IMG/VR virus record: IMGVR_UViG_3300020608_000013
Coordinates: 1-64,000 of that record
Length of the DNA stretch: 64,000 nucleotides
Strand: one strand, 5' to 3'
The notes under the pieces: generated by a model
The model's database searches: none
Seen by the model: only the letters and a program-made list of their open reading frames with translations
Told to the model about the DNA's origin: nothing
Position numbers and translations under genes: made by a program
In this document: positions 1 through 64,000 of the stretch, piece after piece
How positions within the stretch are numbered: position 1 is the stretch's first letter
How the letters are laid out: every line of letters begins with the position of its first letter

Positions 1-106
1 CTCGTTCCTTCGTAACTCGTACAATACATTACAACACAAGGTATAAAAATACAGAGTGAAAAATAGGCAAAAAAAATAACATAACGAATAGGTATGCCTT
101 AAGGGT

Positions 107-1291
107 TTACTCTAGCCAATCGCTTAGATCGAAATCATTGCACGCAACCCGAAGACGTTCCTCATAACTTTCCTCATCACAGTGAATAATATCGTCGTAT
201 TCTCCTAGTAGTACAAACAGTTGTTTATCCTCGTTAATGTAGTATTTGTCGATATTGTTATGTGTCCATGTCAATGGTGACTTAATTTCAGCTATATGCC
301 CACCCTCTTCCAGATGGGACTCTACTACCTTCTTGTCAACTCTGGTGTACCAACCATCATTAAGGTCAGTGTAACCACTTTGCAAAAGATCGATTAGTTT
401 GCGTAATGCGCTAGCTGCTGTTTGTCGATCGCCCTTTCTCCACTGTCTCCCTAGTTTGTAATCGATCGTGTACCGAACTATTGTGCTAAGCTCCACACGG
501 AGATTTACACGCGGCGTGATGGATAACATGGCTGTTTCTTTGTAGAGGGTATGTTTACCTTCTACAGAGTCAATCAACTGCTCTCTATCGAGCTTCTCGA
601 GAGTCTCTCCTTCACTGAGGAGTGGGGGTTTGTTCTCCCCTAAAAATAATTGACACTCCTCTCTCAACACACGAAATGCGTCGTCGGAATCGTAGTCAAA
701 CTCTTCGCAAAGATCGTTGATTGTTTCGAGTAATGTGGTGGGGTAATTTAGCCCCCAGAAAAGTTGTTGAAGATGTGCCGAATCCTCCACCTCTTTGTCC
801 TGGTAGGTTAATATATAGCGACCATCGTCACTACCATTAATAGTAGCAATACCACTCAACGCCTTTGACATCCAGAGGTACGGGGGTACTTTAACTTGAA
901 GTTCGTCGTCTTCAGAGTAACCAATTTCAAAGACTTCAAAGATTTCTTTGTAGGTGTTAAGCGATACTCTTGTAGTATCTAAGTACGTACGCGCTTCCAA
1001 TGGTAACGCGTTGTCAAAGATGGTATCGGTCAGTGCTTTAACTGTACCCAAATGATCGACCCCATCGTACTTTTCCTGTAGATGGTCAAGTGTTGCGGTT
1101 AGGGTGTGATGATCCACTTCTCCCATCAATTCTACGAACGCGTGTCCGCAAACATTACCGTCTTTTTCCTTTCTTCCATTAATGTACGCGTTAACAATTC
1201 GTTCGATAGCCTCGTATGTTTTTTGACAAACATAGTTGCAAAGATCGTCTTTATTGACCGATAGACCGTTGGTGGTTAAGTATAATGACAT
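107..1291 (-). CDS. hypothetical protein (~394 aa)
   Basis: Long ORF. ATG at 1291 has GGAG upstream (the track starts at TTG 1303). No recognisable motif. Confidence 0.75.
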   Translation of the reverse strand: MSLYLTTNGLSVNKDDLCNYVCQKTYEAIERIVNAYINGRKEKDGNVCGHAFVELMGEVDHHTLTATLDHLQEKYDGVDHLGTVKALTDTIFDNALPLEARTYLDTTRVSLNTYKEIFEVFEIGYSEDDELQVKVPPYLWMSKALSGIATINGSDDGRYILTYQDKEVEDSAHLQQLFWGLNYPTTLLETINDLCEEFDYDSDDAFRVLREECQLFLGENKPPLLSEGETLEKLDREQLIDSVEGKHTLYKETAMLSITPRVNLRVELSTIVRYTIDYKLGRQWRKGDRQTAASALRKLIDLLQSGYTDLNDGWYTRVDKKVVESHLEEGGHIAEIKSPLTWTHNNIDKYYINEDKQLFVLLGEYDDIIHCDEESYEERLRVACNDFDLSDWLE

Positions 1292-1359
1292 GATTTTCTC
1301 CAAGTTCCCTAAGTTTTCTACTAGATTCCACTTAGATAGTATATGTCTAAATTAATATT

Positions 1360-2247
1360 TTAAAACTTGTACGGTGTCTTATATTGAGGTTTAAGCTTGC
1401 CCTGGAACTTGTATTCAGAAAACGACCAATCGTATTCTTTTGGCACATATTCAAAAGTAGGGTAGGTCTCGTTTAAGGTAATGACGGGAGAGGTCAGTGT
1501 AATCGATTCTCTGGCGTTTAATTCAATCTTCCTAGAGTTTATTACCACTTCAATATCATCGCCCTCTATGAGGATTTTAGGGGCTTTTAAATGGACTTTT
1601 TTCTCAGTCTCTACTAAGAACAAATCTTCGTCACTTTTAAGTTTGTAGTGATTGCCTACGTCATCACGATGCTCTATCCAGTTCTTACGCGTGTCGACAA
1701 CAATGTCATATTCATAATCTTCTCCATCGCTTTTACTTGTGTGTGTCCAAATGTGTTTATCATGTGTTGAGTATTCATGCCAATAGGAGGTCGACTTATC
1801 CCACTCTACTAAACGAGGTTCTAGATTACCAAACATATAACAGACGGTTTCTTTACGTCGTATTAAGGGTTCGCGAAATAACGCTGTCCAGTAATACACG
1901 TCAGTGTCAGAGAAACGGAACATCAGTACGGTTTCATTCGCTATGAGGTCAGGTGGCGTGTTTCGATTACTGTCGTCCCCCAACGGTATCCATTTAGCCT
2001 TAATAGTTGCCTTACCCGTAGAAGTCGCTTTTTTCACGACATCGTTCGCTTCAGGTAGTTCACTACCTACAGTTACTGAATAACCTTTCACACTACCATC
2101 TATAATAGGGAGTTCTTCAATAGGGTAAAGTACTGCTATATCTGTACCTCGTGGCTTATCTTCCGTCACGATACCTAAACTAAAAATACGTAACCCAGAC
2201 GTTCGGTTATTATCGCCCGTAGGGTTCATACGTTTGTTATTTTCCAT
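1360..2247 (-). CDS. baseplate central spike/tail-tip protein (phiKZ gp164-like, OB-fold plus beta-strand repeats)
   Basis: AKWIPLGDDSNRNTPPDLIANETVLMFRFSDTDVYYW resembles the gp5/gp164-type N-terminal module. The C-terminal beta-rich repeats (KKVHLKAPKILIEG, KIELNARESITLTSPVITLN) suggest a beta-helix spike. Adjacent to SbcC. Confidence 0.65.
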   Translation of the reverse strand: MENNKRMNPTGDNNRTSGLRIFSLGIVTEDKPRGTDIAVLYPIEELPIIDGSVKGYSVTVGSELPEANDVVKKATSTGKATIKAKWIPLGDDSNRNTPPDLIANETVLMFRFSDTDVYYWTALFREPLIRRKETVCYMFGNLEPRLVEWDKSTSYWHEYSTHDKHIWTHTSKSDGEDYEYDIVVDTRKNWIEHRDDVGNHYKLKSDEDLFLVETEKKVHLKAPKILIEGDDIEVVINSRKIELNARESITLTSPVITLNETYPTFEYVPKEYDWSFSEYKFQGKLKPQYKTPYKF

Positions 2248-2273
2248 TTTATTAATTCCTTTTGAGATTAACT

Positions 2274-4742
2274 ATGTCTACATTTATAGAAACGATTACG
2301 TTACATAAATTTAAACGTTTAAAATTAAAAGCTATCGAAACAATAACGATAGCTTTCACTACTAAAATGCACCTTATACTAGGTACACACGGGTCAGGCA
2401 AATCATCGATCTTTTCACAACTATCACCTCAACCAATCGATAAGAGCGATTACGATGAGGGCGGTTATAAGGAAATCACAATACGGTCTAATAATGAGAA
2501 AATTGTACTCTATAGCGGATGGGATCGACATGAGTTTATCGTTGGGTCACGCGGTAACATCAATAGTAGTCAAAATATATCCACTCAACGAAAACTTGTA
2601 AAAGAGTATTTTAATTACGATAATAGCATCCACCAGTTAATCGTTACCGACCAACTACAATTCACTGAAATGTCGCCTCAACAGCGGAAAGATTGGCTGA
2701 TGCGAATGTCTAAAGGTAATTACGATTACGCTATAGAGAAATATAATAAGGCTAAAAAAAGGATCGTCGAATTAAGAAACAATATAAACTACCTACAAAA
2801 ACAGTTAGAACTTACAAAAGGCAAGCGTGATGGCCTAAAGAAATACAACAGTGAATACATCACAGGTATCAGTAAAGAGATCGAGGTGTTAAATACGTTA
2901 CGTAAATTCGATTACGAAGTTGTTAATTTTACTGAAAAAGAGTATGTGGAAGAGGTGCGTAAATTATCACCTGCTATTAAAACACTATCGAAACGTTTTA
3001 TAAACTATATTGGTAAAAAAGATAAAGCGTTACTAGAAAGTGAGATTAGTGTATTAAAGAGTAACATTCGTGTGAAAGATGTCACATTGAACGAACTCTA
3101 TGAACAAAGAAAAGATGCGTTGAATAAAATAGCTAAATGTGAAAACATGGAGGATGTTGATATAATTAAATCGAAAATAGGCGAAGTAACTAAGAACTTG
3201 ATTAAGTTGGAGGTCACTTTACCCCCCTACTTAAAGAATAACTTTATTGTCCCTGTACTAGACATCTATTTAAAAGAACTGAATAGTTGCTTTAGTAAGT
3301 TCCCAGTAGATTTTGTCTATAAGCGAGCAATACATCTTGAGTATATTAGGCAACTAGACGAATGTAAGATGAAAGAAAGGCACTTTAATACAGAAATAGA
3401 CACGCTGACACGTAAACGTGCCGAACTTGAAGATCGTAAGAAAGAGACATTAACATGTCCAAAATGTACACATACTTGGCATCCTGATTACAGTGAAAAT
3501 GATTATGTAACGACCGTTAATAAGATCGCTACTTTAAACCATCGTCTAGAGGCTAACCAAACAGAAGGTCAAGAGCTTAGTCGTCGAGTAGATCAATGTG
3601 ACCTATACATCACTCAATTCAACCATCTGAAGCACCTTACTTTAGTAAGGCACAAGTATACTCTTATATGGGATCACTTAATACAGCGCGTTTTAGGCAG
3701 GAATACGTGCGAGTTTCATCTGTTCTACGGTGAGCTTAATAAACACTTTAATACACTACAAGAAATGAGTGAAGGTGAGGCGCAATTAAGTGAGTTGAAA
3801 CAAACACTTAGTGAACAAGAGAATATGAGTAAAGTGAGTGAAGAGCATGTCACTCGCCAGTACGAAACCCTTGAACATACGATACAAACTAAGCTACAAG
3901 AACGTGAGGTGTTGCACGATGAGTTAAACACGCTATTAAGCGATCTAGGAGAGTATAATACACTCTTTAAGAAAATAGACGTGTTGAGAAAAGAAGGTCA
4001 GACATTGCAAATTAAACGGTTGAAAGCGATAAACAGTGAGGCGCAGAAAGCGATCTCCACAGAACTCTCACGACTTAATAAAATATTCAGCGAATACCAG
4101 CGCCATCATGACCTCTATGATCGATACACTAGAACAATAAACGACTTAACAAACCAGATAAAAGAACTCGATGAACGCCGTACCATAGTCACTAAAATGC
4201 GTGATAAATTATCACCAAAAGACGGGCAGATCGCTAAAGACTTACTAGGGTTCATTAACCATTTTGTTAATACGGTAAACGATCGTATTAATTCAGTATG
4301 GTCGTATAATATGATCTTAGAAGCGCCCGTGTTCGATGAAGAAACAACTGAACTAAATTACCGCTTTCCTATTGTCGTCAACAACAATGTTGAGGATAAA
4401 GTTAGCGATATAAAGTTCGGTTCAGGTGCAATGAAGGAAGTGATTAATCTTTGTGTGAAAATCGCCACTATACAGTACTTAGACTTGGGTGGTTGGCCCT
4501 TACACATAGACGAGTTAGGTCATCGAATGAACCCTGAGCATAAGCGCGTAATGTACGATATGGTCTACACACTATCTTTACAAAGCGCTTATACCAATTT
4601 GTTTATGATTAGCCATGATTCACAGTGCTACGACACATTAATGAATACTAACATAACATACTTGGGCGATCGTAACGAACTAGAACTGGAGAATAATAAG
4701 AATAATATGGTTAATCAGACAACAAAAATAAGTTATAAATGA
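2274..4742 (+). CDS. sbcC: SbcC/Rad50-like SMC ATPase (phiKZ gp165-like)
   Basis: Walker A LILGTHGSGKSS, long coiled coils, CPKC zinc hook, signature FGSGAMKEVINL, Walker B LHIDELG, ISH. TTG start at 2262 is an alternative. Confidence 0.92.
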   Translation: MSTFIETITLHKFKRLKLKAIETITIAFTTKMHLILGTHGSGKSSIFSQLSPQPIDKSDYDEGGYKEITIRSNNEKIVLYSGWDRHEFIVGSRGNINSSQNISTQRKLVKEYFNYDNSIHQLIVTDQLQFTEMSPQQRKDWLMRMSKGNYDYAIEKYNKAKKRIVELRNNINYLQKQLELTKGKRDGLKKYNSEYITGISKEIEVLNTLRKFDYEVVNFTEKEYVEEVRKLSPAIKTLSKRFINYIGKKDKALLESEISVLKSNIRVKDVTLNELYEQRKDALNKIAKCENMEDVDIIKSKIGEVTKNLIKLEVTLPPYLKNNFIVPVLDIYLKELNSCFSKFPVDFVYKRAIHLEYIRQLDECKMKERHFNTEIDTLTRKRAELEDRKKETLTCPKCTHTWHPDYSENDYVTTVNKIATLNHRLEANQTEGQELSRRVDQCDLYITQFNHLKHLTLVRHKYTLIWDHLIQRVLGRNTCEFHLFYGELNKHFNTLQEMSEGEAQLSELKQTLSEQENMSKVSEEHVTRQYETLEHTIQTKLQEREVLHDELNTLLSDLGEYNTLFKKIDVLRKEGQTLQIKRLKAINSEAQKAISTELSRLNKIFSEYQRHHDLYDRYTRTINDLTNQIKELDERRTIVTKMRDKLSPKDGQIAKDLLGFINHFVNTVNDRINSVWSYNMILEAPVFDEETTELNYRFPIVVNNNVEDKVSDIKFGSGAMKEVINLCVKIATIQYLDLGGWPLHIDELGHRMNPEHKRVMYDMVYTLSLQSAYTNLFMISHDSQCYDTLMNTNITYLGDRNELELENNKNNMVNQTTKISYK

Positions 4743-4744
4743 CC

Positions 4745-5746
4745 TTAACCTTCATGGTTAAATAACACTATAGGGTCTGTAGGGAAACAGTTAAAACACT
4801 CGTCTTCCTCGACATGTTTATAAACTACACGTTTTGTAGGGCGTTTAGTGCTGATTTCCCAAAATAAGAAAAACGATAAAGGTGTAGAAGGGAAGCCGTC
4901 GAAACATTCATCAAATTCGTCTTGTTGGAAAGGTGTGCGTTTAGCATGTACTTGAACGTTAGGTTCGTCAAATAAGAACAGACTCTCAGGTGTGAGAGGG
5001 AAACAATCTTGCGTTTCTGTTAAGTCAGTTGAAGTGTCCGTAGGGTCGTTAATATTACTGTCGTCGTCTCCATTATCCCCATTACCATTATCTTGGTCAT
5101 CTGTAGGTGGTTTATCTTTACAGTGTTCCAGTAGTTGATTTTTACACATACATTCTTCGATGAACTTCACAAGTACATCGCGCTGCTCGACAACAATGGT
5201 GAATTCCTCTAATAGTTCATCGTAAGTCTGCTGTGCCTCAATATCAAGATCGGGTTTATTACCATCCCTTAGTAATTGTAGAGCACTGTGCTCCTCAACA
5301 GAGATATATTCAACACTGGAAATTTCGACAGGTTGTGTGTTTGAAGCAACGCCTAAAACATCTAGTACGGTTTTTTCAATCGCATCAACTACCGCAGTGT
5401 AGTCGTGACCAAGTGGCATGGCACCTAAATTTACACTTAGGGAGACGGCATGGTAGGGGATACCCACCTCTTCTTCACGGTCAACATAGTGTAACGGTAA
5501 CTCAATTTTACGTCCAGTGTTACTAACTAAGGTAATGAGTGTTTCATTACCTTTAAGGTCTTGCACATAACTGTCTTCTATACCGTGTAGTTGATAAATG
5601 GTTATTTTAGGATCGACACCTATCGCAAGATATTCTGTAATTTGTGCAAGTTTAGTACACTCGTAACTTACATGGCTGTCGTTGTACGCGGTAAAAGGTT
5701 CTTTAAATACAAACCCTCCTTTATCACCTACTTGTATACTACTCAT
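4745..5746 (-). CDS. virion structural protein with acidic/Cys-repeat C-terminal extension
   Basis: The N-terminal ~165 aa (YHAVSLSVNLGAMP...VLGV) resembles a conserved phiKZ-like virion protein. It is followed by a D/N-rich linker and three CF..P.TP..LF repeats. Confidence 0.6.
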   Translation of the reverse strand: MSSIQVGDKGGFVFKEPFTAYNDSHVSYECTKLAQITEYLAIGVDPKITIYQLHGIEDSYVQDLKGNETLITLVSNTGRKIELPLHYVDREEEVGIPYHAVSLSVNLGAMPLGHDYTAVVDAIEKTVLDVLGVASNTQPVEISSVEYISVEEHSALQLLRDGNKPDLDIEAQQTYDELLEEFTIVVEQRDVLVKFIEECMCKNQLLEHCKDKPPTDDQDNGNGDNGDDDSNINDPTDTSTDLTETQDCFPLTPESLFLFDEPNVQVHAKRTPFQQDEFDECFDGFPSTPLSFFLFWEISTKRPTKRVVYKHVEEDECFNCFPTDPIVLFNHEG

Positions 5747-5758
5747 GTCACATACCCC

Positions 5759-7027
5759 TTATTTAATAAGAACGTGATACACAATCCCATCGTGAGACTT
5801 AGATAGGTAGTAGTGGCCATTTTTCATATAGACGTTGCTACTAATATAAAATGCTTCGTCTTTAATTTGATTAGCCTCAATAACTAAGTCATTAATGAAT
5901 TTCGACCACACTTGTGTCTCTACGGTCATATCGTTGTAGGCTCTGGATAGCGGCGATACAGGGATGTATGTACTGTACTTAACGGCTAGTTTATTACCAT
6001 ACTGTTCGTTATCAGGACTTGCTATCGTTACCAACAAACTTTGGTTATAGGTGATGCTAAACACACCTAGATTACGAATTAAGCTATCTGTCGAAATGTT
6101 AAAGATTAGTGATTTCACATACTCGATAATTTCGTCAATATTAGCAATCCCCCTACTAGCGATTTCGTGATTGTACATCGTCTCGGGTTTAATAGGGATG
6201 ATTATATAATCATTACCCTCATAGAGTCTAGGGTAAACATAATACCCCCAATCAATCGGTGTACGTTCAGTATGCTCGTTAATATACTCTTTAGTCGCTG
6301 TATTAAGGAATTGTTCATCGGGTAAACGACCGTTTACAAGGAATACCCATGTTGTCTCATAAATAACACCTTCTTCATTAGAAGGTTCGTAGACATAGTT
6401 TTTAGATATGATGTTGGTAGGCGGTGTATTACCAATCACATCGCTAATTCGTTGATAGTTTAACTGGACATCGTTTTGGTAAGCTTCTAATTGTCTTATG
6501 ACGGTTGTGGGCTTTTGGAATAGATCGTCAAGCACATCAATTGGAGGAATGATTCTTAGTGTGTAATGATCATATTCTTCACTAAAGAGTTCGTTATTTA
6601 ACCAAACTCTTATTTCGTCACCCGTATCAACCGACTTGATGTTAATCCATTTAGGCAGCATCACCACGGAAGGTATGCTGATCACTTCACCTGCTGTAAT
6701 TATATATGTGTTTTCAGCATATATTGTACTAAGATGGGCGATTAACGTGTCATTAGTGAGTAGTATATCATTCATGTTTAGAAAGCGAAATGTTTCATGG
6801 AAGATATTTCTAACTAATGTTAAATAGTCGTCTGGTATGACAACATCGACCCCGTTGTTTTTTGAAAGGAAAACATTGATTGACCACCCATCCTCTAATG
6901 TGGGGTATTTTTTAATGTCGGTTGCGTATGTTATTGTCTGGTTAGACAGTTCGCCGAGCGGCGCTATTTGCTCTTCATCGTTATCGACTAACGTGTCGTT
7001 TGTTAAAAAAAGTCTGGCTTGGTACAT
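5759..7027 (-). CDS. virion structural protein (phiKZ gp157-like)
   Basis: N-terminal IAPLGELSNQTITYATDIKKY and C-terminal KNGHYYLSKSHDGIVYHVL are typical of this family. Position next to the RNase H-like gene fits. Confidence 0.6.
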   Translation of the reverse strand: MYQARLFLTNDTLVDNDEEQIAPLGELSNQTITYATDIKKYPTLEDGWSINVFLSKNNGVDVVIPDDYLTLVRNIFHETFRFLNMNDILLTNDTLIAHLSTIYAENTYIITAGEVISIPSVVMLPKWINIKSVDTGDEIRVWLNNELFSEEYDHYTLRIIPPIDVLDDLFQKPTTVIRQLEAYQNDVQLNYQRISDVIGNTPPTNIISKNYVYEPSNEEGVIYETTWVFLVNGRLPDEQFLNTATKEYINEHTERTPIDWGYYVYPRLYEGNDYIIIPIKPETMYNHEIASRGIANIDEIIEYVKSLIFNISTDSLIRNLGVFSITYNQSLLVTIASPDNEQYGNKLAVKYSTYIPVSPLSRAYNDMTVETQVWSKFINDLVIEANQIKDEAFYISSNVYMKNGHYYLSKSHDGIVYHVLIK

Positions 7028-7062
7028 TATTGTTACCTCGTTAAAAACTCAAGTTATTTAAA

Positions 7063-7398
7063 ATGGCAGATAATTCTGTCAAGGTTAAATTTATGCCGTA
7101 TCTTAAGATATTTTTAAAGTTCGTTAATTACATTTCGCCTAAACGCCCACATGAAAGTAAAGTTGGGCATTTTTTACGTACCTCCTTCTTAGGGGCGTGT
7201 ATGGTACTAGCAGTTCGTACTATCCCACTATCCAGCGAAGTAATTGAGTTGGAAAAGGAAAACGCTCGAATAAACCACTTGTGTCTAGATAAAGTGATGG
7301 AAAGTAATAAAAACTACACGCCCACCTTGTATGGCGAACATCTATTACGCGAGGCAGAAGAATCAGGGTTAAGTGATTCCAACGATAATAAAGAGTAG
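7063..7398 (+). CDS. small single-TM protein (possible spanin-like/lysis accessory)
   Basis: Hydrophobic segment FLRTSFLGACMVLAV followed by coiled-coil-like EVIELEKENARIN. Function is inferred only. Confidence 0.5.
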   Translation: MADNSVKVKFMPYLKIFLKFVNYISPKRPHESKVGHFLRTSFLGACMVLAVRTIPLSSEVIELEKENARINHLCLDKVMESNKNYTPTLYGEHLLREAEESGLSDSNDNKE

Positions 7399-8832
7399 TT
7401 GACCATGTACATTGTTTTTTATATAGACTTCTATGCTGAGAATACTGGTTATGTTGGTGTAGGTTATCATGGGTATCTCGGAGGTGTTCAGGATAATCTT
7501 AAGAAGATCACTGACGAGACCTCTTACGGATACCTACCAAAGAAGGCAAGAGGTGCTTATGATGCTGTTAATGTAAATGTTTTAAAGTATATAAATGTGC
7601 TTAAATCATTACCCGTTAAAGAGGGGAGTAGTAAGAATGATATTACTGTGATGGGATTTACTTGGCTGATTGATTATATAAAAGAAATATCGTCTATCGA
7701 CCAACAATTTACGCAAGCGACATTACTCTACAACGACCCTGCAATTGATAACAGAGTGCTAAAATTAGGACTAAAGGATAAAATCAATACAGTCTTAACT
7801 AACTGTAAAGTTTTAATAAGCTCTATTTATGAAGCTGAAAATATTTCAGAGAAAGGTAGTTTCAGGACTAAACCACTTGCTTACATTGCGTTTAGAAAAT
7901 CACTCACTGATGGCACGATTACTGAAGTGAAGCTTATCGATAAGAAAGACTTCTCAAAAAAACCTAAATTAAACCCACTTATAAATAGCACTTATCTGTG
8001 GATTAGTGTACTTTACGACACAAACACTTATTGCTTTGCCAATGGGTATGAAGATATTAATGATATGGGTTTATTGTCTAACCTTGTAGGGTTTAATATT
8101 GTCGTACTTAACGACCCCGACCCTTATTTAGAACGCTTGTTAAGTGCTTTAAGAACCTTTAGAAATGGCGCGACATACCCTATCACTGGCTCGCTCCCTA
8201 TGTTTTTCAAAGCTGATGTCCTTAATATGCTGAGTGAGTACAACGATGTCTTTTACCCTAAATTAGCTTTAGACGGAGGTCAAATACTCTACTATGGAGA
8301 TCGTGCGACACCGCTGTTAAAGGAAAATACTAATCCTCGGTATACGGCACTTTGTAACGAAATGTATGAACCGATGTATTATTCACTAACACATAATGTT
8401 GTTTTTGCAGATACTGATGAAGTAGCGACCTTCTTAGAGAGTGGTGTATTACCGAATACACCTACATCAAAAACAGACTTAACAGAAACGTTCTACGACA
8501 CCACGTTCACAAAACAAAATAAAGTGAAGAAGACTTTGCGAAAAGATGTCTCGACCTCCCTAAAGAAGTCGAGACATCGGTTGACAACAGTTGAATTGCC
8601 TAATGGCGCAAAGAAAACCATCCATGTTTGGCTATTATATGGTCTAAATTTCCCGTTACGAAATACGTTAAAGGCGATTGAAAAACTAGACCCTGTTGTT
8701 TATATACAATACCGTATCATCGATGGTAATTTCCTCCGCTATCAAGCTATTGTAGAAACAACTCAAGGGAGAAGTATATGGTCTAGACACCATATAGATC
8801 ATGTGTTAATCGATATTGAAAATAACAAATAG
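7399..8832 (+). CDS. RNase H-fold protein (phiKZ gp155-like), catalytic motif partly degenerate
   Basis: N-terminal FYIDF...GVGYHGY, T.YGY and YNDP align with the RNase HI-like N-domain, followed by a long phage-specific C-domain. ATG at 7405 is an alternative start. Confidence 0.65.
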   Translation: MTMYIVFYIDFYAENTGYVGVGYHGYLGGVQDNLKKITDETSYGYLPKKARGAYDAVNVNVLKYINVLKSLPVKEGSSKNDITVMGFTWLIDYIKEISSIDQQFTQATLLYNDPAIDNRVLKLGLKDKINTVLTNCKVLISSIYEAENISEKGSFRTKPLAYIAFRKSLTDGTITEVKLIDKKDFSKKPKLNPLINSTYLWISVLYDTNTYCFANGYEDINDMGLLSNLVGFNIVVLNDPDPYLERLLSALRTFRNGATYPITGSLPMFFKADVLNMLSEYNDVFYPKLALDGGQILYYGDRATPLLKENTNPRYTALCNEMYEPMYYSLTHNVVFADTDEVATFLESGVLPNTPTSKTDLTETFYDTTFTKQNKVKKTLRKDVSTSLKKSRHRLTTVELPNGAKKTIHVWLLYGLNFPLRNTLKAIEKLDPVVYIQYRIIDGNFLRYQAIVETTQGRSIWSRHHIDHVLIDIENNK

Positions 8833-9168
8833 GATTTCCAACACACCTTTATAAAGCATCGTAGGGTCATCCATATTTAAAATAGAAAGAACTAATGCCA
8901 GACCAATGAAAATTAGAGGTAGCGTAATTAAAATTAACCCAATCAACTTACGATGGTAAAATTCTAAGTCTACCTCTGCCTTTCGACGGTACGTCTCAAG
9001 TGACTCTTCGATGCGTAAACTATCTTTGTTAATAACACCATCTCTCAAGTCCAATAGAATGGTCTCCTTTTCCTCGTCTGTCAACTCTTCTAGTAGCGCA
9101 TCAATAGCTAATACTTGCTCCTTACTTAAGCTTTTTAACCGTAGCGTCACTTCTTCATTAAGAGCCAT
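8806..9168 (-). CDS. membrane protein with two C-terminal TM helices (holin-like candidate)
   Basis: Charged N-domain followed by LIGLILITLPLIFIGLALVLSIL and MLYKGVLEILFVIF. GAGGT SD lies upstream of ATG 9168. Confidence 0.6.
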   Translation of the reverse strand: MALNEEVTLRLKSLSKEQVLAIDALLEELTDEEKETILLDLRDGVINKDSLRIEESLETYRRKAEVDLEFYHRKLIGLILITLPLIFIGLALVLSILNMDDPTMLYKGVLEILFVIFNID

Positions 9169-9182
9169 GTTAAACACCTCTG

Positions 9183-10166
9183 TTATTGAAATGGTAAGGT
9201 AAGCACATCCCCCACTTGTATTGTATTAATACTCTTTAAGCGATCAGCGTTTAATTCATAAATTTTCACTACGAAACGTTTATCACCGTAGAGTTTCATG
9301 CTCACTTTCTCTAGAGTGTCGCCTGCCTTTACAATATAAGTCTGGCGCGTACTCTCCCTATCAAGGGATATATCCTGTAATAGATGTCGACTATACCGCA
9401 TATACTCCCCACTTATCCTTACTAATTCCTCCCTATATTTATCATATATTACCCTATTTATCAACAACTTTCTAGATGTTTCTTGTTTCTTAAGAAGCGT
9501 TGTGAAAAATAATGGTTGGTCTGTAGCCTGACTACCCATATTAACGGGCGCATTTAACACTAGGTACATGACTGAAATTAAAGTTAGTGCTAGAATTAGT
9601 GTCACGTAAACAGTGTATATAGGACCTTGTTCGTAAAATAAAGGTACAGGTCCTTTATTCTTAAGACTCAAGCGGTAGTGTTTTAAATGGCCGTTGCGGT
9701 AACTATTATACCCTTTACCTGTAAAAGGGTAGTATAAATCGTCATAAACATCACTCATACCCCGATCGTTATAATAATGTTGTCTAGTCACTTTTCCTAA
9801 AAACTCATAGCTTCTCAAACCAACAAACGCTGATAATTTACCTTTGCTTAAATGTTGTACTAGTTCGGGGTTATTACAACAATCTTTATAAACCTTATTT
9901 TTCTCTAGCGTTTTTTTATGACGCATCTCACGTCGTTTATTTATAAGTTTCATCCGCTCTGCGCCAGTTGAACTCGCTATATCTTTATCTAACGAATCCA
10001 TAACAGATTCTGAAAGGGTTTTGCGGTAGTTATACCCTCTTCGCAATCGAGCGTCTTCTTTAACTAAATCAGGGTCTTCTTGACCTGTAACATAAACAAG
10101 CTCATCGTTGTAATCGCCAGCGCGACGGTGATGGTGTTTCATTGGGTTTTTTTTGTACGTATTCAT
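9183..10166 (-). CDS. membrane-anchored LysM (peptidoglycan-binding) protein
   Basis: TM segment VYVTLILALTLISVMYLVL. C-terminal YIVKAGDTLEKVSMKLYG...IYELN...INTIQVGDVLTLP is a canonical LysM domain. Confidence 0.85.
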   Translation of the reverse strand: MNTYKKNPMKHHHRRAGDYNDELVYVTGQEDPDLVKEDARLRRGYNYRKTLSESVMDSLDKDIASSTGAERMKLINKRREMRHKKTLEKNKVYKDCCNNPELVQHLSKGKLSAFVGLRSYEFLGKVTRQHYYNDRGMSDVYDDLYYPFTGKGYNSYRNGHLKHYRLSLKNKGPVPLFYEQGPIYTVYVTLILALTLISVMYLVLNAPVNMGSQATDQPLFFTTLLKKQETSRKLLINRVIYDKYREELVRISGEYMRYSRHLLQDISLDRESTRQTYIVKAGDTLEKVSMKLYGDKRFVVKIYELNADRLKSINTIQVGDVLTLPFQ

Positions 10167-10170
10167 GAGA

Positions 10171-10719
10171 CTAACCTCTATGGTATCTTTTAAAAGTATG
10201 TGTAAAGGCGATGGCTATAGCGTCTACCTCATCGTTGGTTTCTACATTCGATATGTCGACCAATTCAGACAACTGTCGATTAGCCAACATACCCTTCTTC
10301 ACTTTTTCCTTGGCGTTGCCTTCGTATTTATGAGTATTGAAAAACGATTTAATCGTGGTTGGGTAATACTTGTGTAGTACCATACGATCAAACCTACGAA
10401 AAAGCGCCGATTCTAAGAAGTTGACTTGCGCCATTAAAGGTGGGTAAGCGCTCTGATTACCCTGATTGCTAATATAAGGGTGTTCGGTAGCAACTTCATT
10501 AGGTTTTACGTGATGGATGATGCCTAGTAGAATCTCTGCATAAACAATACACTTTTGTAAATTAGGGTTGAGTGAACGATAGTCTTGTAACTCGCCGTTT
10601 GTTAATTTAATATTACCGTATTTAATGTTGGTAAATGTTTGTTTTGTTATGTCGTAATCAACGACACTATAACCCAGAGAATTAGTCCCTGGGTCTATAC
10701 CTACTGTACGTAAATTCAT
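10171..10719 (-). CDS. ruvC: RuvC-like Holliday junction resolvase
   Basis: TVGIDPGTNSLGYSVV, VATEHPY and DEVDAIAIA give the catalytic D/E/D/D pattern. Confidence 0.9.
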   Translation of the reverse strand: MNLRTVGIDPGTNSLGYSVVDYDITKQTFTNIKYGNIKLTNGELQDYRSLNPNLQKCIVYAEILLGIIHHVKPNEVATEHPYISNQGNQSAYPPLMAQVNFLESALFRRFDRMVLHKYYPTTIKSFFNTHKYEGNAKEKVKKGMLANRQLSELVDISNVETNDEVDAIAIAFTHTFKRYHRG

Positions 10720-11586
10720 TTAATCGCTAGTGTAGTCGTAAATTGGATTATCTGCTGCGCTATCGACAGTGTATTTAAAACCACCGTTTAACGAAGGTAA
10801 GTGGTAAATACAGTTAGTGAAACTCATACTCTGCGCGTGGGCTATTTCTTGGTAACGTGACATTACGCCATTGATAGATTTTTGTGCAGTGAATTCAACA
10901 CCTGAACAAATTGCAACTTCACTAATAATGGAGTAAGTCTCGTCGCCGTAGAGCGTTATGATTGAGTTATTCAGCTCCTCAACCGTCTTAGCAGCTACAT
11001 CGGCTTCTTGTGTGTAGCGTGTAATATAAGCTTCGTTAATAGGGTAAACAGCTTCATTAAACACCGTCGCTTGATTATTAGTAACAGTGTCTTGTAATGT
11101 AGGTTCGTAAACCTCTAGACCGTCAAGACGATCCTTATCAGGCATACCTTTTAAGATGGTAGGCGGATGAACTTCATCAAGTAGCTTACACCAATAAAGT
11201 TCACACATAACGCCGTCAATCTCTTGCTCTGTACGTAGACGTAAGGTTGACCGTTCTTCAGAAGTCAATGGTTGGTCAAGAGGGCGAATGACAAACGGTA
11301 CCGCTCGGTTGAGTATTGGTTGGTTACGTTTAAACTCTACAGGCATGTTACGTTGTAAATCGTTACTACCTAGTGTAATTTTATGACCTCCAATACCTAC
11401 CATATAGTAAGTACTAGCAGGGTATTTTGTAGTCTCAAAGTCTTCTGGGATCGGGATTGAAAGTTTCTCATTCAGCGTGGAGTGTAGATGAGGTATAAAG
11501 GGTTTTCCTGAATCGATAATAGCGTGTAAGTAATCATTCCATATTGTGTTAGTAACGTCACTCAGTAGTGTTGCAGAATTAGACAT
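10720..11586 (-). CDS. virion structural/baseplate protein (phiKZ gp139-like)
   Basis: STLNEKL, YYMVGIGGH, VPFVIRPLDQPL..EER..LRLR and IISEVAICSG are motifs of this conserved family. Confidence 0.7.
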   Translation of the reverse strand: MSNSATLLSDVTNTIWNDYLHAIIDSGKPFIPHLHSTLNEKLSIPIPEDFETTKYPASTYYMVGIGGHKITLGSNDLQRNMPVEFKRNQPILNRAVPFVIRPLDQPLTSEERSTLRLRTEQEIDGVMCELYWCKLLDEVHPPTILKGMPDKDRLDGLEVYEPTLQDTVTNNQATVFNEAVYPINEAYITRYTQEADVAAKTVEELNNSIITLYGDETYSIISEVAICSGVEFTAQKSINGVMSRYQEIAHAQSMSFTNCIYHLPSLNGGFKYTVDSAADNPIYDYTSD

Positions 11587-11589
11587 GTT

Positions 11590-13836
11590 TTAACCTTTGT
11601 TTGTTTTTAGGTGCTTGAATAAATCGAGTGTATTAATCTTTAAGAGATTTGGTAGACTATGTTTACCAAGTCGTGATCGATAGTCTTTTGTATTATATAC
11701 ATCAGATAAGCGTACATTAGTAGGGAGTCCCATAAACCGATTGGGTGAGAATTGTTTCCGGGCCACTTCTATCCGTCTTATCATATAATGTTTTGTTTCA
11801 ATAGCTTCTATTCGACGAGCGTTAGCGGGTCGCATTATATGATGTTTTACCTCGGTAGGCGTGAACATCGGTTTCGCGACAGGTATCGTGCGTTTCATTG
11901 GTATTTCGGCACTACCGCGACTACGTAGTCTACCATAAAGCCAAGTATTAGTCGAACGATGGTCGCCGCTACCTTCATGAAGAAAACGGTCTTTATGCAA
12001 ATCTCTTAATTGTATATTAGTTACATTTTCTTTTAAAATATGTATCGTATAGCTCGTCAGTTCGTTAAGCATATCGACTAACGCTTTACGACGCTCGTAG
12101 ACTGTTGTCGTGGCAGAATAGTCGTTAAGGATACTATCGTATATAGATAGTAAGAGTGACTCATACTGCTCTTTAGAATATTCCCCAATAGCGATACCGC
12201 GACTCACCAACCACTCACCATATTCAAAATAATTAGGGGGTTTAATTACTACATTTCGGTAACGGTTAGTGTATAAATGATTCGACCAAAAATGTCTCAA
12301 AGTATTGGTTTCGTTGCGAACATAAACCCCAATGTCGTTTATATCTTCATGTATTTTTATAATAGTGTGTTTAAACTCATGAAGGGTTGCGTAACTATCC
12401 TTCAACTCAGTTCGGTTCTCTATATAATTAATAGCTGTTTGTGACAACCATTTTTCATAAGGGATATTGAATTCAAGCGCATTCCTTATTTTTGACAATT
12501 TGTGATTAGGTAAGTATTCCAAGGTAACACCCATTGTCTTCATACTGACATAGGTAAAAAGATAAAATAAGTCATGGGCGGGCAAGCGGTGCGTCTTGTT
12601 ACTCACTTTATCAGTAAAAATAATAGGCGTGGTTATCCTTTGTTTACTCCCTAAGTACATAAAGTAATCTAAATAGATACGGTTAAAAGAATAGGAAGTG
12701 AATGGTTCGTTAGAGCGCAATACGGTTTCGTAAGTTTTTATATCATTAGATGATAACATACCTAACTGGACATTACCCTCTGTAACAACTTTATCAATTA
12801 AGGGGTTGTGTGGTGCTAGCGAGTCTTGTTTCTCCAAACATTCCAAGATCGTCATGTTTTTATTATCATGCACCTCTTTTACCAAATCAAAAACACGCCG
12901 ATCTACCTTTAATAATGTCGCGTGAGTCTCATCTTGTTGGAATGATCGTAAGTAATTTTGGTAAACAGGTATGTTTGATTCGAGTAATAAAACACGCACA
13001 AGCGTTTTAAAAACAGCATAATGACCGAAATGTCGTTGAATGTAATCGATGTTTCTATAGAAAAACATTCTCTGTTTATGGGTAAGAAAACGATAGTAAC
13101 GATCTAAATACTGATGACTTGCTAAATGTTGCCTTACGTGGAAACTATGCACCTCTTGAGTCTTAATACGCTCTATTCTCAAATTTATTATTTTAGGTAC
13201 AAGGTGTGAAATTACTAAACCGTATTGGACAGTAGAATAAAATTTTTCTATTAGTTGGTAAGCCTCAATGTGGAAACGTTGTATATAATTATATAACCAA
13301 GTTTGTAATTCCGACATTAACGTTATTTCATTAAACTCTACTAATGTTTTATCGTAATTAATTATTTCCCATTCAACAGCATCGATAGCTTTTTGTTTAT
13401 CAATAGGATTTATTACGTTAATAATATAAAGTATTTGGTCTGGGTATGTATCTAAAAGTTCATTAAAAAGTCTATTACCGTAACGTAACGCCTCTTTCGT
13501 TCTAGGGTGCTCGTCAATCGTTTCTTTTTCTAGAATGTAATCACTATACGTGTCTAGCGAAAGCAATTTTATAGGTACGTCTAACGGATGATACTCGCCC
13601 GCAACATGACAATACCACCGCCATGTATGTGGTTTCTGTTCATCCACTGCGTATGCGCCGTAACGATAACGTATCGATTCATTCATTTGTTGTATGATTT
13701 CGGTAGATTTAATAGTCATTGTTGTAACGAGACTATGAATTGATCGCATATACTCATCGTAAACCACATTAGGTTCAGGAGATTCGTATCTATGTTGTGT
13801 AGGTAGGCGACCTAGTGTATTAACTAAAGTAAGCAT
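11590..13836 (-). CDS. virion structural/baseplate protein (phiKZ gp128-like)
   Basis: PHTWRWYCHVAGEYHPLD, SLDT, QEVHSFHVRQHLASH and FFYRNIDYIQRHFG. Divergent from the portal gene as in phiKZ-like phages. Confidence 0.72.
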   Translation of the reverse strand: MLTLVNTLGRLPTQHRYESPEPNVVYDEYMRSIHSLVTTMTIKSTEIIQQMNESIRYRYGAYAVDEQKPHTWRWYCHVAGEYHPLDVPIKLLSLDTYSDYILEKETIDEHPRTKEALRYGNRLFNELLDTYPDQILYIINVINPIDKQKAIDAVEWEIINYDKTLVEFNEITLMSELQTWLYNYIQRFHIEAYQLIEKFYSTVQYGLVISHLVPKIINLRIERIKTQEVHSFHVRQHLASHQYLDRYYRFLTHKQRMFFYRNIDYIQRHFGHYAVFKTLVRVLLLESNIPVYQNYLRSFQQDETHATLLKVDRRVFDLVKEVHDNKNMTILECLEKQDSLAPHNPLIDKVVTEGNVQLGMLSSNDIKTYETVLRSNEPFTSYSFNRIYLDYFMYLGSKQRITTPIIFTDKVSNKTHRLPAHDLFYLFTYVSMKTMGVTLEYLPNHKLSKIRNALEFNIPYEKWLSQTAINYIENRTELKDSYATLHEFKHTIIKIHEDINDIGVYVRNETNTLRHFWSNHLYTNRYRNVVIKPPNYFEYGEWLVSRGIAIGEYSKEQYESLLLSIYDSILNDYSATTTVYERRKALVDMLNELTSYTIHILKENVTNIQLRDLHKDRFLHEGSGDHRSTNTWLYGRLRSRGSAEIPMKRTIPVAKPMFTPTEVKHHIMRPANARRIEAIETKHYMIRRIEVARKQFSPNRFMGLPTNVRLSDVYNTKDYRSRLGKHSLPNLLKINTLDLFKHLKTNKG

Positions 13837-13852
13837 ATAAAAAGGTACTCTA

Positions 13853-16405
13853 ATGGTTAAAAAAATATCAGTGAAGGACTACATCGAGAAAGCACCTATT
13901 TCTGCCGCTATACAGTCAAAATTGATAACTGATAAAAAGCGACAGCATCATGGTTGGTTAGATGAGAGTAACCTCAATCTCGCTCAAATAGACAAAATTG
14001 TAAACACACTCATACAAAAGGAACAAGATGTTGAAAACATCTTGAAATTGTTCCCTGATACAGAACTAGGTATATCTATCCTCGTTAGTTCAATCATTAG
14101 TCCTAAAGACATGGTTAGTAACGAAATCACTTATGTTGCAAAGAAGAGTAATTTCCCATCTGACATGCAAGCATCACTTTTAGAAGCTATGAAAGAAGAG
14201 CTAGAAGAGGTGTATAAAATAGAAGAGAATTTGCCTGATTTAATTCGCGATGTGCTTTTTTATAAAGGTAGTTACGTTCAATTAATCATTCCAGAGAACG
14301 TTTTGGATAGTATTATTAACGACAAAATCAAAGACGTAAGTAAATCGCGTGCCGTACTTAATGAGGTTTTATGGGGTGTGGGTAGTGTAGAGAGTAGTAA
14401 CGTTTGTTATAAAAACATCGCTTTCTTGAAGGGAAAGGAGTCTGAGAAGGACACGAGCCTACGGGAAGTATTAAAGGTTGATATTAGTGACAATTTCTGG
14501 GCTATCAAAACAGGTGATGTTAATGATAAGATTAACACAAACGCGCAATCGGCGAGTTTAGAAGCTGTTTACCGTACTGATGGTTATCGGAGAGACAAGT
14601 ATGATAACCTATACAAAAACCTTGAGACAACTAATGAGAAAATGTTGTTCATCGATGATTACCGCTCGGATCGTGCAAGTATTGGTCGACCTTTCAGAAA
14701 AACCCTACCATCTACAGCAGTCATCCCTATCTATAGCCCAGATAGCCCTGATAAACACCATTATTATTACATTGTGGTTGATCAGGATGGGTACCCAGTA
14801 ACACCTTATAGTAATACACGAGGCAGTGAACTTGTTAATGTTCGTAACGATTACAGTACAAACTTAATGAGTCAACTTACCAACGAAGTAAAGAGTCAAT
14901 TAGGTGGCAATTGTGATGAACCCACAATAGATCAAATGGGTGCGATTTACTCCAGACTAGTCGAAGAGCAAGTGATTAAGAACTTATCGCATGTTGGTAG
15001 GGGTCTCAAAGCAGACTTAACCAATGAACTATATGACATCATGTTCGCAAGAGCATTAGCTAATCGCTACACGAGGTTAATTTGTGTACCTGCTGAATTT
15101 ATATCCTATACGGCTGTGAAATATCACCCAAATGGTGTGGGTAAAACATTGTTCGATAATTTAAAAATACTATCCATCTTACGTGCCGTATCCTTGTTTA
15201 CAAAATTATTCGCCATGATGAAGAATGCGACAACACAGACTAAAGTAAACATGAAGTTGGACGCGAACGATCCTAACGTCACTCAAACGATTGAGGATAC
15301 GCAACATGAAGTAATGAAAGCGCTGAGTAAGAACTTTCGATTAGACAGTACAGACCCAAATGATATTGTCCATGCAATCCGCACCTCTGGCGTAAGCTTC
15401 TCATTTGAAGGTCATCCTAAGATACCTGACACACAGCTTGATTTTGAGAACACGACGACTAATATGGCTATACCTGACATGGACTTTGATCAACATCTAG
15501 CCGATAAGACTATACAATCAATGTGGTTGACACCCGAGATCGTTGAACAAGGGCTTCGTGGCGATAGCCAGTTAGCAACATCAATCACTTTTAAGAATCT
15601 TAATTTAGCCAAACGCGTACTACAAGTACAGAAACCCATCATGCGAGAGCGTACAAATTACGCAAGATTAGTTTGTAAGCATGATCACATATTGAGAAAT
15701 AGGTTAAAAAAAATAATCTATAATAATCGTGAGACCCTGAAGGGTCTCACAAATAAAGACTTTCATGGTCTTTTAGATAAAAATGATCCTGGTCTCTATG
15801 CCCGTTTATTAGATGACTTTATAGAAACCGTTGAGTTGCAGTTACCTAAACCCGATACCACTACATTGGAAGGGACGAAAGAGAGCTTCTCCTTGTATAG
15901 AGATGCTGTCGAAGATGCGTTAAATGAATTCCTTTCTGAAGATATTGTGAGTGAAGGTCTCATGGAAGAGCTTGGGATGGATGTAAATATCATCAAAGCA
16001 AATTGGAAAAGTGTTTTACTTCGTGATTGGATGAGCGATCATAACTACTTACCAGAAGTAAGTACGTTAGTTAGCCCATACACTGATAAGGGTTCTAGTA
16101 ATACGCTACTCGATGCGTTTAAACCTCACTTATTAAATATTGTAAGAACGACAAATAGTTTTAGTCGTTTCATCGCTGAAATGAATAAAGATACAGGTAT
16201 AGAATCTACTGATGAAACACCTGCTGATTCTGATGACGATGCGCCAGATAGTACTGAAAATGACGATGGTGTAGATACGACAGAGGGTACTGATGGCAAC
16301 GACACTGAGACATCTCAACAAGAGGAAGAGAATGTAGATGATGAAAACACCAAGGTCGATAATGACGACCCTGATGATTTCGATAACTTCACGCTAGACA
16401 TTTAA
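13853..16405 (+). CDS. portal protein (phiKZ gp129-like)
   Basis: LFPDTELGISILVSSIISPKDM, GRPF...PSTAVIPIYSPDSPDKH and GVGKTLFDNLKILSILRAV, with an acidic C-terminal tail. Confidence 0.85.
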   Translation: MVKKISVKDYIEKAPISAAIQSKLITDKKRQHHGWLDESNLNLAQIDKIVNTLIQKEQDVENILKLFPDTELGISILVSSIISPKDMVSNEITYVAKKSNFPSDMQASLLEAMKEELEEVYKIEENLPDLIRDVLFYKGSYVQLIIPENVLDSIINDKIKDVSKSRAVLNEVLWGVGSVESSNVCYKNIAFLKGKESEKDTSLREVLKVDISDNFWAIKTGDVNDKINTNAQSASLEAVYRTDGYRRDKYDNLYKNLETTNEKMLFIDDYRSDRASIGRPFRKTLPSTAVIPIYSPDSPDKHHYYYIVVDQDGYPVTPYSNTRGSELVNVRNDYSTNLMSQLTNEVKSQLGGNCDEPTIDQMGAIYSRLVEEQVIKNLSHVGRGLKADLTNELYDIMFARALANRYTRLICVPAEFISYTAVKYHPNGVGKTLFDNLKILSILRAVSLFTKLFAMMKNATTQTKVNMKLDANDPNVTQTIEDTQHEVMKALSKNFRLDSTDPNDIVHAIRTSGVSFSFEGHPKIPDTQLDFENTTTNMAIPDMDFDQHLADKTIQSMWLTPEIVEQGLRGDSQLATSITFKNLNLAKRVLQVQKPIMRERTNYARLVCKHDHILRNRLKKIIYNNRETLKGLTNKDFHGLLDKNDPGLYARLLDDFIETVELQLPKPDTTTLEGTKESFSLYRDAVEDALNEFLSEDIVSEGLMEELGMDVNIIKANWKSVLLRDWMSDHNYLPEVSTLVSPYTDKGSSNTLLDAFKPHLLNIVRTTNSFSRFIAEMNKDTGIESTDETPADSDDDAPDSTENDDGVDTTEGTDGNDTETSQQEEENVDDENTKVDNDDPDDFDNFTLDI

Positions 16406-16420
16406 ATTAAATAGACTGTG

Positions 16421-16454
16421 GTGATCTAACAGGTGCGTCCACCTGTTAGATCAC
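16421..16454. terminator. bidirectional stem-loop between convergent genes
   Basis: GTGATCTAACAGGTG-cgtc-CACCTGTTAGATCAC, a perfect 15-bp stem. Confidence 0.8.
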
Positions 16455-16472
16455 TATTTAGCCCGTCTAATA

Positions 16473-19400
16473 TTAAGTGCGCCAGAAATCATTGTTTAAA
16501 CGAATAGCGAACGTGTCTTCATTACCTAAGATAGGTTGAATTTGGTACGCGTTATTCTCATCATCTACGATGACATAAGCATGATAGCTTTTACGGTATA
16601 GAGAGGCATGGTCAATCATAACCTTAGCTAGTCGAGCAGTTGTATCACCTGCACCATTTACTTGAATGTACTTGTAGTCTGGCAAACCTCCCAAATCCAC
16701 GCCAATATCGCTAGTTACTGATAATGCGTAGGGTATTGTGGTTGCCACATGATCTACATGTTGACACTCAGTGAAATGTGCGGGTAATGGTTCGTTTGCT
16801 TGACTAACGTCTGATTCGATATAAGTCTCATCAGCAATTTCCTCACCCTCATTGCTTAATTTAATTGCTTTATTTACCTCTTGACTAATGCGTAAATCAT
16901 CTTCCGCTAGGAAATCGAGATCGCCCAACTCATCGTCTTCACTATACTGTACGACTGTACTAGACTTCTCTGGTGTAATGACATCACTGTCTTCTTCATC
17001 AGATTCATCGATCAACTCTTTGTTGGTGACATACTGTACGGTAACGCCTGTCGCCTTATAGATTTCATCTGGTGTGGCGAACCCCTCGTCGTTAGGGATA
17101 AAAGTAGTATTTAATTGCTCGATATAAGTATCATAGGCGATTAAATACTTTCCGATCATGTTGTCGCAGATAATTTTTCTTAGTAAATTAATGCACTCTT
17201 TCTCGAGTAATTTCAATTTACTAGGTTTAATATCAATCTCGAAAATTTCACGTAGTTGCACGATCATATCTTTCTCAAGACGTAATACTAAACGTTTCAA
17301 GAACTTCGGTAGTTTACCTTCTTCATGAAGCGCACGTAGTTTATCAAGTTTACCTGATAAAGTCATACCCTCTAGTTCAGTAACAAGCCCTTCGTGTTCT
17401 GCTTGACCGAAATGTTTCTCGGAAGTAGTACCTACAACAATACGAGCAGGTAATTCAACCCACTCACGTTCCATACGCGCCGAAGTAACTAAAGATGCAA
17501 AGTTACCCGCATCGATAGTTGGTAGACCCGTACTATTCGTGAGTTCCTCTGCAATTACTTCCCGTAACACCTCCTCATTTTCAATAGGGGCTGTTTTAGC
17601 AGCCACCAGTTCTTTCTCAATAGGTTTTAGTTTAGCACTTGCTCCACCAGGGAGTGAAGCACCTAACACTTCTGGATCAGTTTCTTCAGCACGATCGATC
17701 GTATCCACAGTAGGCTGTGCGCTAATTTTTTGCTCGATTGCCTTGGCAACGCTAGTTTCAATTAGGTCGGTAAGGTTTACCTCACTGAAGTTCTTGATCA
17801 ACCCTCTTAACGCTTTCACTTCCTCAGCACCTAAACGCGTTGTCGATGGTGTGTCGTCTACAACAACATTGGCTTTCGACGCTGTTGTATCTACAGTATT
17901 AGAAACTGGTTCTGACTCAACCGCCGCTACAGATTTACGTTTACCATGCTCTTTAAGATTATTTGCAATCTCCTTACTAATAGTGTCGTCAGTAGGTTTA
18001 AAACTCTTTCTAGGTCCTTTAGGTTTTTCATCACGTAAAGGCGGTAGAATCGCTTTACTGCGACGACTACGTGAAAGATGCCCGTCTAGTACACGTAGAC
18101 GCTCATCATAAGCTTCAATAGGATACTTTAACTGATGGTACAGCATCGTACAAATAACAGAAAAAGGGACGTTTTCTTTCTTACTATTAATATACTCTAG
18201 GAACATCTCCATCACAACTTCAGCATCTACACCTTCAATCGTGTGATATTGATAACCATCTTCACCCATAACCACAGTAGGTTTTTCCTTTACAGTGTTC
18301 GTTTGTTCGACCACTGGGTCAGGTTCTGCTATAGTAGGCTCAGATTGGTCTAGCGTGGGGAGGATTCCATGACTGGGTATATCGCTATCAAAACCACTCA
18401 CATACGCACTATCCTCAACCTTTGGTCGATCATGTCGTACTGTTTTAAACGGATTGAGTGTATCTAACTGCTCTTGCGTTGGACATAGATGCGGGTTATC
18501 CTTATCAAGCGTTATGCTAAAGTAATAGTCAGAATACGCATTAAGAAACTCTGACAAGTGAGGGTTATCAATAGCGAACTTCTCTGCGGTAGATATGACC
18601 ATATCGAGGTGTCCGCAATGCGCTTCACTGTAATTGTCCGCCTTAGCTTTATTGATAATGTTATTAATTTCCTGTATAAGGTAATCGTCGGTTAAAGGTG
18701 GCTTGACTCCACGTTCCGCTGTACCTTCTTTACTAGGCGTTTTACGATCATCTTGCACATTAGAAAAACCATTACGCGCTGCCCATTCCGCCTTACTCTG
18801 TAGTTGTTGTTCGATGGTATCTACTTGTGTAAACTCATCTGGCAATAATGTCGCACTAGACGCTTCCTTCTTTACAGGTGTGCTGGTATCGTCAGTAACT
18901 TCATCTGCGTAACGTATAGAGCTTGGGTCGGCATACTGTTCAGTCACATCATATTTACTACCCGTTAGAATCTCACCTCGACCATTGTCGAACTTACCTA
19001 GTGTACGCTCTGCGGGTGTCACACCTGCGTACCGCACAGCCTCCCGATCGTTCAAAACGGCCTCATGACCTTGTGCTGTCTTTACGCGTAATCTAGGCAC
19101 ATCCTCGAAAGGGTCGGGTGTTTCTGCGTGTTCAAGCATCATGCTTGTTAACTCGCGTTGCTCCTCCGACATAGGACGTTCTTTAATAATAGGTCCTTCG
19201 GCCACAGAAGGTGTTGGGTCTAGATGTATAGTGTACCCAGGGATAGGGGCGGGTTGGTGTTCGACAAACGATTTAGGGATTGTGAAGCTAAACTGCTTAC
19301 CACACTTTTTAAGCGTATCGATAGATGCATCCACCCAAATGTGGTGAAGTGATCTTAAAGTTTCTTGATCCTCAGCGCCGATACGAAGTCGTTGTATACG

Positions 19401-22400
19401 ATTCGCAAAAGCGTTCTTAAGGCGCTGTAGTAAACGTTTGTGCGCTTCTGTACCAAGATTGTCATTCACTACGTCCAAAATCGCATGGATGTCTAACGCA
19501 AGTTTTGGAAGTTCTGCACCTTTATGAGCAACCATACCATCGTTAACAAAACTGTCAAAAGCAATACTATGATCTTTACCGACATTCACATACTTTAACG
19601 GCTCTAATAGCATATATGCACCTAACACATCGCAATCATTAGGCCATAACTCGCAATGCTTCTTAGTGCTTAACCAACTATGACGTGTACACACTTCTGT
19701 AGAAATCTCTACAATAGGGTTCGCACCTTTTGTTTGGATGCATTGGTTAATACGCTCAAGCTTTTTCGCATCATAACGTTTAGCAATCTCGCGTAATTTA
19801 GGATGCATCGGTTTTAAGTGGTTATCAATAAGGAAAGCACGCTCATCATACCATTTACGACCACTGTCTGGATTAACCGAGAAACAACGGTTGAAGAAAC
19901 CATCGTCAGTATCTTTTAGTGTCATATAGTATGCAATGTCTTCTGATGCGTGTACGAAATGACCCTCAACATCTACCACGACCTCGCGTGCTGGATGTAT
20001 GTAGTCAATATCTGGACGAACACGTTCGCGCAGTATATCGAGACTTCGTGGACTAAGTACTTGTTCTCCAAATTCAATACCTTGTTTTAAATAAGGGCGA
20101 TAGTGTTGTGAAATCGGTTGCCCTGTTTCAACATAAGGTGCGCCATACTGATCGCACAGAATATCGCCTTGCATGAAATCGTGCGCCTCATCTTTATCGA
20201 GAAGCACGCCGTAATCTTCCTCAATATTAATCCCGAGATAGGGGGTCAAGTACTCAGGGCGCACTAGGTCGTCTTTCACCAACCTTTCAGGACTTGGGTA
20301 GGGTAGCGCGGCTTTATCATGAAATAATTTATAAAACCCTTTAGCCTTATACGCCTCATACACTTTTGCTAGATCGTCAGCATTAACATTAATAGGTTTT
20401 TCAGTCGCTCTACCCCGTAAGTCACATAGCGGGATAAGATCGTTTTCAGGTACTAGTTGTTCTTTGCGGGCTTCGATAAACGAATCCATTTCGCCTAATA
20501 CACTAGCCAACCTATTCCGATTCACTACCATCTCTTTTTCACGTCTAGCAGTTTCTTCTTCAAGTGTGTTACTATAGGTAGACGCTGGATTATCCACAAA
20601 TGTCTTGCAACTAACGGAGACCCGTTGATCGCCTACACCGTAACCAAAACTGACAACCGAACCTCCATCTTTAACAGTTTCAGCTAAGGCTGCTTCATCT
20701 GGTTTAGACAGTGGGAATTCATCATCCCCCATCGCGTAAGGTTCGGTACGTTGTTTTGACTTATGTGTTTTTGGTGAGCTGTCTCCTGGGTTAATATTTA
20801 TCGACAACTGCGATAAGTCCTCTACGGAGCTTTCCTTCACCACAGGTTTTTCTTCAACTACAGTTGGTTCAGGTACATGTTGATCTTCTGCTGTCAATTT
20901 TGCTAATAACGCATCATACTCCTCTTTAGTTACCATCGGAGGAATCTCAATATAGTTATCATCTGTTGTTTTGTTTACATTGAAGTATTCAACATAACGT
21001 TGAGCGTTAGTTGTTAATACCGCTCTCCCGAGATGAAGCGCGAAAATGAAGTCGTAAGGGCGATCATCCATATAGAGTCGACCTGGAGTGCGTTTGTAAA
21101 CGTATTCCAACATCTCCTTCACGGTAACGGCACTCATATCGAAACCGCCGACAAAGTAGTCGTAAGAAGGAACATGTGCTCTAGAGTTTGGACGGAACTT
21201 CCCTATAGCTTCCTCAATTTCACTATCCGTTGCCTTGCAAGGGTGTGCGGGTATGTTGTTAGGTAGTCCTAGTTTAGGGATACGATTGTATCGAGCTTCA
21301 TATATTCGTTCCGCGCCCTCATTGTTACTAAAACTATTCTGTTGTACTGAGTTGGTTATGCAGGCCTCATACTCGGCACGACGTTTTTTCACATCCGCCA
21401 CAGCTTCGTCATACAACTCTTGGGTCACTGCATGAAGATTACTGAATAACTCACTTTTAGAGTCGTAGCCTAACTTTTCGCGTAGGTAGCGAATAATTCC
21501 ATAAGGCGCATTTCTTATTTTATCGTACAGCTCTCGGTTATTGGGGTTCGTTTGCTGGCGATGTGAAGAACGCCCTGTACCAATGGGTGTGGCTAATGCC
21601 GCCAACCCGCTATTATCGAACACAGTGTTCATATTTGTCATGTCTCCTGTTTTATTCAAGGGTAGTATATGTGCGTTGTTTCCAGACCCTCTTAAATTAG
21701 AAAGCGTGTCAGTCCCAACTCCTTCTTTCTTCTCTTGATGTAGATCGTGTAAACTCACACGCTTTGTGAAGGGTACAGGTGGGTTATCGCCACCTAATAT
21801 ATGTCTAGGTTTTTTCATAATTTTATTTGCGTCTAGTGTGCCAGCTCTGGCTTCTTTACCGTAGTCAAAAATATCATTGTTATTGTTTATAACTGCATGG
21901 TACCCTACCTCTTGTAGGTAAGCCATTTGTTTATAATATTCTCCTATGTTAAGGTTAGTAATTGATCTTGCAAAAATGACACTACTTTGGATAGTCCCAG
22001 TCGCTCGATTAATCTCAAAACAAAAGTAGTGTTCAAAGATGTTAGCTTCGTGATACGGGTACCCTGGTATAAGTCTTGCGTTTTTGTTACCTTCAGGGTA
22101 TCCCTCAATACAAGGTGGCGGACACTTCTCATCATAACCCAGTTCTTTAAGATAACCTCTATTAATATCGATAACCGCCGCTGTTGGTTCAGCAGCCCTG
22201 TCGTAATCCCAATACAATAATTCTGGGAAGGCGAGTTGAGTTTCTGTCTTCCAGGTAGGGTACATACCCTTTCTACATATTTTATTATGAAGTTCCTTAC
22301 ATTCGGCGAATAAAGCATTTTCGAGTAAAGGGATAATGTCAAGCGCTTCAGCACCTACCAACCCTTTATATAAAGATTCTCTAGTGGCTAGTACCGCAGC

Positions 22401-22781
22401 AGTCACAATGGCTTTAACTGTCCGTAAGCGGAATTCTTTATAGGTTTCCTCCCCGTAGGGCTTGGTTAATATCATAGCCCCTATCATGATATTATCGTGT
22501 ATACGTCTGTAACGGTGGTCTGACCGCCGCCATGTATCACTTATATCTAACCAACCCTTTATAAAGTCTTGGAAACCTGGCACCCGTGTACTTTTTTCTA
22601 ATAAATCTTTTTTCGCCCTCACAAGGTGTAGTAGAATCAACTCTTTGTTGAATCGATCGAAGGGTAGGTCTACTATGTCGTGGTCGTTATGGATTAGTGC
22701 ATTTATGTCTTGGGGTCTTTTATAAACCATCTGTATAGATGGGTATCTGGCTTCAGCGCGTGTTTTTGTGATGTTGCTCAT
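16473..22781 (-). CDS. very large hypothetical protein (2102 aa) between portal and nvRNAP beta genes
   Basis: Uninterrupted 6.3-kb ORF with globular-looking termini and a P/E/D/T-rich middle. No recognisable catalytic motif. Confidence 0.8.
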   Translation of the reverse strand: MSNITKTRAEARYPSIQMVYKRPQDINALIHNDHDIVDLPFDRFNKELILLHLVRAKKDLLEKSTRVPGFQDFIKGWLDISDTWRRSDHRYRRIHDNIMIGAMILTKPYGEETYKEFRLRTVKAIVTAAVLATRESLYKGLVGAEALDIIPLLENALFAECKELHNKICRKGMYPTWKTETQLAFPELLYWDYDRAAEPTAAVIDINRGYLKELGYDEKCPPPCIEGYPEGNKNARLIPGYPYHEANIFEHYFCFEINRATGTIQSSVIFARSITNLNIGEYYKQMAYLQEVGYHAVINNNNDIFDYGKEARAGTLDANKIMKKPRHILGGDNPPVPFTKRVSLHDLHQEKKEGVGTDTLSNLRGSGNNAHILPLNKTGDMTNMNTVFDNSGLAALATPIGTGRSSHRQQTNPNNRELYDKIRNAPYGIIRYLREKLGYDSKSELFSNLHAVTQELYDEAVADVKKRRAEYEACITNSVQQNSFSNNEGAERIYEARYNRIPKLGLPNNIPAHPCKATDSEIEEAIGKFRPNSRAHVPSYDYFVGGFDMSAVTVKEMLEYVYKRTPGRLYMDDRPYDFIFALHLGRAVLTTNAQRYVEYFNVNKTTDDNYIEIPPMVTKEEYDALLAKLTAEDQHVPEPTVVEEKPVVKESSVEDLSQLSININPGDSSPKTHKSKQRTEPYAMGDDEFPLSKPDEAALAETVKDGGSVVSFGYGVGDQRVSVSCKTFVDNPASTYSNTLEEETARREKEMVVNRNRLASVLGEMDSFIEARKEQLVPENDLIPLCDLRGRATEKPINVNADDLAKVYEAYKAKGFYKLFHDKAALPYPSPERLVKDDLVRPEYLTPYLGINIEEDYGVLLDKDEAHDFMQGDILCDQYGAPYVETGQPISQHYRPYLKQGIEFGEQVLSPRSLDILRERVRPDIDYIHPAREVVVDVEGHFVHASEDIAYYMTLKDTDDGFFNRCFSVNPDSGRKWYDERAFLIDNHLKPMHPKLREIAKRYDAKKLERINQCIQTKGANPIVEISTEVCTRHSWLSTKKHCELWPNDCDVLGAYMLLEPLKYVNVGKDHSIAFDSFVNDGMVAHKGAELPKLALDIHAILDVVNDNLGTEAHKRLLQRLKNAFANRIQRLRIGAEDQETLRSLHHIWVDASIDTLKKCGKQFSFTIPKSFVEHQPAPIPGYTIHLDPTPSVAEGPIIKERPMSEEQRELTSMMLEHAETPDPFEDVPRLRVKTAQGHEAVLNDREAVRYAGVTPAERTLGKFDNGRGEILTGSKYDVTEQYADPSSIRYADEVTDDTSTPVKKEASSATLLPDEFTQVDTIEQQLQSKAEWAARNGFSNVQDDRKTPSKEGTAERGVKPPLTDDYLIQEINNIINKAKADNYSEAHCGHLDMVISTAEKFAIDNPHLSEFLNAYSDYYFSITLDKDNPHLCPTQEQLDTLNPFKTVRHDRPKVEDSAYVSGFDSDIPSHGILPTLDQSEPTIAEPDPVVEQTNTVKEKPTVVMGEDGYQYHTIEGVDAEVVMEMFLEYINSKKENVPFSVICTMLYHQLKYPIEAYDERLRVLDGHLSRSRRSKAILPPLRDEKPKGPRKSFKPTDDTISKEIANNLKEHGKRKSVAAVESEPVSNTVDTTASKANVVVDDTPSTTRLGAEEVKALRGLIKNFSEVNLTDLIETSVAKAIEQKISAQPTVDTIDRAEETDPEVLGASLPGGASAKLKPIEKELVAAKTAPIENEEVLREVIAEELTNSTGLPTIDAGNFASLVTSARMEREWVELPARIVVGTTSEKHFGQAEHEGLVTELEGMTLSGKLDKLRALHEEGKLPKFLKRLVLRLEKDMIVQLREIFEIDIKPSKLKLLEKECINLLRKIICDNMIGKYLIAYDTYIEQLNTTFIPNDEGFATPDEIYKATGVTVQYVTNKELIDESDEEDSDVITPEKSSTVVQYSEDDELGDLDFLAEDDLRISQEVNKAIKLSNEGEEIADETYIESDVSQANEPLPAHFTECQHVDHVATTIPYALSVTSDIGVDLGGLPDYKYIQVNGAGDTTARLAKVMIDHASLYRKSYHAYVIVDDENNAYQIQPILGNEDTFAIRLNNDFWRT

Positions 22782-22792
22782 AATAATTTCCT

Positions 22793-24325
22793 TTAGTCTA
22801 ATGGTTCAGTTAAAAGGCCTTGAGTATGGTCAATCAAAGCCCTGTCTTCCGCATCAATGATGGGTTGATTGTGTTTGTCCAAAAATAAGTGGTTGTTCAT
22901 AGTGTTAAAAGGTGAAAGATTGGATTTTCTTACACTGAACACGTTACCAAGCGCCGACGCTACAGCAGGTGTTCGTTCTATTTTACCACCACCTTTACTC
23001 TTCTTGTTACGTGTACCGCCTATTTCTACGTTACCCGTACTCGCTTTTATCATGTTATCACCAGGGTAGTTCATGACATGCGTGTTCGGGTGTTTCCTCA
23101 TTGAATAGACCATCTTCGCTAACGGACGAAGAAGTTTATTCGCGTCGTGGACGCGTAATCGACGTTTACTCGACGCCTTCACCAATTCCCTGACCAAACG
23201 ATTCACCATGATGGACATGAATTGAAATGGCGGTGATAGGTCATAAACTCTGTTCTCAATACTGAGGGGGTCACGCTCACTCTCTAGGAAAGAATCGTAG
23301 TTCATTGTGACATAAAGACATATATCATATATATCACGAATGGCTAATATTTCAGGTTCTTTAAAGTAGATTTGAATTGATTCAAGCGTCATCTTATCGA
23401 CATATTGCTCTAAATGAGTGAAGTGTGTTTCTAACTCATTGACCCTTTTTAGCTCAGGCGATTTTGGATAGATGGCTAGTCCTAGACATCGGTGATAGCT
23501 ATACCGATCGTGTACTTTCTCAACCGTATTGAGGTATTGCGGGTACTGATCGAAAACATCGAGTATGTTTGTCACTAAAATAGATGCTTTGAAACTACAA
23601 CTCGTGTCCTCGGGATGTGGTTTGTAGTGTATATACAACAACGGTGCAGAAGTTGATGTGCTTTTAAACACTTTGGTTTCACTATCCGTTGTCTCGGGCG
23701 TATCAAGTACTTTAAAATCATTAAACCCACATAGTTTAATAGTCTTCTTTAGATTATGTTTAACTAATACATAAAGTAAAGTACTCACCTTATGCTCTTT
23801 TATTATCTCAATATTAGGTACAGTACCGTTTACACGGTGTTTGTCGGTTATGTTTATGGCAAACCGATTATCTTTATGTATTACTTTACGATCTTGTTGT
23901 AATCGTAAGAAAATGGTACTGTTGTTATTTATCGCGATAACACGATCTAATAATGAACGACTAATACCGTACCATACACCTGACAACTCCAAGGTATGTC
24001 CAGGACTCATTACGGGCAGTAGCACGTACTTCTTCACTTCAACATCACCCACTAAAAATGATGTTACTACGCACATTAAACGACTTCTAGACAGGTCAAA
24101 AAGTCGGACTGTGTTACGCAAACACGTTTGTGCCACCTCTTCATCTACAGACGCTCGATAACATCCGTTGTACCGAACCCCTTCAGGTAAGTTACCTGCT
24201 GAAGTACGCCATTGTTTGTCGTACCATTCTAATACAGGGAATAAACAGTGCTCTCCTCGCAATAACTCTATATTGAACGGCTTTCTATTTGGCTTACTTA
24301 AAGCTTTCTTCAATAGAGGATTCAA
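22793..24325 (-). CDS. non-virion RNA polymerase beta subunit, N-terminal half (phiKZ gp123-like)
   Basis: YVLLPVMSPGHTLELSG..YGISRSLLDRVIA...IFLRLQQDR, HFTHLEQYVD, DIYDIC and YPGDN. Position two genes downstream of the MCP matches phiKZ-like order. Confidence 0.8.
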   Translation of the reverse strand: MNPLLKKALSKPNRKPFNIELLRGEHCLFPVLEWYDKQWRTSAGNLPEGVRYNGCYRASVDEEVAQTCLRNTVRLFDLSRSRLMCVVTSFLVGDVEVKKYVLLPVMSPGHTLELSGVWYGISRSLLDRVIAINNNSTIFLRLQQDRKVIHKDNRFAINITDKHRVNGTVPNIEIIKEHKVSTLLYVLVKHNLKKTIKLCGFNDFKVLDTPETTDSETKVFKSTSTSAPLLYIHYKPHPEDTSCSFKASILVTNILDVFDQYPQYLNTVEKVHDRYSYHRCLGLAIYPKSPELKRVNELETHFTHLEQYVDKMTLESIQIYFKEPEILAIRDIYDICLYVTMNYDSFLESERDPLSIENRVYDLSPPFQFMSIMVNRLVRELVKASSKRRLRVHDANKLLRPLAKMVYSMRKHPNTHVMNYPGDNMIKASTGNVEIGGTRNKKSKGGGKIERTPAVASALGNVFSVRKSNLSPFNTMNNHLFLDKHNQPIIDAEDRALIDHTQGLLTEPLD

Positions 24326-24334
24326 CTTTATCTC

Positions 24335-25339
24335 CTAATTTTTGAAAAATGTTATTATCAATTTACCCAGACTAAGAAAACTACCGACCATCTTTGAAAA
24401 ACTCGCCATTAAAGATACCGTATTTTTCACTTTGTCAGGTGGTGGGTGGGGTTTAGTAATTGTAGTTTGCGGGCAGGCGGTCTTTAAATCAAGTAACCTC
24501 TGTTTCTCCCAATCTTCATAATCAATCTTACTCAACTCCTTAATCTTTTCAGTCACGCTTTTTGCGGGCGCATACTCGGTGTATACTATACCTAACTTTA
24601 ACGCGACCTCTAAAGGGTACTCCATACAGTCATAGATATATGAACCAATGGTGTGGTTGTAGTCATATTCTCTTATCCTGACTATAGCTTTTTCGCCTTT
24701 ACGAGGCTGGGACGGTATTTGCACTACACGACCGTAGATAGTCGTGTAATAAGTTTTATCGTCTCCACTTGCAACATAGATGCCAGTGAAATGATAAAGG
24801 TCTTTTCTAGTACCAGGTAATTCGCGACGTATGTCGCGTTCTTTCAAATCCGTTAAAAGTAAAATATCGTGTTGAGGTAGATACACATCTTCCTTCAACA
24901 TCGCAGCTTCTTCTAAATCCTCCTCGGGTATAATGGTTTCTAATTTAATGATTTTACAACCCTGGGCTGTCATTACGCCGCTCGCATTCTCACGTTCCTC
25001 ATCTGTTTGACTTATTTTAAATGAATCAAGGATTGATGTGAAAACCCTACGGTGATTGCCTATCAATACACCTTTTTCAATGAGTAATCTATACATATCT
25101 AAATCACTTTCAAGTGATTCTAAAGGTATATGTAAATGCTCTTGTATAACAACACACCCACGGTATTTAAGTGGCGCATTTTTTAAATCGGGTTCTTTTT
25201 TAACAGGGACTAAAAACCGCCCCTTTAAAAAATAATCCCTACTAGTATAATTAATAAAAACCTTATGTTCGTGGTAACTATTTCTCGTTAATATAGGAGG
25301 TGTTACACGAGCGGTTGGGTCTTTTATTATTTCTCTCAT
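24335..25339 (-). CDS. conserved hypothetical protein (phiKZ gp121/122 position)
   Basis: ORF between MCP and RNAP beta with its own SD (CAGGA). No motif recognised. Confidence 0.65.
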   Translation of the reverse strand: MREIIKDPTARVTPPILTRNSYHEHKVFINYTSRDYFLKGRFLVPVKKEPDLKNAPLKYRGCVVIQEHLHIPLESLESDLDMYRLLIEKGVLIGNHRRVFTSILDSFKISQTDEERENASGVMTAQGCKIIKLETIIPEEDLEEAAMLKEDVYLPQHDILLLTDLKERDIRRELPGTRKDLYHFTGIYVASGDDKTYYTTIYGRVVQIPSQPRKGEKAIVRIREYDYNHTIGSYIYDCMEYPLEVALKLGIVYTEYAPAKSVTEKIKELSKIDYEDWEKQRLLDLKTACPQTTITKPHPPPDKVKNTVSLMASFSKMVGSFLSLGKLIITFFKN

Positions 25340-25424
25340 ATTATTTAAACATCCTGTATTTTTTTACACATAACCCATTATATGTGATCAATACAATAAT
25401 ATATGTTTATGGAAAAATAAATTA

Positions 25425-25457
25425 TACACGCTAACAGGTAATGCCTGTTAGCGTGTA
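25425..25457 (-). terminator. terminator downstream of major capsid gene
   Basis: TACACGCTAACAGG-taatg-CCTGTTAGCGTGTA, a 14-bp stem followed by a T-rich tract on the minus strand. Confidence 0.8.
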
Positions 25458-25469
25458 GGGTTCAGTCAA

Positions 25470-27749
25470 CTATGGCGTTGTGGTAGCGGGGTCTTCTACT
25501 GTTGGGTCTGTGCTGTAATTTAACATTTTAGTTAGCATAGCAGATTCAACACCAGTAATAGATAAGTCAGCCATAACAACAGTATCCATTACATGGGTAA
25601 AGCGAGGTTGTACACACACTTCACGATTTGTTACACCATTACGCTTAATAGGTAAGATGCTTGTAGTCTCAGGTGCGAAGGAGAACGTACCAGGTTTTAA
25701 AGGGTTCAAGTCTTTAGAGTTTGATGGTACGTCAATACACATGATCACACGATCTTTAAACTCTGGGTAAAGTACATCAGCGATGACAGGTTTAGCAAAC
25801 TGAGGGCCTAGTGTACGGAAGTCGCCTTCAATCATCATATACTGGCTCAGATTATATGATGTAGCGATTTTAGGTACTAGTTTCACAGGTGCGCCACCGT
25901 TTAGGCGAGAAGCCACATACTCAATTTCACTTTCTTCTACTAACCGATATAATGTTTCACGCAAGATGTTCACGATGGCTTCACGAGTATCGCGTACTAA
26001 ATCACCACTACTACGTGAATCAACAATATCTGGTAAATGATATTCTTGGCGAATGTAGGCACGGTTAATCAATAAGTCAGAAATACCGAACGCTTGAGGG
26101 TTAACCACCTGATGATCTTCAACACCTACTGTACGGTGTAATAGATCACTACGGTTTAATAGGGCACGCGCAGCGTTAGCGTTAGCTTCAACATGTGTAC
26201 CTTCAATTAAAGTCGCTAGGTCGCTGGTATCTGTCTTATCGTCACTATCTACAGGGTGTAGAATCGTTAAAGGTTCGCGGAAAGGAACGTTATAACGAAC
26301 AGCAAATTGAGTCGACCCTAATAAACGACCACGCGCACTTTTATTGGCTAACGTACGGTTTGCGTTAATTTTGTAGTAGCTTTCACAAGTTTGGAATAGT
26401 GTCTCGATAGCCTTAAAGGTCGCACTATCTTTTGCTAAGACTTCACCATCTGGACCTACAACACTACCTAGTTCAACAATGATGCTGGTAATAATGTGAT
26501 TACCTGTCTCAACATTAAACTTACCATCAACAATCATCATCACGCGTACTTTAAGATCATTGTCGACCACTGCACTTAATGATGTTAATGCTGCATTACC
26601 GACACCCTTAGTATCTTTATGGATCGTAAGGTTAGCTGTCTCAAAACTCAACGCCATCTCACGGCTCTCACCTTGAGTAGTGTGCGTGAAGTTGCTGAAA
26701 GGCATGTCTTTCACTGGGAAGATGATCGCATCGTCACCAATTTTACATAACACGCTGTTTAAAGCAAGTGATCCTGGATCAACGTCATGGGTAATGTCAG
26801 GCTTACCCTCACCTAACATATGATCTGTTGCACACAGGCTAATATAACCCATACGACGACCAGGTTTCAAGAACGAGGTCATGACTGGTTCTTGGTTAGT
26901 AACGTCACGTAATTTAGGTTCTACAACATCTTCAGGTGCAAAATAGTCTTTTGTACTTTCTTTATACACAGGAATCATTTCTGTGACGTTGCTTTCTAAT
27001 AAGTGCATGTCACTACCCGCACGTAGTAAGTTACGACGGTTGCTGTCGAACGGTGTACCATCTGTTTCGTGCAACTTATCATCTTGTACAAAATGTACAG
27101 GTGCGGTGATTACATAACCAATAGAGTTTGGTGAAATGATGTTAGGCTGGAAGAATGCTTGCGATAACGCATCTTGAGCAGGTGCATGTAAATTATACTG
27201 GATGGTATAACTTTCGGCAACTTGTGTCTCAGTTTCATTGTAAGCTTCAAGTGAAGCAATGTTCTTCAATTCCGTAGAACGACTTAGTGAAACATTAGTT
27301 GTTTCACTCATACCTGTAAAAGCAGCCGTTTCTAACCCTACAGTAGGTACTGCGTCAGGTGTAGCTAACGAACTACGTTTGATATTATGGGTCAAACCAG
27401 CACCAATCGCAGCAGCCTGTAATTGAGCGTTCGTATAGGTAAATGGTGTACCATCACCTTCACTCATATTGTTCAACGAGAAATCGGTCTCAAGGCTAGC
27501 TGTCTCGATAGACATGACCACTTCATCAGTAAGTTGTTTTAAACGTTCGTGTGTGTCCGTTAAAAACTTCTTACCTGAATGTAGCATTTCTGGAGACGAG
27601 CTTTCTAAACTAAAAAGTACTTTCTCTACAGATTCAGGTGTATGTGTGTTGCCCAAATGAAGCATTGTGCGATCATGTAATTGATCTAGCATAGTACCAC
27701 TACCGACTTCAAGCGGAGTGTTATCGAATAAGTTGTTAATGTTAGGCAT
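25470..27749 (-). CDS. major capsid protein (phiKZ gp120-like)
   Basis: 759 aa. The propeptide carries SLE/GLE prohead-protease motifs, then SLEAYNETE...SYTIQYN, QDALSQAFF and REVCVQPRFTHV. Adjacent to gp119/gp118 homologs. Confidence 0.92.
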   Translation of the reverse strand: MPNINNLFDNTPLEVGSGTMLDQLHDRTMLHLGNTHTPESVEKVLFSLESSSPEMLHSGKKFLTDTHERLKQLTDEVVMSIETASLETDFSLNNMSEGDGTPFTYTNAQLQAAAIGAGLTHNIKRSSLATPDAVPTVGLETAAFTGMSETTNVSLSRSTELKNIASLEAYNETETQVAESYTIQYNLHAPAQDALSQAFFQPNIISPNSIGYVITAPVHFVQDDKLHETDGTPFDSNRRNLLRAGSDMHLLESNVTEMIPVYKESTKDYFAPEDVVEPKLRDVTNQEPVMTSFLKPGRRMGYISLCATDHMLGEGKPDITHDVDPGSLALNSVLCKIGDDAIIFPVKDMPFSNFTHTTQGESREMALSFETANLTIHKDTKGVGNAALTSLSAVVDNDLKVRVMMIVDGKFNVETGNHIITSIIVELGSVVGPDGEVLAKDSATFKAIETLFQTCESYYKINANRTLANKSARGRLLGSTQFAVRYNVPFREPLTILHPVDSDDKTDTSDLATLIEGTHVEANANAARALLNRSDLLHRTVGVEDHQVVNPQAFGISDLLINRAYIRQEYHLPDIVDSRSSGDLVRDTREAIVNILRETLYRLVEESEIEYVASRLNGGAPVKLVPKIATSYNLSQYMMIEGDFRTLGPQFAKPVIADVLYPEFKDRVIMCIDVPSNSKDLNPLKPGTFSFAPETTSILPIKRNGVTNREVCVQPRFTHVMDTVVMADLSITGVESAMLTKMLNYSTDPTVEDPATTTP

Positions 27750-28299
27750 TAAATTTTCCTTGATTTTTTAACTCAATAAATATATGTTTAAAAGTTGTTT
27801 GTGCTACTAGATTATAAGGGTAGGTATCTAAAACACGTTTTAAAATGTATCGCACGAATTCATAACTCACCCTCTCGTCTGTTAATGCGTTGCGATTAAA
27901 ATTATTCTCAATGATTATAAAAATACACCCTTTGTTATTATTTTGATAAACGCTTGCACCCAATCCATCTTTAGACGGTATAATGCAAGTCTCGTCTAGT
28001 AGGCGACCCAACGCATCATTATCGCGTGCTCTCATATCATAGATGATATTGATAGCTTGTTTTAAGTTTTCATCCGTTGTACCTGTCACCCAAGCACTGA
28101 AAAGATTATCAGACACTTTGTGATTTTGTATTAACATATCGTTAATAATACACACATCAACCAAATCCTCTAAAGTGAAATGGTGGCTGAGATACTTTAA
28201 ATCATGTATATTATCAACACCCTCTGGTAGCGTCAAAAGCTTGTCCATAAACCAGTGCGGTGTAATATATGTTTTCATCGAACTTTTAGTTACGATCAT
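27742..28299 (-). CDS. conserved protein upstream of MCP (phiKZ gp119-like)
   Basis: ATG 28299 has a GGAG SD. Position between DnaB and MCP. Motif HHFTLEDLVD. Confidence 0.65.
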   Translation of the reverse strand: MIVTKSSMKTYITPHWFMDKLLTLPEGVDNIHDLKYLSHHFTLEDLVDVCIINDMLIQNHKVSDNLFSAWVTGTTDENLKQAINIIYDMRARDNDALGRLLDETCIIPSKDGLGASVYQNNNKGCIFIIIENNFNRNALTDERVSYEFVRYILKRVLDTYPYNLVAQTTFKHIFIELKNQGKFNA

Positions 28300-28332
28300 A
28301 ACGTACTCCGTGTAGAAGAAAAAGGAATTAGA

Positions 28333-29856
28333 ATGAATATCGAACACATTTTACTAAAATGCGTGGTTTTAACATACAGAGAAACCCTAGCTCAACTAAT
28401 AGAAACTTCATCTGATTTAGTGCTAGACGTTTTCAGTTTAGTGAAGAGCGATCAAGTTAAGGCTGCGCGATTTGAAGTCGATTGCGGTATACGCGAATCG
28501 TTAATGGAATACTTACATAATTACACATCCCGTCCTGTTGAGGAACGCCTTAATAAAAACGCCATCTTAAAAGAAGTGAAGTTTATTTGCCGAACAAACG
28601 AATACCTTTACGAGGCATTCGTAGACCAAATGGATGACCTCGATGAAAAAGAAAATACATTAGCCATCATAGCGTTGAAAGGTAATCTACACGCACATAT
28701 CAATGATAAAAAGATTGCTAATCGGTTGAATAAGGCAGCAATCCGATACATGTATGAGAGACATACTATAAAAGATATGGGGGCGTTTTTTAATGAGTTT
28801 ATCACAGACCTTAGAGATTTAACAAAAGGGAATGATGGTGAGATTAAGGGGCGTATTAGAGGTGTTCGATCAACTGATGAGGACTCGTTTATTGAAGTTT
28901 TAGATGATGCGAGTGACACGGATACGGGTGTTACGGGTATTAAATTTGGCTGGCAATGGTTTGAGAAGATGTTCGGTCATCTAGGAAGAGGAGATTTCTT
29001 TAACGTTAGCGCGTTACCAAATAACTATAAATCAGGCCTTCTATTGAGTCTATTTGGTCAAGCACCTATTTATACAAAACCTGTCATGAAAGACCCTAAT
29101 AAGAAACCTGCGGTGGTATTCTGGTCATTCGAGGACTCTATTGAGAAGAAGCTTAATTTACTATACCGTGCGCGTAAGTTTAATGATGGTGAACGCGTTA
29201 CTAATATTAACGCGACCACTAGTAAAGAAAAATATGATTATCTGAGAAAAGTGTTTGGTGTGAACGGTTATGAGTTTATCATGGAAGAGTTCAACCCTAA
29301 AGAACTCACTTTCATGGACTTGTTCGACCATTACAACCGTTATGAGGCAGAGGGTTTTGAAATACATTTATTGACTATCGACTATCTTTTAAAGATGCCT
29401 ACCACGGGTTGTGATAATAGTATGGCAGGAAACGATGTTGTCGATCTCTATGAGCGAATGAAGGCATTCTTATCCAGTAAAGGTTGTGCGTATCTAAACG
29501 CACATCAGTTAGGGCCAGGCGCTAAGAGACTTCTTTCAGAAGGTATTATCGAATCAAGTTTTGTGAAGCAGTTAGTCGGTAAAGGTTTCTATGACAAATC
29601 GTCGAAAGTTAACCAAATTTTCGATAAAGAGATTTTTACTCATAAGATAACACACGAAGGTAAATCATACCTTAGTGTTGGCTGGGGTAAATTGAGAGAT
29701 GGGGTAACACCTGATAACGCTAAGTACTTTTTACTACCCTTTCCACAAACAGACGAATCTCGTGTAGAGTTCCCCATCCCTGATGATGTAGGGAAAGAGC
29801 CGATACATTTAACTCGCCTGTATACGGAAAGTGCAGACGTAGATAGTTTCTTTTAA
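28333..29856 (+). CDS. dnaB: DnaB-like replicative helicase (phiKZ gp118-like)
   Basis: Variant Walker A VSALPNNYKSG, WSFEDS, Walker B LLTIDYL, LNAHQL and VGWGKLR. ATG 28333 has an AAGGA SD. Confidence 0.88.
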   Translation: MNIEHILLKCVVLTYRETLAQLIETSSDLVLDVFSLVKSDQVKAARFEVDCGIRESLMEYLHNYTSRPVEERLNKNAILKEVKFICRTNEYLYEAFVDQMDDLDEKENTLAIIALKGNLHAHINDKKIANRLNKAAIRYMYERHTIKDMGAFFNEFITDLRDLTKGNDGEIKGRIRGVRSTDEDSFIEVLDDASDTDTGVTGIKFGWQWFEKMFGHLGRGDFFNVSALPNNYKSGLLLSLFGQAPIYTKPVMKDPNKKPAVVFWSFEDSIEKKLNLLYRARKFNDGERVTNINATTSKEKYDYLRKVFGVNGYEFIMEEFNPKELTFMDLFDHYNRYEAEGFEIHLLTIDYLLKMPTTGCDNSMAGNDVVDLYERMKAFLSSKGCAYLNAHQLGPGAKRLLSEGIIESSFVKQLVGKGFYDKSSKVNQIFDKEIFTHKITHEGKSYLSVGWGKLRDGVTPDNAKYFLLPFPQTDESRVEFPIPDDVGKEPIHLTRLYTESADVDSFF

Positions 29857-30527
29857 ACGTAACTGAAGTGGCCGTTGCGCTTCAACTTGGCAAATTTAAA
29901 CTCATCGTTTACCTGTTTCGCCCATACGTAGTGTCCGTTACGACCCTCTGCCAAAGTAACGCGACTATCCTTAAACACACCGTACCGTTCAGAATGATCT
30001 AGTGTGAAGGTAATGATAGGTGAACCGATTGTCTCTCGACAATGGAGTACTAAATAACTATAAGTACCCATTTCGACAACAATAACATCGACTACAGGCG
30101 GAACATACTTTACATAACTTGGGTCAATATCAAAAGGGAAATTAAAAGTTTCGTAATGATGCTTGATATGTAAATAGAACTCGTTTCTAACCCTGTTTAA
30201 ATCAAACATTTTTAACAAACTTCTATTAGTACGCTCCCTTACCTTGACATCTCGAGCATAGAAAAGACTATAGCAACCTGTGGGCGTAGTGCTCTCACAA
30301 AAATGTCTCGGTAATGAAATAGGCGCGTGGAAATAGAAAGGATGGATGGTCCCCTCTTGGGGCCATAGCTCAAATTTCTTATTATCTAATAAAATAGTTT
30401 TCGGTACAATATTATAAATTTTTAAACAATTATACTCTTCGATTTTACATAACTTATCATAGGTATTTGATGTACCAAACGTGTCGTCGATAAGGCGTAA
30501 TAACGTTCTAAGTTTTAAAGGTTGCAT
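29853..30527 (-). CDS. hypothetical protein
   Basis: ATG 30527 with AGGTGG SD lies downstream of a terminator. The longer track start (30608) runs through the hairpin. Confidence 0.65.
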   Translation of the reverse strand: MQPLKLRTLLRLIDDTFGTSNTYDKLCKIEEYNCLKIYNIVPKTILLDNKKFELWPQEGTIHPFYFHAPISLPRHFCESTTPTGCYSLFYARDVKVRERTNRSLLKMFDLNRVRNEFYLHIKHHYETFNFPFDIDPSYVKYVPPVVDVIVVEMGTYSYLVLHCRETIGSPIITFTLDHSERYGVFKDSRVTLAEGRNGHYVWAKQVNDEFKFAKLKRNGHFSYV

Positions 30528-30568
30528 AATTCCACCTATTAAAGAAAAAAAATCTACCGTAGGGTAGT

Positions 30569-30600
30569 CCAGCCATACTACACGGAGGTAGTATGGCTGG
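30569..30600 (-). terminator. stem-loop terminator
   Basis: CCAGCCATACTAC-acggag-GTAGTATGGCTGG, a 13-bp stem, with a T-tract on the minus strand at 30541-30552. Confidence 0.75.
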
Positions 30601-30613
30601 TGGACCAAGTTTG

Positions 30614-30886
30614 TCAGTATATCAAGACATTGAGGAGAGCCTCAATTAAAAATCTTGCAATTAGGTCGAAAACGACCTCTAACAAAAATTTCGTGCGATG
30701 ACCCTCAGCCTTTTCTACTAGGGCTTTGGTTAACTTCTTCGCATAACGCGTAAGAATTTTTTTGAAGGCTCTTTTGAATAAGACCCTTATTATTACTTTT
30801 AAAAGTAATAATAATAGTTCGGTTAAAGAACTTGGACGAAGCTCGTCTAGGTTAGAAGCTACGTCTGTGATAATATCTGCAAACAT
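30614..30886 (-). CDS. small hydrophobic/amphipathic basic protein
   Basis: 90 aa with an AGAGGT SD. Contains LTELLLLLLKVIIRVLFKRAFKKIL. Confidence 0.6.
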   Translation of the reverse strand: MFADIITDVASNLDELRPSSLTELLLLLLKVIIRVLFKRAFKKILTRYAKKLTKALVEKAEGHRTKFLLEVVFDLIARFLIEALLNVLIY

Positions 30887-30943
30887 GGTCTTGTACCTCT
30901 TAGGGTTATTTAGTTAGACTCATGCTTATAATATACAGCTATC

Positions 30944-31639
30944 TCAATCTAAAATAGCACTTTTCTCCGTAGTACAGACAAGTTCTTTAATGTCTTCAAT
31001 ATGTAACCGCAACTCACGTTCTAGAACGCTCCTTACTGTCTCGATGGGTTTAGTGCAGTCTAAATGCACACATTTATCCCAACCTAGTAGACTACAGTTT
31101 TCATAAAAACGTTGGTAATTTTTAACCAACGTTTCTTTGAAGGTACGGTTCTCTTTATCGAAAGTTTTTAAGTTTGTACGTGTACTTTCGCGCTCTAACA
31201 TAGTATCTACATCAATATCACAATAGACATATAAGACGGGTGGTTTGATGAACGATTTATAGTGTGATAAAATCAAGTCCATTGGCGGCATACCGTTCGA
31301 CTCACTATTAATCGACTGGTACGCGAAGAAAGAAGCGATACCCCTGTCAGTGATTGCTATACGATCGTCTTCACGGAGGTTCGGTATTGCGATTGCGTTA
31401 GTGTAGAAGTTAGCTGCGTAAACCGCCATCTTAAGCGCCTCTTTCGACTGAGGTGTACCAGCACGTTTACTTTCTTCATAGATTTCTGTAATGTGGTTAG
31501 CAGCCTCACCTAATTGTGTGCGCTTATAGGACTTAATCTCGTGATCCTTATACAGTGTTTCAATGATTGTTGGTATAACGACACTTGTCTTGCCACTGAA
31601 GTCAGGTCCGTCTACGACGATTAATGGTTGGTATTTCAT
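30944..31639 (-). CDS. tmk: thymidylate (dTMP) kinase
   Basis: P-loop IVVDGPDFSGKTS, AITDRGIASFFAYQ and lid region R..R...FD.E. Confidence 0.9.
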   Translation of the reverse strand: MKYQPLIVVDGPDFSGKTSVVIPTIIETLYKDHEIKSYKRTQLGEAANHITEIYEESKRAGTPQSKEALKMAVYAANFYTNAIAIPNLREDDRIAITDRGIASFFAYQSINSESNGMPPMDLILSHYKSFIKPPVLYVYCDIDVDTMLERESTRTNLKTFDKENRTFKETLVKNYQRFYENCSLLGWDKCVHLDCTKPIETVRSVLERELRLHIEDIKELVCTTEKSAILD

Positions 31640-32007
31640 AACGTTACTCCATAACTAATCATGGCGAAAATGATCCCGACGCTGGCTACGGTTAACGCTA
31701 TTTTCAAACTAAGGTAATTTAATAACGCATAGCGAAACCCATCTCTGTTAATTTGGTCGTAGGATAACGAACGTGTTAAAGATGACTGAATTGCTTGCTC
31801 GTCTGCTTCAGGGTAATCGTAAATGTATAGAGTAATGACTTTAAGAATCCCGACAGATAATAGTATTAAACCAACATTTAGTAACAATCTAAAAACAGCT
31901 TCATAAATGGGGTATAGCTCATGGATTAACGCATAACCCGCACAGCCCGCAAGTCCTAAACCCGTAAGGAAAAAGACAATGGTAAGAAAATTTGAATATT
32001 GCATCAT
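31636..32007 (-). CDS. membrane protein, 3 predicted TM segments
   Basis: Three hydrophobic stretches in 123 aa. The stop overlaps the tmk start. Confidence 0.65.
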   Translation of the reverse strand: MMQYSNFLTIVFFLTGLGLAGCAGYALIHELYPIYEAVFRLLLNVGLILLSVGILKVITLYIYDYPEADEQAIQSSLTRSLSYDQINRDGFRYALLNYLSLKIALTVASVGIIFAMISYGVTL

Positions 32008-32024
32008 AAACCTCTTGAAATAAT

Positions 32025-33107
32025 TTAATCGTTAAAAAAGAAATTCACATCATCACAGCCCGTAGAATCACACCCGAATAAAATCTCAGGCGTAATGTCG
32101 CAAACAACATCTTCTAAATAGTGGCTTGCGACAATAGGTATTGGTGTGGCTGTGTGCGGGTAGTTCTCAACACTTGTTTCGTGTACGAGAACTTTAAAGA
32201 TACGCCCCTCGAACGCATGTTTGTTGGTAAAAACTAACGTTACTTCACCACCGTCTACCAAACCAAACGTGCTTACAAAATCACCATCTGTTGTCGTCAT
32301 GTTGTAAATAGACCACATGTATGTCGATTTCTTATAAACTCCTTCTAACTTGAAAGTCATGGTGTAGACACCATTTTTTACAAATGCCTCTTTAGGATGT
32401 AAATAGAAGTACTTATCCGACACTTGCGGGTAAACTTTATAACGATCATAAAAGAAAGCGTTACTATTAACTATTCCGCCATCAGCTACTACTTCATCAA
32501 ACAACGGTAAAGGCGTAAAAGTTTTAGATTTCAAAGCGTCGTCAATATATCTAAGCAATGCGTCATATGTATGTAAGTGACCTAACTCTATTGCCTTGAC
32601 CACACGTTCAAGAGCTGAAATAATCGGTCCAAAGCCGTATAGGTCGCTAAGCATGTGTTCGTGTAGAGTAGGCGGGTAGCTAGCAGGTTTATCAATAACG
32701 TGTATAAAGGGTACTAAGCGATCGTCGTTCATGATAGCTTCGTAGAGCGTTTTCAAATTACCTGAATCGTTTACATAATTCCCCCCGACGGTCTGATACC
32801 TTAACCGTACAGCCGTTGCATCACAAACCTCATTGTCAACGACTAACATTGCATAGGCTTCATGCCCTGTCTTACCCGACACATATTCAGCATAGGCGAT
32901 GAAGCGGTAGTCCTTCCCTTCCCCTTCTTCTAATAGCGTGTCAGTCACATCATCGTAAATGCGAAAACCCGCTTTATAGAACAATGCGTAAGTAGGCATG
33001 ATAATACTATATTGACTACCCCGATCTAATTTATGATATTCGTCCACTACGAGATTGTCAGGGTTGTTCGCATAGCGGTCATATTCATGTCTAGTTTTCA
33101 TTACCAT
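32025..33107 (-). CDS. baseplate/tail-fibre attachment protein (phiKZ gp130/gp131-family N-domain)
   Basis: YQTVGGNY, DDRLVPFIHVIDKPASYPPTLHEHMLSDLYGFGPIISALERVVKAI. Confidence 0.75.
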   Translation of the reverse strand: MVMKTRHEYDRYANNPDNLVVDEYHKLDRGSQYSIIMPTYALFYKAGFRIYDDVTDTLLEEGEGKDYRFIAYAEYVSGKTGHEAYAMLVVDNEVCDATAVRLRYQTVGGNYVNDSGNLKTLYEAIMNDDRLVPFIHVIDKPASYPPTLHEHMLSDLYGFGPIISALERVVKAIELGHLHTYDALLRYIDDALKSKTFTPLPLFDEVVADGGIVNSNAFFYDRYKVYPQVSDKYFYLHPKEAFVKNGVYTMTFKLEGVYKKSTYMWSIYNMTTTDGDFVSTFGLVDGGEVTLVFTNKHAFEGRIFKVLVHETSVENYPHTATPIPIVASHYLEDVVCDITPEILFGCDSTGCDDVNFFFND

Positions 33108-33457
33108 GTACCCTTCCTATAAGAAACGCTAATTTCATTTTGTTGGTTCTCTTCAATCTTTTGTTCAAGAAAATTGAGAAGCTCTGCAAGACCTTCCACA
33201 TCTGTTATTTCGTGTTGATGTGTAACCGAAGCTTTACCCCGCAAAGCATCTCGTGTAGCGTCAGAAATAGGTTTTTCTAAATCACTTGTATTATCGACCT
33301 CATCAAGTCCGAGGTCAGCTAAATCAATATTATTTAATAAAAAATTAAGCGTATTAACCTTTACTTTGAAATTCAGGCCCTCATAAGCGATGACAAGATA
33401 CTCGTCTCCGCCCAACTCTAATAGTTCGTGTAATTCGGAGATTTTTTTACCACTCAT
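33101..33457 (-). CDS. tail fibre-associated small protein
   Basis: LGLDEVDNTSDLEKPISDATRDAL..KA..THQHEITDVEGL is a tail-fibre/collar-type repeat. Confidence 0.75.
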   Translation of the reverse strand: MSGKKISELHELLELGGDEYLVIAYEGLNFKVKVNTLNFLLNNIDLADLGLDEVDNTSDLEKPISDATRDALRGKASVTHQHEITDVEGLAELLNFLEQKIEENQQNEISVSYRKGTW

Positions 33458-33500
33458 TTGTTAAACTCCAATTATTAATCAAACTATTAAATTACCTTTA

Positions 33501-33725
33501 TTAACGAGTGCGACCTCGGAACAAGTCGGTTAAGAAACCTGCCTTAGAACGTGTATTACCACTAAAAGGTACTAGACGATCACCTTCTTTAGTACTCACA
33601 TATAAATCAAACACTTGTTTGTCCTTGCGAATAACGAAGTAAACAGCTTCTTTTATAATATCCTCTCCTTCAGGTATTTCATCTTCATTTATTTTAGTGA
33701 AGATGAATGGGAACGTATCGCTCAT
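33501..33725 (-). CDS. small tail-associated protein, paralogous to the N-domain of 33834..34487
   Basis: MSDTFPFIFTK...P....AVYFV...LYVSTKEG. GAGGT SD upstream of ATG 33725. The longer track start lies inside a hairpin. Confidence 0.6.
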   Translation of the reverse strand: MSDTFPFIFTKINEDEIPEGEDIIKEAVYFVIRKDKQVFDLYVSTKEGDRLVPFSGNTRSKAGFLTDLFRGRTR

Positions 33726-33754
33726 ATAACACCTCATCTTAAAAAATAGCGAAC

Positions 33755-33794
33755 CAATATAAGTAACCTGCACTATAGCAGGTTACTTATATTG
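33755..33794 (-). terminator. stem-loop terminator
   Basis: CAATATAAGTAACCTGC-actata-GCAGGTTACTTATATTG, a perfect 17-bp stem. Confidence 0.8.
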
Positions 33795-33833
33795 TTTAAA
33801 CTAACTTGCTATTGCGTTAGTAGCTATTCAATA

Positions 33834-34487
33834 CTACCAGCTACCTTTACGGTAAGTAGTATTCAAGGTAACGTTATTCGCTACTAAGAAGTTATCCGCA
33901 TCAAAGGTGATTTTAGCTAATTTAGACATCGCCGCATCAATTTGTGCAGGTGTAGCATTAGGACCATCTGTAATACTATCCCATGTGATAACAGTATCCA
34001 TAGACTCGAACTCAGCGATACGATGATAACCACCTAACGCAGTATCATAAACATAAGTCGCAGCACCAGAATCAACATCAGGGTCAGCAGTCGCGTCCAA
34101 TACTAAAACCATTTGATTAACAGTGTGGTTGTCCGCATCACGAGCTGTAATGTTCTCACGAATGATCGTAGTACTGAAACCTTGAGTACTCATATTGATC
34201 ATTTGCTGAACATCTGAACGGTTGATAAGAGAACGACGGACTGTCGGGTCATCGCCAATAATTGTGATCTCTGCTTCATCTGCAACATCACCTTTAGTGA
34301 TATAAACAGTGTTAATTGTAGGATCAGCAGGCACGTTTTCTTCACGCGTGAAAGTTAGTAAATCTGTAGAAGCCATTAAGGTTTCCTCTGTATTAATATT
34401 AGTTTGATTAAAATCGTTATCGACTGAACAATCGTCGCAGTTTTGACTGAATAGTTGTTCAGGAGTATTAGGTATGTCATAACTCAT
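33834..34487 (-). CDS. tail fibre-associated protein
   Basis: ITARDA, VLVLDATADPDVDSGAATYVY, IAEFESMDTVITWDSI...PAQIDAA is typical of jumbo-phage tail accessory proteins. ATG 34376 (GAGG SD) is an alternative start. Confidence 0.72.
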   Translation of the reverse strand: MSYDIPNTPEQLFSQNCDDCSVDNDFNQTNINTEETLMASTDLLTFTREENVPADPTINTVYITKGDVADEAEITIIGDDPTVRRSLINRSDVQQMINMSTQGFSTTIIRENITARDADNHTVNQMVLVLDATADPDVDSGAATYVYDTALGGYHRIAEFESMDTVITWDSITDGPNATPAQIDAAMSKLAKITFDADNFLVANNVTLNTTYRKGSW

Positions 34488-34500
34488 TATATGTATTTTT

Positions 34501-34965
34501 TTACTCTGTGGTATTAATCAATATATTCTCATCATTTTGTAAGTATATGTCACCCTCTACCTCATGTTTCAGCACGAACTGCGAATTGAGGGCGGGGCAC
34601 CTATCTTTAATCATTTCTGATAACGTTCTTAAGTGAATAAATTCAATCTCTGCTTCTACAGTGTAAGTCAACTCATCAGGTGTATTATGTGATTGGGAGA
34701 CTTGTGGTATAAATTCACCAATATACGTGCGATTACTGGGTTTGAAATAAAGTTTTATAATGATGTTTGGTAAGTACTTACTAGACCAAACCTTAAACAC
34801 ACAACGTCGAGTACTCTCGGGACCAACGAGTGTTTCTGGTAGGCTAGCTATCTCGAAATAAGTAGCGTTGTAAAAGGTATTCATTCTTTCATTAAATACA
34901 CTAACCGTTGCCTCTATTAGGTGTTCACCAGGGTCTACTTTACTCATTAACGACAAAGACCTCAT
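34501..34965 (-). CDS. hypothetical protein in the tail cluster
   Basis: ORF coupled to the upstream tail gene. No motif. Confidence 0.6.
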   Translation of the reverse strand: MRSLSLMSKVDPGEHLIEATVSVFNERMNTFYNATYFEIASLPETLVGPESTRRCVFKVWSSKYLPNIIIKLYFKPSNRTYIGEFIPQVSQSHNTPDELTYTVEAEIEFIHLRTLSEMIKDRCPALNSQFVLKHEVEGDIYLQNDENILINTTE

Positions 34966-36583
34966 TTATTTCGACATCACCAAACCAAAGAAAATCTGTG
35001 TTACCATCAATATCGTAACGCCAGAGTAAATTCCGCACACCTGTTTTTGGCTCATCATAAGTGTAGGGTTGATAACGCCCATAAACTAAATTGAAGTCAT
35101 CTGCATTGAGTTGTGCAGTAACCTCTACCCATTTTGGTAAATCAATGGGGTTTATTAAAAGGGGTTGTGGATAACCATCTAAGCGAAAACTAATAGGCTG
35201 GTTGAACCGAAACCCACTAAACCCATCTGTTTTAGTAGTAAGTAATGCGATACCTCGATCATTGACTGCAATAGACCCACGACTTCCTATACTCGTCGTA
35301 CTATTAGTCTCATGTATAGAGTTTGGGTGGTGTGTATAGAGTAGCTTCGCAAAGGTTTCATCAACTTCACCTTCACTAGTAAATCGTATTAAAGGATTCC
35401 ATGCATGTACGCGAGTACTTGTACTCTCGTCGTACATCTTGCCATTAATTAACGGCGTTGTATCTTTAGCATCATAAGTTTGTTTTGTACTGAATAACAG
35501 GTAAAGACGATCAATATCATCAACACTAATGTCACTAACTCCTGTGACACCATCGTCAGCTATCTTAATCTCGTAACCCTTTTCGACTACACCGTTCTTA
35601 CTAAGACGATTAACGTAGTACCCATCTTCTCGATGTGTGACAACAAAAAGCTTACCCTTTTTATTTGTTCTAAAGAATAGTAACTCGCCCTCTAATTTAG
35701 TTTTATATTTAGAATCGATTAAGCCAGAGTCTTTATACCTTTTTAATGTGTTGTCCTTTATAAAATAACGAAACTGTGAACGTATTAAATTATAATAATT
35801 ACCTTCCAAATGTTCAAATAGGGGAGCTTCCTCACCTCTAATTAAAAATCCAGCGGTATCTACAATAAGGGTTTTAAAATCACGTTCGATCGTCGTACCG
35901 TAGTAAGCTGAATATTCAGTTAATTTAAAATCCCCTATTAAATAGAAAAAATCATTAACCGTTTTAATAACCTTATCTAGACGATATTCTAAAATATCTT
36001 TATCCAGTACGTTACTTAAGAAATTAAAAGATTTATCAATCACGCCCTTTTTATCGAGACGTATAACAGACTCTTTTACAAAGTCGACGTTATCTATATT
36101 TAAGAATAAATAAATGTTCAGTGGGTTTTTAGGGATATGGTAATCCACGCCTGTTTTAACACTGAAGATGCCCTTATAGTGGTAGGAATCTGGTCGTATC
36201 TTAATACTATGTTCTTGTAATGTATAGGGGTCAGGCGAACGAATGAGCGTTTCGTTATACACATCATGTTCGGTTAAAGAAAGACCGAATCTTAGATTTA
36301 ACGCGGGAAGCAAATCTAGCGTAGAACGGTATGCAGCTAATTCAATCCGATAAACCTCTCCGTCCAAATCCGTCCGTTTAAAATAGACAGGAGGCTCTCC
36401 GTGATAGGGGCTGTGTAGCCTTGGTTTGAGGAAGATTTTTGTATCACAGTCTACCTCATCTGCAAATTCAGGTAGCGTGATGTCGAAGTCGTTTGGGTCT
36501 AAATCTAACTTCTTATTGTACTCTGAGATTATTGCAAGAAACTTATCTTTTGCGTTATTTACATATTCGTTATAGGTCATCAT
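34940..36583 (-). CDS. tail/virion protein with N-terminal Ig-like module and C-terminal beta-propeller-like repeats
   Basis: N-terminal YFKRTDL...DLLPALNLRFGLSLTEHDV...IRPDSYHYKG. C-terminal repeats VNRLSKNGVVE, LIRFTSEGEVDETF, ISFRLDG and LWRYDIDGNTD. Confidence 0.62.
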   Translation of the reverse strand: MMTYNEYVNNAKDKFLAIISEYNKKLDLDPNDFDITLPEFADEVDCDTKIFLKPRLHSPYHGEPPVYFKRTDLDGEVYRIELAAYRSTLDLLPALNLRFGLSLTEHDVYNETLIRSPDPYTLQEHSIKIRPDSYHYKGIFSVKTGVDYHIPKNPLNIYLFLNIDNVDFVKESVIRLDKKGVIDKSFNFLSNVLDKDILEYRLDKVIKTVNDFFYLIGDFKLTEYSAYYGTTIERDFKTLIVDTAGFLIRGEEAPLFEHLEGNYYNLIRSQFRYFIKDNTLKRYKDSGLIDSKYKTKLEGELLFFRTNKKGKLFVVTHREDGYYVNRLSKNGVVEKGYEIKIADDGVTGVSDISVDDIDRLYLLFSTKQTYDAKDTTPLINGKMYDESTSTRVHAWNPLIRFTSEGEVDETFAKLLYTHHPNSIHETNSTTSIGSRGSIAVNDRGIALLTTKTDGFSGFRFNQPISFRLDGYPQPLLINPIDLPKWVEVTAQLNADDFNLVYGRYQPYTYDEPKTGVRNLLWRYDIDGNTDFLWFGDVEINEVFVVNE

Positions 36584-37932
36584 TATAGTTGCTCCATTGG
36601 TCTATTACTATACATTATTATAACGGCGTTAACCGTGTGTGTTTTCGCCGTCACACTACGCCCATCTACTTGGTATAGGGCTTCTACATACGCGATCGTA
36701 CCCTTACGTAACACGGTTTTACCTTTGTGTAAAAATACATACTGACAGGGCATACCAGGGTGTATTTCACTAGGCACAGCGTTCTCCCAGAATAGCGTTA
36801 TTCTAGCCCCCCTTGCTGCATTAGTACGCGACGTTTGAGCAAAGAGGTTTGAGGATACACGTCTGTCACCGTATCTCGCATAATTTAACTCATCTTTACC
36901 ATCGTAAGCAACGATTTCAGTATTCGCACGACTACGGGACGCTATGGGTTCATCAGGTGTCATGATAATAGGTTTTAACATCATTGGGTCGGCATGTGTT
37001 TGTTTAAACCCGCCTCCTTCATAATACTGACCTTTTTGTTTATTATCCGTGTAGTTTTTATCAGCAGTGGTGGCGATAAACAACGTGTCTCCTTCTTTAC
37101 GATGTGTTCGTTTAGGGTTGCGGTAGTTTTGACGAGGCACGTAGTAAAAGATCGCTTTAGGTACATTTTGGTCAAAACGGTAAGGTGTGTATATTGGGTA
37201 TATAAACCACGTTAAACGGTTTTTCCAACGTTGAATATAGTTACCTAGCCCTGAGTGATAAACACCTCTAAAGCGCTCTTGTAGAGCCACTGGTAGCGTT
37301 ACCAAGGGCGTGTCACTCGGTATTATTATATGGTGTATCCTTTCTTTATTATCGGGTGGGATGAGGTCTAGACCATCAATAATCTTTTTACCATCGACAA
37401 GTACTTTAGCCGTCTCACCGCCTAGTACAGAACGTATAAGGACCTCCATCGTTATACCTTCAAAAGACCGCCCTACGGTTTTAGCGACAAGGGGTTCAAT
37501 TTCGCGATGGATTAACTGGAATCTTATCGTTTCTATTTTTTGAGTATTGAGTGAAAAATGGTCAATATTAGCATGTTCTTTACCAATACTCATTTGGTTT
37601 TCACCATCTAGTAAAATGGCTTTAAAACGGATATGTGTTGTTTTCTTATTGTCGCCTATATAGTAATCAACATAAAGTGTGAACTCATAAAGTTCTCGTT
37701 CATCTAAGATATAGGCTTGATAATCACCTGCACCTAATAAGACCTCTATAGTCGTACGATCCGCGTATTTCGTCGTATAGTCACGCATTAAATTATAGGT
37801 CGTCACTTTCAATACAGGTACGTCGTTAGACTTAGTATGGATAACACCCCTCAACCCAAGATTGGGGGTGACGATACCTTCCGTCATAATACGCAAAGCA
37901 TCTTTGTGTATAGGGTTATCGACATATCGCAT
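36583..37932 (-). CDS. baseplate hub-like protein (phiKZ gp101-like)
   Basis: GLDLIPPDNKE...HIIIPSDTPLVTLPVALQE..RGVYHSGLGNYIQ, WFIYPIY and WENAVPSEIHPGMP. Confidence 0.75.
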   Translation of the reverse strand: MRYVDNPIHKDALRIMTEGIVTPNLGLRGVIHTKSNDVPVLKVTTYNLMRDYTTKYADRTTIEVLLGAGDYQAYILDERELYEFTLYVDYYIGDNKKTTHIRFKAILLDGENQMSIGKEHANIDHFSLNTQKIETIRFQLIHREIEPLVAKTVGRSFEGITMEVLIRSVLGGETAKVLVDGKKIIDGLDLIPPDNKERIHHIIIPSDTPLVTLPVALQERFRGVYHSGLGNYIQRWKNRLTWFIYPIYTPYRFDQNVPKAIFYYVPRQNYRNPKRTHRKEGDTLFIATTADKNYTDNKQKGQYYEGGGFKQTHADPMMLKPIIMTPDEPIASRSRANTEIVAYDGKDELNYARYGDRRVSSNLFAQTSRTNAARGARITLFWENAVPSEIHPGMPCQYVFLHKGKTVLRKGTIAYVEALYQVDGRSVTAKTHTVNAVIIMYSNRPMEQL

Positions 37933-38459
37933 TAACTCCCCCTCGTACGCATTAAATACTCACCTAACTGGTCTTCGTAATTGATATGTTTATTACGATT
38001 TGGGTTGTTTTGTATTTGCCATTGTCGTTTAAAATCAAGGGGGTCTACTAAACTTTCACGCTCCTTTTTAATAGTGTCATAAATACTGTATAAATGTTCG
38101 TGATATTTATTTAGTCTAAAAAGTAAATCAATGGGTACATCAATACTAACATAGGGGTTTTCTAAATAAACAACCACTTGCTCAAAATACGACTTTAGTA
38201 ACTCATACATCTCAATAACAACTGCATCGCTTTTAAAACGAACAACTGACCCGTAATCGATAAGGGTACTGATCTTACTTAACGGGTAGTAGACTTCACG
38301 TAATGCTGTTCGCATTTGTCTGTCTAGCGCTGTATTGCCTGTTATATACTCATCGCCCCCATTGACAATCTCTATGATGTAATTTGGGGCAACGACAGGG
38401 AATAATTTTTTAGTAATAGACTCATGTAGGGGGACTGCATTTCCCCATGTTTTGAACAT
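37932..38459 (-). CDS. conserved hypothetical protein (phiKZ gp100-like)
   Basis: Position between gp99- and gp101-like genes. Motif YITGNTALDRQM. Confidence 0.65.
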   Translation of the reverse strand: MFKTWGNAVPLHESITKKLFPVVAPNYIIEIVNGGDEYITGNTALDRQMRTALREVYYPLSKISTLIDYGSVVRFKSDAVVIEMYELLKSYFEQVVVYLENPYVSIDVPIDLLFRLNKYHEHLYSIYDTIKKERESLVDPLDFKRQWQIQNNPNRNKHINYEDQLGEYLMRTRGS

Positions 38460-38460
38460 A

Positions 38461-39738
38461 TCAATCTCCTTTACGCAAATGGAGTAAAAGTAGTAAAATG
38501 GGTATGAAGTAGTATTGTTGCAATTTTGTTAAATTGAATATTTCTTTTGAAAGTAATGCCAGATTATCGATTAAAAGTGATTTATTTTTTAACCCATCAT
38601 GAATGGTTTTCTCGAAAAGTGTTTTAGCGACACCCTGATAAAACTCATCGTTAAACAAATACGGTTTGAAAGACACTAAAGGGTAATATTCGTTAACTTC
38701 GCTTAATAAATTTTCTCCCTCGTATTGCTCTAGAATAACCGAATCTTCAAGCGTATCTTTATCGAACGTAAGGTAGTGGGTGAGACCTATTAACGAACTA
38801 ACATGGTCGGACAACCAATGGCCTGTGTATACTTTACGTTGAGCTACTTTAGCCGTCTGCATACACGCCTCTAAATGCTCATATTCGCGTTTCTCAAGCA
38901 CGTCCCATAGATTAACATAATTTTCATCATCGTCGTTATGACGCACCGCATAGGCGGCTAGATTTGGACGTATCCCTAACGCGATAACAAAATTGTTCAC
39001 CCACGCATCGTAGTACCACGTCGTCACATCCTTGTCGGTGAGGAAAATTGTTTTGTAAATTTTGTTACGGTTATCGTAAAAGCAATTGTGGTAGAAAACT
39101 TGAAGTTTAGCTTGTAGCTCTTCTAGGGTATTGAGTCGACTATACTCCTCTTTAGTCACTAAGGGTAGTTTATTATACTTTAGCCGATCTTTCACATAAT
39201 GGTAAGTTTTATATACCTTACTTTCTAATGCAGCAAGCGTCTCCTTATCTACATCATCGTAAAGTTGAAAACTTATAACGTACAAAGAGCGTTTATCCGC
39301 AGCTAGTTTTTCTGACCCATATACTTGAAAAACACTCTCTTCAACAGAACCTGTGTTTGCTGTGAACATGTCACCAATAGAAGGCACTACACCACTATGC
39401 ACAAAACCAACACCCTTCAACCCTTTAGTGTTCGATTCTTTATCATTTTCATACTCTACCGCATCTTTTAAATAGATGGGGTAGTTTAATATCTTTTCAA
39501 ACGCTTGGTTTATCGAAGATTGGTGGACATCGTAATGGTCGGTAGGCGCGTTATGTGACTCTCGTTGCCTATAGTAGGCGTTGGTCTCCCAGACCTCACC
39601 ATCTATATAAGGTACTGAGCTTAAATAAAGTTCGTCTTGCGAGTGGGTAAAGAGACGATCTGAATCTGTACTTAAGGGCGCATGTTCAGATTTAGGCTCT
39701 AAACGCTTTCGCGGGTTTAGTGTACTTACTATACTCAT
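38461..39738 (-). CDS. virion structural (neck/connector) protein (phiKZ gp99-like)
   Basis: SSVPYIDGEVWETNAYYRQ, GVVPSIGDMF and LESKVYKTYHY, plus gene order. Confidence 0.72.
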   Translation of the reverse strand: MSIVSTLNPRKRLEPKSEHAPLSTDSDRLFTHSQDELYLSSVPYIDGEVWETNAYYRQRESHNAPTDHYDVHQSSINQAFEKILNYPIYLKDAVEYENDKESNTKGLKGVGFVHSGVVPSIGDMFTANTGSVEESVFQVYGSEKLAADKRSLYVISFQLYDDVDKETLAALESKVYKTYHYVKDRLKYNKLPLVTKEEYSRLNTLEELQAKLQVFYHNCFYDNRNKIYKTIFLTDKDVTTWYYDAWVNNFVIALGIRPNLAAYAVRHNDDDENYVNLWDVLEKREYEHLEACMQTAKVAQRKVYTGHWLSDHVSSLIGLTHYLTFDKDTLEDSVILEQYEGENLLSEVNEYYPLVSFKPYLFNDEFYQGVAKTLFEKTIHDGLKNKSLLIDNLALLSKEIFNLTKLQQYYFIPILLLLLHLRKGD

Positions 39739-41260
39739 TGTTATGTCCTATTGAAATAATGTTAGTCGCCATAACCGTGTACATTTTTAAATCGTCGAGC
39801 GGTAATTTAATTATCAACTCGAATAAAGTTCGTAGAATAGACTCTCTATCCTCTACGCTATACGATTCTATTGTTTTCAAGCGATTAAATTGTGGGTCTT
39901 CAAATAACGTTTGGTTAATATCCTCAAGAATAATTTTAAGCGCGTCTACGTGATTTACGAACCGAAGAAGGTGCTGTCGATCTAGTTTACTAAGGTCTCT
40001 GAGCACACTGAACTTAACACGGTACATACGTCGTAAATCTAAATCCATCGACAGTTTAACATTAAGACAGTTATCGATCTCAATTAAGCGCCCGTCTATG
40101 AGGCGTTCGTTCTCGTAGATAGAGATGTGGAGTAGCGATTGAAACTCTTTTGTGATATACTCACGCTCTACTTCGCTAATGAAATCAATGATGTGTTTAT
40201 TGATGTTCAACACGCCTAGTTCATTCAGATTGAATAGAATGTCGTTCTTATTCGTTATCTCACATAGTGCAATGAAGAGGGGGCGCATATAGGGATACTC
40301 ACCCCGTAATGTAAATTGGTCTGTTTCTGGTAATCTTACACAAGGGAGCGTTTGATTCGGCACGCCCATTTGTGAAAAGTATTTCATCCTAAAACTATCA
40401 GCATCGTAATAGAAAAGATTCTTATTATATTCGCCATCTGTCACCCAATTATAACATTCCTCGGGGAGTAGTTTGTTATACACCATAATAGGGTAGTCAG
40501 CCAACATCTCGAACACGCGACTAAATCGTAAAGTTAATGAAAACTTTAAGTCATAAAAACGGTCTGTTTCATTGACCTCAATTTTCTCAGGTCGTTCCTC
40601 ATCGCTAAACGTTAATAGTCCCATCACATCTCGCTGGATTTCGTTAATACCGATTATTGTACCATTCCCGCTAAGATTTTTGTATAAACTATAACGTCCA
40701 GTAAGGTGTTTATTAAGATACTCGATAAAGTGACCTTGATTAACCAATCTTGATTTATTTTTATAAACATAAAATAGTAAATTTAACAGCCCTACAGGGA
40801 TTTGGTAATAGTAGTTTAACTTTAACATTAGTGTACCCATATCTCTACCCGTGCGGGCTAATAATAGGTCACTAATTTGATTAACTTTATCCCTACTCGT
40901 TGTTTTATAATTAATTTCAAATTCTAACGTAGTGTCGATGTACGATAATCGAGCGTGGACTAGCACATCACTATCTTTAAAGACGTACGGGTAAACATTA
41001 TGGAGGGCTTCAGTGTGGTTAAATGTCTCGACATGGCTTTTATCCACTACATCTACCATCATTATATCGTCGCTAATGTTAAGCTCTTCGTCCTTACTCG
41101 TTACTCGTTTAGCTCTAGTCGCTTGGTTGTGGTGATATTGACGAATAGTTTTAACGCCCGCGATATTCAACAGCTCTTTCAATTGTGTTAAAGTATCGTT
41201 AACTACGGGGTTTATTACAGTACGCTCTGTTTCCTTGACTTGTTCTATTATATTAACCAT
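39692..41260 (-). CDS. virion structural protein (phiKZ gp98-like)
   Basis: YPYVFKDSDVLV...YIDT, YYYQIP, YPIMVYNKLL and VRLPETDQF. GGAGA SD before ATG 41260. Confidence 0.72.
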   Translation of the reverse strand: MVNIIEQVKETERTVINPVVNDTLTQLKELLNIAGVKTIRQYHHNQATRAKRVTSKDEELNISDDIMMVDVVDKSHVETFNHTEALHNVYPYVFKDSDVLVHARLSYIDTTLEFEINYKTTSRDKVNQISDLLLARTGRDMGTLMLKLNYYYQIPVGLLNLLFYVYKNKSRLVNQGHFIEYLNKHLTGRYSLYKNLSGNGTIIGINEIQRDVMGLLTFSDEERPEKIEVNETDRFYDLKFSLTLRFSRVFEMLADYPIMVYNKLLPEECYNWVTDGEYNKNLFYYDADSFRMKYFSQMGVPNQTLPCVRLPETDQFTLRGEYPYMRPLFIALCEITNKNDILFNLNELGVLNINKHIIDFISEVEREYITKEFQSLLHISIYENERLIDGRLIEIDNCLNVKLSMDLDLRRMYRVKFSVLRDLSKLDRQHLLRFVNHVDALKIILEDINQTLFEDPQFNRLKTIESYSVEDRESILRTLFELIIKLPLDDLKMYTVMATNIISIGHNNEYSKYTKPAKAFRA

Positions 41261-41329
41261 AGACAATCTCCTAAATAACAAAATATAAACATGCCGAAGA
41301 GAACACCCCGACATGTTTAAACGTTACAT

Positions 41330-43459
41330 CTAACAAATATACTGTGCCGTACAAACACTAAGCTGTGTAATTAATAAGTTTCTTAAATTGAGTAACTCTG
41401 TTCTCCCACTATACAACATGTTAAAACGTTCTCGTAAACAACTTGAACGCCCTGATAATCGATCTAGCTTTACTAATTTCTTCAATGTGTTATCATATTG
41501 TTCAACCGATAATGCTAAAAAGGCATTTGTAAATAGAAACTCTTTTAATCGAGCGGCTAAGACTTCACTTGTGTCTGCGGTGGGTTGCTGAACAACCCCT
41601 TGATCGCCACCACGTTTACCACCCATGAAAACACGCGGTACTTCTGTAGTAGGGTACGATACGTCATAACCCTCAAAGTCAATAGAAACGCGCTTGCCAA
41701 AGACGACACTTCTACTATAATAAAAACATCGCCCCTGATCATCAAACCCTGGTAAATTACCATTGATAAGTCGTTTGTTTAATAAAGGCTCGAGTTCTAC
41801 TTTGTATGCATTTTGTAAATCATTAAACCCAGAACGGTTAATGAGTTTTTCATGACGGTCCATGAAGTAACAGATTTCATCTAATAGCTCATTCACTGTA
41901 ACGCCCACCGTCGCCATCGAAGTACACACAACTTCCGTCGCATCAATGGTTGCTAGTACAGTGCTTGTATCAACAATTCCGCCATTACCGAACGCCTTCA
42001 ACATGGTGCTCTCGTCGTAGAAATGATGGGGGTTGTAATTTGAATTAGCTAGCGCATGAAGGCGTGCTAGAATGTCACCGTGTAAATTAAGTTTATCGAC
42101 AGGTTTTATCAAATGGTAGACATTGACTCCACTTTCAAGCGAGGATTCTTCATCCTCATCTTTTTTAAGCGGTATCGCATTCTTTTCTGCCTTCTCTGCA
42201 ACATCCAGAACTTTCTGCAATGCCTCATTTTGTTCATCTTCCTCTGCAAGGTCCTCGTTTTCCATGTAGTTTTTAAGTATCTCAACTTGTTCTGGAAACG
42301 CTTGGGTAGCTTTACTCTCTACACTAGACGTGTCTTTACTTATGCCACGGTAGATGTTTAAAGAATGGCGGACATAAGTGAATAATGCTAACGCGATGTT
42401 GCGTCTTGCCTCAATGACGGCTCTAGTCGCTTTAAGTAACTCTTGTGTATTAACTAGATAGAAGTTAGATACCTCGATAATAACAGTTTCTAGCTCCTTT
42501 GGAAGGTCTAGATTGGCTATGTCGTTACTTGCTTTATTAACCGTATTAACTTCAGCCTTGTGTATTTTCTCAATACGCTTGATATACCCCGACAACTGAG
42601 TTTTAACTTGCTTAACGTAGACCACTACTTGATCAATTACTTTTAAATCGAGTGCAAGAATTTCTAAATTATCTTTCACGCGCACATCGCTTGTTTCGAC
42701 GTAGAATTTATTATTATAGAAAGGGGTGACTACACCACCAAGCTTCTTCTCCGTCTTCACAGTCAGACTACCAATTTTCTTATTCGGGGGTAGTAGTGGT
42801 GTGAAACGTGCTAAGAGACCATCTTTCGGTTGAGTGTTAAACGCATCTTGGTTTTCTTCAAACCAATCATCAAATAGCGTACAGACTCCCAATTCTTCTA
42901 ACGCTTTCTCATCTACGCGCATGGCTGATCCATTACGTTTAAAATCTGCGTTAAACTTCGTGTAGAAGTCGAATGTCTTATCGTGAATAGCTTTAGAAGC
43001 TAGACCTAAATGCATCGCATATTTTCCTAACGTCCGATCATAGCCCATTAAACGCTGTGCGGCATTATTAAATCCATCTTTATTTACCCCCATTTGTGTA
43101 AAAACAGGACCTAACATACGATAAACGAAAGGAGTCGCTTTAGGCGATAATGGTTTTTCCTCAACCTCTCGTCGAATTTTAATCGGAAAGATGTTCATAT
43201 ACTGAGCAACTTGTCCTGCGTAACGATTTAATACTTTTACGGAGGCAAGATTGTCTAACGTAGCACCTGCTTTAGACACTAAGTTCATCAACATTTCTTT
43301 CAGTTTTGAAATCGCTGTATTGATTGCTTTAATTAACTCGATGAGTTTTGACTTAACATTTTCACCCCACCCTGTTTCTAAACTAACAGTTGGTGTATTA
43401 TGGTACATGGTATATTGTGTTTTATAATAGACTAAAGCCTCATTAAGCGTTGTCATCAT
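41330..43459 (-). CDS. head/inner-body paralog, two-domain (phiKZ gp97-like)
   Basis: VSLE cleavage motif at the N-terminus and a second SSLES after an acidic linker. Confidence 0.7.
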   Translation of the reverse strand: MMTTLNEALVYYKTQYTMYHNTPTVSLETGWGENVKSKLIELIKAINTAISKLKEMLMNLVSKAGATLDNLASVKVLNRYAGQVAQYMNIFPIKIRREVEEKPLSPKATPFVYRMLGPVFTQMGVNKDGFNNAAQRLMGYDRTLGKYAMHLGLASKAIHDKTFDFYTKFNADFKRNGSAMRVDEKALEELGVCTLFDDWFEENQDAFNTQPKDGLLARFTPLLPPNKKIGSLTVKTEKKLGGVVTPFYNNKFYVETSDVRVKDNLEILALDLKVIDQVVVYVKQVKTQLSGYIKRIEKIHKAEVNTVNKASNDIANLDLPKELETVIIEVSNFYLVNTQELLKATRAVIEARRNIALALFTYVRHSLNIYRGISKDTSSVESKATQAFPEQVEILKNYMENEDLAEEDEQNEALQKVLDVAEKAEKNAIPLKKDEDEESSLESGVNVYHLIKPVDKLNLHGDILARLHALANSNYNPHHFYDESTMLKAFGNGGIVDTSTVLATIDATEVVCTSMATVGVTVNELLDEICYFMDRHEKLINRSGFNDLQNAYKVELEPLLNKRLINGNLPGFDDQGRCFYYSRSVVFGKRVSIDFEGYDVSYPTTEVPRVFMGGKRGGDQGVVQQPTADTSEVLAARLKEFLFTNAFLALSVEQYDNTLKKLVKLDRLSGRSSCLRERFNMLYSGRTELLNLRNLLITQLSVCTAQYIC

Positions 43460-44636
43460 TATCCTCCTTTTTTAATGCTTTTTGAACTGAATTAATCGCG
43501 TTGACGGTATCGTCGTGAATTGTCGTGAGTGTCTTAAAATTAGCTAATCTATTCTTAACAATGAACGTGACCTCGTTACTGATCTTAACATGTAAGTCAT
43601 AGAAATTATTAACCAAATCTAATACTAATCGTCCTACTTCAGTATCCGCCATGTCTTCAGGGACTTTCGTCTTCTGCATGGTCTTGATAATCTTCTCTAA
43701 CCCTTTAAACGACTTACTAAACCGATTACTATGTAATTCCAGCGCTCGTTGGTTAGTGGTACTGGTGAAACTTTTTAGTAGATCAAAAACCTGAGTTGAA
43801 GGTGGGTTAAATGCTAAAACATCTTTATCTACTTTGATAGGTAGTTTGAACACCCCAATGTTTGAAAATACAACAGGCTCGCTGTCATAATATTTCGTTT
43901 TTAATGAATGTGTCATTGTGTAACTGTGGAGACTTTCTGTACGAGGTAAAGTCAGCGTTGTGGAAGCCCCCTCACCTCTTTTAAAATTGACCTCACCTGG
44001 TAATGCTAATGTCTTAAAAATGTTTACGACACCCGCATCTTTTGACACACCCTCACGCACACTATTTACATTGCACAACCTTTCAACAGTGCGGTTTAAC
44101 TTATCGACCTCTACACGATATTGCTCAACCAACTTGTATTCTAAATCTTTCAAGAACTCATGTTCATCATAGATCATGCGGACGGTTTTATTAATATCAT
44201 ACCCTTCCTCAGCCATGACTAAACTAAAATACTTGCTCTTTTGAGAAGAAAGGATAATGCCGCCAGGGTCTTTTAGTGTAACGCCATCAATATCACCCCT
44301 TTTCTTATTGATTGCTTCTTCAACAATCTCATTACGCAATACAGTAATATCGATTAATTTATCACTCTTACCACGTAACTCATCTTCAATATTTAAAGGC
44401 TTACCTTCACCCATAATTTCATTCGCCAATAAACGTACTATACTCCCATAGACCTTGATGAATATTTTTAGCACCAGTGAAAGGACACGCGTAAACATTT
44501 CAGCAAACGCATTAGCACCTTTACGAAAGTTGCTTTCGTTACTAACTGTTTGTTGAACGTTAAGTGAGCTAAAACATTCTGTTTGAACGGCGAGTAATTT
44601 ACTACCGATAACAAGGTACTGATCTTCTTTAGTCAC
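43443..44636 (-). CDS. head/inner-body paralog (gp93-97 family)
   Basis: Propeptide ending VSNES followed by an amphipathic helix, and a C-terminal helical region like its neighbours. Confidence 0.6.
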   Translation of the reverse strand: MTKEDQYLVIGSKLLAVQTECFSSLNVQQTVSNESNFRKGANAFAEMFTRVLSLVLKIFIKVYGSIVRLLANEIMGEGKPLNIEDELRGKSDKLIDITVLRNEIVEEAINKKRGDIDGVTLKDPGGIILSSQKSKYFSLVMAEEGYDINKTVRMIYDEHEFLKDLEYKLVEQYRVEVDKLNRTVERLCNVNSVREGVSKDAGVVNIFKTLALPGEVNFKRGEGASTTLTLPRTESLHSYTMTHSLKTKYYDSEPVVFSNIGVFKLPIKVDKDVLAFNPPSTQVFDLLKSFTSTTNQRALELHSNRFSKSFKGLEKIIKTMQKTKVPEDMADTEVGRLVLDLVNNFYDLHVKISNEVTFIVKNRLANFKTLTTIHDDTVNAINSVQKALKKEDNDDNA

Positions 44637-44642
44637 GATACT

Positions 44643-45710
44643 CTATCCTCTTTTTTGTTTCAAATAATATTCCGTCATGACGAATAAATAGTATTCAACA
44701 TGTGCCGCCAACTCTGCCTCAATCTCTAACGTCTTTGTTGAAAACTTAACCATGAACTGTACTTCCTTTGCCACTTGTTTAACTAATGCCCTTGTGAACG
44801 GAATACTACCACGCCACACTTTATTAATTTTCTTACTAAAATCATTAATTAGCGTAAGTTGATCTACACAAGCTTTATAATAACGGCGCAAATCTTGTTG
44901 GTAAAATTTATTACGATCTTGTTGCGTATAGTTTAATAAATAATCAAGCTCATCTGGTTTAGGTACTATAAAATCAGACATCTCTTTTACAGAGGGTCTG
45001 CCCGTTATCTCGACAATATCTAAATCGAGGTAATTGAATGTAAGCCCACCGTAGTCTTTCGATTCCTCTTTAGCAACCATTACTAAGTCAACGTTTTTAT
45101 CTTTAGTCGCCACAGGTAGATAGGCTAACGTATAAAAAGTAATATTCTTATTAACTGCCGTGACTAACGCGTGTGGCTCAACCACCTTAGCAAACGTCTC
45201 ATCAACAACGCTCAGTGTCGTTGACGAGGGTTTACCTCTAGTTAGTGATTCTAATACATCGTAGTAAGCTTCAAGGCGTTGTTGGATGGTATGGAGAACT
45301 GCTTTAGAAACGTTTGCTAAACGCATGTCTGCACGACAAATTGAGATTAAGGGATTTGGACTATCTTCTAACATATAGTAAGCAATCGTCTTATAATACT
45401 CCCCCTCTCTTTTTTCTAGGGTAGGTCGTAAGTCTTCTAGTGGGATAGGTCCTTTTAATGCATCGCGAGCTTCTCTTACATGTTCACCTAAAGGATACCC
45501 AAAGAAAACTTCCTTTTTAAGTTTAAGTTTACGCCGCGTCTCTAGCCGACTAATCGCGTCAAGAACTTTTTCTTTTGCTTGGGCAAAAATATTTAAAAGT
45601 CCCGCACTCTCAAGACTAGCCTCGCCAAAATGCTCATTTGCGACATCTTGGATTAGACTTTGGACAATACGACTTTCTTCATTTATAGACATATAACTAC
45701 GTTCCTTCAT
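44643..45710 (-). CDS. head/inner-body paralog
   Basis: ASLESAG cleavage motif and the shared C-terminal helix pattern. Confidence 0.62.
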   Translation of the reverse strand: MKERSYMSINEESRIVQSLIQDVANEHFGEASLESAGLLNIFAQAKEKVLDAISRLETRRKLKLKKEVFFGYPLGEHVREARDALKGPIPLEDLRPTLEKREGEYYKTIAYYMLEDSPNPLISICRADMRLANVSKAVLHTIQQRLEAYYDVLESLTRGKPSSTTLSVVDETFAKVVEPHALVTAVNKNITFYTLAYLPVATKDKNVDLVMVAKEESKDYGGLTFNYLDLDIVEITGRPSVKEMSDFIVPKPDELDYLLNYTQQDRNKFYQQDLRRYYKACVDQLTLINDFSKKINKVWRGSIPFTRALVKQVAKEVQFMVKFSTKTLEIEAELAAHVEYYLFVMTEYYLKQKRG

Positions 45711-45756
45711 TAATTTTAATCAATCTATGAAACATCGCTGAGTAGATCAAGCGATA

Positions 45757-45797
45757 AGGTTAGGTCGTATGGGCGCTATACCCATACGACCTAACCT
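45757..45797 (-). terminator. stem-loop terminator
   Basis: AGGTTAGGTCGTATGGG-cgctata-CCCATACGACCTAACCT, a perfect 17-bp stem. Confidence 0.8.
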
Positions 45798-45823
45798 AAC
45801 ATAAATCTAATTTAAAGTATTAT

Positions 45824-46945
45824 TTAAACACCTAAAGACCTTTTAGACCACAAGTACATTAGGGTTAAGTAAGCTACATTTTGCGAAACCAATTCATTCA
45901 ACACTTTAATTAGCGTCGTCGTTTGTGTTGTGCGATTTGTTATGTACTTCACAGCCTGATGAATCATTGGTAGTTTATCAATTGGCACAGTGTCTTTTAA
46001 ACTAAGCATCTCTTCACGCGAGTGATCTAGGAAACGGTTTGCTGACCGTCTATAACCTTCCCACATTTTCTCCAGCCTGTTCTCTAAGGGTAAGTCTGCA
46101 CACACCTCGCGCATCCCCTCCAAACCACTAGGGGGAGCGACATATAATTTTTCTGGAGTAGCTGGCTTGTCGCTCACCCCTGTATTCTGTATGTGAGGGG
46201 TTTGACAGACCACAGACCAATCGAAAAATACGAAGTGGTCTGTTTTCTCTTTGTACGTGTAGTGTACGCCCATCGGTAAAAGGAGTAAATCGAAACCTGT
46301 CTCGCCTAGATCATCCGTTTCAATAAGACCGTCAAGAGTGTTCTTAAAAGCACTTGCATGACCAGCGTCGTGAAAAACCACCTTTTTCGGATACTTTGAT
46401 CCATTAATTTGTTGCTTCCCATCAGGCTCGTAAGGCCTAGGCGGGTTGCCTTCTGCAATAAGTAAGATATTCTTTTGTAGTACCTCCATGTACGTCTGTT
46501 CCTTTACTATAAAAACATCAATCGCTTTAGCATACGCTTTATGTAGACGATTGAAGTGTTTTGTAATAGTAATTAACGCTTCAGGGTCGTCTTGACTAAT
46601 ATTAAGCGCCTTGAGTACACGCGTATGTTGTTCCACCCATTTTTCGTACCCTATATCAAAATCAAAATATTTGTTTCCCTTAACGTATGCAGTAGCGTAG
46701 TCTGCTTTTATCTCTTTTGGTTTAACTGTCTTTGAAACTAACGCCTGCAATTGCCTGCGTTTCTTACTAAGCCACTCACCGATCTTTTTTAAGAGTTCTT
46801 GCGCCATAACGTTTAACGCACTAAGCATTTTCCCAAACTTACCGCGACTTGATCCCTCATCGCTTTCAAGTCCTGTTAAAAGGATGTCTTGAGTGCCCGC
46901 CAGAATGAGTGTATTAACTTCACGAATATGGTCTTGTTTAGACAT
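45824..46945 (-). CDS. head/inner-body paralog
   Basis: EVNTLILAGTQDILLTGLES propeptide with GLE motif. C-terminal QNVAYLTLMYLW. Confidence 0.62.
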   Translation of the reverse strand: MSKQDHIREVNTLILAGTQDILLTGLESDEGSSRGKFGKMLSALNVMAQELLKKIGEWLSKKRRQLQALVSKTVKPKEIKADYATAYVKGNKYFDFDIGYEKWVEQHTRVLKALNISQDDPEALITITKHFNRLHKAYAKAIDVFIVKEQTYMEVLQKNILLIAEGNPPRPYEPDGKQQINGSKYPKKVVFHDAGHASAFKNTLDGLIETDDLGETGFDLLLLPMGVHYTYKEKTDHFVFFDWSVVCQTPHIQNTGVSDKPATPEKLYVAPPSGLEGMREVCADLPLENRLEKMWEGYRRSANRFLDHSREEMLSLKDTVPIDKLPMIHQAVKYITNRTTQTTTLIKVLNELVSQNVAYLTLMYLWSKRSLGV

Positions 46946-46962
46946 TTTAAATACTTCTTATA

Positions 46963-48120
46963 TTAGTCTAATTGATCTCTTGTATCGCTACTAATGAAAG
47001 CTGTCATATGCCATGCGTAAAGCGCTGCTAAATACGCAAGGTTCTTCTCAGCGTTACTGCTCAACCAAACCGCTATTTTACTCATGCTGGTGCGACGCTT
47101 GCCGATATAAGCCATGATAGCTGTTAAAAAAGCTTGTCCTTCATCATCTATTTTATCACCTAACTCAACAACAGATTTTTCAAACTTCTTAAGTATCTTT
47201 TCGAGTGTATCGACCGAATGGTTTTTCTTTGCGTTTTTTATATCGTAAGCCAAAACGGTTACAGCGCGTGCAAGTGCCTTCATTCCTCTAGGGTCAAGAG
47301 GTTCGTACGAATCGTTTAGCAGGGGTAGGTTAGCTGGTCGACGTGTAATATCGAGGGTTGTGAAGTTATATTTCGCACCTTTAAATATAATTGTTTCAAT
47401 ACCCGACTTTAACGTAGTGGTCATACCATCAACTTCATAGTCTGTCGTGAGCGTATTTCCTTTGCTATGAGCGTCTACTTTAGTATATAAACCAATTCCG
47501 ATAGAAGGGACAATACCATCATTAAACGTTAAGGTATTATCTATGTCGTCACTTAGACCGTGTTCCACTCTTCTATTTAGATTCTCAGGAGTTATACCCT
47601 GCACAATATTAATCGCACCCATACTTACGTTATAAAGGTGCTCTGCCTCACCCTTCATGTATTCCGTATATACCGACACATATCGATTATGGACATCTGC
47701 GGCATAGAGCGCCTTTTCATAGACACCATTTTCAGTACCTTCTATAAGATTAGGACGGTCGTCACTTCTATCTTTACGATTTAAAAGTGCCGTATGATAG
47801 TTCAACACCTCCTCTTCTAAAGTTGTTTTATCTAAAATGATTTTACCTCCATCATATACTTTCTCATACTTAGTATAGAACTCTTCTGTAGCCTTTTTAG
47901 TTACCATGGTGAGTATACGACCTATAGCTTGCTCAGCTTTTTCATTAAGCCATTTAAATAGTCGTTTAACAGCATCGTTAATTATTTTACCCAGTTTTTT
48001 GAGTAAACGTATAAACGCATGTTACCCATCGCTAAGAACGCCTTCTGTGCTGGATAACACAATACCTTGTGTTTTCGCTTGTAATAGGGTAGCGATCTCG
48101 TCTGATTTTATTTCTCACAT
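46963..48120 (-). pseudogene. head paralog whose N-terminal 71 codons carry two in-frame stops; intact ORF 46963..47907
   Basis: Reading from ATG 48120 gives M*EIKSDEIATLLQAKTQGIVLSSTEGVLSDG*HAFIRLLKKLGKIINDAVKRLFKWLNEK...TMVTKK, in frame with the 314-aa ORF. TGA is at 48117-48115 and TAA at 48024-48022. Confidence 0.75.
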
Positions 48121-48164
48121 ATACATAATAATTGTTAAACCTCTTGTTTGGATTCGTAACACCA

Positions 48165-48191
48165 AGACACTTATAGTAATTATAAGTGTCT
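48165..48191 (-). terminator. stem-loop terminator after 48227..49810
   Basis: AGACACTTATA-gtaat-TATAAGTGTCT, an 11-bp stem. Confidence 0.65.
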
Positions 48192-48226
48192 CTTTTTATA
48201 AAAAACTGCCTGTATAGTATAAACTA

Positions 48227-49810
48227 TTACACAGTAGGCACTTCATTCTCTATTGTGGTAATAGTATCCTCAATGAACTTATATATTCTAGCCCAATATT
48301 TAATGATGGTTGTCTGGTAAGCCACAATCTCACTTGCAATCTCATTCACTTGTGTAATACGTTTATTGTACCGTGGGGTTGCATCTTGTATTTCCTGTAA
48401 AACAAACACGCCTTCAGGTGTGTTGGGATCAAAATTCTTTTCAATCAATTTTTCAGCAGCTTCTTGTGCTTTAATACTCGCCATATACTCCTCTACCACC
48501 TTCTCAACTTTCTTAGAGGGTTTCTTTACGCCATCGAGCACATCTTCTAACGCTCCACTACCTCTTTTAAAGATAAGTGTAGTGGTAGTTGTGTCGAACA
48601 TTCTTTTTGGACCTATGTACGATCTGGGGTAATGTAGTTCTGGTAAACTCAGCTCATTAAACCTCTTACCACGAATATCATAAAAACCCATACCCTTTGG
48701 CGTAGGGAAATGTTGAATATCTTCAGGTAATAAATACTGTTCTATACCACTATGTACATCGAACGCGTGCGACCAACGTGTGTAACCGTAAGACCGATCA
48801 AGTTTTTCTTTAGACGGAGGTGATTTAACCCATTCTTTAATTACCCCAGTAAAGCGATCAGACGTTCTTTTACCGTAGTCATATATCCCTACTAACATGT
48901 TTTCACTAGCAAGCCAATCTTCTTTAATAGTTTCTGCCAGAAAATCCAACGTTGTGTTACTAGGTGTGATTGCTTTCCCAATATGCGGATTAAATAGACG
49001 TTGTAAATATGCATCGAGGTCTTTTGGTAGGGCGATGTTATCTAAACGATGGTTGTCGCCCTCACGACTATAGGTAGGTGATAACGACCCATCTTTAATC
49101 CCAGATTTAACCTTCACAACCTCTCTTTTATATGCCTCTCTATTAGCTTCATATAAAGCCAGCGTTTCTTCTTGTTTCCGCTTACGTTCAACTAATTCCC
49201 TTTCCTCTTCTTCTTTCTTTTTCTTTTCAGCGACCATCTTCGCTTCCAGCTCTTCCCGTTCTTTATCAAGTCGAGCCTTTTGTTCAGCTAAAGCTCTAGC
49301 TTGACTATCAGTCTCCTGCTCGCTTCCCTCTTCGTCTACTGACACCACTCGCTCCTCAACACCCGCTAGCGCTTTTTCAAGTTGTCTGATCGTGGTGTTT
49401 CGTCTACGGAGAGCGTTTTCCAAATCTTCCACTTCTATACGATGCTCTTCCTTCAGCTTAGCCACATCTGTGCCATGATGTAGTGTCTGTGTTGTAAGCT
49501 CACTTTTGAGACCACTATTAGCCTCTTCTGCTTCCTTCAACTTAGTCTCCAACTTTTTGATTCGAGCCTCTAACATTTGACGTTTATTACTAAAAAGGTT
49601 GTCGGGGAGTTGTTTAAGACGAGCTAGTCCGCGCCCTAACATTTTAAAGAAACTCACCACTTTCTCTCGTAAGTAACTAAAAAACTTTTTAAGTAATTGT
49701 AATAAACGCGAGCCGTCCCCAGAAGCGCTTTCGTTACTATGCAAGATAGTACCTTGCGTGTGTAAGCTAAGCATTAACGCTACTTCACTAACTTGGTTAC
49801 TTCTCATCAT
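48227..49810 (-). CDS. head paralog with charged coiled-coil insertion
   Basis: EVALMLSLHTQGTILHSNES propeptide and a ~165-aa E/K/R-rich segment. AAGGA SD before ATG 49810. Confidence 0.65.
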   Translation of the reverse strand: MMRSNQVSEVALMLSLHTQGTILHSNESASGDGSRLLQLLKKFFSYLREKVVSFFKMLGRGLARLKQLPDNLFSNKRQMLEARIKKLETKLKEAEEANSGLKSELTTQTLHHGTDVAKLKEEHRIEVEDLENALRRRNTTIRQLEKALAGVEERVVSVDEEGSEQETDSQARALAEQKARLDKEREELEAKMVAEKKKKEEEERELVERKRKQEETLALYEANREAYKREVVKVKSGIKDGSLSPTYSREGDNHRLDNIALPKDLDAYLQRLFNPHIGKAITPSNTTLDFLAETIKEDWLASENMLVGIYDYGKRTSDRFTGVIKEWVKSPPSKEKLDRSYGYTRWSHAFDVHSGIEQYLLPEDIQHFPTPKGMGFYDIRGKRFNELSLPELHYPRSYIGPKRMFDTTTTTLIFKRGSGALEDVLDGVKKPSKKVEKVVEEYMASIKAQEAAEKLIEKNFDPNTPEGVFVLQEIQDATPRYNKRITQVNEIASEIVAYQTTIIKYWARIYKFIEDTITTIENEVPTV

Positions 49811-51062
49811 CTTTATTTCCTTTTTTGTTTGTAAGGTCACGTATCAATAAATCTATTCCGTCATTATACAACTTACCATTAGCTTCAAATACGCCGTACC
49901 ATACTTTTAAAATAAACCGTTGGTAATTGATCATCTCCTGACAAATGTTCGTCGCACTTAAAAACGCTTTATCAAGTTCAGTACAAGCACGCACCACACA
50001 CTTTAGTAACAACTCGTTACTTGTAGCCTCAATCTTTTTAATAAGCACTTCACGAAACTCAAGGTGCTTCTTAATCGTTTTATCAAGATCACTCATGTCT
50101 ATCTGATATTTAAAATGTACCTCGTCAAGTTTTTCACAAAGTAAATCTACTTCGTCTTGAGGCGTATTATAGACCTTTATTTCAGTATCTAGCCCATCAA
50201 TATTACTCTTCTCTAACTTAAGGAAAGGTAATCCATTACTATCTAGCGTACTTTTTAACGAAACTTGCTGGACAACATCTCCCCCTACAAAAGCTTTAAT
50301 CGCGTAATCTTTATCTTCCGATAATTTCTTAGCATATTTTTTATTTAAATCACGATCGAAGAGTTTATTAGTGAACGTCTCCTTTGTACGACTAAAGGCC
50401 GTGTCGGCTGGTGTCAATTGCGGTGGTTTATCAATCGCTTGTTTAATCACATTGAAAAACGTTGTCATTAAGGTCGCTTGGTAGTCGATCACCACATTAC
50501 TAATATAATTAGATATACCGAACTCTTTTTCTAGTATTGCGCTAAAACCCTTTATACTAACCGCTTTACCGCTGGGTAGACCCCCATTCTTGGCAGCGTA
50601 CAGTGCATTGAGGTAGCGTTTTGTCACCTTCGGGTAGGTAGGGTTAAGGTACGTAACATCTTTCGCTATAACCGCCATCGTCTTTTCAATTTCGTCTAGT
50701 GTTACAGCGTTCTCTTCCTGTTGTTTTTTATAAGTTTCAAGTTTTTCACTAATATCACCCAGCGCTAATGCAGCCTCTCCAACACGCTTCTTACTTTTCT
50801 CCACTGTCTCTTTAGTCAACTTAGTCGCGTTACCTTTCTTCTTAAACAACCCTTTCGGTATTTTCTTTATAGCCTCTATTTTTTTATTAATGTAGTTAAT
50901 ACCACTAAGAACCTTCTCTTTAAAGTATCGTCCCAGTTTCTTAAACATTTCTATAAGACGAGTAAACGTACCCTCATCTTTCTCTAGTGTGTAGAACGCG
51001 AACTCTTTTTCAAGCGCGATCTGACCTAGTTTAATTTGCACTATTTCGTCGTTATTAATCAT
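49797..51062 (-). CDS. head/inner-body paralog
   Basis: IALE/YTLE motifs followed by FTRLIEMFKKLGRYFKEKV, like the neighbouring paralogs. Confidence 0.65.
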   Translation of the reverse strand: MINNDEIVQIKLGQIALEKEFAFYTLEKDEGTFTRLIEMFKKLGRYFKEKVLSGINYINKKIEAIKKIPKGLFKKKGNATKLTKETVEKSKKRVGEAALALGDISEKLETYKKQQEENAVTLDEIEKTMAVIAKDVTYLNPTYPKVTKRYLNALYAAKNGGLPSGKAVSIKGFSAILEKEFGISNYISNVVIDYQATLMTTFFNVIKQAIDKPPQLTPADTAFSRTKETFTNKLFDRDLNKKYAKKLSEDKDYAIKAFVGGDVVQQVSLKSTLDSNGLPFLKLEKSNIDGLDTEIKVYNTPQDEVDLLCEKLDEVHFKYQIDMSDLDKTIKKHLEFREVLIKKIEATSNELLLKCVVRACTELDKAFLSATNICQEMINYQRFILKVWYGVFEANGKLYNDGIDLLIRDLTNKKGNKDDEK

Positions 51063-51082
51063 AAAAACTCCAAAGTAAAAAA

Positions 51083-51120
51083 GTAAGTACCGTAAGGCAT
51101 ATGTGCCTTACGGTACTTAC
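51083..51120 (-). terminator. stem-loop terminator
   Basis: GTAAGTACCGTAAGGCA-tatg-TGCCTTACGGTACTTAC, a perfect 17-bp stem. Confidence 0.82.
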
Positions 51121-51136
51121 CATAATAAAAGAAAGA

Positions 51137-52462
51137 CTATTTATCGTCTTTATCAGAGCTACCGCTTTTATCTGATTCGTATTTCTTCAAACTACCGTTA
51201 ACATAATCTAACGCGCCGTAAACTGCGGTTGTACTTAAACCAGCCGCATTACGCGTATAGTTCGCATAGGCTTGCGATGCGTCGTTAACCATATTCTTAA
51301 GCTCTTTAGTTGCTTTAGAATTATCGCCTGATTCTTTAACCAGTTGTTTCAAAAGCTCTTGTGCTTTCTTACTAAAGTTCTTCAAGTCTCTAGAATTACG
51401 CTCGTAACTTTTGATTGCTTTAGTTACGCTTTCTGCTGATGATAAAATACCATTCATATCAGATGTTGATAAAATGTCAAGCGCATCACCTTTAGGCGTA
51501 ATAGCTTCATCTGCTTTAGTATCCACTACAACAATACCTTTAGTACGACGAGACTCTTCCCCAACACTATAAGACATATATACCTTAGTGCCGTTTACTA
51601 ACGTTTCTGTCGCTTGTGTTTTATAAAGTAGATTGTTATCGTCTTTACCAAGTTTACTTTCTTTCATACCTTTAAACTTAGCATTACTGAAGATTTTAGC
51701 GATGGCGATTTCTAAATTAGCCATGTGTCGGTTATTTACACTCTTACTAATTTCATCATCTAACTTCTTAATGACATCGTTAAAAACTTTCTTAAACGCA
51801 TCGGCGTTATCCAACAAGTCTTTATGCTCGCTTAAGACATCTTTAACTGCTTGCGCTGACAGTTTTTTAGATTTAGTACTAAATGCCTTTTCAATCGTTT
51901 TACTCTTGAATTCAGCATCTTTCTTAACCTTTTTCGCTTTCTTTACTTTACCTTTTAAAGAATTAATCGCACCTGTCATGCGACCATTTTGTGTGAAGAC
52001 TTTAGTAAGCGCTTCATTAACCATTTCCCATAGTTTAGCAAGAGCTGCCGCTACCGATTTACTAATACCTTCGTTAGAATCTTCTAATGAAGCGATGGCT
52101 GTCTTAGTCTCTTCTAAACGACTATTAAAGCGACCATAATCTTCTAGACCGATCGTTTCTCGCAAATCCGAGCGATCGATATGATCATAAAGTGTCTCAC
52201 AACAAGCGACCATGAAACGTGCTTCAGTGTCTGTCATTCCACCATCATCTAACGTGAGACGAGCACTAGCAAGAACAGATTCAAGCGCTGTCAATGTAAC
52301 AACATTCTTATCAATATCATCAGCTAACAGTTCGCAATCGTCGAAATCTGACTCTAGACTCCATTGCTCTAAACCTGTATCGTCAAAATCAGCGTCAGGT
52401 ACTACTGGGTTTGTGTATGAATTCTCTAGTGCGAAAGATGCAACATTTAAAAAGTGGCTCAT
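51137..52462 (-). CDS. major inner head protein (phiKZ gp93/gp162/gp163 family)
   Basis: Acidic propeptide with repeated ALE/GLE/SLE motifs, then ALESVLAS...GGMT..EARF and IGLEDYG...SRLEET..AIASLE..NEGI. Confidence 0.82.
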   Translation of the reverse strand: MSHFLNVASFALENSYTNPVVPDADFDDTGLEQWSLESDFDDCELLADDIDKNVVTLTALESVLASARLTLDDGGMTDTEARFMVACCETLYDHIDRSDLRETIGLEDYGRFNSRLEETKTAIASLEDSNEGISKSVAAALAKLWEMVNEALTKVFTQNGRMTGAINSLKGKVKKAKKVKKDAEFKSKTIEKAFSTKSKKLSAQAVKDVLSEHKDLLDNADAFKKVFNDVIKKLDDEISKSVNNRHMANLEIAIAKIFSNAKFKGMKESKLGKDDNNLLYKTQATETLVNGTKVYMSYSVGEESRRTKGIVVVDTKADEAITPKGDALDILSTSDMNGILSSAESVTKAIKSYERNSRDLKNFSKKAQELLKQLVKESGDNSKATKELKNMVNDASQAYANYTRNAAGLSTTAVYGALDYVNGSLKKYESDKSGSSDKDDK

Positions 52463-52505
52463 AGATACCTCTTTAGGGGGTTAGTATAAAAATTAAATCG
52501 AATTG

Positions 52506-52988
52506 TCAATGTATGACTCTCAATACATGGAGTAAATACATCAACGATTGTTCGGAGTCTGTTAATCGCTTTAACATAAATTTAGTTGTGAGTTCAACAG
52601 ACAGTTTAGGCGTGAGCGGTGTTTTGCGGTAACTTGAAAAATCACCTTCTGCACGCATGAGAACGCTTTTTAATAGAAGGGGATTGTGGTCACACGACCC
52701 CACCATAATACGTTTAATAAACTCACTCACAAAGAGATTGTGAGTATTCGTCCAGTGTTGTGAATGGTTTTGTAACATAACCCATTTTGTCAACGATGGT
52801 CCGAAAGTGAAGAGTGCATGATCAACTAATTCATCTAAGTCCTCAAATCGCCACCCGTTAGACACGCTCCTACTCTCCCAAAACCGTTCAAACGCTAACG
52901 CATGTTTTTCACAATTAGCAGAATCATTAGGTGTTACGAAACCACTATCGAGCATGGTAAAAGGCATCACACCCTCCTTTACAAACAT
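52506..52988 (-). CDS. conserved hypothetical protein (gp91/92 position)
   Basis: Motif WTNTHNLFVSEFIKRI, plus gene order. Confidence 0.58.
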   Translation of the reverse strand: MFVKEGVMPFTMLDSGFVTPNDSANCEKHALAFERFWESRSVSNGWRFEDLDELVDHALFTFGPSLTKWVMLQNHSQHWTNTHNLFVSEFIKRIMVGSCDHNPLLLKSVLMRAEGDFSSYRKTPLTPKLSVELTTKFMLKRLTDSEQSLMYLLHVLRVIH

Positions 52989-53955
52989 AAGGTCGCATCG
53001 CTAATATTTCGTTAACACTTACACTATTCGTACTGTATGCGCTTTCAAGACTACTACGATCTAAACCTACCTTTTCTTCTTCTTGTTTTATTTTTTGTTC
53101 GTAACGATCTACATCAGCCTGTAGGTTATCGATAGTTGATGCTAGTTTAGGATTATGCTCACCGTCGTTAATATTCTTTAAATGAAGTAATCTAAACTCC
53201 GCCGACGCTTTACGCGCTTTCATAGCCTCGTACCGTGCGTTATCAGCTACCGCGTTATTCAACCGAATATAGAAGATTAGACTATGAACAAAACCAACGT
53301 ACCGTTCAGGTAAGAAAGGGTCAATGTGTCCTGCTACCATTGTTTTAATGGTCGACTCATTACGTTCATTAATCTTGACTAACGGTATCTCATTCCAACG
53401 TTTCTCAAAGTCATCTAACGGGACACTGTAACCTTTAACCAACATACCAAAAGTTGTGACATGGCGATTCAAATAAGCTACCGTTATTTTTGGTATGTTA
53501 TCAACACCATCACTACCTTCAGCACTCAATAACTTAATCTCTCGATCGTAGATGAAATTGAGTAAATCCATACTGAACTGACTAATGAAAACACAATGCT
53601 CTACAAGACGTATTGTCATGATTTCCTTTACATTGGCTTCTTTCGTTACAAGATCATCCGTTACTAAATCATCAAAGTTACGATCGATGTATTTAACCAC
53701 TTCGCGTATCTTCAACAATTGACGGTATAGGGAAACATGTAAAGGAGCATTCTTTACAGGTATGTAATTAGAGAGTAGTCGTTTAACACGTATTAAATCG
53801 TTTGATTTATAGGTGATTAGATTACTTGACGATAGTGTTTTGTAGGAAGGTAAAACAATCTTGTCAAACTCTGTTACTACTTTCTCGAACTCACCAAAAA
53901 CCTCACCTTTATTTAATACAGGTAGTAAACGCTTGATGTAGTTTACAATACTCAT
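52945..53955 (-). CDS. head protein (phiKZ gp90-like)
   Basis: MSIVNYIKRLLPVLNK, FISQFSMDLLN, and a C-terminal coiled coil RYEAMKARK..EFRLLHLK...NPKL. Confidence 0.72.
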   Translation of the reverse strand: MSIVNYIKRLLPVLNKGEVFGEFEKVVTEFDKIVLPSYKTLSSSNLITYKSNDLIRVKRLLSNYIPVKNAPLHVSLYRQLLKIREVVKYIDRNFDDLVTDDLVTKEANVKEIMTIRLVEHCVFISQFSMDLLNFIYDREIKLLSAEGSDGVDNIPKITVAYLNRHVTTFGMLVKGYSVPLDDFEKRWNEIPLVKINERNESTIKTMVAGHIDPFLPERYVGFVHSLIFYIRLNNAVADNARYEAMKARKASAEFRLLHLKNINDGEHNPKLASTIDNLQADVDRYEQKIKQEEEKVGLDRSSLESAYSTNSVSVNEILAMRPYVCKGGCDAFYHAR

Positions 53956-53970
53956 CTTTTCTCCTTTCGA

Positions 53971-55059
53971 TTATATTAACGATCCACCAATATTCTTCTG
54001 TTCGAGAAGATCAAGAATATTTGGATTCTTTTTTGTTTTCTTCAACTCTTTCCATGTTACTGTCGCACCAACATCATCACCTTTCAAGTACACAGTAATG
54101 TTCTCCCAATCACGATCGACAATAATAATCATCATCGCATAAGAATCTTGAAACACGCGATCGCGTATACTCTGTACGGTTAGTGGACCACCTAATTCAA
54201 TTTCAGCGTTCTTAGCTGTAGTCTCATCGATAATATAAACATTCGAGTGAGTGTTCAACGAAATGTTTTGAGAGATCGCACCTGCTTTCTTATTGGTCGT
54301 CGCACGCTTAACGATTTTTCGATAAATACCTTTATCATCAAGCATCATCAACCGCTTTTCTTTCTCAATACTATCTTGCCAGAAAATAAAATCTTTAATC
54401 CAACGACGTTCACCATTCCATGACTTACGGAAAAGTTCTGAAAAACTAGGGCGATGCGTCTGCTTCGATAGAATAGCTGTGGAGAGTTCGTCTTCTATAA
54501 TATTCACATAGAGACGTGCGTTGACTGTTACTGTGGCGGTCTCTTTACCTGCACCAATAGTGATCTCCATACGTTTTCCGACAGATGCGCTCGCTTCCTT
54601 TGGTGTTACGTCTTTAATCGAATAATTCTCAACATCTTCAAGTGAGGGAAGTTGGTGGTGATAATTTTCTCGATTGTTAAAAACATGGTCTGCTTTAGAC
54701 TCTAAAGATAAGAAAGCATCGCTTAGCTTACGGTTAGGGTTGAACTTATCAAGTAATTTAATAACCCGCATGCCATTCACTCTAGCGCCATAAAGTGATA
54801 CTGCTTGACAATAACGTTCTGCAAAAACAGTTAGTGCGAAAGAAGTGATGTCGGGTAGGTTGTCTAGTACCGAACACGTTTTACTAACAATACAGATTGG
54901 ACTTAAGGTAGCCACACCTAGCGCATCTGTTAAAGAACTACCGTGTATTGCTTTATCTGCGCTAATTAAGCCAGTAGCGATGGTTTTTAAATTGTTTAGA
55001 AGTCCCGTAACTTCACCACTCTCTAATGAAAATGTTGTATATGTTTGATCTTTAACCAT
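53971..55059 (-). CDS. head protein (phiKZ gp89-like)
   Basis: SSLTDA....LSPICIVS, YCQAVSL, SLE motifs, ASVGKRMEITI, WIKDFIFWQD and MMIIIVDRDWENITVY. Confidence 0.78.
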   Translation of the reverse strand: MVKDQTYTTFSLESGEVTGLLNNLKTIATGLISADKAIHGSSLTDALGVATLSPICIVSKTCSVLDNLPDITSFALTVFAERYCQAVSLYGARVNGMRVIKLLDKFNPNRKLSDAFLSLESKADHVFNNRENYHHQLPSLEDVENYSIKDVTPKEASASVGKRMEITIGAGKETATVTVNARLYVNIIEDELSTAILSKQTHRPSFSELFRKSWNGERRWIKDFIFWQDSIEKEKRLMMLDDKGIYRKIVKRATTNKKAGAISQNISLNTHSNVYIIDETTAKNAEIELGGPLTVQSIRDRVFQDSYAMMIIIVDRDWENITVYLKGDDVGATVTWKELKKTKKNPNILDLLEQKNIGGSLI

Positions 55060-55084
55060 ATTTATTTATACCGAGGATTATTTA

Positions 55085-56176
55085 ATGTCTAGTTTAGCTG
55101 GCCATATTGATGACTTCTTTAAATCGAAACCAATAGGGTCTATTAAGAGTGCCTTCACAAATACTTTGTACGGCATCAACCACCGCCAAGTGAGACCTGC
55201 TTTACTACAGAATAGAGATTTACAAGGCCTATTCTTTATTGTTCGACCTCAACTCAATTTTCAATCGGACAACCTTCGCAATATGCGTAAGTTATACCCT
55301 TTGTTAAACGATAACTCATTATCACTACAACGTTATATAAGGTGTATGCTCGATCCGCGTCAAATGCTAGGGTATGATAAAGTCCCACCAATAGATTGCC
55401 CTTTAGTCGATAACGAACTAGCCTTCATACCCCCTTTCACTAACCTAATAAAAAGTTGCTCTGGTTGGTTGGATAGTGTGACTGAACTTTTTATTTCAAA
55501 ACCAGGTCTCTATAAGGAATCCTATATGCAAGTAGATTCCATTATAGATCAATACAATACGTACGACTTAGACTTCACTTTTAGAAATATACGTAGCGAC
55601 CCCATCATTTCATTAATCAATTATTGGCGGTATTATCAAAGCTATGTCTTCCAAGGGAAATTACTACCTTACCCAGATTTCTGGATAGAGAACGAGTTAG
55701 ATTATATGACTAGAGCATACCGACTTGTACTGAAAGAAGACCGCTACCATTTAAGTAAAATTGCTGCAACAGGTGTGTCTATCCCCATTAGTTCACCTAA
55801 TGGTATGTTCTTCGATTTTGACGACAGTGTACCTTATTCAGAACAAACGAAAGAATTCACCATACGATTTAAAAACCTTGGAATGCAAATTCATGATGAC
55901 ATACTTATCAAAGAATTTAATAATAGTGTACAAATTTTTAATCGAGCAATGTTAGATGAACATCGTGAAGAACGTATGGTAGAGATACCTATTGCGTGGT
56001 TACAATACTTCAACCATCGAGGTTATCCACGTATCGATCCTGATAAATATACCCTAGAATGGTGGATTAAGAAAGATGTATTCCATCGTCGTGTTGACGC
56101 TTACCTGAGTAACAAATACATATTCAATGATCGTCATAAAGATACCTTAAGAGAAATTGCTAGAGGAGTCAACTAA
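55085..56176 (+). CDS. baseplate/tube-like structural protein (phiKZ gp88-like)
   Basis: TLYGINHRQ, GLFFIVRPQLNFQSDNL, RCMLDPR, FRNIRSDPI and ELDYMTRAYRLVL. Divergent from gp89. Confidence 0.78.
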   Translation: MSSLAGHIDDFFKSKPIGSIKSAFTNTLYGINHRQVRPALLQNRDLQGLFFIVRPQLNFQSDNLRNMRKLYPLLNDNSLSLQRYIRCMLDPRQMLGYDKVPPIDCPLVDNELAFIPPFTNLIKSCSGWLDSVTELFISKPGLYKESYMQVDSIIDQYNTYDLDFTFRNIRSDPIISLINYWRYYQSYVFQGKLLPYPDFWIENELDYMTRAYRLVLKEDRYHLSKIAATGVSIPISSPNGMFFDFDDSVPYSEQTKEFTIRFKNLGMQIHDDILIKEFNNSVQIFNRAMLDEHREERMVEIPIAWLQYFNHRGYPRIDPDKYTLEWWIKKDVFHRRVDAYLSNKYIFNDRHKDTLREIARGVN

Positions 56177-59133
56177 TGTTCAACCTATTACCGAGCGATA
56201 ATACCAACCACAACGAGTTTTCTGATGCGTTCAGTGAAGAGAGCGCTAAGGAACTCTATGAGAAACTTTTGCGCTACCGTGGTAATTCTGGTCATTTACA
56301 AATCGAATTACTGCAAAACATATACGCCTTATCTAAAGGACAATACGCTATCGCGAACCCAACAAACGCAGTCATGTTTTTACTAGGCGCAATGACAATG
56401 ACTGCTAGTGCTAGTGTACATGAAACACGGTTAGCGACTTATAAAATGTATCCCTCATTAGCTGCTGATGAGAATGATTTATATACGCACATGTGTGATG
56501 TCGATTACATCCAACGTTTCTCACAACCAGCTACCGCAGATTTCACTTTTATTATACAATACAATAGTCTCATTACTACTATGGTCTACGAGGAAAGTAG
56601 TGATTGTATGCGGGCGACAATCCCTCGCGACACTAAAATTACTATTGATCATACTGCATACACGTTAGCTCAACCTATTGATATACGACACTACGCGAAC
56701 AACATTATTAAAGTAAGTTACGATAACACCTACCCATCAGAAATTAGTGAATTGTCGACCAACATACTCACGAGCCAGTTGATCGAGGACGCTAATGAAG
56801 AGAAGTATGTTTTATTTCATCTACCACTATTACAGTACGAGATTATAAGTACAACAGCGACCATTAGCTTCACGGATAATTTCAAACGAACAATCGAATA
56901 CACCAACCAATACTATTTCGGTAAAGTATACCATCAAGACCCAACAACTCGAGAATGGCTACCGATTAAAGTTATCCATACTGATGAGATATATGACCTG
57001 CGTACACCTACAGCTGTGTTTAAAGTGTTTGAGGGTTATGTTGAAGTACATATACCCTTACCCTATCTAATGAATAAGAAAATCCACTCGAATATTCGGA
57101 TTGATATTTACACAACACAAGGTAATATAAAGCGGAGTTACGCGGATCGATTACAAGATGATTTCACTTGTGAGTTAAAACCTATTGATGTGTTAAGGGA
57201 TACTACTCCTTACACGAACGCTTTCGCACAATGTTCCTATCGTGTGTTCAGTAGCGATCGAACAAAAGGTGGTAGAAACCGTCTTAGTTTTGAAGCATTA
57301 CGGGAAAAGGTTATTAACAACACTATTGGGCCAATCGATACGCCAATACACCCTTTACACTATCAAGAACGGGTTGGTCGGTTAGGCTACGACCTACTTA
57401 AAGAGGTTGATAATATTACAGATCGGTTTTACGTCGCTACCTCGCTTGTCGAGGACTCAGGGCATGAGAATATCCTAACACCTGTCAATGTCGCGCTACT
57501 AACGATAACCCTCGATTCAATGATAACGAGTGAGTTGAGTAACTTTGTCATACACGCATCAAGAATCACTATATTACCTGAACAAATCTACCAATCAAAA
57601 AACTACATCACAACACCGATAAGTGATAAAAAGGCGCTTGAGTTCGATACTTTACGTGCGCCTGAAAAAATCAAGATGATTAATGCGGGAGATTACTATG
57701 TAACGCCCTTCCATTTCGTCATCGATTATACAAACCAAATATTAAGCTTACATCCCTATTATCTAAAAGAGCCTAGCGTCGACAAAATTAACTTCAAAGA
57801 CCAGAACCATACAACATCTTTAACGGTCAACACACAGTATGCGGAAATTGTAAAACATAAACATCAATATGTTCTTAAAATCTACACCATGTCGGGTGAT
57901 CTATACAAAGGGTTGTCTAATAACGATCTTAGTATTTTAATCCGCTTTAACAAGACTGATGATGTGCTTGCCTACACCTACCTCCATGTGCAAGACATCG
58001 AGACACTACCTACGGAAGAAAAATGTTTTACCTTCACACTTGATACTGATCATGATATAAACGACACACACAATATTAGGATACTTAATACACAAACCGC
58101 GCCTGATGTAGCGAAAGAAAAGTATGTACCTTTAACCATTGATGTTGATTTATACTACTTAGTTAAGTCTACGCCTGTGAACTACTTGCGTACAATAATG
58201 GATGCGGAGATCGAACCTTTTATTTCGCGTAACGTTGTAACCAAAGAAACGTTGACGATTAAACTTGGTGATTACTATGAATACTATTACCGCAACATTC
58301 GTGAGATCAATCCTCAAGGACATATAAGACGCTACCCTGACGATGTATACTGGGTTAGGCAACAAAACCAGTATGAGAAAGATGATAGTGGTAATATCTT
58401 TAATATAGATAGAGAGAACTGTGAATTAGACTTCAAGTTAATTGGTCGTGCAGGTACAGTGGTACGCGATGAAGATGGTGTGCCGATCATACGACATCGT
58501 AAAGGCGACCCTATGCTTGACAGCGATGGGAACCCTATAAAAGACCCTTCTGTCGTTAATGATTACTATCTAACGTTCAATTTATACGACGCGAGTTTCC
58601 GATATGCTAACACACCGTATCATTATAACTACATCGATAACCATTTGAATAGTCTACGCAAAACTGTTTTAACCGACCTGCCTGAAATTAATAATTTCAA
58701 TTTAGAAAAGACTACTACTCACTATCGCTCAAAACAAACTAAAGGAATGTTGTACGGGAGTAACACAGCTAGTGAACGAGGTGCTTACACTATTGAACGA
58801 GAATACCATCTCATTTTTTATGTGGTTAGTGCAGTTTATGAAGATAGTAAACTAAAAACAACTATTCAGAATAATGCGATAGGTGTTATTAACGACCTTT
58901 TTAAAGCGAGTATACATGCTAAAAACGAACTGGAGCAACACATCGCAACCTACATGAAAACAAGTGTTGTAAAATGTGTCGTCGAACCCCTAAACATGGA
59001 TTTAGAGAACTTAATGAGTTATGATAGAAATGACTACACTATTTCATTAAAGAAACGATTACGGACTGACGATAATCGCTCAATTTACAGTGAAGAGTGT
59101 GTTGATTTTACTTTTGTTAAGTACGTTGAATAG
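56176..59133 (+). CDS. baseplate wedge protein (phiKZ gp87-like, T4 gp6-like)
   Basis: MYPSLA...DLYTHMCDVDYIQRFSQPA, GGRNRLSFEALREKVINN, DNITDRFYVA and YYVTPFHFV. Confidence 0.8.
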   Translation: MFNLLPSDNTNHNEFSDAFSEESAKELYEKLLRYRGNSGHLQIELLQNIYALSKGQYAIANPTNAVMFLLGAMTMTASASVHETRLATYKMYPSLAADENDLYTHMCDVDYIQRFSQPATADFTFIIQYNSLITTMVYEESSDCMRATIPRDTKITIDHTAYTLAQPIDIRHYANNIIKVSYDNTYPSEISELSTNILTSQLIEDANEEKYVLFHLPLLQYEIISTTATISFTDNFKRTIEYTNQYYFGKVYHQDPTTREWLPIKVIHTDEIYDLRTPTAVFKVFEGYVEVHIPLPYLMNKKIHSNIRIDIYTTQGNIKRSYADRLQDDFTCELKPIDVLRDTTPYTNAFAQCSYRVFSSDRTKGGRNRLSFEALREKVINNTIGPIDTPIHPLHYQERVGRLGYDLLKEVDNITDRFYVATSLVEDSGHENILTPVNVALLTITLDSMITSELSNFVIHASRITILPEQIYQSKNYITTPISDKKALEFDTLRAPEKIKMINAGDYYVTPFHFVIDYTNQILSLHPYYLKEPSVDKINFKDQNHTTSLTVNTQYAEIVKHKHQYVLKIYTMSGDLYKGLSNNDLSILIRFNKTDDVLAYTYLHVQDIETLPTEEKCFTFTLDTDHDINDTHNIRILNTQTAPDVAKEKYVPLTIDVDLYYLVKSTPVNYLRTIMDAEIEPFISRNVVTKETLTIKLGDYYEYYYRNIREINPQGHIRRYPDDVYWVRQQNQYEKDDSGNIFNIDRENCELDFKLIGRAGTVVRDEDGVPIIRHRKGDPMLDSDGNPIKDPSVVNDYYLTFNLYDASFRYANTPYHYNYIDNHLNSLRKTVLTDLPEINNFNLEKTTTHYRSKQTKGMLYGSNTASERGAYTIEREYHLIFYVVSAVYEDSKLKTTIQNNAIGVINDLFKASIHAKNELEQHIATYMKTSVVKCVVEPLNMDLENLMSYDRNDYTISLKKRLRTDDNRSIYSEECVDFTFVKYVE

Positions 59134-59150
59134 AAAAAAAAACAAACTAA

Positions 59151-59190
59151 TTAAGAGTAACTACAGCCAGAAGACTGTAGTTACTCTTAA
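59151..59190. terminator. bidirectional terminator between convergent wedge and tube genes
   Basis: TTAAGAGTAACTACAG-ccagaaga-CTGTAGTTACTCTTAA, a 16-bp stem, with an A-run at 59134-59142. Confidence 0.82.
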
Positions 59191-59192
59191 GG

Positions 59193-60098
59193 TTAAGTTG
59201 TAGGCGTAGCACTTTCTGCGGCAGGAGCTTGCGTTTGAATAATATCTTCACGCGCATTATCCACTGTCTCTTTATAACCCTTAACGGCTTGTTCAAGATC
59301 AGGGTGGATTTTCTCAATGAACTGTTTGCGACGGTATGCGTTAGCGTTAATCGTGTTCAGTGTGTCAAGAATGTTCTGCGCCATCACATTAGACCCGATT
59401 GTGAACTGGGTCAATCCTGTGAATGGGATTTCTAACTTAACAACTTCACGAGCTTCGGCTTTATTACGCTTACCTTCGATAGGTCCTGTAGTAGTAGGGA
59501 ACATGTTTGTGACAATCCAACTCCATTGCACTTTCTTATGCATAGCGTCAGTTGCCATATACAACATGGTTGCTGTGTACTGATCTGCTAATAAATCAGC
59601 AGGTCTGTTTTCGTCAGGCATTGTCCCAACACTAGCAAACTTTGAGTCGGGATGCATACGACCCATAGTGATCCAATGATAGAAGAATTGTCTGAACGGA
59701 CTACCATTTTTCTCTACAAGTGAGTGAACGATCTCAGATTTAGTCTCAACAACATCAATAATCTCTTGCTGTACTTTAGACCCGCCAACAATGTTAGTGT
59801 CATCATCTGTCTCTACTTCAAGCCCACCCTGTAAACCATCAATTTCAATACTATGTGTTGTCATGATAGCATTAAGGGTACCTAACCACGCTTGTGCGTT
59901 AGGTTGTCTAGTCATGAACAACGGAGGTTCTAAAAGAAATGGGACAATATTGGTTGTAACTTGCGCTTGGTTATTAACCCATTCGTGCAGGTCAACATTC
60001 CACCCTTGCTGCCCCCCGAATTGCGGGTTAAGCGTAGGGTGGAGTTGACCTTCATTGAAAGCCTCGCCACCCATAAGCGCGTCGGTAATTCTTGCCAT
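59193..60098 (-). CDS. tail tube protein (phiKZ gp30-like)
   Basis: MARITDAL, GGQQGW..DLHEWVNNQA, LLEPP, IDGLQGGLEVE, EKNGSPF..FFYHWI, DLLADQYTATMLY and WIVTNMFP..TG match the phiKZ tube family. Confidence 0.85.
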   Translation of the reverse strand: MARITDALMGGEAFNEGQLHPTLNPQFGGQQGWNVDLHEWVNNQAQVTTNIVPFLLEPPLFMTRQPNAQAWLGTLNAIMTTHSIEIDGLQGGLEVETDDDTNIVGGSKVQQEIIDVVETKSEIVHSLVEKNGSPFRQFFYHWITMGRMHPDSKFASVGTMPDENRPADLLADQYTATMLYMATDAMHKKVQWSWIVTNMFPTTTGPIEGKRNKAEAREVVKLEIPFTGLTQFTIGSNVMAQNILDTLNTINANAYRRKQFIEKIHPDLEQAVKGYKETVDNAREDIIQTQAPAAESATPTT

Positions 60099-60163
60099 GT
60101 AATTTTCCTCTTATAAACATGCATTCAATTTATAAATCAGGTTTATACATGGCTAAGGGCTAC

Positions 60164-60502
60164 CTACGTGACACGATTGTAAACGTTGAGATTATTAACA
60201 TTACCATTCCTATCAATATTGAAACGAAGTGTACTCTTATGTTGTTCACTCTCAAGTAGAATGGTTGTAGGGTTTGGCGATGTTACGATAGTCCACGGTT
60301 TACTAACAGGACAGCTATCAATAGAAGCAGATTCTTTTTTAAACGCTTTGACCCAATCGAAAAAAGGTTTGGATACAATCGTAGTTTGACCTAATTTTAC
60401 TTCTGTAAGTAAACTGTCATCATCCACAACTGAATAAAAAATATCCCCATGTATTACAGCAGGTAGCTCGCGCCCATTAACAGAAGAATATAGTATAGGC
60501 AT
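60164..60502 (-). CDS. small hypothetical protein (paralog of 60546..60950)
   Basis: GAGAGG SD. Shares modules with the neighbouring ORF. Confidence 0.65.
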   Translation of the reverse strand: MPILYSSVNGRELPAVIHGDIFYSVVDDDSLLTEVKLGQTTIVSKPFFDWVKAFKKESASIDSCPVSKPWTIVTSPNPTTILLESEQHKSTLRFNIDRNGNVNNLNVYNRVT

Positions 60503-60545
60503 GTGTTTACTGACCTCTCATTACTGACGATTAATGGTTACGGTT

Positions 60546-60950
60546 TTACTCTTCCCATGATGTTAAAAAAGGACATACTTCAATACTACCAGGTTCACTA
60601 ATAGGTTTGTCATGGATCACCGATTTAAAACGACTAAGATAATTTACTATGGCTACACTATCGTGTTCTATAAAGGTTAGTGTGGGACTGTTTTCTACTA
60701 CGGCATCACTGACCTTAGTATTAACCAGGTCTCCATTATCATTAAAGTCTAAACGGTAGTCTTTACCTCGTACCTTATCTTTAAGCGTGAATGAAGATGG
60801 TCCGTGTACAACCAACCCAAGTTCCCACCGATAGTTCATTGACACATCATCAGGTGAAGTGGGAGAGCCATTACTAAAATCCATCTTACCCAACGTTTCA
60901 TCAACGATTTCACGAAAACGATCATCGCTGTTAATTTCTTTCACTGACAT
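60546..60950 (-). CDS. small hypothetical protein
   Basis: ATG 60950 has a GAGGT SD. The longer track start overlaps the helicase gene. Confidence 0.65.
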   Translation of the reverse strand: MSVKEINSDDRFREIVDETLGKMDFSNGSPTSPDDVSMNYRWELGLVVHGPSSFTLKDKVRGKDYRLDFNDNGDLVNTKVSDAVVENSPTLTFIEHDSVAIVNYLSRFKSVIHDKPISEPGSIEVCPFLTSWEE

Positions 60951-60963
60951 AAGTTTTATAACC

Positions 60964-62937
60964 TCATAATGTTGATTCAAAGGAAATAGTTGACGAGATA
61001 CCTGTGATCCCTTCAACTTGGTCTGCCGCCCATTGCATAATGTCTTTCGAGCGTTCTGCAATGTTATCTTCTTCACCTGTATCAAGTTTAGTATAGATGA
61101 AGTAAGTTTGAGTATCTTGACCAATGCGATCGACCCGTGCAGTCGCTTGCGTCATAATGTACTCTCTAAACGGTATATCAATAAACACTGCAGTATTTGC
61201 AGCGATAAGGGGCACGCCAGTCCCTAACGATTTATACGTCGTTACTAACGGATTAGCGCTACTGTCTTTGTTGAACCGATCGACTGTTTTATTTAAATCT
61301 TTCGTATTCTCCCCAAACACAGAAATAGCATTCATCCCCAGTTTATGCAAACGATCGAGTATTTTTTTACCCACTTCAACATACGAGGTAAAAATAACAA
61401 CTTTCTTTTCACTTTGCTCAACAATCTTTTTAAAGTCTAATTCTTCTGCAATCGCGATAAAACTATCAATACGCGCTTTGGTAAACACGTTACCCAAACA
61501 CTCACCACGAACTTTTAAGTGAACGTACTTGACAATAGACTTAACTTCTTTAAACCGTTTCGCTCTCACTGGGTCTAGTGCAGGTATAATAACTTCTTTT
61601 TCAAATTTGTTAACCTGTGCGAATAGTTCAGTGTCAATACCGAAACCCCCTCCTGATTTAATAACTTTCTGTAGTAGGTAACGATACTCAGCGTACTCTG
61701 CGTTCTCATGATTAGTGAAAATGCGATCGTTGTAATATCCCAATATATCGTAAAAGTCTTTATGAGTTTCTTGTTTAATCGAGTCGTAATAAGCTGTTCT
61801 TTCTTTAATGAATTTAATCATATCATCTCGAACACTACTCAATAAGAAAGGTTTTACGTTCTTAGGACGTACGTCAATCGTCGATGAGATTGGTGGTATT
61901 GTTTGTATCTCTTTCTTTTCAATGGTGAACATTAACTCCTCTAACCGTTTACGTAAAATACCTGTTGTAGAATTGACATTACCTCCGTAGAGACGTTTAA
62001 AACGCTCTTCTATTTTTAGTGTAAATCTAACAGGGTAAACACAACGGTAGGTAGGTACAATTTCAGTTGCTTTAGCTTTGAAAGGCGTTCCTGATAAGAA
62101 TAGTAAATGCGCGGGTCTAATCTTTTTACAAAGCTCTGTGAACAACTTGGTACGGTTTGATTTAAGATCGTTAAAATTGTGCGACTCGTCTAATATGATA
62201 ATCGTTTTCTCAGAGGGTTTAGCGCGATAATTTGTATAAAAACTACCTAGTGCCTCATAATGACAAATATAGTGTCGATACCTATCATTCATCGGCGTAT
62301 TTTCATCTTTAGACGACCATGCCTTTACAGGGTTTTTATAAATACTCTCTACGGTCTTTACCCAGACTTTATTTATAACAGGTAGCGGACAGACGATAAC
62401 AACTTTCACACACTTCTCTAACTCTGCTAAGAATAGACTAGCTGCCGTCTTACCAGAACCAGCAGCGCCGTTTAGTAAAAGCGCGTTGTTACCGTAACGT
62501 TGGCATTTAATACTGTAGTCATCAAGAAAGTTTTGTTGATGAGGTAGTGGTTTCCAATGCATCGTGTCCAGTAGTTTCAAATTGTAATGGGGTAAATAAG
62601 TTTTACTTAACCGCATTATTTCGGGTAGTTGTTCAAACTGGGTAAGAATATCCTTAATATCTTTCTTAACTCGTCTTGGGAAGCGTGCATAATCCTTGTT
62701 TGTAGTTAACTCATGTAAAATACGTTTAGCAAATTCATAAAAATCGCGTATAAAGAAAAGTGGTATCTCTAAACGATTATGGGTAGATTTCTTAAACAAG
62801 TAAGTTTTTACGCGTTCGGTACTAAAAACCTTTTTCGCCATATACAGGAATAGGTGCGCGTCTATATTATATACATAGACAGTCTCACCTTTAACCTCGA
62901 TAAGTGTAGGTAGAAAACGACTTGTGATGACAGTCAT
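60964..62937 (-). CDS. SF2/SNF2-like helicase (phiKZ gp203-like)
   Basis: PLPHQ Q-motif, Walker A GAAGSGKT, ILDESHN, LSGTP, SLGTGVPL and QATARVDRIGQ. Probable start ATG 62937 with GAGG SD (track start 62982). Confidence 0.9.
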   Translation of the reverse strand: MTVITSRFLPTLIEVKGETVYVYNIDAHLFLYMAKKVFSTERVKTYLFKKSTHNRLEIPLFFIRDFYEFAKRILHELTTNKDYARFPRRVKKDIKDILTQFEQLPEIMRLSKTYLPHYNLKLLDTMHWKPLPHQQNFLDDYSIKCQRYGNNALLLNGAAGSGKTAASLFLAELEKCVKVVIVCPLPVINKVWVKTVESIYKNPVKAWSSKDENTPMNDRYRHYICHYEALGSFYTNYRAKPSEKTIIILDESHNFNDLKSNRTKLFTELCKKIRPAHLLFLSGTPFKAKATEIVPTYRCVYPVRFTLKIEERFKRLYGGNVNSTTGILRKRLEELMFTIEKKEIQTIPPISSTIDVRPKNVKPFLLSSVRDDMIKFIKERTAYYDSIKQETHKDFYDILGYYNDRIFTNHENAEYAEYRYLLQKVIKSGGGFGIDTELFAQVNKFEKEVIIPALDPVRAKRFKEVKSIVKYVHLKVRGECLGNVFTKARIDSFIAIAEELDFKKIVEQSEKKVVIFTSYVEVGKKILDRLHKLGMNAISVFGENTKDLNKTVDRFNKDSSANPLVTTYKSLGTGVPLIAANTAVFIDIPFREYIMTQATARVDRIGQDTQTYFIYTKLDTGEEDNIAERSKDIMQWAADQVEGITGISSTISFESTL

Positions 62938-62971
62938 AAATTGATTATCCTCTTTAGTAAAAGGTTTAAAA

Positions 62972-64000
62972 ATGTTTAACATGGCTTCAATGGATGTACC
63001 CTCGCTAGAGTACGTCCGACAACAACATGGTGAGGAGGTATTCGTACCCCTAACTCACCATATTGACCAACTCTACGAAATACTCCACATAGATACTATG
63101 AAGGAGGACAAACTTAAAAAGATCAGCGCTTTTTTAAAAAATCGGTTTAAATTGAAATTTAAAGTGCGTGATGTAAAGAACCAAACTATTTGGGTAAACA
63201 TGCCCATCTTCAATGAAGATCATGTCTATAACAACCCAAACATGCCTAAAATGCCCAAACGTAAAAAATACATCGCAACTCAATTACTCGAAAAAGGGTT
63301 TGAGATTGATTTAGATACGGGTGCTGTAAAGGGAGCTGTTAGTGACATATCTGTTAGTATTGAAGTAGATTTTAAATTCATCCTCAACCAGCATAAACTA
63401 AATAGTAAAGAAATAGCGGCCTGTATACTCCATGAGGTTGGCCATGCGATATATTCGATGATACTTATCCATAACATCACTCGAACAAACACGGCATTAG
63501 AAACTGTCGCACGAATGAAAACACCTAAAAAGAAGAAACTTGAATACGTATTCAAACATCTTCTGACAGCAGAACAAAAGAGACAAGTAGAAGACAGTAG
63601 TTCAGAAGAGGCGGGTCGACTCAGAACGATAGACTTCGTATCCGCCCAAGCGGTCGAAAAGTTACCTGCAAGATATGGTAGTTTACAACACCGTAGAGAT
63701 GAAGAATCATTCGCAGATGCTTTCGCTATTCGTTTGGGGGCAGGTAGTGCGCTACTCACCGCACTTGAGAAACTGACTATACGTAAACGGTACTTTTTGG
63801 GTGGTGTTATAATGTTTCTATTAAATAAATTAATGAGTTCGATTAAGTTATTAGCCATCGCCATTGGGTCGACAGGTCTTGCTACCATTGCTAGTATCGC
63901 AGCCCCCTTCTATATAGTTTTCTCCGTTGTCCTAACTTTCTTCCTGCCATCAAGCGAATTTAATTCATACGGTACTTTTCGTATGCGATGCGCCCGAATA
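62972..64000 (+). CDS. HEXXH zinc-metallopeptidase-like virion protein, membrane-associated; truncated by window end (missing from ORF track)
   Basis: Open frame from ATG 62972 (AAGGT SD) to the window end: MFNMASMDVPSLEY..., EIAACILHEVGH, EESFADAFAIRLGAGSALLTALEK, then hydrophobic helices. Confidence 0.82.
   Translation, partial: MFNMASMDVPSLEYVRQQHGEEVFVPLTHHIDQLYEILHIDTMKEDKLKKISAFLKNRFKLKFKVRDVKNQTIWVNMPIFNEDHVYNNPNMPKMPKRKKYIATQLLEKGFEIDLDTGAVKGAVSDISVSIEVDFKFILNQHKLNSKEIAACILHEVGHAIYSMILIHNITRTNTALETVARMKTPKKKKLEYVFKHLLTAEQKRQVEDSSSEEAGRLRTIDFVSAQAVEKLPARYGSLQHRRDEESFADAFAIRLGAGSALLTALEKLTIRKRYFLGGVIMFLLNKLMSSIKLLAIAIGSTGLATIASIAAPFYIVFSVVLTFFLPSSEFNSYGTFRMRCARI

What the first reader, a model, noticed from the sequence alone, without database searches (positions are those of the whole stretch)
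7063..10166. Membrane module: TM+LysM protein plus two small TM proteins between RuvC and the RNase H-like gene
Seen: a 327-aa protein with a basic ~180-aa N-domain, one TM helix and a C-terminal LysM domain but no lytic catalytic domain, co-oriented with a 2-TM protein; a third single-TM protein precedes the RNase H-like gene. Established: LysM binds peptidoglycan. From memory, phiKZ has the endolysin gp144, vRNAP gp149 and UvsX gp152 in this interval, and they are absent here. Inference: a trans-envelope tether linking a cytoplasmic structure (assembling heads, early vesicle or nucleus) to the cell wall, or a lysis-timing/superinfection-exclusion system.
Basis: partly seen in the sequence, partly recalled or inferred. 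Interest (0 to 1): 0.65.

Follow-up and report, generated by a model that had tools for sequence, protein, structure and literature searches.

The report
Orphan LysM membrane protein beside holin-like gene
In a divergent phiKZ-like jumbo phage from marine or vent biofilms, the slot after RuvC that holds the lysis genes in phiKZ holds only a holin-shaped membrane protein and a relative-less membrane protein with a wall-binding LysM domain, probably a new variant of lysis-timing control.

Summary
The main observation holds. Window 9183-10166(-) encodes a 327-aa protein with three parts: a basic 180-aa N-domain, one strong transmembrane helix, and a C-terminal LysM domain that scores above Pfam's cut-off. 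No catalytic domain was detectable. Two details were wrong or weak. The "2-TM" neighbour (8806-9168(-), 120 aa) has one transmembrane helix plus a short hydrophobic tail. The helix in the "third TM protein" (7063-7398(+)) is sub-threshold and may not be translated.

Synteny explains the locus. In phiKZ, gp139-gp140(RuvC) is followed by i-spanin, o-spanin, the class IIIB holin gp142, regulator gp143 and endolysin gp144 (PMC12894885). All 11 chimalliviruses surveyed have a small N-in membrane protein 1-4 genes downstream of RuvC. Here RuvC, ORF327 and ORF123 are packed 4 and 14 nt apart. ORF123 copies gp142's architecture but shows no sequence similarity to it.

ORF327 residues 1-270 have no relative among 1.84 billion representative proteins. 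LysM is absent from 10 other chimallivirus genomes. The genome has no detectable spanins, gp143 homologue or standalone gp144-type endolysin.

Best reading (about 0.45): a reduced lysis-control module, in which ORF123 is the holin and ORF327 is a wall-anchored holin partner or regulator. This is inferred from position and topology only. I rate it a new variant of a known kind, of moderate interest.

The parts
9183..10166 (-). ORF327: bitopic membrane protein, predicted N-in/C-out. It has a basic cytoplasmic N-domain, one TMD, a periplasmic stalk and a C-terminal LysM domain. ATG at 10166 lies 4 nt after the RuvC stop and is preceded by AGAGG.
   Evidence: the only relative of residues 1-270 in 1.84e9 representatives is the protein itself
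9621..10166 (-). ORF327 N-domain, residues 1-182. It is basic (net +12) with a His-rich N-terminus and a Tyr/Gly/Asn/Arg-rich stretch at about residues 125-182 (9 Tyr in 58 residues). It has no family match and is predicted cytoplasmic.
   Evidence: (only a helical hairpin at about residues 50-90 modelled with confidence)
9552..9620 (-). ORF327 transmembrane helix, residues about 183-205.
   Evidence: Kyte-Doolittle 19-residue mean 2.5. There are 5 K/R within 25 residues on the N side and none within 21 residues on the C side.
9339..9551 (-). ORF327 periplasmic linker or stalk, residues 206-276. By eye it looks largely helical and charged. The low-confidence AF2 model showed only a short helix here.
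   Evidence: sequence inspection; AF2 single-sequence model uninformative
9192..9338 (-). LysM peptidoglycan-binding domain, residues 277-325. It is the only LysM in the 212-kb genome.
8806..9168 (-). ORF123 (120 aa from the ATG at 9168; AGAGGTG lies 7 nt upstream). It has an acidic soluble N-domain of about 70 aa (net -9), one strong TMD and a 19-22-aa tail. This is class IIIB holin-like architecture. The 3' end overlaps the convergent RNase H-like gene by 27 nt.
   Evidence: no sequence relatives
8878..8946 (-). ORF123 transmembrane helix (residues 78-100 in the 123-aa numbering). It is the strongest hydrophobic segment among the small proteins of the genome.
   Evidence: KD 2.88
7063..7398 (+). 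ORF111: small ORF upstream of, and co-oriented with, the RNase H-like gene, in the position of phiKZ gp156.1/gp156. Its hydrophobic segment is sub-threshold and its start codon is uncertain. Function unknown; probably not part of the module.
7399..8832 (+). RNase H-like ribonuclease gene (phiKZ gp155 class), convergent with the module. Its likely start is the ATG at 7405.
   Evidence: phrog_3265 E 8.5e-19
10171..10719 (-). RuvC-like resolvase (phiKZ gp140 orthologue), immediately upstream of ORF327 on the same strand.
   Evidence: PF02075 E 5.2e-7; tblastn to gp140 E 2e-11
10720..11586 (-). DUF7208 virion protein (phiKZ gp139 orthologue). It anchors the synteny.
   Evidence: PF23838 E 4.2e-42; tblastn to gp139 E 5e-14

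Best explanation
ORF327 and ORF123 are what remains of, or replaces, the phiKZ-type lysis cassette that follows RuvC in this phage lineage.

ORF123 is the holin. It is a class IIIB-like, N-in/C-out, single-TMD protein with an acidic cytoplasmic domain of about 70 aa. I expect it to accumulate in the inner membrane and trigger lethal hole formation at a set time.

ORF327 is a holin partner in the same membrane with the same topology. Its basic cytoplasmic domain (net +12) would take the role that the soluble regulator gp143 plays on the holin's acidic N-domain in phiKZ. Its periplasmic LysM would fix it to peptidoglycan. Holin triggering could then be tuned, delayed or localised according to the state of the wall.

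What is shown: the domain architecture, the predicted topology, the tight operon-like packing with RuvC, the synteny, and the orphan status of both proteins. What is inferred: holin function, any ORF327-ORF123 interaction, peptidoglycan binding, and the direction of regulation.
For: 1. Synteny. phiKZ has gp139, gp140(RuvC), i-spanin gp141, o-spanin gp141.1, holin gp142, regulator gp143 and endolysin gp144 in that order. All five cassette genes were shown experimentally to act in lysis (PMC12894885). The window has the gp139 and gp140 orthologues, followed directly by ORF327 and ORF123.
2. Survey. In all 11 chimalliviruses examined, a small membrane protein lies 1-4 genes downstream of RuvC on the same strand. 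It has a 39-108-aa soluble N-domain, 1-2 TMDs and a 20-34-aa tail. The set covers five Pseudomonas phages plus Ralstonia, Shewanella, Vibrio, Serratia, Salmonella and Erwinia phages.
3. Architecture. ORF123 has an N-domain of about 70 aa with net charge -9, one TMD and a 19-aa tail. The phiKZ gp142 group has N-domains of 74-80 aa, one TMD and tails of 27-34 aa.
4. Rarity. Only about 5 small membrane-protein candidates, plus ORF327, exist among some 220 genes in the genome, so two directly after RuvC is unlikely by chance.
5. Packing. The gaps are 4 nt and 14 nt, and both genes have GAGG-type Shine-Dalgarno sequences.
6. Charge. The two cytoplasmic domains carry opposite net charges, +12 and -9.
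7. Missing partners. No gp143, gp141 or o-spanin homologue, and no lipobox candidate, occurs anywhere in the genome. The classical partners are therefore absent and ORF327 occupies their slot.
8. Evolution. The pair evolves fast, as lysis genes typically do. ORF327 shows 5 nonsynonymous to 1 synonymous SNPs among environmental variants, against 7 to 13 in RuvC plus RNase H (Fisher p = 0.065).
Against: - No sequence or profile similarity links ORF123 to gp142 or to any other post-RuvC membrane protein. Those lineage-specific families do not detect each other either.
- The genome has other small membrane proteins that could be the holin: a 4-TM 123-aa protein and a 90-aa amphipathic cationic protein flanking thymidylate kinase at 30.6-32.0 kb. 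In the Serratia and Salmonella phages, tmk sits between RuvC and the holin-like gene.
- No endolysin is adjacent. The only candidate, a weak one, lies about 55 kb away.
- The complex prediction gave no answer.
- The best LysM match is the YgaU/Kbp type. From my own knowledge, that protein is cytoplasmic in E. coli, so peptidoglycan binding is not guaranteed.
- Expression timing is unknown.
Confidence: 0.45

Rival explanations
1. The roles are reversed or doubled. ORF327 itself forms the lethal membrane lesion, as a large class III-like holin with both cytoplasmic and periplasmic domains. ORF123 is then its antiholin or co-holin.
For: ORF327 has class III topology: one TMD, N-in and C-out. It has a sizeable periplasmic domain, as T4 holin T does, and a large cytoplasmic one, as gp142 does. 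Holin-antiholin pairs are usually adjacent.
Against: At 327 aa it would be unusually large for a holin. ORF123 matches the proven phiKZ holin architecture far better. No sequence match to any holin family was found.
Confidence: 0.15
2. ORF327 is a superinfection-exclusion or injection-blocking protein. As an inner-membrane protein coating the peptidoglycan from the periplasmic side, it would hinder wall penetration or DNA entry by later phages. This is functionally like T4 Sp or Imm.
For: It is a bitopic membrane protein with a periplasmic wall-binding domain. It is a fast-evolving orphan. This phage's own virion carries a transglycosylase domain for entry, the kind of activity such a protein would counter.
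Against: It is packed in an operon-like cluster behind late or structural genes and RuvC, in the slot used for lysis genes across the group. The large basic cytoplasmic domain has no role in this model.
Confidence: 0.12
3. ORF327 is a trans-envelope tether. The basic N-domain would bind DNA or a cytoplasmic phage structure, such as a replication compartment, vesicle or proheads. It would be fixed through the membrane to the wall, comparable to the membrane anchors of phi29 DNA replication.
For: The N-domain is strongly basic and has a Tyr/Arg/Gly-rich segment that may be disordered. The neighbouring genes RuvC and the RNase H-like gene act on DNA.
Against: Neither chimallin nor PhuZ is detectable in this genome. 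There is no nucleic-acid-binding or other domain match. Synteny points to lysis. In phiKZ the same neighbours, RuvC and RNase H, simply bracket unrelated genes.
Confidence: 0.12
4. ORF327 is a spanin substitute. It would be an i-spanin-derived protein whose outer-membrane partner was lost and replaced by a wall anchor, acting in the last step of envelope disruption.
For: It occupies exactly the i-spanin/o-spanin slot between RuvC and the holin. Its C-terminal half (TMD, charged stalk, then a C-terminal binding module) resembles an i-spanin in outline. No spanin candidates were found anywhere in the genome.
Against: Binding peptidoglycan gives no route to outer-membrane fusion once the wall is degraded. 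i-spanins have an N-terminal TMD, not a 180-aa cytoplasmic domain. There is no similarity to i-spanin profiles.
Confidence: 0.06

Closest known systems
phiKZ gp142, the class IIIB holin, and its cassette gp141/141.1/142/143/144 (Manohar et al. 2026, PMC12894885)
   Same: ORF123 lies downstream of the gp139-gp140(RuvC) orthologues on the same strand. It has one N-in/C-out TMD, an acidic cytoplasmic N-domain of about 70-80 aa and a short periplasmic tail, in a protein of 120-143 aa.
   Different: No detectable sequence or profile similarity. No spanins, no gp143 and no adjacent endolysin are present. A 327-aa LysM membrane protein stands in the spanin slot instead.
phiKZ gp143, the soluble cytoplasmic lysis regulator that binds the holin's N-domain
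   Same: The ORF327 N-domain has a similar size (about 180 aa against 177 aa), is predicted cytoplasmic and is encoded next to the holin-like gene.
   Different: There is no similarity to phrog_2935 or to a gp143 profile. gp143 proteins are acidic (net -6 to -10) and soluble. The ORF327 domain is basic (+12) and membrane-anchored.
T4 holin T with antiholins RI (periplasmic) and RIII (cytoplasmic): lysis inhibition
   Same: Class III topology, with holin control exerted on both sides of the membrane. ORF327 has domains on both sides (PMC12894885).
   Different: No sequence relationship. T4 uses separate proteins and has no wall-binding module. Whether this phage shows lysis inhibition is unknown.
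Rz-type i-spanins
   Same: The gene slot between RuvC and the holin, an N-in/C-out membrane anchor, and a charged periplasmic stalk.
   Different: The TMD is internal, after 180 aa, rather than N-terminal. There is no o-spanin partner, and the C-terminus is a LysM domain.
Bacterial bitopic wall-binding proteins with a cytoplasmic N-domain, one TMD and a periplasmic peptidoglycan-binding domain (FtsN/DamX with SPOR, ExeA/GspA with PG_binding_1, FimV with LysM); comparison from my own knowledge
   Same: The overall logic of a membrane-spanning protein fixed to peptidoglycan by a small C-terminal or periplasmic binding domain.
   Different: No homology outside LysM. These are host division, secretion or pilus proteins, not phage lysis-locus genes.

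Membership tests
LysM domain (Pfam PF01476), ORF327 C-terminus | Match to the family profile above the curated cut-off over the full domain | tested here: met
   26.4 bits against a cut-off of 20.9, profile positions 1-43 of 43. Six-frame search: 29.7 bits, E 1.5e-7. NCBIfam E 5.5e-8.
LysM domain (Pfam PF01476), ORF327 C-terminus | Located in the compartment that contains peptidoglycan, and binds it | tested here: inconclusive
   The positive-inside rule and the lack of a signal peptide predict C-out. No dedicated topology predictor or binding assay was available.
Class IIIB holin (phiKZ gp142 type), ORF123 | Single TMD, N-in/C-out, with a large cytoplasmic N-domain and a small periplasmic tail | tested here: met
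   N-domain of about 70 aa, TMD with KD 2.88, tail of 19 aa. 5 K/R on the N flank against 1 on the C flank.
Class IIIB holin (phiKZ gp142 type), ORF123 | Sequence or profile homology to gp142 (phrog_14484) | tested here: not met
   No PHROG hit. tblastn in both directions negative. hhalign probability below 1%.
Class IIIB holin (phiKZ gp142 type), ORF123 | Encoded in the lysis cassette downstream of RuvC, together with spanins, regulator and endolysin | tested here: inconclusive
   The position after RuvC is met. The cassette partners are absent from the locus and undetectable in the genome.
Class IIIB holin (phiKZ gp142 type), ORF123 | Timed lethality, premature triggering by an uncoupler, and release of a soluble endolysin | not testable with these tools
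   Needs expression and complementation assays as in PMC12894885.
Endolysin, ORF327 | A muralytic catalytic domain | tested here: not met
   Only the LysM part matches endolysin families. Residues 1-270 match nothing in Pfam, NCBIfam, PDB sequences or 1.84e9 proteins. The N-domain is predicted on the cytoplasmic side.
i-spanin (Rz-like), ORF327 | An N-terminal TMD, with a cognate o-spanin lipoprotein gene embedded, overlapping or immediately downstream | tested here: not met
   The TMD lies at residues 183-205. No lipobox ORF occurs in any frame of the locus or genome. There is no profile similarity.
gp143-type lysis regulator (phrog_2935), ORF327 N-domain | Homology to the gp143 family; a soluble cytoplasmic protein | tested here: not met
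   No PHROG hit. hhalign probability 0.1%. The domain is membrane-anchored and of opposite charge.
Chimalliviridae (nucleus-forming phages), the genome | Encodes chimallin | tested here: not met
   No tblastn hit with phiKZ gp54 and no PF25677 match at E<=0.1. The Pfam model is Phikzvirus-specific, so a very divergent chimallin is not excluded. Other phiKZ core genes are present: gp50, gp55, gp139, gp140, gp152 and gp157.

The most novel reading that the evidence does not exclude
ORF327 is a new kind of two-sided antiholin or lysis-timing sensor. It would be a single polypeptide combining a cytoplasmic holin-binding domain (the role of gp143 or T4 RIII) with a periplasmic, peptidoglycan-anchored sensor (the role of T4 RI). 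Wall damage, from superinfecting virions or from the phage's own exported transglycosylase, would feed directly into triggering of a class IIIB holin in a jumbo phage that lacks spanins.
Probability: 0.15. Interest if true: 0.75.

Novelty: new variant of a known kind. Interest (0 to 1): 0.5.

Why it matters
The phiKZ lysis cassette was defined only in 2026, and its class IIIB holin is regulated through a large cytoplasmic domain. How widespread and how variable that system is remains open.

This locus shows a lineage in which the conserved post-RuvC lysis slot has lost spanins, regulator and endolysin. In their place it has gained an orphan membrane protein that reaches from the cytoplasm to the cell wall.

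If ORF327 does regulate the holin, it would link lysis timing to peptidoglycan through one protein. That would give a simple system for studying how lysis inhibition signals cross the membrane. It would also add to the set of Gram-negative-type phages that lyse without recognisable spanins.

If ORF327 is unrelated to lysis, it is still a relative-less phage protein with a clear topology and a testable wall-binding module.

Tried and rejected
Searches for relatives of ORF327:
- tblastn against 50,697 phage records found only short LysM matches in unrelated phages.
- A pattern scan of IMG/VR found none.
- The word-index search of 5.8e9 proteins found only the protein itself plus three unrelated secreted LysM proteins.
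- Full HMMER of residues 1-270 against 1.84e9 representatives found only the protein itself.
- The ESM Atlas feature search gave nothing usable.
- PDB sequence search returned only a weak glucansucrase match (E 0.05), read as noise.
- PADLOC returned PycTM at E 0.048, read as noise from the TMD.

Searches for relatives of ORF123:
- tblastn against phages found none even at E 10.
- The word search found only the protein itself.
- Atlas hits were below meaningful scores.
- Eleven chimallivirus genomes gave nothing at E<=10.
- HMM and hhalign comparisons against gp142-type and enterobacterial-type post-RuvC proteins were not significant. These two control families do not recognise each other either.
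- By eye I saw a shared short motif in the N-domains (hydrophobic, L, acidic, basic, IL, D) and a K-G-h-h-E tail motif. No statistic supports either, so I do not claim homology.

Structure and complex prediction:
- AlphaFold2 single-sequence models of ORF327 (pLDDT 38.5) and of the candidate endolysin (pLDDT 41.5) were too poor for fold searches.
- Complex prediction with ORF327 residues 1-215 and ORF123 returned 'no answer'. It is evidence neither for nor against binding.

Finding closer relatives of the phage:
- The gp139 homologue found none in IMG/VR.
- The 8-sequence alignment was too divergent for the locus finder.

Endolysin hunt in the genome:
- Phage_lysozyme, Amidase_2 and PG_binding_1 are absent.
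- SLT occurs only inside the 2566-aa virion protein.
- Peptidase_M15_4 gave only a weak sub-threshold stretch in the same protein.
- A gp144-family HMM does not significantly detect the candidate at 64.8-65.7 kb (E 3.3).

Rejected readings:
- ORF327 as an endolysin. It has no catalytic domain, and the N-domain is on the wrong side of the membrane.
- ORF327 with an embedded o-spanin. No lipobox occurs in any frame.
- ORF327 as an assembly or frameshift artefact. It is intact and indel-free in four other runs.


Full report
**What the window is.** The window is the first 64 kb of a 212,020-bp viral contig with direct terminal repeats, at about 38% GC. It encodes homologues of the following phiKZ core genes:
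- gp139 (DUF7208), gp140 (RuvC) and gp157;
- a gp155-class ribonuclease;
- gp152, non-virion RNA polymerase gp55 and DNA polymerase gp50;
- a giant virion protein carrying a gp144/gp181-type transglycosylase domain.

All identities to known phages are below 32%. There is no nucleotide-level match in 50,697 phage records. Chimallin and PhuZ were not detectable. The same sequence, more than 99% identical, occurs in biofilm, marine, hot-spring and hydrothermal-vent metagenomes from three studies. The host is unknown. I assume a diderm host because all known relatives infect Proteobacteria, but this is not shown.

**The observation.**
- Residues 1-182 are basic: pI 9.55, net charge +12. The N-terminus is His-rich, and residues 125-182 are Tyr/Gly/Asn/Arg-rich.
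- Residues 183-205 form one strong hydrophobic helix.
- Residues 206-276 form a charged stretch that looks helical by eye.
- Residues 277-325 are a full-length LysM domain above Pfam's cut-off.

There are five K/R within 25 residues before the helix and none within 21 residues after it. A 180-aa basic N-domain without a signal peptide cannot be exported. The predicted topology is therefore N-in/C-out, with LysM in the periplasm. No catalytic domain is detectable.

The neighbour is not a 2-TM protein. From its likely ATG at 9168 it is 120 aa. It has an acidic N-domain of about 70 aa (net -9), one very hydrophobic TMD and a 19-22-aa tail.

The hydrophobic segment of ORF111 (7063-7398, plus strand) is below threshold and contains two Arg. 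The annotated start lacks a ribosome-binding site, while an internal ATG has one. Its membrane character is doubtful.

**Synteny.** In phiKZ the order is:
- gp139, then gp140 (RuvC);
- gp141 (i-spanin) and gp141.1 (o-spanin);
- gp142 (holin), gp143 (regulator) and gp144 (endolysin);
- then gp145-gp154, followed by RNase H gp155.

Manohar et al. (PMC12894885) showed the following for gp141-gp144:
- The five genes together are a lysis cassette.
- gp142 is a 'class IIIB' holin: one N-in/C-out TMD, a large cytoplasmic N-domain and a small periplasmic part.
- The soluble protein gp143 tunes gp142 through that N-domain.

I examined the region downstream of RuvC in ten further phages:
- Pseudomonas phages 201phi2-1, PhiPA3, Noxifer and phiHQ;
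- Ralstonia phage FLC1-1B;
- Shewanella phage FishSpeaker;
- Vibrio phage pVp-JHP1101;
- Serratia phage PCH45;
- Salmonella phage SPLA10;
- Erwinia phage Huxley.

In every one, a small membrane protein lies one to four genes after RuvC on the same strand. It has a soluble N-domain of 39-108 aa, one or two TMDs and a 20-34-aa tail. It is often accompanied by an i-spanin/o-spanin pair, nearby or convergent.

In the window, RuvC is followed after 4 nt by ORF327 and after a further 14 nt by ORF123. Both have GAGG-type ribosome-binding sites. The cluster ends by overlapping the convergent RNase H-like gene. The interval that holds 15 genes in phiKZ thus holds two genes here. One of them copies the holin's architecture almost exactly.

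**What cannot be shown.** Holins evolve fast. gp142 detects only Pseudomonas-phage relatives, and the Ralstonia protein detects only Ralstonia-phage relatives. The lineage-specific proteins fall in different PHROGs or in none. Profiles of the Pseudomonas and enterobacterial groups do not detect each other. ORF123 likewise matches none of them. Its holin assignment therefore rests on position and topology only.

The genome contains only about five small membrane-protein candidates, plus ORF327, among some 220 genes. That makes the placement non-trivial, but two alternatives exist: a 4-TM protein and a 90-aa cationic amphipathic protein flanking thymidylate kinase at 30.6-32.0 kb. This matters because tmk lies between RuvC and the holin-like gene in PCH45 and SPLA10.

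**ORF327 is an orphan in an informative slot.**
- Residues 1-270 have no relative among 1.84 billion representative proteins other than the protein itself.
- LysM occurs nowhere else in this genome.
- LysM is absent from ten other chimallivirus genomes.
- ORF327 is not similar to gp143 regulators or to i-spanins.
- No lipobox-bearing ORF that could be an o-spanin exists in any frame of the genome, and there is no gp141 or gp143 homologue.
- No standalone endolysin of six common families was found.
- The only endolysin candidate is a 321-aa protein at genome 64762-65727 (minus strand). It has a signal-peptide-like N-terminus, weak lysozyme-clan hits and transglycosylase-like motifs. If it really is exported independently of the holin, restraining lysis until the right time becomes a periplasmic problem. 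A wall-anchored regulator would fit that situation. This last step is speculation.

**Mechanism proposed.** ORF123 is the holin. ORF327 is a co-resident inner-membrane partner. Its basic cytoplasmic domain would act on the holin's acidic N-domain, the role of gp143 in phiKZ. Its LysM would anchor it to peptidoglycan. Triggering would then be timed, restrained or localised according to wall state.

Support comes from the slot, the operon-like packing, the shared topology, the opposite charges (+12 and -9) and the absence of the usual partners.

Among environmental variants, ORF327 carries 5 nonsynonymous and 1 synonymous change. RuvC plus RNase H carry 7 and 13 (p = 0.065). This is compatible with a fast-evolving lysis or host-interface gene, but the counts are too small to weigh.

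The interaction itself is untested. The complex prediction gave no answer, and both single-sequence structure models were poor.

**Rivals.** Four alternatives remain open:
- ORF327 is itself the holin.
- It acts in superinfection exclusion.
- It is a spanin substitute.

Each is laid out with evidence and refutation tests in the Rival explanations section. The tether idea lacks any specific support, and chimallin and PhuZ were not even detectable.

**Verdict.** The locus is best read as a reduced, re-equipped phiKZ-type lysis-control module containing a relative-less LysM membrane protein. Confidence is about 0.45 for the module reading, about 0.6 that ORF123 is a holin, and about 0.15 for the specific wall-sensing antiholin idea. 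I rate it a new variant of a known kind, with interest 0.5.

Noticed in passing
window 30614-30886 (-), 30944-31639 (-), 31636-32007 (-): A thymidylate kinase gene (PF02223, E 1.7e-10) is flanked by two small proteins. Upstream is a 123-aa protein with 3-4 hydrophobic helices. Downstream is a 90-aa protein with a strongly cationic amphipathic centre. In Serratia PCH45 and Salmonella SPLA10, tmk lies between RuvC and the holin-like gene. These two proteins are therefore alternative holin or outer-membrane-disruptor candidates.
   Followed up: partly
outside the window: genome 64762-65727 (-), = L018:762-1727: A 321-aa orphan has an internal Met followed by a signal-peptide-like segment. It carries E-S, G-P-F-Q-I and H-N-L-G-P-G motifs resembling lytic transglycosylases. 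It has only sub-threshold hits (Pfam Destabilase E 0.0038; phrog_4067 transglycosylase E 0.027). It is a possible exported endolysin. The AF2 model was too poor to confirm the fold.
   Followed up: partly
outside the window: genome 131415-139115 (+): A 2566-aa protein carries the genome's only clear SLT/gp144-like transglycosylase domain (43% identity to the phiKZ gp144 catalytic part; PF01464 E 6.7e-14). A weak Peptidase_M15_4-like stretch lies just downstream. It is presumably the gp181-type virion entry lysin.
   Followed up: partly
L002:10185-10897 (phiKZ gp156 and gp156.1, next to RNase H gp155): phiKZ gp156.1 is a small membrane protein with a coiled-coil-like C-terminus. gp156 begins with a lipobox-like L-I-S-G-C. 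The pair looks like a second spanin-like pair, in the position that ORF111 occupies in the window. It is not mentioned in the lysis-cassette paper sections I read.
   Followed up: no
whole genome G000: No chimallin (tblastn with phiKZ gp54; PF25677) and no PhuZ were detectable, although many phiKZ core genes are present. Either they are very divergent or this lineage does not build a phiKZ-type nucleus.
   Followed up: partly
outside the window: genome about 190000-199000 (-): About ten co-oriented genes of 245-300 aa lie in a run. Several look like paralogues by eye, sharing a V-E-V-L-F..G..F-N-E-L type motif. The run is interrupted by a 177-aa protein with a signal peptide and a very basic C-terminus (194788-195321).
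   Followed up: no
There are no indels. Single-base differences are mostly synonymous in the RNase H-like gene and RuvC (7 nonsynonymous, 13 synonymous). In ORF327 they are mostly nonsynonymous (5 against 1).
   Followed up: yes
L014 (201phi2-1 gp226-gp228): The record notes that the 201phi2-1 counterparts of the i-spanin, holin and regulator were all detected in virions by mass spectrometry. The phiKZ and PhiPA3 homologues are annotated 'virion structural protein' although they are lysis proteins. This annotation trap propagates through PHROGs (phrog_14484 and phrog_2935 are filed under 'head and packaging').
   Followed up: no

Follow-up and report, generated by a model that had tools for sequence, protein, structure and literature searches.

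Two nonsense mutations interrupt a putative head-protein paralog in one strain of a phiKZ-like jumbo phage

A gene in the head-protein cluster of an uncultivated jumbo phage is interrupted by two in-frame stop codons that are absent from all of the relatives that we found, and three of the five differences that separate this genome from a nearly identical sibling assembly lie within it. We consider it likely that this is a very recent, strain-specific knock-out of one propeptide-bearing head paralog, probably under selection. The gene would be one of several diverged paralogs with a common N-terminal layout, in which a propeptide ending in an S/G-x-E protease site precedes a basic helix, and its knock-out would have come about by two point mutations, AGA to TGA at codon 4 and TAT to TAA at codon 35, with an Asp to Gly replacement besides.

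The interrupted reading frame and its ancestral codons

The window, the whole stretch of 64,000 nucleotides analyzed here, covers the opening 64 kb of a record of 212,020 bp (38.7% G+C) from JGI metagenome 3300020608, contig Ga0213768_1050183, whose ends overlap by 141 bp. The source is an uncultivated phiKZ-like jumbo phage with a complete-looking assembly, which includes a PhiKZ_MCP capsid gene (25470..27749) and tail-tube-family genes (55085..56176 and 59193..60098), and in which translation table 11 gives a normal gene density with dense long ORFs. The 141-bp direct terminal repeat, found at window positions 1-141 and at the genome end, matches in length the largest default k-mer of MEGAHIT (141), and the number of the contig, 1050183, does not follow a sorting by length. 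Both points suggest that the repeat is probably not a physical one and arose where a circular path of the assembly overlaps itself. A 2102-aa ORF (16473-22781, minus strand) adjoins the head and tail modules and has no family in the precomputed Pfam list. Two other long minus-strand ORFs, 38461-39738 and 39692-41314, share 47 nt, and the upstream member of this pair carries the head-tail joining domains PF24214/PF24215; the shared stretch may reflect where the start of the 425-aa gene is placed, or may be a programmed overlap.

The interrupted gene comprises the following features:

46963..48126, minus strand: full ancestral gene, 387 codons plus stop, intact in P0001/P0004 and P0002, with two interruptions in the window
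48115..48117, minus strand: TGA, codon 4 from ATG 48126; ancestrally AGA (Arg), with A to T at 48117
48022..48024, minus strand: TAA, codon 35; ancestrally TAT (Tyr), with T to A at 48022
47651, minus strand: derived missense change at codon 159, GAT (Asp) to GGT (Gly); the outgroup P0002 has Asp
46963..47907, minus strand: residual 314-aa ORF from internal Met74 (P0003, the gene product in the public JGI annotation)
48140..48145, minus strand: AAGAGG, Shine-Dalgarno-like, 13 nt ahead of ATG 48126

Translation of the minus strand from ATG 48120 reproduced letter for letter the reading given in the preliminary description (M-stop-EIKSDE...SDG-stop-HAFIRLLKK...), which runs in frame into the 314-aa ORF. 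That description had taken ATG 48120 as the start and counted the stops as codons 2 and 33; the 88% identical relative P0002, however, starts at the ATG equivalent to 48126 and reads ACG at the position of 48120, so that ATG 48126, which lies two codons further upstream, is the conserved and probable start and the stops become codons 4 and 35. Ahead of the internal ATG 47907 there is only AGGT, which is weak and distant.

A search with the 314-aa ORF retrieved two natural proteins whose N-termini reach beyond both stop positions. One is near-identical (P0001, 399 aa as called, SRR11747015 in its Logan assembly) and recurs as P0004 on contig Ga0213770_1000009 (93,305 bp) of JGI metagenome 3300020607; the other (P0002, 379 aa, 88% identical) comes from ERR15087791. 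DNA alignment places Arg (AGA) and Tyr (TAT) at the stop sites of the window in both P0001 and P0002, and the 88% relative has the ancestral state at 48117, 48022 and 47651 alike. Four runs, which belong to two studies and include metagenomes of biofilms and hydrothermal vents, were compared over 44600-50400 by way of their Logan contigs, and all four have the same ancestral letters at these three positions. The comparison with closely related genomes that had been proposed thus returned an intact gene, with sense codons at both stop sites, in all relatives found. A comparison of the two intact relatives gives a dN/dS of 0.29 across the gene as a whole and of 0.17 in codons 1-35, which indicates coding sequence under constraint and not a frame that is open by chance. 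Close relatives therefore carry an intact and constrained orthologue, and the stops are derived in one lineage, as in a recent pseudogene or nonsense allele.

The stop allele is known from one assembly (3300020608). In a search of 47992-48147 against the indexed public runs, the best share of matching words was 0.54, which is the share overlapping neither variant site, and the stop-bearing words accordingly occur in no indexed run. The INPHARED phage collection gave no match by blastn or tblastn, and scans of IMG/VR and the JGI metagenomes, by protein and by an allele-tolerant DNA pattern that did match the known loci, gave near-identical records only. An exhaustive phmmer search of 1.8 billion representatives returned P0002 and three weak matches to long proteins, whose Pfam matches are low-scoring (coiled coil or repeat) and whose annotation is uninformative; P0002 is the sole true homologue among these representatives. 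JGI/IMG itself calls the 314-aa product on the contig of 212,020 bp, which means that the stops were present in the deposited record, and their addition to the window after deposit is ruled out.

The ancestral codons bear directly on how the stops arose. Each had been described as one C to T change away from a plausible CGA or CAA codon, and cytosine deamination of the phage DNA by a host defense had been suggested as the cause. The true ancestors are AGA and TAT, and the stops result from A to T and T to A transversions; together with the A to G change at codon 159, all three coding-strand changes in the gene are at A:T pairs, and none is C to T or G to A. The derivation by deamination is thus wrong and, with nothing but the guessed CGA/CAA ancestry in its favor, the probability of enzymatic editing is next to nil.

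Programmed readthrough or recoding, in which both stops are decoded and the full-length protein is still made, had also been raised, and the frame is indeed open and conserved across both stops. TGA is moreover the leakiest of the stop codons. However, the relatives all have sense codons, AGA and TAT, at the two sites, two different stop codons replace two different residues, and ARAGORN detected no tRNA gene, hence no suppressor, in the 212 kb. No other gene split by in-frame stops was seen, and gene density is normal under table 11. Readthrough is extremely improbable on these grounds, and we agree with the earlier argument that two different stops speak against a reassignment of the genetic code.

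Two further observations concern the variability of this gene. Fifteen nucleotides at window position 47714 (five codons, NGVYE) are absent, in frame, from runs X2, X4 and X5 and from P0002, and in the X5 strain the orthologue of the interrupted gene is about 8% diverged, compared with 0-3% for its neighbors. The surrounding sequence seems to change more slowly than the gene.

A predicted propeptide in a cluster of head-protein genes

The N-terminal region of the interrupted gene and the adjoining genes are as follows:

48043..48126, minus strand: codons 1-28, a predicted propeptide whose last residue is the invariant Glu of S-T-E (site of the phiKZ type, S/A/G-x-E)
47908..48021, minus strand: codons 36-73, conserved basic helix (HAFIRLLKKLGK...KWLNEK) in the intact relatives; behind the TAA in the window
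45824..46945, minus strand: intact paralog, 373 aa, with matching N-terminus and a G-L-E site
48227..49840, minus strand: intact paralog-like neighbor, 537 aa, with matching N-terminus and an S-N-E site
49797..51062, minus strand: neighbor, 421 aa, with related N-terminus and T-L-E
51137..52462, minus strand: phiKZ-type internal head protein (PF12699, E=8e-19)
48165..48191, no strand assigned: 12-bp perfect hairpin, intergenic, upstream of the interrupted gene, with a terminator-like score on the plus strand

The alignment of the upstream segment with paralog N-termini, claimed in the preliminary description, was borne out. In BLASTP, the intact relative matches the 537-aa neighbor with 36% identity over residues 3-60 (E=2e-5) and the 373-aa neighbor with 19% over 396 aa (E=3e-6). 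The N-terminus can be aligned with those of five neighboring genes, and in the resulting seven-sequence alignment the Glu at residue 28 is invariant within an S/G/T-x-E motif; six of the seven N-termini fit the sequence motif S/G-x-E. This pattern suggests that the predicted propeptide would be cleaved after S-T-E, seven residues ahead of the TAA at codon 35.

The PF12699 gene at 51137..52462 marks the cluster as one of head proteins. The interrupted gene itself has no family in Pfam or PHROGs, and P0001 had no match to the PF12699 HMM at the gathering score of the family, so that the protein is not filed in PF12699; hhalign against the PF12699 neighbor likewise gave no profile link (probability 3.5%). 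Neighbors in ESM-feature space include PF12699 clusters at 0.90, as a lead only, and a single-sequence AlphaFold model reached a mean pLDDT of 37. A T4-type prohead protease (PF03420) had no match in the genome, and none in the controls either, which makes this profile uninformative. The gene neighborhood and the N-terminal motif, the sole basis for a function, suggest that the protein works like a phiKZ-type packaged head paralog.

Such paralogs are described in giant phages, where their number varies widely (PMC5694885). Their conserved N-termini carry A/S-x-E sites, and in phiKZ and SPN3US they are processed by the prohead protease at S/A-x-E sites; the propeptides probably act like the capsid-targeting sequences of T4 (PMC5694885). 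Like phiKZ gp93-95/162/163 and families A and B of SPN3US (PMC5694885), the genes described here form a strongly diverged paralog cluster with similar N-termini and an x-E motif; a PF12699 gene adjoins the cluster, and the major capsid protein of the phage is of the PhiKZ type. Unlike the phiKZ and SPN3US families, the interrupted paralog has no profile-level similarity to PF12699, is known from sequence alone, and is broken in one strain.

Within the cluster, the adjacent 537-aa paralog is itself variable. In its Glu/Lys-rich coiled-coil part, a short repeat (49196-49230) interrupts the Logan contigs of the closest run, and a related strain has a 24-nt in-frame insertion behind 49283, which points to indel polymorphism in 49196-49290. 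Between this 537-aa gene and the interrupted gene lies the hairpin at 48165-48191, which the 88% relative preserves, with a change compatible with G-U pairing; it may act as a terminator or as a site of RNA processing between the head genes.

Concentration of recent changes in one gene

The genome was compared with 84,969 bases of the JGI contig from 3300020607 and with 28,454 bases of Logan contigs. From their adjacent IMG numbers, 3300020608 and 3300020607 appear to be sibling samples of one project. Only five differences and no indels separate the genome from the sibling JGI contig over the 84,969 bases, and with the gene intact in the sibling this supports the earlier proposal of a very recent inactivation. 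Two of the five are synonymous third-position transitions elsewhere (AGT/AGC at 37315 and TCG/TCA at 83833). The other three fall inside the interrupted gene, where they span 467 bp: two are nonsense, one is the Asp to Gly replacement, and none is synonymous.

This concentration is difficult to attribute to chance. Nonsense changes make up 4.65% of the possible substitutions in the gene, giving a probability of 0.006 for at least two among three. At a stage when 66 kb had been compared, the probability that a single 1.16-kb gene would receive at least three of the four differences was 2e-5, or about 1.5e-3 after correction for some 70 genes, values that carry an ascertainment bias because the window was flagged for its stops; the extension from 66 kb to 85 kb added only one background difference.

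Sequencing or assembly artefact, that is, three consensus errors in the 212-kb contig, would be consistent with changes seen in one assembly only and with variant words found in no indexed public run. The consensus of an assembler represents the majority of reads, and A-T transversions are, to our knowledge, not a typical signature of damage or of a sequencing platform. With only two other differences from the sibling, both synonymous substitutions, and no indels in 84,969 bases, the general error of the contig must be very low, and three errors inside 467 bp of a single gene are improbable. Given that the differences are packed into one gene of a nearly identical genome, we regard an artefact as unlikely, although it is the chief rival to a genuine knock-out.

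Neutral decay would offer another history, in which a first nonsense mutation arose by chance, left a pseudogene among at least five redundant paralogs, and was followed by two changes that drifted in. Several intact paralogs adjoin the gene, paralog numbers vary widely among giant phages (PMC5694885), and a pseudogene can collect changes of any kind. However, a fully neutral stretch of 1.16 kb would be expected to hold about 0.1-0.2 changes, a rough estimate from a background of two synonymous differences that leaves the neutral rate poorly estimated, against the three observed. The probability of two further changes after the first is about 0.01, and one of them would again have to be nonsense (4.65% chance). 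Simple decay after a first change is for these reasons unlikely.

Two other sources of change were considered and rejected. A diversity-generating retroelement does not fit, with no reverse transcriptase (RVT_1), no template repeat or second copy, and one of the changes at a coding-strand T. On the opposite strand, the derived T at 48022 (plus strand) turns an antisense TGA into TGT, which lengthens an antisense open frame in window 47906-48217 (plus strand) from 64 to 112 codons and yields a listed ORF of 103 aa; an antisense gene was dismissed, the lengthening being probably a coincidence.

A loss favored by selection would accommodate the packing of nonsense and missense changes into one gene of an otherwise almost unchanged genome, and could reflect, for example, escape from a host defense that senses or targets the gene, or escape from CRISPR targeting. 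In its most specific form, that the jumbo phage destroyed the gene between two sibling biofilm samples to escape a host defense sensing or targeting the protein or its DNA, this scenario is tentative and on balance unlikely. For the knock-out one stop would suffice; the two are redundant, which selection does not readily explain. When the ancestral 20-mers around each stop were searched against 185,579 species genomes, one gave no match and the other six chance matches that did not extend.

Phage escape mutants of related kinds are familiar, including loss of function in non-essential genes sensed by abortive-infection systems and point mutations that confer escape from CRISPR. As in such mutants, several changes here are packed into one dispensable gene while the rest of the genome is unchanged; unlike them, this case comes with no identified defense system, host or matching spacer.

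Consequence for the protein and biological meaning

Downstream of the TGA, the single in-frame start is a GTG, which opens a 14-codon frame closed by the TAA, and between the TAA and Met74 (47907) there are no in-frame ATG, GTG or TTG codons. The product can thus be at most the 314-aa remnant, which by its predicted sequence has neither the putative propeptide of codons 1-28 nor the predicted cleavage site, and which also lacks the conserved basic helix encoded by codons 36-63. This agrees with the earlier suggestion of a propeptide-less isoform, inasmuch as any residual product would be devoid of the propeptide.

By analogy with T4 capsid-targeting sequences and with SPN3US gp47 (PMC5694885), the remnant would probably not be targeted into the prohead, and loss of the N-terminus may thereby abolish packaging. 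In T4, internal proteins are directed to the prohead by a short N-terminal peptide, which the prohead protease subsequently cleaves off (Mullaney and Black 1996, summarized in PMC5694885); the N-terminus described here has no homology to these peptides, and the similar role that we propose for it follows from position and motif only. The laboratory amber mutant SPN3US 47(am1) (PMC5694885) offers a second parallel, since there too a point mutation to a stop lies in a head or ejection gene. In contrast to that mutant, the present one is natural, combines an opal and an ochre codon at the extreme N-terminus, and would lose the whole targeting region.

The kind of event is already known, an ordinary nonsense allele of a redundant phage gene, and it is notable only for the concentration of changes in one gene. 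For annotators, the public 314-aa call is the truncated remnant of a 387-aa gene. It is striking that one gene has three non-synonymous changes while the remaining ~84 kb has only two, both synonymous, and this pattern provides a concrete and inexpensive way to test by population genomics whether selection acts on a virion protein. The interruption also implies that, in one strain at least, the phage can do without this head-cluster paralog in nature, which bears on the question of which of the many head paralogs of giant phages are essential. If escape from a host defense were indeed the cause, the gene would be a case from nature of a phiKZ-like phage in which a virion protein is both dispensable and exposed to immunity.
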